Positions 1-44,927 of a stretch of DNA of 44,927 nt are shown one piece after another. Source of the stretch: Phoronis australis (Eukaryota > Animalia > Phoronida); assembly GCA_002633005.1 (NCBI GenBank), contig NMRA01000001.1, forward strand, positions 4,813,235-4,858,161, given 5' to 3'. The notes beneath the pieces are model-generated. The model was not told where the DNA came from, did not search any database, and worked only from the letters and a program-made list of their open reading frames with translations. The position numbers and the translations under genes are program-made. Position 1 is the first letter of the stretch; each line of letters opens with the position of its first letter.

Positions 1-361
1 AAAAAGTGCATTAGTAAAATCAACAAGTTTTTAAGTGGTCTCAAAAAAACAGTCGGTAAATGCATTAATTTTAGTCTCAGTTCTTCCACGCGTGTTTCTC
101 CCGAGAGGTTAGTACCTAACGTGCAGACGAGCGTTCCAAATTGGAACGCTAAGTCCCGCGTGGCAGCGCTGCACGCGAAACAAGATGGCGGACGACCTTT
201 GGAGACTGACGACGAGAGGTAATCGGACTATACAATATGGTCTTAGTTATAAAATTTAACGAAAAGATCAATAATTAAAATAACCTTTTGAAGGTAATCA
301 GGCTATCAATTCATTGCTCAACAGAATTCTCTCAGACAATTAGTGATCACGTGGCGTCTTG

Positions 362-780
362 TCTACACATCACAAACAGAGATGTGTCAGTGACGGTCCA
401 TGATGTATCGTCCACACATCACAAACAGAGACATGTCACTGATGGTCCGTGATGTAACATCACAATCACCGACGTGTCACTGATGGTCTGTAATGTATCA
501 TCTACACATCACACAGCTAGACGTGTCACTGATGATCTGTGATGTATCGTCTACACATCGCAAACAGTGACGTGTCACTGATGGTCCGTGATGCATTGTT
601 CACACATCACAAACAGAGACATGTCACTGATGGTCCGTGATGTAACATCAGAACACCGACGTGTCACTGATGGTCTGTGATGTATCATTTACACATCACA
701 CAGCTAAATGTGTCACTGATGGTCTGTGATGAATCGATGCATACATGACAAACAGTGAAGTGTCACTGATGGTCCATGAC
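362..780. repeat. Minisatellite, ~9 units of ~42-50 nt, with higher-order (4-unit) periodicity
   Basis: Recurrent ACACATCACAAACAGnGACGTGTCACTGATGGTCyGTGATGTA. Units 2-5 are repeated as units 6-9 with the same short unit and CAGCTA variant in the same order. Confidence 0.9.
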
Positions 781-825
781 GCCTATTCCAGATATCATTA
801 ATAACATGTCACATTGACTACTCAC

Positions 826-883
826 TGTCCACCAGGTCCCATCCTTCCACGGCCTCTGTAACCCATGCGACCCCTCATGTTTC
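826..883 (-). CDS. Possible internal exon encoding an RG/Gly-rich segment (GNMRGRMGYRGRGRMGPGG)
   Basis: On the - strand it is flanked by ttttgtttccag| and |gtgagt, and the 58 nt are open. No partner exons were identified with confidence. Confidence 0.4.
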
Positions 884-2767
884 CTGGAAACAAAACACAC
901 TTAGATAAACGTGCTGAAAATTTGACAGCACCTATACCACACTTGAGGTCGGCTGCCACAAATGAACACCTCGTAAAAAAGTGAATGCATGAATAAGAAG
1001 AGCCTAATCGGTACGAGTAATACATTTGTGGAATCACCATCGACACCATGTCCATCATGATCACCATGGCGCCGAGAGGATTCAGAAAATGTTAATGTCA
1101 AGTACGTACGTTAATGGACTTGGTTTGTAAACAATAACCGAAACCACAACTAAATCATATATAAGTTTAGCAAGGCGTAAGCGTAATTTGCAGAAAACGT
1201 CCCACCATAGGATGTCCCACCGCGATAGGACTCAACAAGACAAGACCTTACGCCGGCTGTAGACGAAACCGAGGCTTTCCTGATTTCGCATTGGCCGATT
1301 CCTCTATGGAAATCTTTGACTGGTTGAAAATGGTAACTCCTAGGTTAAATTCCATTTATTGATTGCATACTCAAGATCTTGCATACCTGTTCTGATGGTA
1401 AAATCGCCGGTTTTGAAACAACAACAAACAAAGCACGCTCACCGGTCTCAGAAATTAATGGCTGACCGGAAACGTTCTTTCGTAAACGTACTTTCGAATA
1501 GCAACAAAATGATGCGTTTGACGGCACCAATTTATGCGTATGTATTCTATCCTGTTACTTGTCACTGTTGTCAAGCAGGAAAAGATACGGCCATAATTTA
1601 ATTTGAGAACTTTCCTGAATACAATACGACCCTAAGTTGTGTGAGGCCCGGCAGTCGAGAACTGAATCAACTGCAAAGCTATAGAATTTTTATTTTCTTC
1701 AGTTGGCGTAAAGTAAAAAGCGAGCCAGCCCCGAGAGCCGTTACTTCGTATATCAATCTGTCATTAATTGGGTTATGTTACTACAACTTTTATTAAAATT
1801 TATCAAGAGAGACAGATGCAAAATACAACGGCATTATCAATAATTACACACTGAGTGGACAATGCGTTTGATCATGTTCCGAATATACCGAAATCTCCGA
1901 CTAAAGCGCTGAACGACCACTGGGTTTCGACCCATTACCAGGTAGTTCTTTCGTTTTCGTTAGATGAAACTTTGCTTTTTTCATAAAAAATTCGAAAGTC
2001 GCAATTTTTCATAGCCCTCACTGACGTCAAGTTCGACAGTGAGCCGGCGGGAACTGAGACAAAAAGGCAGCCATTCAGCGTGGTCACTGAGGCTGGTTCC
2101 AATTTTCGGCTGTGGAGAGTCCCGGTCCCGGCGGCAATTTTTTTCTGATATGTCGGCGCCGGATTCAGAGGCGTCTCTGACGGAGATGGACATATGAGCT
2201 TTTTTCCCGAATGAAGGATTACAAGAATTTCCCTTTCATATCTCCTCCGCGTGCCGGGGTCAGTCGCCACCCGCGCCAATTTCGGTCATGCCGCGCGGAG
2301 GGTTGTTGCTAATTGCTTGGGGCCTTCAGTTAAAACTGAGCTTCAACGGATTCGCAAGTTATTTCAGTCGAAACTATAAAGCCTAAATAATGCTGATTCA
2401 ACACAACTTTTATCATTTTCAAACTTGATTGAATTCAATTTTATTTTTCAGTTTAATTTTTATTTTTGGTGATGCCGCAAAATGGCCCGCTGTAGAGTGA
2501 CAGCAATATAAAGCAGGAGTCAGCATGACGTACTCGGCTCAGTCAACTGCCGCTATCACGAATAAATGAGGCTAAGGCTAAAAGTTGCGAAATGTTTATA
2601 TATTTTAGTGACATCTGGCGACTGACGAAACACATCTTGTCAGTGTTCTAAATTCGTGAACGTAAAGAAAAAAAAAGTATCTTTAATATCTGTCGATAGC
2701 CCAAAACTAAGTTTCATATGTAAAAGCATACGATCACGAAAATAAGTACTCAGTCTACTGTGCAGTG

Positions 2768-2923
2768 CAGAAGCGGATTTAAAGAGGGGTAAAGGGGGCC
2801 ATGGTCACCCCCAAAAATTTTGCCATATTCCATTTGGCAGTTCGTCGGGTTTGCAAAAGTTTGACGGGCGGCAAAACGTGCCTAATATTCTGCCCCCCAA
2901 TCAAAATCCTGGATCCGCCCCTA
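2768..2923. mobile_element. MITE with (C/T)AGGGGCGGATCCAG-type terminal inverted repeats
   Basis: Left end cagaagcggattt...gggggccatgg, right end aaaatcctggatccgccccta. The same ends occur at 16999-17311. Confidence 0.6.
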
Positions 2924-3955
2924 CAGTGTTCCTTACACGAGACAGTCAAGTCACTCCACACCGTTACCCAAGCAGGTTACACAATAGTTAGTGTCAGTGC
3001 AATCTGACAACAGGAGCAGGAGCTGCAATGCGTGTTCAGTTTTTCTTTTCTTTTGTTAATTGTAGAGTTAACAGATTTTTGCAATGAGAAAGTTTTCACT
3101 GGCGGTATTAGTTTTTGTAGTCGACGCAATTTCTAAAATAACCCGGTGAAGAATGAACAGGGCAGCCGTGTTATCCCCGACAACGATGTCCGTCTGTCCC
3201 GGCCAAATTCTCAATCAAAAGAAGCCAGTCCCGGCTACAAGGCCTGGCGCTGTTCCCAACCGGCAAGAAGCGCACATTTGCCGATTGGGGGAGAGCGACG
3301 TGTAGCGCGATGTGTTGAGTGTGCTACACGCCTTATCCTGCCTTACAGGTAAAACTACCATGGGCTCGAAGACACGATTAAGTTCTTTATGCCAACTTTG
3401 CCATAAGTAAAACTATGGTCAACGTGAATATCATGGCAGCGTTCGTATCCATCACCACCTATTGTCACGATCACTGAGTATACATTCAAGCTGCATTTTG
3501 CCCTGTTTAAGTGGTAAAAAACGAAGATCGAATTACACGCTTAGGTCGATCTCCTCATATTCCTATCCGTGATAGGATTTCACGTCTCTGTCGTCATCAA
3601 TGAGAATATCGTAATTAACCATCAGATACCAGTGCTGTAGGGGTAAAACTAGAGGTAAGTAGGCGCCCAAAGCGGCCACCGTATCAGCTTGAGCACTGAA
3701 CGTAACTTACGGTGCATAGGCGCTACGTCCAAATGCCAAAAGCTGGTTGGCTGCGCCTACGCCCACTAAAGATACTCGAGAAAAAATTCAGAGTTTATTG
3801 GGGTTGGCCACCTATAATGGCGCTCCATTGCCTGTGATTTGAGTTAGTATATGAGCTCCATAGCAGCAAGGATTATTATGAGAGTAAAAAGCCTAGTGAT
3901 TTTCGTTTTTAGTCAGAAGCAGGGCAAAATCTAGCTTTAAAACAGTAAGTACCCC

Positions 3956-4086
3956 CCTGTGCGTAATATACACCGATCATTCATTTGTGGAAAGCACAGC
4001 AAAGGAGTTCGTCTAATACACCGAAGCTTCATTTTCAATCTGAAAAAATCGCCTGGACCCACCTGGGAATCGAATCCAGGATCCCC
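3956..4086 (-). mobile_element. 5'-truncated tRNA-derived SINE-like fragment
   Basis: The - strand reads ggggatcctGGATTCGATTCCcaggtgggtcc (Pol III B box within a T-arm-like stem). There is no A box or full cloverleaf. Confidence 0.45.
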
Positions 4087-5884
4087 CTAACCTCATCTTA
4101 AGTTTGTATTCACTGTTTTGAAAGTCAGAAGGCACGCCTTTCATGTTCTTGCTGACCAGGTACAATTGGCCGGGCTACCTGTCAATGTCACGGTGCATAA
4201 ACAGTTGTATTAATTTAATATTAACAGCAAAAATAAAGGTTAACCTAAAATTTAATGGATTTTTTGAGCGGTCGACAATATTTCCAACATGTTCCTACTA
4301 CTCTAGCGATGTTTAAACGATTTTTATCGATAAACTTGACACCAACATCACGAACTATCCATTTGTTATAGTCGGAATATGATCGGGTAGGTAACGAACA
4401 CCTACACGACTATAGAAGCGTCCAGGTTCAGGGAGCCAGAAGTGCACGCTTCTGATTTTTCTGGACCTGCCATATCGCGATATGGTTTGCCGTGAGTAGG
4501 CCTATTCCCGTAGGAAGAGGTACATGGGACATACTGCCGCACAGAAGGCCGGTTACGTTCGACCAGTTTCTTTATGAAATGGAGTGCCTCTCACGTTAAT
4601 TTCCTATGAAAGAATTTTTTTTCAGATTAAATTCCCTATACAGGCTTCCGCCTTTTCGGACTGACAAAACCCAGGGTAACATTTCAAACTAAATTCCCTA
4701 CGAAAGGTTACCTTCAGTTTTTTCTTTTTTTTACTGCAAAATTCCTTCGCCGGAAACCCTATAAGAAGTTCCTATGACAACTGCACTAAATCTACAGAAG
4801 GGTTTTAAAAATCAGTGATTTTCAAAACCTGCAAAAAGATTAACTCGTTTTTGATAACATGGCTTTGTAACGATAAAGATTTTAAAATAGGTTAAAAGTT
4901 CATATGTCCAAGAATCCCAGGGGGAGTTTCTGGTACAAAATCCTACTCCAAACATTGATCTGTTCCGTCAAATACTCCGTTTACATATGCTGGCTAAAAC
5001 GCTAGTGTTTTAGTAAACCCTTTCGAAAACAGTACAACTGAAAAACGATAGTCATGTGAACAATCGCAAGGGTTGCATTTGCTGGCGCTTTTTGCTGGAG
5101 GTTTAATTTGGGTTGCCTCCATACTATACCGGCATTTTCACCAGCACTTTTGTAGCCAGCCTGCTCACTTCAAAAGACACACATGGGCAAGGGAAAGAGG
5201 CCTTAGTTCTATCGTTACATCAATCAATTTATGGCAGAAAGTGAACAGGTTTCAGTGACATTAATTTTCGCGTAAAAGCGATTCGGGTGAGGATGACCAG
5301 CACCAGTTCGAGCAGAACTCGTGTGTCAGCTACTAGCGATTATTAAACGCGCTGTCGTTACCATATAAAAGTCGGCGTTTTCCGGCAACACTCATGGTAA
5401 CCTTATCATAAACGAGAAACTGTTAATTTAGGTCATTTTGTTTACCGCTATATAACAGGTCGCAACTTGTTACCTACTGTGACATTTCGACTTGCATGAA
5501 AGCATATCCCACGGGTAGAAAATGACTGGCCGTGATATATAACTTGGAGAGCCGAGTAACAGGCAGAATGACTAGCTGTCAGATGTTTTAGACCCCCGGC
5601 TGTGCCCGGTTGTGCATATGTTACACTCTGTTGTTTAGTTTGTGTGTCACTGTTGTTGTGTTACTATTACGACTTAGTGTTAACCTCAATGGATTTGACG
5701 GAACTGTGCTGCTTTGTTCAGCGCTCTTGTGAGTGCCATTTTTGTTACGCAAATTAGTCTACATGGTGTGCTTGTGTTTGTCTTGTCTGAGTTTAGTTTG
5801 ATACTGGACAACCTTATTCTAAAGGTTTTCTTCAATAAAAAACATCCTGACTGTTTACATGAAGTCAATACAGCTGACAGTGAC

Positions 5885-6310
5885 ATGAGCCCCAAAAAGG
5901 CACGGACTCAACTTGACTCGGCAAATCCATGAATGGATATTTGTGGACTTTTGACAAAACGCCAATTCTCCTTTCTTGCACTGTTTTAGTTTCATTACCC
6001 ACAGTCAGTTTTTGACTTTCAAATCGAGAGTGAACTCTTCGTTGAATCCCCAATATTATCGAAAATATAAATACAGATTTTGTCATTCAACGCCCCTGTA
6101 ACTAAGTATTAAGGCCCTATTTATTTTCACTGAACTCAAGTCTCCAGATGTCGTTGTATTACTAGAAAATGTAATGAGTCAAAGAGGAGCTCATAATTTA
6201 TATAAAGATAAAATGATAGAAAAGATTACATCTGTTAGTAAAGAAAAACACAAATACCCAGTAAATTTAAGGCACTTAGCCGAGTCCCTATGGGACTGTT
6301 TCATGCAACT
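5885..6310 (+). mobile_element. Interspersed repeat/MITE, diverged copy 1
   Basis: Aligns by eye with the reverse complement of 21440-21848 (shared caaatcgagagt, caatattat, caacgccc, agtcaaagaggagctc, gtccctat..gggactgtttcatgcaac). Boundaries are approximate. Confidence 0.7.
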
Positions 6311-6468
6311 GGGCACTGAAATCACCTCTGATTTGAGCAAGGAACAAGTTGAGAAATCAAAAGTTATTTGTGACGGAAGACGGTTTATAGCGGCTTTACA
6401 ATTTGTTAAAACATAATTCACAGTTAGACAGCATTAAGATGCAAAGAATTTATCTTGTACACCACATC

Positions 6469-7670
6469 CAGTGCCGGATTACCCATTAAGTTACACTAAC
6501 CCATATCTTGGGGCTCTGCTCAAAAAAGAGCCCCACCTTGCTGAAACGGGGCTTTAAATAGTTTGGAACTTTTAAGTGAAAGGTTGCGCCTAAAGAGAAA
6601 ACGCTCTAATTCATTTAGTAAATTTTTCATATGATTTTCTGTACTAAATTTAATTTGTAACGCTGTAAATTGTAAATCTAGTCAATGGTGACGTAATAAG
6701 ATATGTGTGCGTGGTCATAGTAAGGTCGCACGAGGTAACAGCGTTTTTGTTTTCTTTACTTTTGGTATTTTTTGCTAAGTATTTGCTTAAGTAAGTTATT
6801 GTTTTACAGTTAAAAGCCTGGATATAATGGTTCGTTGCTTTCTGGGCTAAATATTTGAATTTTAATGTATTGTCGTTTATTTGTGTAGCAATAAAAATAA
6901 TAACGCGCGCAAACAGTTGTCAACTCGCAAACATTACTGGACGAATCTCACAAGTGATACACGCAAGTTTTTAACAAATCACGTTGGCAGTGAGTGGTCT
7001 AAAATGTATAGCCTGCTTTACAAGAGTTAAAAAACTAGCTTTATACCAGGAAAATCCTCATGATGTATATGTACGTTTGTAGCATAATTGTTTTTATTTC
7101 AAAAAAACATTAGCGTAAACTGTCACAATAACCAGACAATCTCACGTACGATATAAACAAACGTTGAACAACTTTGTCTTCATGGTGGTTTTTGGAATCG
7201 TCTGCTGAATAAGTTCCACAAAACCAATTGACTAAAGGCCTGCTAGATTCACGCGTTGCCATAAAAACCAGCAAAATTGTGTGCGTCACTTTTTGTGTTT
7301 GTCTAATGCAAATGATAAAGCTGCATCGAAACTAAGGACAGGGATAAAGCAGCCTTATGACGGAGACGCGCATCTTGATTACAAGAATATCATTGAAGAA
7401 TTTTCCGATGTAAAATCAAGAAAATAAAACTTCGCAAAATCATGAGAATAAATAGACTGCTGTATTACATTTAACCTACATAAGCTAATTGCGTGCATTT
7501 GTATAAATTCTCACTAGATTATAGTGAGAGCTTTTCTAACTTGTTTAGGTTACTCCATTTGATATTCAAGTTACAAGAACTGAACTATGTAGGTCTGCAG
7601 TTACCTCAGATAAGTCAGGGGGGTCTCTGATAGCTTAGAGCCCCACAAACCATATTAAAATGGGGCACTG
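6469..7670 (+). mobile_element. Non-autonomous hAT DNA transposon
   Basis: Termini CAGTGCC...GGCACTG, flanked by a near-perfect 8-bp TSD (accacatc at 6461-6468, accacttc at 7671-7678). An internal remnant LDYKNIIEEFSDVKSRK* (~7374-7427) resembles the C-terminus of hAT transposases. Confidence 0.8.
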
Positions 7671-8337
7671 ACCACTTCCAGTTGACAGGAAACAGAAACC
7701 AGGATCGCAAAAGAAAATTTTAATTAAGAACAATGATGATTGTACAAGCAGTCAAGAAACTCTGCACACTTTCTCAAAATAAACATGATTCATACAAAAA
7801 AGTATAAAAAGTTGATTATACAGTAAAATCCCCGTTTACAATACAAAATACACCAAAATATAAACTTTTTTGATTTACTTCCTGAATCTTTGCTGATAAA
7901 AATGGAGGGCAACAGAAATTTACTGCAATTGAGTAAATAAAAAATTCAAAAATTAATTCAAGGACACTCTATCCACAACTACAGGCTTTTTGACTTAAGT
8001 GACAACTTAAAGCAACAACAGACCCACCTTTGGCCATAAAAAATACATTTTAACTTAACTTGTTCCTTCACTCAGACCAGGAATGATTTTTGTACTACAA
8101 AAGGATTGTCAGTTTGGTAGTGCTTGAAGACATGCTTACAGCATAAAGGGATGCGACAAGCCTGATCTTAAACAATAACAAACTGTCAGTTGTTCCTAAG
8201 CCTCTGATCCAAGAAAGAAGCAACTTAAGACCAGTGGTAAGTGTTGTAAACCAAAAGTTACTTTTTACAGAAAGTGAGCTGATAGCCACTCCATATCATA
8301 AGAAAACACACCTGAGCACACTTAGGGGTGACACCTA

Positions 8338-10000
8338 TCAGCAGAGACACAAACTAAAAATTTTGAATAAAGGGTGTATGTATAGCCTAGCACAGGGTTT
8401 GGTTTTGAAAATGGGGGTGTTTAGCCAAACCAATGAGCTATACCATAGCTCATTGGCCAAACACAAGAGTTGACTGTCATTCAGGTGAGGATAAAAAGGG
8501 AAGAAAAAAGGAAATGGAATTAAGACCTTTTACTCTCTTGTAATATTACCTACATTAATATTACAATGTAACATTACAATGTAATATTACCTAAAATGGT
8601 AGGATTCTATTTCCACTACCAATAAGAATATTAAAACCATCTGCGACTAGGCTATAAACTCATCCCATTGCTCGGTACACTGTACTTCTTCAATACATTT
8701 GTACAATTCTCACTGTTTTCAGGATGCCTGTTTGTCAGGGAATCTGATCAAAGGTCCTGATAGGTGTAACAGCCCTTACTGCATTAGCGATGGCTTCACA
8801 GCAATAAAACAGAGGTTAAAATAAATTGATACATCAAAGGCTAAAACTGGTTAACAACATGCTCAATTTAGAAATTGCTGTCATCTGGAGTTGAAACCAA
8901 ATGAGAGGTTTTTGTACGACAAGAAAATGCTTCAGAGCTTATTGGGGTTAGCCAACCCTAAAATTGCAAATGCATCGCAAAAAGCACATGTAAGCATTAC
9001 CTGTGACTCGAGTTGGTAGCGGAAATGGATTCCATCGTGGTAAGGAATATTATTATAACGAATTTGACGGGAGTAAAAATTTTAGCCTAATTCAATTTTC
9101 GTTTCATAGCCAACTCAACAGGACAAAATGCAGCTTTGAATGAATAAAGACTGTTGNTCAGCAGAGACACAAACTAAAAATTTTGAATAAAGGGTGTATG
9201 TATAGCCTAGCACAGGGTTTGGTTTTGAAAATGGGGGTGTTTTGCCAAACCAATGAGCTATGGTATAGCTATACCATAGCTCATTGGCCAAACACAAGAG
9301 TTGACTGTCATTCAGGTGAGGATAAAAAGGGAAGAAAAAAGGAAATGGAATTAAGACCTTTTACTCTCTTGTAATATTACCTACAATAATATTACAGTGT
9401 AATATTACAATGTAACATTACAATGTAATATTACCTACAATGATAGGATTCTATTTCCACTACCAATAAGAATATTAAAACCATCTGCGACTAGGTTATA
9501 AACTCATCCCATTGCTCGGTACACTGTACTTCTTCAATACATTTGTACAATTCTCACTGTTTTCAGGATGCCTGTTTGTCAGGGAATCAGATCAAAGGTC
9601 CTGATAGGTGTAACAGCCCTTACTGCATTAGCGATGGCTTCACAGCAATAAAACAGAGGTTAAAATAAATTGATACATCAAAGGCTAAAACTGGTTAACA
9701 ACATGCTCAATTTAGAAATTGCTGTCATCTGGAGTTGAAACCAAATGAGAGGTTTTTGTACGACAAGAAAATGCTTCAGAGCTTATTGGGGTTAGCCAAC
9801 CCTAAAATTGCGAATGCATCACAAAAAGCACATGTAAGCATTACCTGCGACTCGAGTTGGTAGCGGAAATGGATTCCATCGTGGTAAGGAATATTATTAG
9901 AACGAATTTGACGGGAGTAAAAATTTTAGCCTAATTCAATTTTCGTTTCATAGCCAACTCAACAGGACAAAATGCAGCTTTGAATGAATAAAGACTGTTG
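8338..10000. repeat. Tandem ~0.83-kb duplication joined by a single N (8338-9156 / 9158-10000); probably uncollapsed alleles
   Basis: Both copies run tcagcagagacac...gactgttg, differ by a few SNPs and small indels, and the N at 9157 lies exactly at the junction. Confidence 0.85.
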
Positions 10001-10312
10001 CTATTCTATGATGATCCTGTTACTTTGACTTGAACCCCAATAACACAAGCAATAAAAGGTAACCAGTACCATACTTTGGAATTAAATACTGAATCAATGA
10101 GTTTCCAAAGCAGTGATCACAAATACATCTTTTTTTTCACTAAGACAGCTGTACTTGATGATTACATGCATGCTACAGGCACTAAGGACACGAACCACTG
10201 GCCAACAATTGATTATTGAAAGTTCCTAGTAAACTCTAAATCATCCAGCTCTGTAGAGACACACACCACGTTGCAGTACACTATTTATAAACAGTGCGCC
10301 AGCAATAATGAT

Positions 10313-10858
10313 TCAAGCTATTTCCTTAGGAGATGTTAGTGGCAACATGTAATTTGCAAGAAATTTATCTTCTGGCATAGTGCCAAATGAAACAAAGGAC
10401 ATACTTTCCACATCAAAATGAGAGTGCGAAAAACTTGCACTGGTCAGAAAAAGCTCAGCGATGTTACACCTCACACCGCATATAAAACTACAAGAGAAAT
10501 CGTCCACAGGAAAGACAACTCTGTTGAATATCTTGTACTCTATGAAGAGCTGCTGCTTGGGTTTATATTTGTCTAGCACATCTCTGTGAACATCAGAGAA
10601 CTTCTTGTCAGGTGCACACTGGTTTTTGACACATAGACTGTCCAGGTTAGCGGTCAGTGCATTGTGCATGATGACCTGGCAGATGTCGACCACACGCTGG
10701 ACATCAATGTATGGTGTGACTATGAATACCTTGGTCTCACTATCTGAGAACCACTTGTTCAATAGAGTCCTCCAGAGATCATACACACATCCAGGGCCAC
10801 TCTTTACGCAGCCAGCATTGAGAGAGGAAGTCTGCAGTTCAAGATCTTCATCAGTCAG
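10313..10858 (-). CDS. Terminal coding exon, PLD-like fold with degenerate HxK motif
   Basis: Acceptor tgtatttacag|, then 182 codons to TGA. Motifs VFIVTPYID and FSCSFICG...LFLTSASF match the PLD-superfamily pattern (I.SPY...HxK.....GSxN) without the His and Lys. Confidence 0.75.
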   Translation of the reverse strand: MTDEDLELQTSSLNAGCVKSGPGCVYDLWRTLLNKWFSDSETKVFIVTPYIDVQRVVDICQVIMHNALTANLDSLCVKNQCAPDKKFSDVHRDVLDKYKPKQQLFIEYKIFNRVVFPVDDFSCSFICGVRCNIAELFLTSASFSHSHFDVESMSFVSFGTMPEDKFLANYMLPLTSPKEIA

Positions 10859-11659
10859 CTGTAAATACAGACACTGAGGTATGACCAGCTGGACAATAAA
10901 GAAGTGTGGGTTCACACAAGTGAAATTGTGGTGATGCATACAGTGTGAGAAACAGAACAAAACAAATGCTTTTGAGTGATCTAGACAAGCTAGGTGGACC
11001 AACTGGCGCTATCAGAGGAAAAACTATTTGTGACAGTGGAAAAATAATAATAATAGTTTAACATCTATATCAGTAGGTTGAAATAACCAAGTAACCAGCT
11101 ATTGACACAAGAAGTAACGCTTGGGTGTAAAGTAAGAATCTTACATGCCATAGGTTGGTCACATGTCATCATATGACCTATGGGACAGAGAACCTTTTTA
11201 CAATAAGCTTAGGTTACGTGATGTTACCAACATATGGTGTGTAATGAGATTAACAATTCTTACTTCTACCACATCAGCACCCTGATTTATAACAACACCC
11301 TTGGGTAATGGCCAGGGTATTAAGGGGGTTAGTGTCTTTTTGTGACCCGTGAGTGGCATTTTTCAGTGCTGCGTGCAAATATGTGAAACTGTTCTTATTA
11401 ATTGAAATGTATGAACCAGTGAACATGAACACAAAGTGAGAGTGGGGACAAACCATGGGGAGGGGACCAGTGTTGAGGACGGGCGGACCAGCAAATCCTG
11501 GTTTTGCTGGCAGACAATTGAGCATTGCACAAAAGTGTCTCCTACTCCACTGAGCTCGGTTTTACAAGTAAATGTATGTGAGGGAACGAATGAGAACCTG
11601 GATAATACAATGCGAAAGTGATTTCTGGGGCTCTACTCATACTGGTACTTATTTATTTT

Positions 11660-11880
11660 ATTTAGTGTTGAGGACTAAGGGAACCAGTGTTGCGGAATAG
11701 GAGAACCCAGTGTTGAGAACTGGGACATACCAGTGTTGAGGACTAGGGGGACCAGAGTTAAGGACTGGGGGGACCCAGTGTTGAGGACTAGGGGGACCAG
11801 CATTGAAGACTGGGGGGACCAGCATTGAGGATTTTGGGAACCCAGTGTTGGTGACTGGGGGACCAGTGTTGAGGAGTGGG
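11660..11880. repeat. G-rich minisatellite, ~21-23-nt unit (GGACCAGTGTTGAGGACTGGGG), intronic
   Basis: About 10 degenerate tandem copies, plus a solo copy near 11463-11490. Confidence 0.85.
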
Positions 11881-12260
11881 TGGAGAAGAGAATTGGTGGT
11901 GGGCAGCTGGAGAATTGTCAAGTAGAATTGATGGCAACCAGGATAGGTATAGAAAATCTTTTGTGATTGATTCGTGGTTGGGAATCACAAAGTTGATAAT
12001 TTTACATGCATGAAGTGGAGACTCACCCTCTTGGTGTATCATACGTGAACCACAAATATACATCACTATGATCACTTGGGACAAGGCCCCAGACAACTTA
12101 AGACTAAAGCAAAATGTGAATGCTTAGTTCCATTTCTGGTCTAAAATGTCGACATATTGTTTACTGCAATTTCCTTGGCCTGTAGATTAATTTGTAAATT
12201 TTGATTTATGGTTCTGCAAATGACTAATAGGCACAATACTAGGGCCATTAACATACATAC

Positions 12261-12376
12261 CACGCGAGGTTTATATTTCTGTGAAGATGGTAATGAGACA
12301 TCTGCTGATGGACAGTCAACCTTGGAAGAGACAGATCTGTAGTCATCTTCACGGTACATGGCATCATTTACTTCAG
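12261..12376 (-). CDS. Coding exon 2 (Ser/acidic linker) of the same gene
   Basis: catttcttttcatag| acceptor and |gtatgt donor. The 116 nt run phase 1 to phase 0 and join exons 1 and 3 in frame (AEVNDAMYREDDYRS...KYKPRV). Confidence 0.7.
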
Positions 12377-12559
12377 CTATGAAAAGAAATGTGTAATGAC
12401 TTAGAGCTGTTGGTTATTCTGAAGCAGCAAGTTCACTGGCCGGGGCAAGTACTGCGGACTTTATATGAGCTGTTGAATTACATTTACTCGCGAAATATGA
12501 AGTGCCACTAGAAACTGTAAACTAACAGGAGAGTTGCCAAAAACGTTCATTTCTGTAAT

Positions 12560-12910
12560 TTGGCCCTGTCTGTCTGGTAAAGAAGCTATATTTACAGGGG
12601 TAGACACAATAACTTGGCCCTGTATGTCTGGTGAAGAAGCTATATTTACAGGGGCAGACATACTGGCTTCACAAAGTATGTCTGGTGAAGAAGCTATCAT
12701 TACAAGGGCAGATACAATGACTTGGACCTGTTCGTCTGGTAAGACAAGAGCAGACACAATGTCTTGGCCCTGTATGTCTGGTGAGGAAGCTACATTACAG
12801 GAGCAGACTCAATTTAGCTTCAATTGTCAACATATGTCTGGTGAGGAAGTTATATTTAGAGGGGCAGACATTAATGGCCTGACCACATATATCTGGAGAG
12901 GAAGTTATAA
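12560..12910. repeat. Degenerate minisatellite, ~54-nt unit (TGTCTGGTGAAGAAGCTATATTTACAGGGGCAGAC...)
   Basis: About 7 diverged tandem units. They account for ORFs 12461-12757 and 12534-12941. Confidence 0.8.
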
Positions 12911-13364
12911 TTGGGAGGGGGGGGGGCTGCAGTCACAATAGCTTCCAGTGGATGTATAGGACATTGTACAGACAAAGATCTGAGAGATATAGAACAGACC
13001 ACTTCTTCTGATCTGATTCAAGTAAGTGCTTGTCTGTGATTGTGTTTGTGCTCTGATACGGTAAAATCTCAATAATTTCGGACAAAAATAAAGGCTAAAA
13101 TTGCACTACTTTATTTTTTCAAGTGCTTGTAAATGACAACAAAAGTTCAAAATATTGTCTGCTGGTAGGTACGGTGCAGAACGTGGATATGAGACATCGT
13201 CATTATGGTACTGCGTATCATCTATGAAATTTGCCCTCTCTGCCACATTTTGTCCTAAATTGGTGTGATTTTACCGTAGTATTAAGAGTAAGTCCTAATA
13301 CTATTATTTTAGTTTTTAATCCTCCAATTGTGAAGACTTCTACCCAGTGCACAGCAAGCCTCAC

Positions 13365-13821
13365 CCTTGTCAGAGTCTTCACTCTCTTCTAGACCCATAG
13401 TCCTCATTTCCTCTAGTTTCTGCAGGTACAAATAATCATTCCTCGTCATGCACACAGCTTTATCATACGTCTTCAATATGGCAGGAAATGTGTCTTGCAG
13501 CCAGCTGAATATAAACTCGCCTTCAAGCACCAACTTGCCAGACTTCATGTGTAGAGTAATTTGTATCCCGTCAACACTCACACACAGTGTTGTAGACTTG
13601 GTCACATTGTCAAATCCTTCTGAATAATGATAGCTGTTCTTAGGAAAGTTATCTGTGTGTTGAAGCACATTTGCCCATAACAAGGCCAAAACTGTCGAGC
13701 CCCGTTTTTCTGTACTGGCTATTGTGACACGCTTTGGCATTAGTTCTATGGCAACATCCTCGGAGATCTTGCTATTGACAAATGTGCGAACATGAGTCTC
13801 AACGACCACCTTGCTTGTCAT
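13365..13821 (-). CDS. Coding exon 1 of an uncharacterised ~372-aa protein (N-terminal domain with ITLHMKSGKLVLEG motif)
   Basis: ATG at 13821 follows an acceptor at 13847-13848. The frame is open for 457 nt to donor G|gtgagg (phase 1). Confidence 0.8.
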
Positions 13822-16800
13822 GCTTTCAACAGTCAGCTGTCAATCTCTAGAAAAAACAAACATCAAATTAATTGCCTACATTTTTGAAAGTGACACGGTG
13901 ATAGCTAATTCCTTTGGTTGATAGGGGTCAACTTTCTGGTGACTTTTAAATTCAAAAATCATCAGACCGACTGGCTTTTGCTTTTGCCATGGTAATTTCA
14001 CTCAGGTAGGTCATTTAACATGCTGGTGCCTAATTTGTTTATTTGTTAATTAAATTATAAAAATGCAGACGTCGAAATAACCAAATGCTCAGGCACATTC
14101 TAATCAGCATAAATACATACACTGCATTCTCGTAATGTGACCGTCCATAGTCACAGTACCCCAACTTGTAGATGAACGAGCTCACACACTAAGTGGAATG
14201 TGAATTTCTCCACGCCAATGTTGCAGACGCCCAGGTTCTCGGTCCTGAATTTGAATCATCGTGACTAGACACGGTGAGTTCTCTTTCCTGTTTTCTAAAT
14301 GTAATCAAATTTCTTGAAATATATGTCTCCGCTCTCAACATCTTGACATGACTTCAAAAGCAGATGATAGCCCGCAAAGTTCAAGCATTTTTCATTAGTC
14401 AGTCTTCCACAAACCAATGAAAAATAATGAATCATGAAAGGAAAGTCTTGTATACAAGACATTAAACGCTCTACTCAGGATACACCGTTAGTCCCATCGA
14501 GCGCTCTCGGCAATTTCCCGTCATTTTCCCGTGTCTTCGCCAATCTGGTGCTTCAAAACTCCCATAATTTCAAAGATCTATATTTGTTATTTTCAGTTGA
14601 TTTTTGAAGAGCAATAAATGCTCAAAATCCATAAATTTGAAAACCCGTATGTAGTGATTTTTTTGTCCTAAAAGAACGTAGAATACGGATAAATCCATAA
14701 CAGTTGACAGTCCTGCAACTAATTTGCCAGTAGGAAAGTGAGTAATATTGAAAAGCTAAAGCTCAAAATAAGCACAAATATCATACATCTTCATATGGGA
14801 TTTTGATTATTGGCACTTTCTAGAGAAATGACAGCATGCAAGTGACTTCCAGTTGATCCCAACTCAGATTTGGTGAACAAAAATTCAATTTCTACATAGT
14901 GGCTGGTGGTTCATTTAAAAGCAGAAGAACAAATTCCAGTCGTTTGATTAGCTGAATTTCGGGGTATTTTGAAAGTCAGCTATTGCTCCTTCGCCACATT
15001 AGAAGAGCTTTCTTGCCTGGAGAAAATGACAATTCATTATTGCTTGCAACCAGGCTCATACAAGTTGATTTGTCATGGTCTTAAACATTAATAACGAACT
15101 GTCCAGCCAAGAAATTACTCAAGCCACATAATCAGAATCAAGCAGTTTCAGTATAATCAGCATTACTATTTCTTTACATGTTATTACACTTATCTTTCAA
15201 AGGTGACATTGCTGACTTTCCAGTCATTTCCAACGCCAAACAAAGACTGTAAGTGTAAAACAGTTAACTCTTTGACAGCCAGGCCCTGACCCAGGGTGGC
15301 AATCACTGACATTCGTGATGTGGCTGTGCTGCTCACGCAAAGCCAAATGGTGACTACTGTAATGATTTATAAAAAGTCACGGGAGTTTATCTGAATCTTG
15401 TTTTGCACATACCTCTCTTACACTGTAGTACCCGCGCACAACGTCCACACTTTTGTCGGACTTTTTATACAGCAAGTTATTCAGTCCAACCAACTCCAGA
15501 ACCCAGAACTTCAGAAGACTCCGAGTGAACAGTCTCACATGCCTTATCGCCTGGGTAGTGTACCTCAACGCCAGCGTTTTCGCCGATCATGTGAAACTAG
15601 TACCAATTCAATTATGGTTCACCTAGTGAAACATAAATAGATCCTTAAAATAAAAGGATTATTTCATTTACCTAGACTAGAGAATGATAGTTACCTTGGC
15701 ACCCACTCCGATCATAAACATTCAGAGCTGGTCCTTGCTCTTCAGAGCTTGATAAATTCTCTGGCGGGAACCAGGCACTCCTACAGTAACGATCCTGGCG
15801 TCAGAATGTAGAACCAGATTCAACTAACCTCGGCTGGGGGAGATTTCAGTCCGCTTGGACCTTACCTTATGACCTTGCTAAAATCTAGCCAAAATCACGT
15901 GCTCTCATTTGAAATACACGGCAATGTCTCACGTAATCTCGCAAAGTCTTGCTTTTTAGCGAGGTACTGGTGTTACTGAACGGCTGGCTGGTTCCCCACA
16001 ATCTGACGTCACGGAGCGTGCACATCCAATCTCAGTAGAGGGTCTGTGCAGGACTGGAGAGAACTAACCTTCTCTGCCTGCCTGGAATCCGCGACAGAAG
16101 AAGAATCTACTGCGGGTTCCAAGGTTCCTCCTTGAAATAAACCGTGATGCGTGAAGTCCATTCAAAGAACTTTTTAAAGCGAGAGAGGTTCGCGTCAAGG
16201 CAAAATGATTTCAAAATTCCGACGGCGGCGCTGACACCGGATCAAAGATTTTGATTCGTTTTCGATGTATGAAATATGAAAAATCTGTTTAATTTGAATT
16301 TTAGCTATTTGATCCACCAAACTCGGGTACACCCGAAATTTCATTTGCTCAAATGTTCTCGTACTTTTCCAAAAATATGCCAGTAACCTGGTAGGATGGT
16401 AAAGTGTGAGCATGATGCATGCTGTAAGAACGAGGGGACCTTAAAGCAATAATAAAAAAAAAAATAAAAAAAAAAATCTCCGGACTCCCCAACGTGTAAA
16501 TCCGGCACTGACATCAACTATTGGAGCCCTTGTGTGCGCATGAAATAGTTCATGTAGTTTTAGTTTTCCGCCATGCACTTGCCTTTTTTACTGCCGGGTA
16601 ATTCAGTAAAACATGAATTTTATTGCCGTTTACCCGCAGCAGTCATTTTATTGACGAACCACCTGGAATTCAGAAATTTCTTTGAAAGGTTCATTTTAAT
16701 TCTAATTGTTTTGAATTGATTACGTGTTCAAGGAGCGTTATTTCAAAATAATATTCAACCACAATCGGTTTGTTGTCAAATTTGTGTTGAAATGAACCAA

Positions 16801-16998
16801 AACGGAAAGGATACCTTTAATGAATTGTAAAGGGTAGCAATGAAAAATAACCCATAGGTTATTCAATATGTAAACAAGGCAATTTCTGAAAAAAAACATG
16901 AAGGTAGACATTTACCTTGAAAATACAAATCCCCGGTTTCATATCTCAGCAACCTTCCATGTTGTACCCGGCAGTCTTTATTAACTAAGAATGTAACC

Positions 16999-17311
16999 TA
17001 GTGTGGCGGATTTGGGGGGGGGCCAAGGAGGCCATGGCTCCCCTAAAATTCTATCAGATACCATTCGGGAGTTCGGGTGCGAATTACTGACTAGCACATG
17101 CGCGCAACCAGGGGGACTCGGGGGTTGAATAAACAATGCATAGGCCCTGAACAAACTCCGTTTACCGTTTTTTTTTAGTCAACAGGTCCGCAAACCCAAA
17201 ATTCGAGACCCCTGCATCCCCACATTTTAGGCTGGGCGCGCGATTCTGCCGCAATTCTGATTATTCCTGTGCCCTGGCCCCCCCTAACTCAAAATCCTGG
17301 ATCCGCCCCTG
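16999..17311. mobile_element. MITE with GGCGGAT...ATCCGCCCCTG termini, same family as 2768-2923
   Basis: tggcggatttggggggggcc...ggccccccctaactcaaaatcctggatccgcccctg. Confidence 0.65.
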
Positions 17312-18137
17312 GCAACGGCATTAACGAGACGGGGATCCGGTTTGTGCATTCACTAATTTATTATTGACTGCTAAAATTGCGACAAGATCTGCGTGCATTG
17401 TTTCTAACAATAGACACAAAATGAAACATAGCAAAAAATAAAACTAAATATACTCCCAGCATATATTTGCTGCTGAAATAGCTTGGATTTCAGCTATACC
17501 ATACAAAAATTTTGACAAGAATAGAAAACGAAGGACGTAAAGTTGTAAACCATGTAATGTGAACAATGCAAACAGATCAACACGTACTCCTATTAAGCGT
17601 GCGTATAAGTGCGCAATGTGAGTACACTTGTCTGTGAATCGTAATTTACCACAAGCTTGTCCAGTTTGTCGTCATAGGACTGCATACAAATCACAACTCA
17701 GAAAATTATTGTTACTAGAAAAATTACTTGAAATGTGAGGCATCATTTTATGATTTTAGTAGAAACCTGGACATAAGAATTCATCGTGAGTTCGTGAAAG
17801 TACGAGGAGAGTATACGACTATGAGAGTCATGCTTTATTTACTGAGAAACCTTTTCAATGGAAGAACCACAAAATACGTGAAAGTCATAATTGTCAAGAT
17901 ACATTAACATCTACAGAATACAAGCTTCAATGTACAGAGAATACTGTGTTGTCATAAATAAACAATAAAGGGATGTAGGGAATTTTTCCAAAGCAGAAAG
18001 AAAGTCCGGTGAGCCAAAAGTTATTTTAATGGCGTAAATGCTCTGGTCCTGCTCAACTGAAGCATCTGTTACTTAAAAAATTCTGAACACTAAACGCTTT
18101 ATAATCTACAAACTGAACACTATATTTTTCTTCCTTN

Positions 18138-18204
18138 CACACACACAAACAAACAAACAAACATACATACATACATACATACATACATACATACGTACAT
18201 ACAT
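18138..18204. repeat. Compound microsatellite (CA)n(CAAA)n(CATA)n next to an N join
   Basis: Seen directly; N at 18137. Confidence 0.95.
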
Positions 18205-19199
18205 GCATTAACTAAAAATGCAACGACAGTAAAAAGACGTGTTCGGCCGAACAACCATTTTTTCAAAATCCTGTTTCAACATTAAATTTCATTGAATAAA
18301 CGCCATACCCAACTGCTAAAATTGTGACCAGGCACGATCACACTAATCTGTCAGGTCTATGGGCATTTTTTGAACAAAAATATGTGTAAGTATTGACCTG
18401 TCAACTTATTCATACATTTTTAAAATCATTCGTGGATTTTCTCATGAGTAAGGCCAGAGATCGACTTTCGTTTGTGTATCATCTACATTGAGTTGGGGCT
18501 TAACTAAAAACAAAACTCGACATTAAATTTCCAACAAACACCTGCTTGTGCAATAAAAATCGTATGTCCAGCTTTCCCATAAGCTGCAACGAACATCAAG
18601 TTTTTCACTAAAACAATAATCGCCACAACTTTTGGAAAGCTAACATTGCACTTTCACGCACCAGTGAGTTTGCTATAATTGCTTTTTATCTATATTAATC
18701 ACTGTAATGTGGTAGTAAAGTATGGTTTAACGTGAAGTTCGTGCGTCGAAATTACCTTGTTTATCAAAGGGTTTTATAAACTGTGTTGGTAAAAATTACA
18801 TTTTCTTCGTATCTTGCAGGCTTATCATCACATTACTACCATCTGTAGACACTATCAGCAAACAATAACATTAAGGTATACTGACGTAAATCTAATTCAA
18901 ACTTTTATTACCACAAATGTAAGATTTTCTTTTTCATTGAATTCTTCTGCGGATTTGCGGAAATTCAGCGTAGATCGAGCCTGATTTATAATTTACGGAC
19001 TTAGATCTTGCCTGTTTATTTGTACTTTGATATCATATTCGGCGATTGCTCACGTGACGAAACAGCGTATTAATTATTTCCCATAATTTCACAAAACAAT
19101 GCTTCAAAGATTTTTCTAGGGAGAGAAAAAATTACGTTGCCTTGCCTTCTAGGCACATGGATTTTTAGCAAAAAACGTGCAGACTGTATTAGATATTAA

Positions 19200-19780
19200 A
19201 TCAATGACACTTCACTCGCCAGATGCAGCTTGCAAAGAAACTTTTTGAAATGTGTCAAAATAACATTACACCAACTGTCCCAGCGAAATTTTCAGATAAG
19301 GGTTTTCAGAAAGATAAAATCAAAATGAGGAAACCTGTGTTGTCTAGCTTTCAAATAGTTGCAGATTAAGATTTTAAACACAATTTTAGCAACAAACTTA
19401 TTTCTTCTCAAAGTAATACTTTATGTTACTGAGACCTGTACTTTGTGCCACTGTGAACAAGAAACTTTGCAACACATTTTTATGATTGTTATGTCACTGA
19501 CAAATTTGGATGAAATAACCAATGTCCATGTAATTAGCAATAAGTAAAGAGGCAAATGTTTGGAACAACTGGTTGTAAAAAAACAAAGTATAGAATTTTT
19601 TTTTTTACAAAGAAAACGTTTCAGTTATCATTGTACAACAAAAATACGAGCAGATCCCCAAGTTTACTCCTTGTTTAAAATACTGGAACACGACTTTAAC
19701 ATCTAAACTGTGTTGTTGAAAAACTTCAAATACGTAAAGTTTAATAGGTAGTGGAAAATGGTTACCTATTCTTTTTTAGA
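19200..19780 (+). mobile_element. Decayed 3' end of an L1/Tx1-like LINE (zf-RVT-like region)
   Basis: FQIKILNTILATNLFL...CTLCHCEQETLQHIF matches the C-terminal CCHC zinc knuckle of L1/Tx1 ORF2, with frameshifts. Confidence 0.75.
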
Positions 19781-19924
19781 ATCCAGATTAAGTGCATGTC
19801 AACACAATACCTTTTTATCAACCATATACCAAGCACTATTCAAATATTAACATGTGAGTTGTTAAAGACGCAAGCAGCGCGAAATATAGTTCAAGCATAG
19901 CAAACTGCAATTATTAGTTGTAAT

Positions 19925-19971
19925 AGAAGTAGTAGCAGAAGTAGCAGCAGCAGGACCAGCAGCATCAACAG

Positions 19972-20034
<63 letters not shown>
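19925..20034. repeat. (CAG)n / (AGT)n trinucleotide repeat
   Basis: Seen directly; pure CAG run at 19978-20028. Confidence 0.95.
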
Positions 20035-20035
<1 letters not shown>

Positions 20036-20399
20036 GGAGTTTATATTTCAATATAATTTCCGAATACATATTTGGTTTAGGGATGGCTTTGGGATGCAAC
20101 CCATAAATCATTAAAAAAATAATTGTTCACGGAAAACACAATAAATGAAGAAGCTTGTGACAGAATTAATAATAAACGCTGCAAGACACTTATATTATCG
20201 GTGATCTGAACACTTGAAGTCTTATTAAGAATTACAGATGTAGCAGTTGACGATGGTGCAGTCAAAACGATACCTATTAAAACACTGTTTTTACACTAAA
20301 TAGCGAATGTCTAAAACCTTGTGAAAGACAAATTGCAAGACCATTAGAATAAGGTTTGGTAAAACATTACGTAAGGAGATTTTATTTTTAGGACAGAAG

Positions 20400-20830
20400 T
20401 AAAAAGTTGTTTCATTGCCTGTAATGATGATGAATACTTGAGCGGGTAACAATATTAAATGTATTTGGTAGAATTTTCTTAAAATATTTATAAAACAATT
20501 TTATAAGAGTGGACACATCTAAATTTTCAATTTTAAGACCACATGATGTCTTGAACAAGCTCTCTGAGTGAACATTATATTTACAAGAATTCAAAATTCT
20601 AACAACTTTCATCCGGAAGTCAAATATATGCTTGCGTTCGTTGATACGAGTCACGTCATGGTATCGTAGTTAAGGTGAAGCAGAATCGTGCTGTCATAAA
20701 GTATTCCCAGTACAAAAAATAAAACGCAGACTGTTTAAAACACCAGGAAACTTGCAAATTTTGCGGATTATTATCGATCTGTTTTCCTTAAGAAAAAATT
20801 TCTTTAATAATCAAAAGGTGAAATGAATCA
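20400..20830 (-). mobile_element. Decayed 3' end of a CR1/L2-type LINE
   Basis: KVVRILNSCKYNVHSESLFK...LKI...IHHHYRQ resembles the post-RT C-terminus of CR1/L2-clade ORF2. Confidence 0.6.
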
Positions 20831-21144
20831 AGTTAGTGATGGTGAATCCTCCCGTCCAAGCAATCAATCAACTCCATTTTGACCATGTTTTATGATGTGA
20901 AATTACAAAAAAGGTTTACTCAAAACACGAACACAAGATAGCGGGGCATGGAGGTTTAACTTTTTTAGATAAATAAATAATTTTTGAATAGAAAGCAACG
21001 GCATCAAAAGTTAAATGAGCAGTGTCCCAAACCAGCACAGGTCAATGGGGTCAGCTAAGGATACATTAATTAGCACGGTCAAGTGAACCATGCCTAATGT
21101 GTCACGATAGCTATTTCTTGGATTCCGTTTCAGGCTCGATGACC

Positions 21145-21171
21145 GTCATGGTAACAAAATTCCTTTAAATA
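21145..21171 (+). promoter_or_regulatory. Putative core promoter of paralog A (GTCATGGTAAC + TTTAAATA)
   Basis: Lies ~55 nt upstream of the ATG. The same motif pair with near-identical spacing precedes paralog B (34744-34769, 36599-36624). Confidence 0.55.
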
Positions 21172-21225
21172 TGAGGCACCCTCAGCAGGATCTTCAACTG
21201 CGGTCTCCACAGACGAAGCAGAACC

Positions 21226-21237
21226 ATGAAACTCAAG
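21226..21237 (+). CDS. Paralog A exon 1 (MKLK)
   Basis: accATGAAACTCAAG|gtaaga, phase 0. The same peptide and donor position occur in paralog B, and it completes the signal peptide of exon 2. Confidence 0.8.
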
Positions 21238-21439
21238 GTAAGACGCACAAACCATGGCTTCCGCGTCGGCTTGACTCTAATTTTGTGATTGATATGTTGT
21301 TAGTTTGAGAAGCGAAATTTTAAGTTGTTGTGGACTCACTGTTAGAGTCAGATGTTGCCAAACATTTTCATGGCGACTGTAGGTTGTACATTGCCTAATG
21401 AATTATCTTGACGTACTGTACGGTCAGCTGTGCCCGGTT

Positions 21440-21848
21440 GCATGAAACAGCCCCAAATAGGGACTTAAATAAGTTCCTTGAATATTTCACGTATTTGCTT
21501 CGTTCTTTACTCAGAGATGTAGCACTTTCTTCCAATATTTTATCTTTATTGCGAGCTCCTCTTTGACTTATGACATTTCCTAATGATATAACTAAAAACT
21601 TAGCTCTTAATTCAGTCAAAATAATTATGGACTTAGCCCTTAAATTAAGGGCGTTGCATGAAAAGGACCAAACGTATTTTCAATAATATTGAGAATTGAA
21701 CGTAGACTTTACTCTCGATTTGTATCAAAGCTAATTGACAGTAATGAGACTCAAACAGCATAAGAAAGGACAATCAGTGTTTTCACAAACCCAAAAATAC
21801 GCAGTAGATTTAGGGAACTTAGCTGAGTTCCTATTTGGGACTGTTTAC
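21440..21848 (-). mobile_element. MITE copy 2 with ~35-nt terminal inverted repeats, in intron 1 of paralog A
   Basis: aaacagccccaaatagggactta...aagttcc at the left, ggaacttagctgagttcctatttgggactgttt at the right; homologous to 5885-6310. Confidence 0.7.
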
Positions 21849-22091
21849 AACATCGCATATTGACTACCTGTCAATAAAGCTTTCACATGTTTAAATGATA
21901 TATTTGGGTTTTTCGAACATTGTTGACAATAAATTTGGATCTAAGTTACGAAAAAATGGAACAAGCCTATGTGATGCTGCAATATATTTGAAACAGTAAA
22001 CTTGTAAACCTACTGCATTGATTGTCGCACAAGTGGTGTGGTGCATGCCTGGGCCATATGCATTTGTATCTTTTTTGCCAAAACTGATCGA

Positions 22092-22093
<2 letters not shown>

Positions 22094-22137
<44 letters not shown>
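22094..22137. repeat. (TA)n microsatellite
   Basis: Seen directly. Confidence 0.95.
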
Positions 22138-22143
<6 letters not shown>

Positions 22144-23709
22144 CGTAATGCGTATACGTATTGAAAGCCAAAGCGGAAAAATTTCCCGGACACATGTGTT
22201 TTCTATTCAGGAATTAAAATCTCTGCAGGACCAAAAAACAACTCAAAACCAGAATTTGTTACACCAGGACCAACACTTCATCACACCTGGACCAAAATTT
22301 AACTTTTTCAGTATTGGCTTTCCATACATACGTATACATAATAAACTTTAAGCCGAGTGAAAAATCAACACTGGAATGCTCCCGTGACTGGAACGTATTG
22401 TTCAAGGGGGGTGTTTATTGATTTCTTCTGTTAATGTCTTCCTGGTTTCATGTGATATGAATAGAAATATACTATTGAAGTCATTATGAAAATCGACTAG
22501 TGCTGGTCCATCCTAGTCATACACGTCTATGTCAAGGTCCATTAATATCTGTCAAGCCATTTCGACCACAGCCAACGGACAGACAGTATCTTGTTCAAAA
22601 TTAAAATGGCCAACAGAGGTTACGGTAGTGTAATCTCTGCCAGCTCTTCTTAGTCCGTTTACTATTAAACGAATTATTTAGATTAGAATTATGATGGCAC
22701 TCAACAGTTTTTTTGCTGATTTTGGGTTTGAAAAACCAGGTCGTGTTAGCTCAAGTAATCTGTTCCACAGGATGCACAAAATCTGAAATATGAAATTTGT
22801 ACTAGACCAAAAACTTCAAAAACCTTGCACAAAGTCTATCGAAACTGATTCCAAAGTAAAATTTTCCGGCTACTTGAATAACGATCAAGAATTCACCAAA
22901 TCACCAATTTTCACCCCAAAGTCAACATTGGCACGCGATTACTGCGAACTAAGAGGCAGAGCACCTGGACTGCCAAAACTTTTTACACAATAGCATGTTA
23001 GTAGAAAAACAGGTTTCGACCAGCCACATATTTTACAAATCCAAAGTTGCTGACTAGGGTACCTGAATTTCCAGCTAAGTTTCAGCTTCCCGCTTGCCAG
23101 CAGTAAAAGTTCAATAAAAGCCAAGGCTGAACAAAAAGTAACGAGAGAGTCACTGAACAACTGGCAATATTTCAAGGAGGGCAAATTAAAAAATCAAGCC
23201 AATGCCATTCGTAGCCTTCACATGCAACACAGAATTTTAAATGCCCAGCCAACCCAGCGGGGCCAAGTCTTAAAGGAAATGGGCAGACAAATTCAACTAT
23301 GTGGTTCAAAAAACTATTGAGTGTCACTCAAATACCAGAGAATAGACAGCTCCGTTCTATTCTAACTAATGATTGGCCATAGAAATGACGTCAAGTAACT
23401 GACGAAAGCTAGCCCTCCAAACAAGGACATTCTTTGTTACTCATAGTTCCATATTGTTGTCTGCTGGGTAACGAGTTTACATAAAACAGTTTTAGTGAAC
23501 TATGGCACAAGGACCAAGAACTAAGNACAAAACAAATGAGCAATAGCTCAAACAAATTAAACCGCGATTCCTCGAAATGACGTCATAAACAGCCAAATCA
23601 AATATCTATCAACAGTATTTAATCTATGCCCGCTACATTGCCTGTGTAAGATACGTCTACGAGCACCACTTGCTTATTCGATCAAAGTGCCTCTTTATGT
23701 TTGTTTCAG

Positions 23710-24176
23710 TATATCGCCGTTCTACTGTCCTTGGCGCTGGCCGTGACCTTGGTTATCACTGAAGAGACTAATCAAGAGGAAGATGTTAGCCAACAGGCCG
23801 AAGTGCAGACCGAGGAGCAAGCAGTAGAAGAACGCAGCGAGAACGAAGAGGTCGCGCAACAGGAAACGGAAGAAGCGGAGCAGACAGAGGAAGAGACGAC
23901 TGAAGAAGAGAGAGGATTAGAGGAAGAAGGAGAAGAAGCAGAGGAAGAGGAAGAGGAGACGACGAATGAAGAAGAGCGAAGTCTGGAAGAGGAAAAAGAA
24001 GACGAAGTCGAAGAAGAAAATGTTGAAGAAAGAAGCGAAGGAGACGAGGAAGAGGTCACTGAGGAAAGGGGTATCCTCCGTTATAAACGGTGCCGAACCA
24101 AAAAATTTAAAGCGTACAAGTATAGAGGAATTCGATACAGATATCCAGTTACCAATGTAGCCTGCAGACGTCAAAA
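23710..24176 (+). CDS. Paralog A exon 2: signal peptide, Glu-rich propeptide with five xEER motifs, first half of a basic cystine-knot-like domain
   Basis: tttgtttcag| acceptor (phase 0), hydrophobic YIAVLLSLALAVTLVIT, acidic tract, then GILRYKRCRTKK...VACRRQ and donor AA|gtgagt (phase 2). Confidence 0.9.
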
Positions 24177-24639
24177 GTGAGTACCCGTCACTAGGGTTAT
24201 TTGGAATATTATCGACAAGTCTGATCATTTAGCAAAAATAAGAGCAAAACTATAGAAGTTAACTATTCATTTTCTGAAGTTAAAAAACTTTTAGAATTTG
24301 ATTTTTGACTTTGTACCAATTTGCCACTTATTAGGTCATGTGACATGTCTTTTTATTAAAATTTACTAAAAAGAATGATGCATTCGATCAAAGTGAAGTA
24401 ACGTTGTCAGTTACATCGCCAAATTTCGCAAATGTTATATTTCAAAACGCTGTTACATTGTTGTAAATTATCATTTCGTTTTCGTTTAATTCAACTTTTA
24501 AACCTTTGATAGCCCCTCACACCAAAGTGTAGAATTTCAAAAACAATTTCTAAAGTAGTGATAAAGTGCAGTCTCTGAAAGCTCCATATGAGTCCGAAAG
24601 CACAGCTGTCAGGTAATATTGTCGTTATAATTGTTGCAG

Positions 24640-24797
24640 CGCTCTATGTAATCGACCTCGTTATGGGCGATGTAGAACCAAGTACGTCTCTTTTGTCGCG
24701 TATGGATATTGTGGTTACTGTAGAAGCAAGTGGAACAAGAATAGGCGCTGCGGTCTCGTCAAGTTCTGGGCAAGAAAAGCAGTCGGATGTAACTGTG
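24640..24797 (+). CDS. Paralog A exon 3: second half of the cystine-knot-like domain
   Basis: ttgttgcag| acceptor, in frame with the phase-2 donor. Encodes (N)ALCNRPRYGRCRTKYVSFVAYGYCGYCRSKWNKNRRCGLVKFWARKAVGCNC, then G|gtaagt. This frame is conserved in paralog B and is absent from the ORF track. Confidence 0.85.
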
Positions 24798-25825
24798 GTA
24801 AGTACAGAGCATTGGAGTCAATATGTTGCTCATAACATATAATCCCCCGCGAGAACAAAATAGTGCGAATATTTCATTAAATGCTTTAAAGGAACATTAC
24901 AATCGCTTTACAAACAATGCAGATTTGGAATTATTGGTGAATAGCATAGTCTTTTTAAAGTAATTAGCTTTGACCGGATCTATGAAACAACAGAATCCTT
25001 TCTCGTTTTGTAATTTTATTACAAATCACCAAGTATCACCTGCCAGATGTTCGCTGAAATCAAAGCAGGGGCCTACTATACTCCGCTCAATGATATATAA
25101 AGCTCATTGACTCTGCTATAGTTGCCACGTGCGATTTCGCGCAGCGTTAAATCGTTCTGTTACCGCTTCCTAAGTTGTGGGTTCGACTTCGTGCTAGCGA
25201 TAATTTCAACGAGATTGTCCATATAAAATATGGAATTGAACACCAACGTAGGGAAATGGCGACGATGTTTTTAATGGTTTTTGGTTTCATCAAGAGCAAT
25301 CGTTGACGATTGAGTTCGCTCAGAGAACGTGAGTCAACCATCAGTGTTCCAATTGTATGTGCATATTCCATGCGCCTGTATCTGACAAATGCAGTTGTTT
25401 AGCATACAAGCGCATGCAATGCTCTTTTAAAAATATCACGGTCTCTCGAGCACAACATTACATTGAGCCCTACCAATACAACTGCTCATATATGTAGCCA
25501 TAAAAATGTAAAATGAGTATCAAAAGTACAGAGCACCTGGACGTCGTCCGCAGGTGGCTTGGGTGTACAAAACGCAACTCTCTACAAACCAAAGATAATA
25601 ATAATTCAAAACAAAACTTACAGTTTGCCATTCGTGTACTTGTATTCTCGGATACTTGAACATACGTATTCGTGTACTTATGTATCGACTAGATAAAGCC
25701 AATTGTTTATGTACACTAAACGCCACTCGAAAATTATGAACATATACCTACATTTGATTTTATATCATTGTATGTGCGCCCTTCTGCCTAGATATATTTA
25801 TAACAGCAGTACTGATGTGTTCCAG

Positions 25826-26118
25826 TGAGAAGACCCTGTCGCAAACCCAAGTGCCCCAAGTGGTGCCCCTTCGGTGTACACTACCCTGTTTACTATGGCT
25901 GCAGGGTGTGCAGATGTCGACCTCGCCCAATCTGTAGGCGTCCCAAATGCCCCAAACGGTGTCGCTATGGTTACGCATACTACTCTTGCAGGAGGTGCAA
26001 GTGTTGCAAATGCAGGTCCAGACCCAGGTGCCCGCCAGTCAAATACTGTCGACCAGGATGTTACGTCATCAAAGTAAAAGGTTGCAACAAATGCTGGTGC
26101 GTCCCACGTCCTTGGTAG
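25826..26118 (+). CDS. Paralog A exon 4: three cationic antistasin-like Cys repeats, stop
   Basis: gtgttccag| acceptor (phase 1). Repeats follow C-x4-C-x3-C-xxG...C-xx-C-x-C, ending in TAG. The four exons total 930 nt (309 aa). Confidence 0.85.
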
Positions 26119-26188
26119 CGCAACTGAAACAATGACAGTTTATCGTCACTTTCATACATGCAGTTTTGACTTTTGTGCAACTGAAACC

Positions 26189-26194
26189 AATAAA
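26189..26194 (+). promoter_or_regulatory. Probable polyadenylation signal of paralog A
   Basis: AATAAA 70 nt after the stop codon. Confidence 0.55.
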
Positions 26195-29100
26195 TTTAAA
26201 TTGCATAATCTGTACACTTGTTGCTTGAGAACCTTGTTCATGTAGTGCCGCCCGTACTGCAGGCCTGTGCGACCCTCCACTGACACTAGTGCAGAACACA
26301 ATAGTCAGCATGCTGATGTCTTCCATCGTTACTGAACGAATAACCTGTGTAGGCACTATGAAGGCATTTTCATCAAGTGAAGTAGGCATTATGTGCTGAT
26401 AAAACGACACTGGTGCAAAATCGTAAGGCCCTTTTATACTAACTTCGGTCGTTCGACGATAACAGCGCCAGTAAACTTCGCAGTAAGCGGCACATGTGGA
26501 TTTAACAGCTAAGCGTCGACGCTGCGGTGCAGTATGAAGGATCATCTTCTGTCCCATCGAAGTTATCGCCAGGGGCCACTGTCATCGCCGACAAGTAAAG
26601 GGCAATGTCGTCGCTGATAGTTGCTTATATTTTGCTCAAATAATCACCAATCGAATTAGAAATAAGTTTTATGTCAATTAGCACACGTACTTCCCAAATT
26701 GTTACATTAAAAAATTTTAGCGTGCGCGCGAAGCATCAGCGTTACCTTGCGATTTCTTCGGTGACAACAGCGTCACATGCCGTTTACTTCGATGTACGTT
26801 AACTACCGAAACTGGTACGAAGGGTTCAGTAAACTTGGCAGTTTACGTCGACGATCCGTTCAGACCGAAGATAAGTCAATATGAAAGGGCGTTTAGAAAT
26901 GTCGGCAGCTTGCGTCTACTATGCAAAAGAACACAAGCGATGGGTGCATGCAAATTTCCAAAAACCAGCCAGCTATGTAGCTGAAATTGGCAGCAGTAAA
27001 CTAGGGATCAGCTCTCGAAAGCGATCTTCGTTCTGTCCACCCAAAATTATAATTTGCGATCATCTACACAGGAAAATTTTATCTCTGTCTAACGTCCAGT
27101 CCGAAACTTTTTGTAACTCTTGCATTTGACCGACACTCACCATGTCCTGCGGGCTATTAAAAGAAACATAATGAAAGAATTATCAGTCACGTGCACAAGA
27201 AGTCGGTCATCGACTTGATAGCAAACTAGTCGTGACAAGCGGTTACTGGGAATTTCCAATATATGCTAGCGTCCATCACACACAGAAAAAAAAACAAATA
27301 CGGGAGCTGTTTGGAAAAGAAGTAAGAAATAGAACCCATGGGCGATTTTTAGGTAACAGTAAATGACAGTAAAGAAAAGCTGTCGCCCTAGGCGCAGGAA
27401 ATCTCCGGTATTAACAAAACACGTAAAGCAGGAGCTAGTGACAACTTTGCCTGCAGCCGAAATGACCAGGAATTCAGTTTCTAGAGCGTGCTTAAAATTC
27501 CACGAAATGTAACCAATTCGAAAAAATTGTTGCGTACTGACATAATCTTGTGAAGAAAGGACTTCACTGAAGAAACAACCGGCTCAAAGCTAACACATAC
27601 GACCGCTCCACAAACTTAGCTACAAATTTACGGAAAGTAGCTTCATCATTGTCTTAATATCAGCTTCATTTTTAATGAGACATTCATTGTTGATAATGTA
27701 TTGGTTGCAAAGTCGATATCAAGACTCATCTGAAGTGATTCCAGTGAAGGTAAGCTTTCATCTCTTACTATGCAACACGCCGACGCGACTCGAGAGATCG
27801 CACGGTCAGTCACGCACCCTCGTGTTTCAATAACAGGCCACGTGCATGCATTGATTGCTGTCTTTATCATCTGATATACCCACCTTATTTGGAATCGTAA
27901 ATACATGAACGCACCAAAAAGTCCTTGAATTGTTACCACTTAGGTTGGCGAACTCCACTCGAGCGGCTGGGCTACCAGATGAGATCCATGTTATCAGAAA
28001 AAGAGATGTTATGCTGTTGAAGTCACGTTTTGCATTGAATGGGCATGCATAAATTTTAAGATTTAATGTCCCGAGGCAATATCCTCACCAGGCGATTTCA
28101 ACAACGAGCACCTAAACCGTTCGGTGACGCTCAGAGTAACACACTTGACTAATCCGACATAACCAACCAGAGTTGTGCTGTCACTGACCACTAACCGCCG
28201 ACTTTCAAAGTGTTGTCTTGTAACGTAATAGGAGACCTAGTAACAAGTTTTCCCGTGCAAAATAAAATTTGGAAAATATTTAGTCACTATAACACAGTCT
28301 TAAATTTATTAATAACATTCTTCAACATTTTGTGTCATCAAAGTGACATTGATTACCTTGCTAGTAGGGGACTTAGTCTCGTTACAGCCTCCAGTGCGCA
28401 GTCGACGTCGTATAAGCCATATTACGGTCAAGTTCTTGACTGTGATGACGTCTTTTTGGACAGTCGCGTGAGTTGACCAGCCTGATAGTTGTCGTTAACT
28501 TACAAATGCTGCAGCGAATACACAAAACACCGTTTGTGTGTTATTATTCTGCACAAAATGAATTGCAAGTTCAAGTATCCTTTAAACTGCAAATGTAGGA
28601 TAAGGTTTGCCGGCATGAGCGCTGGGCATTTGGTGCAAACCATAGACACGTAGTAGAATACACATTAACACCAGTACCGACTAGCGGAGAATGATTTTAC
28701 TTTAATGCATCTGAGTGTTGCCGAAACCCGGAGGACACCAAAGTACATTTGAAGAAAAAAACAATATGTGCCTTGTTGAGAAGGGCAGCCCTCATTGCAA
28801 ACATACTTGACGTTACTTTTACGACCTATCATGAGCCAAACTAAATGTGAACCATCTAATCCGCCTGTGCTAGCAGTTGTAGTCGTTAGCAACCACTAGA
28901 TGACACCCGCTTCGTTGACGTCGGACACGGTGGCTATTAAGATATCGTACAATTAAAGTATATGACATTTTACGAGTCCCCAAACACAAACAAATATTCG
29001 TATACGCCCCTTTGGCTCGAAAAACCGTACCAGAACACAACATTCCGAGTTGTATACGACAGTTGATTACAAACGACTAGGCTTAAAAATCGCAGTGTGC

Positions 29101-30149
29101 AGACAAGGCTGAACACAGACATTGCACCAGATGCGCTAAAGTTGGACTCTAATGTTAAGGCGTTAAACATGTATTGTCGCTGCAAGACAAAATCAATAGC
29201 ATTGCCAACGCAATTAGCCCGAGAGATGCAATCACAGTGCGTCACTGAAAAATCTAAGGGAGGTGCACTGTTATATAAATATCCTTGCTACGATTAAAAG
29301 ATATTACTGTTTTATACTCACTTGTTGTAAATATGCTCCTCCTCGGTCATTATCACATTTTTGAGGTCTGTAAAGCACATTACTGACCTTGTAATATTCC
29401 AACAGTAACTAAATTATATCGTATTTCTAGATAAAAAAGAAATGGGAAAAGAAAATTTTTATAGGGACAATTATTTCCCGCTTGAGTTCATTCAGCGGCA
29501 GAGAGAATGGCTGTTTTTGAAAAAAAGAAGTCCTAATAGGGTTATCCTAAAAAGCCCCCGTTGAGTAATTGAGCGACTGTATGGAAAACAGCGAAATCCC
29601 AACAAAAGTTTTTTTGTTTTCTTTAACTTTCAACATTAAGATTTACAATGAATAAGACTGTCAAAAATCGCATTGTCCAGGAGCAGGTTGCATAAAACAG
29701 GATAGGAGGATCCAGGGCAGGGGTTCAAGAGGTCTGGTGGTTCCCCATTTTTACCAATAGCGGCAAACAAAAACCACAGGGAAAATGAACAACTTCTATT
29801 TTCTACTTCTTAGTCCTAAATTAGGATCGTTTCGTGAAAATTTTTTCATTAATACTAAGAGTTTAACCAAAAGTTTACACCCGGTGTTCGTCAAAGCTAA
29901 AAATTGAATTGGTAATGGAAATAAAATATCGAAATGAATCGGTGTTTGAACAAATCCAGACATGTGGCGAAAACACAGAAGTCTTTGGAATACATTTCTT
30001 GCATACCGAATCTTGTTTTATAAAATTGTGTTACACAACAAGACACTGGGGGTAAAGTTTTTTGCGACAACTTCACTCGAAAACACGAATTTTGTTTTGA
30101 ATATTTTTTAAGATCCTGACGCATGTCGGAGAGCGGTAACAAAATGAAT

Positions 30150-31370
30150 TTATCTTCTTATGATCCTGCCAGCAACATCAAGAGAAGAATTTTATCTATT
30201 AGAATGTTTGTTCTTCAAGTTTATTTGGCAGCGTAAACCTGACCGAAATTGTTAAGAATTTAGAGCATGGTGGTTGCAAAATGATTCATATTGAATCTTT
30301 TTTTAAATTACCGAAATTGTCTTGGTTTAGAAGATTATTAGATGGTTATGATGACAATTGGAAACACCTGTTGCTGCATCATAATCTGTTGAGAACGTGT
30401 AACTCTTTACTTTTTGGAGATGCGTTTTATAGCACTTGAGCAGAAGACATTAAGAATGTATTTTGGTCTGAGCCCTCTTTACATATGTAGCATATACTAT
30501 GCGTTTGTACGGTGATGACTTCTGTTACACTCCAGTCTGATACAACAGCAGCGTATTAATATATAACAATATAATTTTTTATATCCAGTTGTTTAAAAAG
30601 TATTACTCATGATTGTAATTTGTTAGATATTGATGGAAGATTTAGGACTTATCAGTCCTTTTGTATTAGGTATGGCTTTTCTCCACCTTTCACATCGTTT
30701 TATGGTTTCAAGAAGACAATTTGTAAATGGAAAAAAGGATCCCAGGCAATGTCCTTTCATGTTAATCTCCGAAATATGCGAGTTGTACTTGTAAGTTTAG
30801 CGAAAAAACAAACATATTCTCACTTAATTAATTCTATTTATACAAAGCCAAAACATGAACGTAAGTGGGAAACTAACCTTGGTATTGATGCATCTCCTGA
30901 TTGGTGGAGAAAGCCGTATACTTATTCGTTACAAATTACTGTTGATACTAGACGGTTTCAGATTAGTTTTATACATCGGTTAACACCAACAGAAGATTGA
31001 AGTTAAAGATACAGATCTATGTACATTTTGTGAAATAGTGTCAGAGAACATTACCCATCTGTATTGGAACTGTGATTTAACAAAGATTTTTTGTATTCCA
31101 GTTGATGACTGGATCATGAACAAAACCGGAAACTCGTCACAGCTTTCAAATTAAGATACATTTCTTGGACAGATTGAGGGAAAAGACGTAATTAATCTAA
31201 TTGAATGTTAAGGAAAATTTCATATTTATCGGCAACGTCTTAAAAACACCATTACTAATTTGACATACTTCAAAAGAGAAGTCGTTCTATTTTTTCAAAA
31301 TTGAAAAATATTTGTTTTAAATAATCTACAATTTGAAGATTTTAAGAACAGATGGCCCCTTATGGAAATT
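30150..31370 (+). mobile_element. Decayed L1/Tx1-like LINE ORF2 C-terminal part
   Basis: LLDIDGRFRTYQSF...KWETNLGI...RFQISFIHR, then LCTFCEIVSENITHLYWNC (zf-RVT-like), with stops and frameshifts. Confidence 0.8.
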
Positions 31371-32688
31371 TTATTTTGTGGCAGTTTGTTTTTGAGTTGC
31401 AAATGACCCCCACCACAAGTGTGCACGTCTCTATGTATGCGGCTACCATGTATGCATGTTTTCTCTTCATTTTCACATTGAGTAAAAAGTATTAAGTTTA
31501 ATTTTAAAAAACGCATATGTAATTTCCAAAGGGACAACAAAACAACTGTTTATAATTTGAAAAAAATCAAACCCGGAAAAGCGTAACACTCCTCTATTTC
31601 CTTAACCTGATTTCCTTTTTACAAAAATTTAAGGGAGGCATGGAACGCGAAAGTTCGTTAAAATATATCTTTTAAACAATTCCTGACGAACGTACCATCT
31701 CGCAGCGTCTAGTACAGATTAATTCACTTTCCCCTGTGAGGAAATTCCCAGAAAAAAAACAAAATTCACGAGTTTTGAAGTACGCGCAAAGAAATAATTG
31801 TGGTTACCACAGAGTTTCTAATCTCCCTCTCACTAATAATAAATGCGTGCATGCGCTCATAGTCAGTTGAAGTCAAAGGTAACATTTTCCTTATCAGGGA
31901 AATGTGCTATGTCTATGTCTTACCATACCAAATAAGGAGACGTGCTTTGCCTTCAACATAGAGGCGAGCAGTTGACAGATCGTTTTTTTGAAATTTGAAA
32001 CTAAAAAATCATGCCTTAATATCAACAGAAATTAAAAATCTTTACGAACAAACCCCAGAAATACCTTGTAAGTAGGTTGAATTCTGTTTCAGTGACCGAG
32101 AATCACTTTGAATATTGCAATTTAGTATGTTAATCGCGTTCTAGGCGTCTTCAAATATTTTTTAATTTTGTAAAGTCATGCAAAAATGTCCCATAAAACG
32201 CGCACCGTTGTGTTTCTTCATTGCTAAATTAGCGCATTATTGCGATTCGTCTGACCATGAAACTTGTCAGTGTCGGCTGGAAATATTGCAAACACTTACA
32301 ATTAACTTCTCTCATGTAGATCGTTGGTTTACTGATCAATTGATTCATATGTTCACCAGAGGTCAGAATTCTAAAAGTTGACTAAATGATAACCGTGGAT
32401 GCCAGTGAAACAATCAAAAGACAACTGTCCAACATTACACCAGGGAGGGCTGCAAGGGTCACTGGATCAACACATTATGATTTCTTATTTCCAAAAAACG
32501 AAAAATCCTCTTCGAAGCATTGAAGCTTCCAAAGGGAAATTCCTGGTATGTTTCAAAATCCTTAAACATATCAACTAATTCACAAAGGCCTTAAGGAAAA
32601 AAGGTCACCTAGAGAAATGCAGTGCTTTGTTGACCCTATTTCTTATGCCTAGTTTAGTAAAAAAATTACCGACGTTCACTTTAGGCGA

Positions 32689-33800
32689 TAGTCCATTCAG
32701 ATTAGGAAATCACGTCCTTGGCTATTTTTGGGGGTCAATATAATTTTGGTGGTTTTAGTGTCATTAAGTGGTATACTTTTAGAATCGAAAAACGGGCCCA
32801 AGGCTTGGCTTGCACGTTTTCGAGAAATTTGACCAAAAATGACATTTTGCAACATTTGGCACAGAAAAACATTCTTTAAAACCAACAACACTGAGCAAAA
32901 ACTAAATGATTATTTAATTTGGTTTTGTTCATTTGAAGTCACTAGACAAGAAAAGTGATAAATATTTTGAAATTAGTGGGACAAAAAGAGTTGAAAAGAA
33001 AAATAAATATTTTAGCAGCGTCTCCTGTTGGCCAAAAATACATTATTGTAGTACGAGCTCAAAAGGACAGCATTTTTAACCATTTTGAAATTGATGAAGA
33101 TTTTATATTCAAATCAAATTGTGAATAACTTAACATTTCCAATGCTTCTTCGTTGAATTGGCCATCATCACTTTCACAGTCAAAATTCTCATTATCCACA
33201 TAGCCTCTGATCGTCAACCAGCGCGGGGAGGAGTCACTGAATACAGTTCTGACAGTAGCACACAACACACAATGAGCACCACAGAATGTTGGTAACATTT
33301 TCCATAATGTTACAATTTTTAAAATCTTTAGCAACACAGCAACACATTTATCAAGTGCTTCATCAAAATCATCATCATAGTCAGTAAAAATTTTTGAGAC
33401 ACCATATTACTCACTCACACAGCTCGGAACATGGCATGTCTGACTTCAACCAAGAGCAGATCTTTGCACCAGCCGCTTTTTCATATTTATATTTGCAGTT
33501 AACATTTATCATGACTTGTTCTGGGGCTAATGGCAGAGTTATCCAGTGAAATTTCATATTACCGTGTTCAAATTCTAACCACTACATTTTTAACATGGTG
33601 TAAAATTAGGCATGAAAGTTAGTGATAAGCAGAACTGACCACTTACAGATTAGTAAAAACTGCCACCAATGATTTCAGTTGAGTTAGGGACAGCCAATTG
33701 AGTGCAAATTTCCACTAATTAGGGACAAGCTCAGACCTCAAGCAAAAAATTCAATTTTTGGATGTCCAAACAAGAGATTTTTAACCGTAATTCATAGCTT
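32689..33800 (-). mobile_element. Relic of an Academ-like DNA transposon (C-terminal Cys8/CXC finger and terminus)
   Basis: The - strand at ~33410-33585 reads FHWITLPLAPEQVMINVNCKYK...ICSWLKSDMPCSELCE*, a decayed W..LP.AP...CxC...CSC...CxxLCxC pattern, followed by acidic tracts. A TAG-starting putative terminus lies at 32689. Confidence 0.5.
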
Positions 33801-34845
33801 ATTCAACTAAGGTACTGATCGGTCGATGTTTCAACGTCCGAAAACTTTTCATAATAAATTGTATTTCTTTTTCTTTGTTTGGTTGTCTGTAAATTGTAGC
33901 CCACACCGTTTTTTGGCAACTAACGCATTCTTAAGGCAGTACACGCCTCTTTCTTTGAGCACTGTTAAGCGGAACTCACAAATTCCTTGGTATTCTACTA
34001 CTAGTACTAGGCTCTACCTCAGCTCAATGTTTCTTTGATCAGCTTTCAAGATATTTTTTCCTTGTGTAAGAGATCTTTCAATTTTCGTTACACAGGTGAA
34101 TTTCTGTAAGACTGACTGTTGGCACCTAGTGGCAAGCAAAATATTTGATTCTTGTTTTTTTCCAGCTTTTAAACTAAAATTCTTACTAAACGTGCAAGTG
34201 TATTCCTGGGAACTTTGCTGAAAGTGATTTTTGAGTGTCTGAAGAAGGACTTGTTTCAAAGTTACCGTTGCCCCCCTGAAGTAGCCATGGGCGTGAAAGA
34301 TACAGCTGGAACTATGAGCCTACATTCACGCCCCAATAACTTTGCACTTATTACATTCGAGCACATGATTTATAAAGAGACGTGACAATCATCAAAATGG
34401 TCATAATGAGCGAGTCGTGAATTAGAATGACATTTGATAAGCAAAAAAGTTAACAGATGTCATTTTCATGGAACGTTTCGAATTTCCTATGTGTACGGCG
34501 ACACCTGAACAGATAGAAAAAAACAACATTTATCACAAACTACACCTAACATCAAACGGTGTTACCTGTAACAGTTGAAGATAACACGGACAATTACATA
34601 ATTATACGATGTAGAAATACATCTGAAAATATGATAAAAAGTAAGCCCAATGTACAAAAGGCATCAATCTAATAATCAAAAACAAAAGCACTTTTCTGGT
34701 GACGACTAATCCCGTAAGGTCACACACCCTCGTTCGGATCAATGTCATGGTTACAGAATCGTTTAAATACCAGATGGTCTGAGCAGGACGTTCATATGCT
34801 CTGTGCAAAGCGTTCATCTGCAGCTGTTGCGGACGCACTGAAACA

Positions 34846-34857
34846 ATGAAGCTTAAG
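34846..34857 (+). CDS. Paralog B exon 1 (MKLK), copy in first duplicate
   Basis: acaATGAAGCTTAAG|gtaaag. Confidence 0.65.
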
Positions 34858-36700
34858 GTAAAGTTCACAATCTCACAGAGTAACAGAATCAAATCTGATC
34901 TCCGGCCCGTGAACGAAGCAATTCGCTTATCCGCAAACTTGTTCTCTTTTACAAAGTTCACACAAGTCCATGAAAATATTGTGTGTTAACTGCTGATAGC
35001 AAAGCTTTTTTTTCCGGATGACGTCAGATCATTGCACAGCAAGCGGGCCGATAACGTACTGTATAAGCTTACCTGGGCCTGTACCAGAGTCTTTTCTGGC
35101 TTTAGACGAGGGGTCACGATGAGTATTAGTGGTGGAATCGTATGTTTAATCAGTAACCGTTTCAAATCCAAGACTCGATTCTGAATCGATTTTGAGTGAA
35201 ACTGCCACTGGGTACTGAAAATGCTCAGTTTTCGCCATGGAAGGTTATCGCGGGCCCAGATCCAAACACGGAGGCTCTGTTTCTGTGTAGAGCTACAGAT
35301 GGTGCTGCCCTACGCGTCTGAAAGAATTGTTTAGCAATGCTAGATTTGTTTGCCGCCGTGGAGACAGGCTCATTTACGTGCATTTTCATTTTTAACGAGA
35401 CCGCGTGATCGATTTTACTGTCTTGGAGTCAACTACGATTCGATGCTCATCTTTAGCGACGATGTCGGCGCGCAAGGCGTCCAATTGTTGGCAACGATAA
35501 GGATGACTATCCAACATGTAAATTACTCGCTGCTTTTACTGTTTCCAAGTATGAAGAGCTGGCTTTAGAAAAAAAATTGAAGATTGTTACGATAAGTTTA
35601 TATTACTAATCACTTAAACTAGCGACTATGCATTACCAATCGAAAATAAAGTAGGTCTGTTACCAGATGATATTGAATAATTTTGAAAAGTTGCACCTTT
35701 CGGGAGAATCGCAGTAATCTGCAGTATGAAAAATTGTGTACCTTATTACATCCTTGCACAGNGTAGCCCACATCGTTTTTGGCAACTAACGCATTCTTAA
35801 GGCAGTACACGCCTCTTTCTTTGAGCACTGTTAAACGGAACTCACAAATTCCTTGGTATTCTACTACTAGTACTAGGCTCTCCCTCAACTGAATGTTTCT
35901 TTGATCAGCTTTCAAGATATTTTTTCCTTGTGTAAGAGATCTTTCAATTTTCGTTACACAGGTGAATTTCTGTAAGACTGACTGTTGGCACCTAGTGGCA
36001 AGCAAATTATTTGATTCTTGTTTTTTCCAGCTTTGAAACTAAAATTCTTACTAAACGTGCAAGTGTATTCCTGGAAACTTTGCTGAAAGTGATTTTTGAG
36101 TGTCTGAAGGACTTGTTTCAAAGTTACCATTGCCCCCCTGAAGTAGCCATGGACGTGAAAGATACAGCTGGAACTATGTGCCTACATTCACGCCCCAATA
36201 ACTTTGCACTTATTGCATTCGAGCACATGATTTATAAAGAGACGTGACAATCAAAATGGTCATAATGAGCGAGTCGTGAATTAGGATGACATTTGATAAG
36301 CAAAAAAGTTAACAGATGTCTTTTTCATGGAACGTTTCGAATTTCCTATGTGTACGGCGACACCTGAACAGATAGAAAAAAACAACATTTATCACAAACT
36401 ACACCTAACATCAAACGGTGTTACCTGTGGCAGTTGAAGATGACACGGACAATTACATATACGATGTAGAAATACATCTGAAAATATGATAAAAAGTAAG
36501 CCCAATGTACAAAAGGCATCAATCTAATAATTAAAAACAAAGGCACTTTTCTGGTGACGACTAATCTCGTAAGGTCAGACACCGTCGTTCGGATCAATGT
36601 CATGGTTACAGAATCGTTTAAATACCAGATGGTTTGAGCAGGAAGTTCATACGCTCTGTGCAAAGCGTTCATCTGCAGCTGTCACGGACGCACTGAAACA

Positions 36701-36712
36701 ATGAAGCTTAAG
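36701..36712 (+). CDS. Paralog B exon 1 (MKLK), copy in second duplicate
   Basis: acaATGAAGCTTAAG|gtaaag, phase 0, homologous to 21226-21237. Confidence 0.75.
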
Positions 36713-38075
36713 GTAAAGTTCACAATCTCACAGAGTAACAGAATCAAATCTGATCTCTGGCCCGTGTGCGAAGCAATTCGCTTATCCGCAAACTTGTTCT
36801 CTTTTACAAAGTTCACACATGTCCATGAAAATATTGTGTGTTAACTGCTGATAGCAAAGCTTGTTTTTCTGGATGACGTCAGATCATTGCACAGCAAGCG
36901 CGCCGACAACGTACTGTACAAGCTTACCTAGGCTTGTACCAGAGTCTTTTCTGTCTTTAGACGAGGGGTCACGATGAGTATTAGTGGTGGAATCGTATGT
37001 TTAATCAGTAACCGTTTCAAATCCAAGACTCGATTCTGAATCGATTTTGAGTGAAACTGCCACTGGGTACTGAAAATGCTCAGTTTTCGCCATGGAAGGT
37101 TATCGCGGGCCCAGATCCAAACACGGAGGCTCTGTTTCTGTGTAGAGCTACAGATGGTGCTGCCCTACGCGTCTGAAAGAATTGTTTAGCAATGCTAGAT
37201 TTGTTTGCCGCCGTGGAGACAGGCTCATTTACGTGCATTTTCATTTTTAACGAGACCGCGTGATCGATTTTACTGTCTTGGAGTCAACTACGATTCGATG
37301 CTCATCTTTAGCGACGATGTCGGCGCGCAAGGCGTCCAATTGTTGGCAACGATAAGGATGACTATCCAACATGTAAATTACTCGCTGCTTTTACTGTTTC
37401 CAAGTATGAAGAGCTGGCTTTAGAAAAAAAATTGAAGATTGTTACGATAAGTTTATATTACTAATCACTTAAACTAGCGACTATGCATTACCAATCGAAA
37501 ATAAAGTAGGTCTGTTACCAGATGATATTGAATAATTTTGAAAAGTTGCACCTTTCGGGAGAATCGCAGTAATCTGCAGTATGAAAAATTGTGTACCTTA
37601 TTACATCCTTGCACAGCCTTTGGAACACATTTTATATTCCCAGGGTAAATATAACGAAGGAGGGTTTGGAATAAAAAAGTATGCACTTTCTGTAGGCATT
37701 GAATATTAAAGAGACATTATCGTTTTTACGGCCGAAAACTCATTTTTGGGTTACTGTCTTATGGGAAAGACTTTTTAAGCATGAAAATAGCAAAATCCGT
37801 GGTATTCTGTGATTTTATTGGAAATCACAGTTGTCTGCCAGACATTCGCTGAAATCAAGGGTGGTGATTTTACCACCTAGATAGGTTTATAATACTTTAT
37901 TTTTCGATTGGGATTTAGAACCGCTAGCGGCGCATTTGACTGCGTTTGAGGTTCCAAACCGCGTAGGGGCTGGTTGCAGAAGACCACTTGTGTATATCTA
38001 GTGATTGGAGCACAGGTCAATACAACGTACAACTTCGTTCAACCGACTCGGACAACAGTGTTCTGTATGTTACAG

Positions 38076-38446
38076 TCTATTGTCGGGCTACTAACCTTCG
38101 CGCTCATCTCGATTTTGGCCATCGCTAAAGAGCCCAGGCAACTAGATGCGGCGAGTGAAGACGCATGGCAAGAACTAGATGAACGCAGCGAGGAAATGGC
38201 GCAAGAGAGAATGGAGGGGACAGAAGATGACGAAGAGGCGGATGAGGAAGATCGAGGTTTAGAGGAAGAAGAAGGCGAAGAAGCGGATATTGACGAAAGA
38301 AGCAAAGATGCCAATGAGGAAGACGTTGAAAAAAGACAGAATTGGAGCAAGACGAGAGGATGTCACACCAAAGTTTTCAAAACATTCGAATACAGAGGAT
38401 TCAGATACAAATATCCGATCAGGAGTGTTGCATGTGAACATGAAAA
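38076..38446 (+). CDS. Paralog B exon 2: signal peptide, acidic propeptide, first half of cystine-knot-like domain
   Basis: tgttacag| acceptor, SIVGLLTFALISILAIA, DER/EDR/EKR sites, CHTKVFKTFEYRGFRYKYPIRSVAC, and donor AA|gtaagc at the same position as in paralog A. Confidence 0.85.
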
Positions 38447-38959
38447 GTAAGCACAGGCTGTTTAACTTAAAACTGCATTTCAACCTGTTTAACTGGTTAA
38501 AAACGACAATCGAATTAGGATTTTACTTTCATAAAATCGGTCTCACGATGTCTTTTCCGTTACCAATTAATCAAGGCAAAGGCAATGCGTACCTGCGCAT
38601 TTTCGAATTCGCAGTTTTAGGGTAGGCCGACCCCAATTAACAACGGAAGCGTTTTCTCCGAGTCGCTGAAGATTTCGACTGACGTTCTTGTTCTTAACTG
38701 AACTAGAATCTTATCATGATACTGGGTCGATTTTGTAATAAGTAAAATGCCAAATTCGACTTTCATTTTAGCGGGGTGAAATGCAGTTAATGCTTTATAG
38801 TAGTTTAAATTATAAAACTGCAGGCCATTCACTCTGGTACAATTTTCTGAGAGTCTTTATTGGTGGGGAATCTCGGGTTTTCGCCTCATACTTTTATAAG
38901 TTTTAGATAAGTAATGTGGACGCCACGCCCAGTCAGGAAGCTGCGATATAAGGAATTAG

Positions 38960-39119
38960 GGTACCAACTGTCGTTCACGTTATTACGGTCAATGTCAAAC
39001 TAAATATGTCACCTTCGTCACTAATGGTTACTGCGGTCACTGTGGATACACACCTTGGCACAAAAGGAATTGTGGTCTTGTCAGATTCTACGCCAGAAAA
39101 GCTGTCGGATGTAACTGCG
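38960..39119 (+). pseudogene. Paralog B exon 3 homolog with no in-frame acceptor as assembled
   Basis: Encodes GTNCRSRYYGQCQTKYVTFVTNGYCGHCGYTPWHKRNCGLVRFYARKAVGCNC then G|gtgagt, clearly homologous to A. The nearest AG (38958-38959) gives the wrong phase, and an in-frame TAG blocks upstream acceptors. Confidence 0.6.
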
Positions 39120-39708
39120 GTGAGTAGACTCTTAAAGACTCAATTGTCCGGTTCCGTTTCATCGGTTCACAGCCATGGAGATATCTTCTAATTTAAAACT
39201 TTCGGAGGTGTGACGGAGATAACTTAACAGTGGATTAGCAGCTGCCTTAGTCACTCTCTGGTTGTTGTCATCTTTTATTGGATTAAAAGCCTGTGAACGT
39301 GCGCATAGTGTTGCGTCTGCATACTTATATATAAATAAAAGTAGTCAATGGCTGCTCTCATAATTTCAGAATTTCTTTATTTTCAAAGAAAAATGTACCT
39401 GCAGGTAAAAAACAACGCTTGTAACCACACCAAATATGTTGGTTTCAGGTGACGTTTGGATTGTCATTTCGACTCATTTTCTTGCAGATAAAAATGAATT
39501 AGCTTATGAAATTTGCATCATCTTTACACGACACTAATGAAACACAAAACAATTGTTTTTCAAATATGTAGGAAGCTTTGTAGGTATAGAATCTACCTTT
39601 CACTTCGACATTGAATTTGGACGGACGATGCCGTGTTCGGTGATGTCCAAATCGGTGTTAGTTCGAAATGAGTATTTCCTCACCTCACAATACTAATTTA
39701 TATTTCAG

Positions 39709-39830
39709 TAAGAAGAGCCTGCCACAAACCCAAATGCCCAAAATACTGTCGCTACGGTTACTACTGGTACACCGTCCAGAGCTGCAAGTATTGCAAGTGT
39801 AGGCGTTACTATGGTGGCGGGGGAAAATAA
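39709..39830 (+). pseudogene. Paralog B exon 4 homolog: single antistasin-like repeat ending GGGGK*; 1 extra nt after the canonical acceptor
   Basis: tatttcag|TAAGAAGAGCCTTGC versus A ccag|TGAGAAGACCCTGT. The Cys frame reads PCHKPKCPKYCRYGYYWYTVQSCKYCKCRRYYGGGGK*. Confidence 0.6.
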
Positions 39831-41404
39831 ATGACAACGCATTGCAGTGTTCACTCGTCACTAGCTACAACCTGAAATGCTTAAACATTCGTCAAAGTAA
39901 AGAAATTATACTGCTCTGCATTCCAACATTTTTTGGTAAATGTTGTGCTTTTGGAAAATAATGTAGTCCTTGTTTACCCGAATTTTGAATCATTGAAAAT
40001 CTTTACTCTCCTTGCTGGTTCATGGAACTTAGAAATAAATTATACTCCACCCATACATCTACTTGTCTTGTTGATTTCCTCTTACGAACTATAACTTTTC
40101 AAGTCATTAAAATATATTTTTCTCAGTTATCTCTCGTCTCCCAGCCATTTTTGTTTTCACCTGAGGAGTCATCGTGGACTTGCGGTGAACTGTGGGTTCT
40201 GTTATTACGCCAACCCTTCCATACGACGGTCATATGAGATACTCAGCGGCCGGATTTCCTTGAACAGAGTTCATAATTGAACGCTAATATAATTCAGTGT
40301 CAAAAATACATAGATGTAGACAAATATTGCCAACGGACTATCACGACGAATCTACCAACTTCGACGTCAAAAGCACAATCTTTTGCTATGTTAGGGTTGT
40401 ATTTATCAAAGGTAAGGTTTTGATTTTTAAAATGTAGACCAAACTGTGGATTGTAGTAGTAGCCTCGGGTGATTACGGGGCTGGCTACAACCGGGACACG
40501 GCTGAGGTCGAATTTGGGGTTCTGTTGTTTCACGTGCAGTTCACGAATACTTAGGCGCTGAATTTGCTTATTTAGCTAGCTGAAAATACGAAACAACTGA
40601 ATTAAACTTTTCATTCTCCTATCTCAAAAATTGGACTCACAATATTCCGTTATTAACAAAAACATTAAAACCAATAGCGTTACAAAAAAAAAAAAAACGT
40701 TTCAGAGTTTATTGTGGTTGGCAACCTTAAAATTCAAATTCGAAAATGGCGCATTACTTGTGACTGGAATTGGTAACGGAAATGTAATTCTACAAGGGAA
40801 AGGAATATCACAAGATCGACTTATGAAAGTAAAAGGCTAAGTCCGATGTACGTTTTCAGCCAGGGCGAAATAAAGCTTCGATTGAATCTATGAAGACGTG
40901 TCAGAGAAGGGGAGCAATTTCTGTCTAAACTTTAGCAGAGAGGGGTGGAAAGTTTCAGGAAAAAATGGAAATTTTGTCTGTGTGGAGGGGGGGGGGGATC
41001 TAACGTCATTAGGCATTTTCAGTAATAGGCATTTTCAGTAAAAGAAAACATTAAAAACGTTTGTTTCTCCTATAAGTTACTCGTTAGTGTACGTTAGCTT
41101 CAGTCACCTAAGAATTACTAGGGGGGAAATTCAGGCCATTTATTGTTACCATATCAATTCAAACATAAAAACACAATGACCTGCTTCAGAAGAGCAGACG
41201 TTCTTAACAACATTAAATATGGTTCACAAGTGTGTATGTTACTTTTATTTGTTTTGTGAAGTCACTTTTGGGATTGTTCTAATCTTTTATTTGGGAATAA
41301 TGACTTGTACCTTATTTCCATATTACAAGTTTTATGACTGTGGACACTTACTCAGTTGGGTAAAGTCCAGAAGTATAAGTTTAACAGTGTGTTAAGCAGT
41401 AGTA

Positions 41405-41849
41405 CCGCATTTTCTGTAGATAAGCCCATGGGCGTGTATTCGGAAAATGAAAATTTTAAGGTGTTTTAATATTAAACACCAAATAAATGCTTGGGCCTTT
41501 ATTCGGAAAAGGGGGCGTGTAAACAGAAAGTCATAGTTTTGCTGACTTTGACATTCTTCACTTAAAACTGTTTTTAAATTTAAATTTACACTCATAAATG
41601 CACAGTTCACCCACACCTTGCTCGTTTTTATAAATGATGACTATTTCATAAAACTGAACTTATGACAAAAAGTTGACTGGGAGTGGGCTTTTAAGAGAAA
41701 ATTTTCCAAATAAACCTCCCACTATCTGGACACTTGACACAAGAAGTTGTAGCACCAAATGAACGCCCATGGGCGTTTATATGGCATAATTTTCTGAATA
41801 GACGCCCATGGGCGTTTCATTGGGTGGGCTCATCTACAGAAAACCCCGG
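41405..41849. mobile_element. MITE with Tc1/mariner-pogo-like termini
   Basis: ta|ccgcattttctgtagataagccca ... tgggctcatctacagaaaaccccgg, with internal gcccatgggcg palindromes. Confidence 0.6.
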
Positions 41850-41971
41850 CAGGATGGAAAGGCTATGTGGTAGCATAAACAGCCAATCTTGATGCATTAC
41901 ACATTAACAAAATTATCATTCTTGATCAATGACGCAAACAATGATACAAGCAATCTATTCCAAGACTTGTC

Positions 41972-42118
41972 TCAAAACCCTTTCTGCAGAAGAAATTGTG
42001 CAACATGTTGAGCATGAGTTCCTTTAACACGAATACTTCGAGTAACTTCATTCACTTGAGTATAAATATGTCCCTTTATATACTGGCTCAAATATTCTTT
42101 AAGATCCTCTTCAAGTTT
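41972..42118 (-). CDS. MRPL49: Mitochondrial ribosomal protein L49 (mL49/Img2), last exon
   Basis: tttttttag|KLEEDLKEYL...TQVNEVTRSIRVKGTHAQHVAQFLLQKGF*. The C-terminal KG...L..KGF is typical of mL49. Not in the ORF track. Confidence 0.9.
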   Translation of the reverse strand, partial: KLEEDLKEYLSQYIKGHIYTQVNEVTRSIRVKGTHAQHVAQFLLQKGF

Positions 42119-42214
42119 CTAAAAAAAAACAAATATTTTCCCATTAATGATACTACAGAGTTTGATCATAACCATGCAATCAAAGTGTCCAAGAAGTCAT
42201 GATGTCACTTTAGT

Positions 42215-42630
42215 CTTCAGGGTCTGCTGTCTTTGTACTTGAGATCGAACTAAAAATTATTTTTGCCATATTCCATTCCGCTGTTGTGCCATTGCAAGAC
42301 CAGTGTCTATTATTGTGTGCCTGAGTACATTATGGTTTATGTGGATGACTTTCTAATCCTAGTTTTGACTTGATGACAACAGCATTAATGCTATAATTTC
42401 GAGTCTGAACTCGAAATTTCAAGTTCTTCCTTGAAATCTCGAGCTTTTACTTGATTTTGCAGCTTGAGTCTAGGGGTCATCAAATCAAACTAGACACTCT
42501 CATATGAAATACATAATGTATTCCAGCACACAAAAACAAACCCCCATCTTGAAATGATCTAATCACCTAGAATGAAATAACTCCGAACTAGATTTCGAGT
42601 AAAAAGATTAGACCATGGGATGTAGTCTGC
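42215..42630. mobile_element. Fold-back (almost fully palindromic) MITE-like element in the last MRPL49 intron
   Basis: Nested inverted matches: ctttgtacttgagatc/gatttcgagtaaaaag, tgtgtgcctgagtacattatg/cataatgtattccagcacaca, ctagttttgacttgatgac/gtcatcaaatcaaactag. Confidence 0.65.
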
Positions 42631-42683
42631 TTTAGTTTTGTACCTAAAATATAATCAGTAAAAAAGTTTAAAAAAAATCTTAA

Positions 42684-42965
42684 TACACACACTCAGACAT
42701 CTCCTTCAACCTTGCCAAAAATATTGTTTTGAAAGTACACCCACCCAGATATCTCATTCAACCATGCCTAGCACATTATTCAAGCACACCTACCCAGATA
42801 TCTCATTCAACCATGCCTAGCACATTATTCAAGTACACCCACCCAGATATCTCATTCAACCATGCCTAGCACATTATTCAAGTACACCTACCCAGATATC
42901 TCATTCAACCATGCCTAGCACATTATTCAAGCACACCTACCCAGATATCTCCTTCAACCTTGCCG
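42684..42965. repeat. 49-nt tandem repeat (~6 copies) derived from the MRPL49 exon end and splice donor
   Basis: cccagatatc recurs at 42744, 42793, 42842, 42891 and 42940, with a degenerate copy at ~42692. Confidence 0.9.
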
Positions 42966-43065
42966 ACCCGTGTGTATTTTCTGTTAATATCGCTCTTCAC
43001 TTCTTCGTACACAGGTAACATATGGTTTTTACTTCGTCCAACAAAGTACCTGTCGCCTAGGTGAC
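42941..43065 (-). CDS. MRPL49: MRPL49 penultimate exon
   Basis: tttcag|(G)HLGDRYFVGRSKNHMLPVYEEVKSDINRKYTRVGKVEGDIW|gtaggt matches the YFV.R....LPVY...T...K.EGDIW signature of mL49, and phases are consistent. Confidence 0.9.
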
Positions 43066-43341
43066 CTGAAATATTGAAAGGGCAGATAGGAGCCACATTG
43101 AGAAATAGCTTTCAAATGTTCCAAGCTGACAATGTCAGATTTTTGGTGATACAGGCAACAAACAGTTGAAGTAAAGTGGAGCAAACCTGCAGATTTATTT
43201 TAACTTGAGATGACTGAGTAGAAACTTGGCTCATTTCACATGATAAGACCAACATATGGCATGTAAGAAGACTAATAATTGTTACTTATACTATATCAAC
43301 GCACTGCAGCATATATGTAATCTGGAGTGTACTAGTATTAC

Positions 43342-43525
43342 CTGTAGGGCCGATCCAACCGGACGGTGTAGGCGAGTCTACTTGAGGTGGTTCAGGTATC
43401 CGTGTGTATGGTAAAAGAGGCTTGACACTTTCAAAGAGGTCACTTCTTTCTTTAAAGCTGCTAATCAAGGTCGATTCCTCATCTGCAGCTGTTTTGTGTA
43501 CAATATTGGACGTAGCCACCAGATT
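43342..43525 (-). CDS. MRPL49: MRPL49 upstream internal exon (first exon not located)
   Basis: ttttggtgcag|NLVATS...FESVKPLLPYTRIPEPP..PTPSGWIGPT G|gtaata. The V..LLP..IP.PP...TPSGW motif is typical of metazoan mL49. Confidence 0.85.
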
Positions 43526-43689
43526 CTGCACCAAAAAATTATTTAGATCCATGTATAAAGTAAAACAAGTTACAGTAGTTACACAAAGTTAGAGAGAGGC
43601 TATGTGCTGCCTAGACAGTGACCACCGTTTCTAGCTGGCCCTAAGAGACAATGAAGCTGCTAATATAGGCGCTTCATACGCTGAAAGCT

Positions 43690-44122
43690 TTCAAGCAAAT
43701 TATGCCTCACATTGATTAAAACATCAAAGCCACGTTATTATAAGTACCTTTTGTGCATAGAGGGATACCCTAGGAGGCAGTTGATAGTCTTTAATTCCTT
43801 CCAACTCGAACAAATACTCCCGTAATCAAACATTTTTTTCGAGCAGTTCTTTGTTCAGTTGCCCAAATCGGCAACTGGCCATTTTTACACTTCGCGCACC
43901 CTTATTTTTGCTACGCTCGACAGGAGTGCACCTAGTGTTAAAAATGACCATACGGATTTCAACTGAACGAAGGACTGCTAAAAAAACGTCTGATTGCAGG
44001 AGTATTTGGAAGGAATTAAAGACTTCGACAGCCTCCTAAGGTGTCCCTCTATATGCAAAAGGTAGTAATAACAATGTGACTTTGATGTTTTAACCAGTGT
44101 GACGTATAATTCTGCTGTGAAA
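43690..44122. mobile_element. MITE-like element with long (~130 nt) degenerate inverted repeats
   Basis: ttaaaacatcaaag...ctttaattccttccaa pairs with ttggaaggaattaaag...ctttgatgttttaa. Confidence 0.7.
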
Positions 44123-44181
44123 CGTGCTTCCGGTGAATCATATATAAGCTTCTTTTAGCCACTCAAACGCTAACGGGCAAA

Positions 44182-44260
44182 TGCCTATAAGCTGAATGGT
44201 TAGCACGTTCACTGGTTAAATCTGGGTCGCTGGTTCAATTCTCGAGGTCGGGTAATCTCG
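44182..44260 (+). mobile_element. tRNA-derived SINE head (not a functional tRNA)
   Basis: A-box-like aagctgaatggttagc and B-box ggttcaattct at tRNA spacing; stems pair poorly. Confidence 0.55.
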
Positions 44261-44532
44261 GCTGTTACGGCAATTGGAGTAGTCGGCAAACGGATGATAT
44301 ACAGATGAAGCACTGCACAGGTCCTCGGACCTCAGACAGCACGCTTGATGGTGAGCCTAGACCAGGAGTCGAGGACCTTAATGCGAGACAATCTTGGAGT
44401 TCATGTCGGGCGGCTATCCTGGTGAGTTAAAAATCCAAGAGTAAAATCATGTGACGTAGTCCAGGAGTAAAATCCTGTGATGTTTCAGGAGTGCTTGTTC
44501 ATAGGAAAGGGGGAAATGTTGTGAAATGTGTT

Positions 44533-44927
44533 CAGGGCTCAACACTAACGGTTGCCCGATTGCCCGTGTACATGTAGATTTTGCGTCGGGCAAGTGGAAT
44601 TTGAAAAGTACTTGCCCGATGGGCAAGTTAAAAAGCTAGCCGCATAGGCAAGTAGATCCTAAGATTGTCTGCTCTACATTTGCTCCGAAGTAACGAACCC
44701 CGACACAAGCCTAAAAACCCTTGAAAAAGCCCCTGTGGCCGTCAAAGAAACTCCCGTCTTCGAATGAGGACCGAAAGGAAAATAGATCGAGTGTGATGCA
44801 GCGTGCACAGATGACACTCGCGGTCAAATCCTTTCGATTCTCTGAACGTGCCCTGCAGTTTCTGAATAAGTTGTCACGTGATACTACTGATCGTCTGCAC
44901 TCTGGCAAAACGTCTAAACATGGAAGC
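44533..44927 (+). mobile_element. Left end of a hAT-like DNA element running off the window
   Basis: CAGGG start followed by repeated subterminal TTGCCCG/CGGGCAAGT motifs. Confidence 0.5.

Follow-up and report, generated by a model that had tools for sequence, protein, structure and literature searches.

Two tandem genes for predicted secreted, charge-balanced, cysteine-rich precursors in Phoronis australis

In the window (the whole stretch of DNA analysed, 44,927 nt of contig NMRA01000001.1), two tandem paralogs, A and B, encode a real, expressed, predicted-secreted and apparently lineage-restricted pair of proteins, as supported by RNA reads and homologue searches. In both, the propiece nearly cancels the charge of the mature part, a feature new here. 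From gene structure, expression, composition, charge balance and Cys framework, we consider evenly poised the proposal that they form an abundant, sample-restricted stored host-defence protein pair, charge-neutral until cleavage at Arg.

Structure, expression and homologues of the paralogs

The preliminary description had proposed that paralog A splices into an intact 309-aa protein through junctions 21237/23710, 24176/24640 and 24797/25826. All three were seen in RNA reads of X1 and X2, and exons, phases and junction reads agree. The introns are bounded by GT/AG and lie in phases 0, 2 and 1, and 930 nt encode the 309 residues plus the stop. Introns 1, 2 and 3 were spanned by 7,568, 5,138 and 3,134 reads in X1 and by 184, 203 and 119 in X2 (about 22-36-fold below X1); none was listed in X3, and one X4 contig spanned intron 3. 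First mates were nearly all minus-strand, which fits plus-strand RNA, and RNA ends accumulated at 21207-21208, 18-19 nt upstream of the ATG. The gene structure of paralog A is thus confirmed. The minor acceptor within exon 4 omits 166 nt and changes the frame, so that the predicted isoform lacks the antistasin-like repeats and ends in a 27-residue Cys-free tail. In X1, 213 reads joined 39117 back to 25825, with a short side of only 23 letters. A B-A chimera was rejected as their source; the simpler reading is a candidate A allele whose short overhang matches B better. With a first coding exon of 12 nt and no homologue in the databases, paralog A is the type of gene overlooked by ORF-based annotation, although it accounts for about 0.4% of X1 reads.

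Paralog B encodes 220 aa with the same phases as A, and the exons and RNA reads of both genes bear out the proposed common architecture, MKLK micro-exon included. Its introns 1, 2 and 3 were spanned by 90-380-fold fewer X1 reads than those of A. The acceptor before its exon 3 is non-canonical (GG) in the assembly; reads nonetheless splice there. The B micro-exon is present twice, at 34846-34857 and 36701-36712, within a 1.87-kb duplication, and the TATA-like 8-mer of A recurs at 34762 and 36617, 84 nt upstream of each B start codon. This duplication is probably an assembly artefact, namely a false haplotype duplication. Coordinates are collected in Table 1.

Table 1. Positions of the paralog A and B features within the window
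Feature	Positions	Strand	Content	Support or basis
TATA-like box, paralog A	21164..21171	+	about 40 nt upstream of transcript start	putative promoter
Paralog A exon 1	21207..21237	+	short 5' UTR and 12-nt coding micro-exon 21226-21237 (MKLK), phase 0	RNA ends, junction reads
Paralog A exon 2	23710..24176	+	signal-peptide hydrophobic core, Glu-rich propiece, first two mature-domain Cys	signal peptide predicted
Paralog A exon 3	24640..24797	+	seven Cys completing the nine-Cys domain, terminal CxC	putative cystine knot
Paralog A exon 4, coding part	25826..26118	+	three antistasin-like six-Cys repeats; stop 26116-26118	
Minor alternative acceptor in A exon 4	25992..26118	+		101 reads X1, 5 X2
Paralog A 3' UTR	26119..26206	+	AATAAA at 26189	
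Tandem duplication	33896..37616	.	1.87 kb, 97% identical, single N at 35762 between copies	two copies of B promoter and micro-exon
Paralog B exon 1, coding micro-exon (MKLK)	36701..36712	+	phase 0	junction reads: 20 X1, 1 X2
Paralog B exon 2	38076..38446	+	signal core, acidic propiece shorter than in A, cleavage predicted at Lys-Arg ahead of Gln; first two Cys	
Paralog B exon 3	38962..39119	+	158 nt as in A, 63% identical to A	30 reads X1
Paralog B exon 4	39709..39830	+	one antistasin-like repeat, Gly-rich end, final Gly-Lys	35 reads X1

Paralog A drew about 3,800 reads per million in X1, 276 in X2 and 136 in X3, the X3 reads being nearly all repeats; we read this abundance as effector-like and sample-restricted. 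The spacing of the first 15 Cys is identical in A and B, and tblastn within the 45-kb window found these two paralogs only. In five of five blocks dN was below dS, and in the mature blocks (29-51 codons, with dS near saturation) dN/dS was about 0.2-0.6, showing no excess of amino-acid change.

The domain combination had been described as unlike any known protein, and no described homologue was found for the exons searched. No Pfam family was matched by these exons at the cut-off, and none of the four ORFs looked up exactly was present in the protein collection. A two-sequence exon-3 profile run with HMMER against 1.84 billion protein representatives gave three matches, all rejected as repeat proteins whose score was the sum of 6-19 short stretches. 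Word-index searches with exons 3 and 4 against longer proteins found nothing (weak evidence), and the ESM Atlas gave no usable match to either exon, with low recognition scores. PDB sequence searches produced no match below E 0.4, Rfam none, and none of 91 pattern matches in metagenome contigs was confirmed. At the level of titles and abstracts, no description of this architecture was found in the literature, although transcriptome supplements could list such proteins. Tandem duplication, dN below dS in all blocks and the lack of a detected homologue fit a lineage-restricted effector.

Charge balance of the precursors

A signal peptide, a Glu-rich pro-region and an Arg/Lys/Tyr/Cys-rich mature part free of Asp and Glu had been proposed for A; the computed composition agrees, and secretion is predicted. 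The predicted signal-peptide core is a hydrophobic 11-mer at residues 6-16 in A and 10-20 in B. Residues 21-123 of A are 50% Glu. Position 123 holds the last acidic residue, and the stretch of 186 residues downstream of it contains 35 Arg, 29 Cys, 21 Lys and 19 Tyr and not one Asp or Glu (P = 4e-10 by chance, assuming a background of 11%). The last cleavage of the A propiece is predicted after Arg124 (24067-24069), leaving a mature part of 185 residues with 29 Cys. The lack of acidic residues does not extend to B, whose mature part (129 residues, 15 Cys) has three.

Net charges of propiece and mature part are -49 and +55 in A, and -25 and +24 in B, a balance that is stable to the choice of signal-peptide cut. 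An anionic propiece approximately matching its cationic mature part was thus found in two of two genes, related by descent, and the earlier suggestion that the acidic propiece neutralises the cationic part gains support from this. A 'charge balance hypothesis' has been put forward for alpha-defensins and cathelicidins (PMC4571063), whose precursors, as described there, likewise have a signal peptide and an anionic propiece that tracks the cationic mature charge. However, the charges of A and B are several-fold larger (avian cathelicidins, about -5/+8.5), their mature parts have 129-185 residues and 15-29 Cys, and there is no sequence match. Compared by description, the lineage-restricted Hydra periculin-1 also joins an anionic N-terminal to a cationic Cys-rich C-terminal region, with eight Cys rather than a nine-Cys domain and one to three six-Cys repeats (PMC11767717).

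If the pair serves host defence, the acidic propiece would mask a disulfide-rich, Arg/Lys/Tyr-rich effector during storage. Both precursors would be secreted, and the mature part would be set free by a cut behind Arg124 (A) or behind Lys-Arg (B), that of B with an N-terminal Gln and with a C-terminal Gly-Lys as a possible amidation signal. The nine-Cys domain would then fold, and the released protein, at +55 (A) or +24 (B), might bind anionic microbial surfaces and kill, clump or trap microbes, while the antistasin-like repeats would serve as stable cationic arms rather than as protease inhibitors. Several observations weigh against this reading: A is far bigger than typical antimicrobial peptides, dN/dS is without an excess of amino-acid change, and beta-strand amphipathicity was not above that of shuffles in six of six segments (best, 346/5,000). 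The charge balance itself rests on two genes of common ancestry, and masking would be equally required by any very cationic secreted cargo, whether glue, clot or toxin.

A toxin was one of four functions first offered, the others being an antimicrobial, a Toll-type ligand and a tube or adhesive protein. Glu-Arg sites recall venom-precursor processing motifs, and their repetition in the propiece (five in A), with the sample-restricted abundance, would suit a defensive or predatory toxin that is processed at Glu-Arg, comes from skin mucus or a gland and targets animal membranes or channels. Antistasin-like proteins are also described in nemertean toxin proteomes (PMC12846013). However, no toxin family was matched in Pfam or PDB, and the 45 kb hold two copies only, with no sign of rapid diversification; a toxin seems to us quite improbable.

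The nine-Cys domain and the antistasin-like repeats

A cystine knot had been proposed and is not established by our results. The Cys spacings in both paralogs are 23, 6, 7, 12, 2, 9, 12 and 1, and six of the nine Cys may be assigned as I-x23-II-x6-III-x7-IV-x38-V-x-VI, a spacing compatible with growth-factor knots of the Spaetzle and coagulogen type, in which disulfides join I-IV, II-V and III-VI and the chain forms two beta-hairpin fingers. Eight-membered-ring cystine knots (TGF-beta, PDGF, glycoprotein hormones, DAN) combine C-x-G-x-C with C-x-C. The terminal CxC is present here, and the CxGxC, whose Gly is conserved in such knots (PMC4079206), is absent, since the domain has no three-residue Cys spacing at all. 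Also absent is the neurotrophin consensus, [GSRE]-C-[KRL]-G-[LIVT]-[DE]-x3-[YW]-x-S-x-C (PMC2772990), which needs an Asp/Glu, lacking in the A mature part, and an 11-residue Cys spacing, found in neither paralog. Pfam knot families did not match single exons, and the model of exon 3 alone, from a domain spanning two exons, was uninformative (pLDDT 46, pTM 0.20; no Foldseek match).

The precursors do share the pre-pro plan of neurotrophin, Spaetzle and coagulogen knots (PMC3790821, PMC2772990, PMC4079206), the low-complexity acidic region with basic sites being a predicted cleavable, unstructured pro-domain between signal peptide and Cys domain, and six of their Cys could be laid out as two fingers with CxC at the end. 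Unlike those knots, A and B have no consensus motif, a putative second finger with three additional Cys, a short first finger and an extreme positive charge; the fold is putative. Signalling ligands usually reach far less than 0.4% of reads. A Spaetzle/neurotrophin-like ligand freed from a disordered pro-domain, its cationic arms binding matrix glycans, would account for the domain order, which the neurotrophin superfamily shares (PMC3790821), and for the six assignable Cys; given the missing neurotrophin consensus and knot matches, the read share and an exon 3 without homologue among the 1.84 billion proteins, we judge it very unlikely. Of the four functions offered, we rank the Toll-type ligand last, in view of the roughly 0.4% share of reads in a single sample and the net charge of +55; the antimicrobial one is favoured, at the evenly poised confidence given above.

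The first Cys-bounded loop reads YRGI-x-YR in A and YRGF-x-YK in B, and tachyplesins carry YRGI-C-YR (PMC6747087, Table 1) in a comparably Arg/Tyr/Cys-rich cationic setting, at what resembles a hairpin tip; they may also share C-terminal amidation with B. This likeness counts for the host-defence reading. Whereas tachyplesins are free hairpins of 17 residues held by two disulfides (PMC6747087), the A motif is embedded in a larger domain, within a loop of 23 residues, and lacks the flanking Cys. Chosen post hoc, it occurred in 23 of 200,000 shuffles, and PDB sequence searches, in a library without chains under 20 residues, lent the likeness no support; convergence or chance is its likely source. 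We hold it unlikely, as one form of the host-defence reading, that a Spaetzle/coagulogen-kind growth-factor knot was turned from a scaffold for signalling or clotting into a direct antimicrobial, with a tachyplesin-like finger tip, a variable number of de-activated antistasin arms and a Glu-repeat propiece sized to cancel the charge.

Antistasin repeats had been proposed as well. The three A repeats (27, 27 and 24 residues) and the single B repeat (27) all fit a six-Cys spacing pattern that we loosened, the second A repeat having two additional Cys; the count of three holds for A only. As in the antistasin family (PF02822; Hydra antistasin, leech cocoon protein), where repeats of 25-26 residues are described (PMC7851590), these are tandem six-Cys units of 24-27 residues, spaced C-x4-C-x3-C-x(7-11)-C-x2-C-x-C. 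Pfam PF02822 matched A repeat 1 with E 0.012 and 16.6 bits, below the 21.2-bit gathering cut-off, and did not match A repeats 2 and 3, the B repeat or the whole exon-4 ORF. A single-sequence repeat model (pLDDT 63, pTM 0.33) gave 92 Foldseek matches, none at E <= 0.001 and no antistasin among those listed. We treat this assignment, like that of the cystine knot, as a tentative interpretation rather than an observation. The repeats also depart from the family in lacking acidic residues and in following an acidic propiece and an unrelated domain of nine Cys. The second Cys is followed by Pro in three of the four repeats and by Arg-Pro in the fourth; since this position is presumably the reactive site (P1), a protease-inhibitor role is doubtful.

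Coagulogen has a clotting role, and glues commonly carry Gly/Ser/His-rich low-complexity blocks. For a secretion of structural, adhesive or clot-forming kind, solubility of the Tyr/Cys/Arg-rich protein would depend on the propiece; once cleaved, the protein would condense with polyanions and cross-link via Tyr or Cys to give a tube, cocoon, egg coat, glue or wound plug. Very high sample-restricted expression, a Tyr content of 10-13% and an odd number of Cys (29 in A, 15 in B), leaving one free Cys for an inter-chain bond, are in keeping with this, as are a leech cocoon protein built of antistasin-like repeats (PMC7851590), such repeats in a limpet pedal-mucus protein (PMC7333891) and the kinship of coagulogen to Spaetzle as a cystine-knot relative (PMC3790821). 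However, the mature N-terminus is compact and non-repetitive, no Gly/Ser/His-rich blocks are present, and the possible amidation signal of B would be typical of soluble bioactive peptides; we hold such a secretion to be rather unlikely.

Should the host-defence reading be true, the pair would represent a family of invertebrate defence proteins not yet described, very large, very basic and stabilised by disulfides, and would offer an unusually clean test of charge balance, the mature charge differing twofold between paralogs with the propieces in step. Should the nine-Cys domain prove to be a growth-factor knot, a connection would emerge between the Spaetzle/coagulogen scaffold and direct microbe killing; if the pair encodes a glue or clot protein instead, it would be a new charge-switched biomaterial.

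The gene pair and its transcripts

Paralog A has four exons with canonical GT/AG ends and intron phases 0, 2 and 1, giving a protein of 309 residues. RNA evidence came from raw reads of three runs sharing a species label (X1, X2 and X3; about 18-19% of each) and from contigs of a fourth, mapped to 20900-40300. The A exons and the three junctions predicted in the preliminary description were all found spliced in X1 and X2; a lack of spliced reads, which it had named as refuting the gene, was therefore not observed. Across the three introns, X1 gave 7,568, 5,138 and 3,134 junction reads and X2 184, 203 and 119, a 22-36-fold excess in X1 after library-size correction, while no A junction was listed for X3 in the same region and share of the run. 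Reads per million on this region were 3,826 in X1 and 136 in X3. A minor form joins 24797 to 25992; it has 101 reads in X1 and makes up about 3-4% of the intron-3 junctions of both X1 and X2. It is frameshifted, so that all antistasin-like six-Cys repeats are dropped and the putative cystine-knot (nine-Cys) domain is left with a 27-residue neutral tail. In the Glu-rich propiece, the acidic region behind the predicted signal peptide, 51 X1 reads showed an in-frame 63-nt step back, which may be a length variant with one extra 21-residue unit or a template-switch artefact; adjoining 63-mers there are identical at 40 of 63 positions.

Paralog B encodes 220 residues, with intron phases as in A. Its junctions were read 20, 30 and 35 times in X1, 90-378-fold less than those of A. 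The B reads carry many fixed differences to the assembly (13 of the 40 listed sites lie in exon 2, with a further 448 entries beyond the listing), indicating an origin from a different allele or from a third, closely related copy. In the assembly, the acceptor ahead of exon 3 is non-canonical, which may mean that this allele is defective or was assembled wrongly. The B promoter and micro-exon are present twice, in a 1.87-kb duplication (97% identical) with one N between the copies. Like the other N-split pair of the window, it is probably a false haplotype duplication from a polymorphic genome. The gene pair itself is real and well supported.

The surrounding DNA is of animal type and intron-rich (GC 33-45%) with few long ORFs, several ORFs being spurious because of tandem repeats. 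Two long minus-strand ORFs could be exons of a single unannotated gene; neither had a Pfam family at cut-off or an exact protein look-up match, and no homologue of the 10313-10858 ORF was found among longer proteins.

Coordinates of the features in the window
Feature	Positions	Remarks
Paralog A	21226-26118
A transcript start	21207-21208
AATAAA of A	26189	transcripts end close by
A 63-nt step	23890-23955
Paralog B exons	36701-36712, 38076-38446, 38962-39119, 39709-39830
Duplicated pair	8338-9156, 9158-10000	96% identical; single N at 9157
Minus-strand ORFs	10313-10858, 13309-13839	point away from A
Dispersed repeat	5938-6316, 21430-21799	opposite orientation, 71% alike; second copy in A intron 1, attracting repeat-derived reads in all four runs
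Broken ORFs	30203-31300	similar to the end of a LINE reverse-transcriptase gene; no Pfam match; X1 and X2 reads diverged, one strand
Inverted-repeat element	43689-44122	434 nt, arms ~75% alike; resembles miniature inverted-repeat transposon
Minisatellite-like tandem repeats, CAG run, TA run	361-780, 11664-11890, 12560-12912, 42684-42964, 19945-20026, 22094-22138

An acidic propiece and a cationic mature part

A hydrophobic stretch opens both proteins, and an acidic region dotted with Glu-Arg or Asp-Arg sites comes after it. In A, half of residues 21-123 are Glu, residue 123 is the final acidic one, and the following 186 include 35 Arg, 29 Cys, 21 Lys and 19 Tyr. Ahead of the first Cys, A has Glu-Arg124 as its final basic site and B a Lys-Arg before Gln, and the precursors would be processed there; the C-terminal Gly-Lys of B is a possible amidation signal. 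Net charges of propiece and mature part are -49 and +55 in A and -25 and +24 in B, and the entire precursors carry +8 and +1, the choice of signal cut mattering little. This charge match was absent from the preliminary description. A has three six-Cys repeats and B one; repeat number and propiece length vary together, in a small sample of two related genes.

The spacing of Cys 1-15 is identical in both proteins (23, 6, 7, 12, 2, 9, 12, 1, then 4, 4, 3, 11, 2, 1), with 63% identity in exon 3 and 48% in the exon-2 tail. dN was below dS in all five A/B blocks, each pair resting on few codons (0.33/1.75, 0.32/1.11, 0.42/0.73, 0.48/0.81 and, for the signal block, 0.46/0.51).

Relation to described families

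The preliminary description knew of no described protein with this domain combination, and none turned up in the databases and open-access literature covered, as far as single-exon queries of 31-100 residues can reach. For its second refuting condition, a full-length match to a characterised family, these queries give a partial check, in which no such family appeared. No relative was found: Pfam gave no family at cut-off for six ORFs and nine pieces, word-index protein searches with exons 3 and 4 and the ESM Atlas gave no match, PDB sequences no significant one, and 0 of 91 metagenome-contig candidates were confirmed. A full HMMER scan with an exon-3 profile returned three matches, all rejected as repeat artefacts. 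The open-access literature covered, mostly as listings, described neither the sequence family nor the combination. The lack of a family match counts against a toxin, which has a precedent in nemertean proteomes (excerpt of PMC12846013) and which we consider unlikely.

The antistasin label fits the Cys spacing, but only A repeat 1 approached PF02822 (E 0.012; 16.6 bits, short of a cut-off of 21.2); the remaining repeats, two in A and one in B, had no match. The residue behind the second Cys, which we take to be the reactive site in antistasins, is Pro in three of four repeats and Arg then Pro in the fourth. The repeats are antistasin-like and would probably not act as inhibitors. A structural, adhesive or clotting protein is the main rival to a defence role, and a tentative one: excerpts describe a leech cocoon protein built from antistasin repeats (PMC7851590) and such repeats in limpet mucus (PMC7333891), and with 10-13% Tyr and an odd number of Cys, cross-links would be possible.

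As for the knot, the pattern I-x23-II-x6-III-x7-IV-x38-V-x-VI can accommodate six of the nine Cys. The domain lacks, however, CxGxC and the neurotrophin consensus quoted in an excerpt of PMC2772990, and the model of exon 3 by itself (pLDDT 46) had no structural match. The exon-4 model (pLDDT 63) had no significant one. A cystine knot is plausible, a lead and not a result; A and B are not classed here with the antistasin or neurotrophin families.

A proposed role in host defence

The likeliest reading, with about an even chance, is a stored host-defence effector, in which the anionic propiece would neutralise the cationic mature part. Such neutralisation has been proposed for alpha-defensins and cathelicidins, which have this plan in common with A and B (excerpt of PMC4571063), and Hydra periculin-1 has a similar precursor plan (excerpt of PMC11767717). 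Between Cys1 and Cys2, the loop of A contains YRGI-x-YR and that of B YRGF-x-YK, compared with YRGI-C-YR in tachyplesins (PMC6747087, Table 1). Shuffling produced the A motif in 23 of 200,000 trials, and since it was chosen with the peptide already in mind, the likeness is a lead only. A receptor ligand, which the pre-pro plan would fit (excerpts of PMC3790821 and PMC4079206), is at odds with the abundance and with the missing neurotrophin consensus and is very improbable. Counting against a defence effector are the large size of the mature part, the lack of an excess of amino-acid change, and a beta amphipathicity that exceeded shuffles in none of six segments. Among invertebrates, orphan precursors of this cationic, Cys-rich kind are common. 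The functional plan of this pair is already known; its sequence family and domain combination are new to the databases and literature covered.
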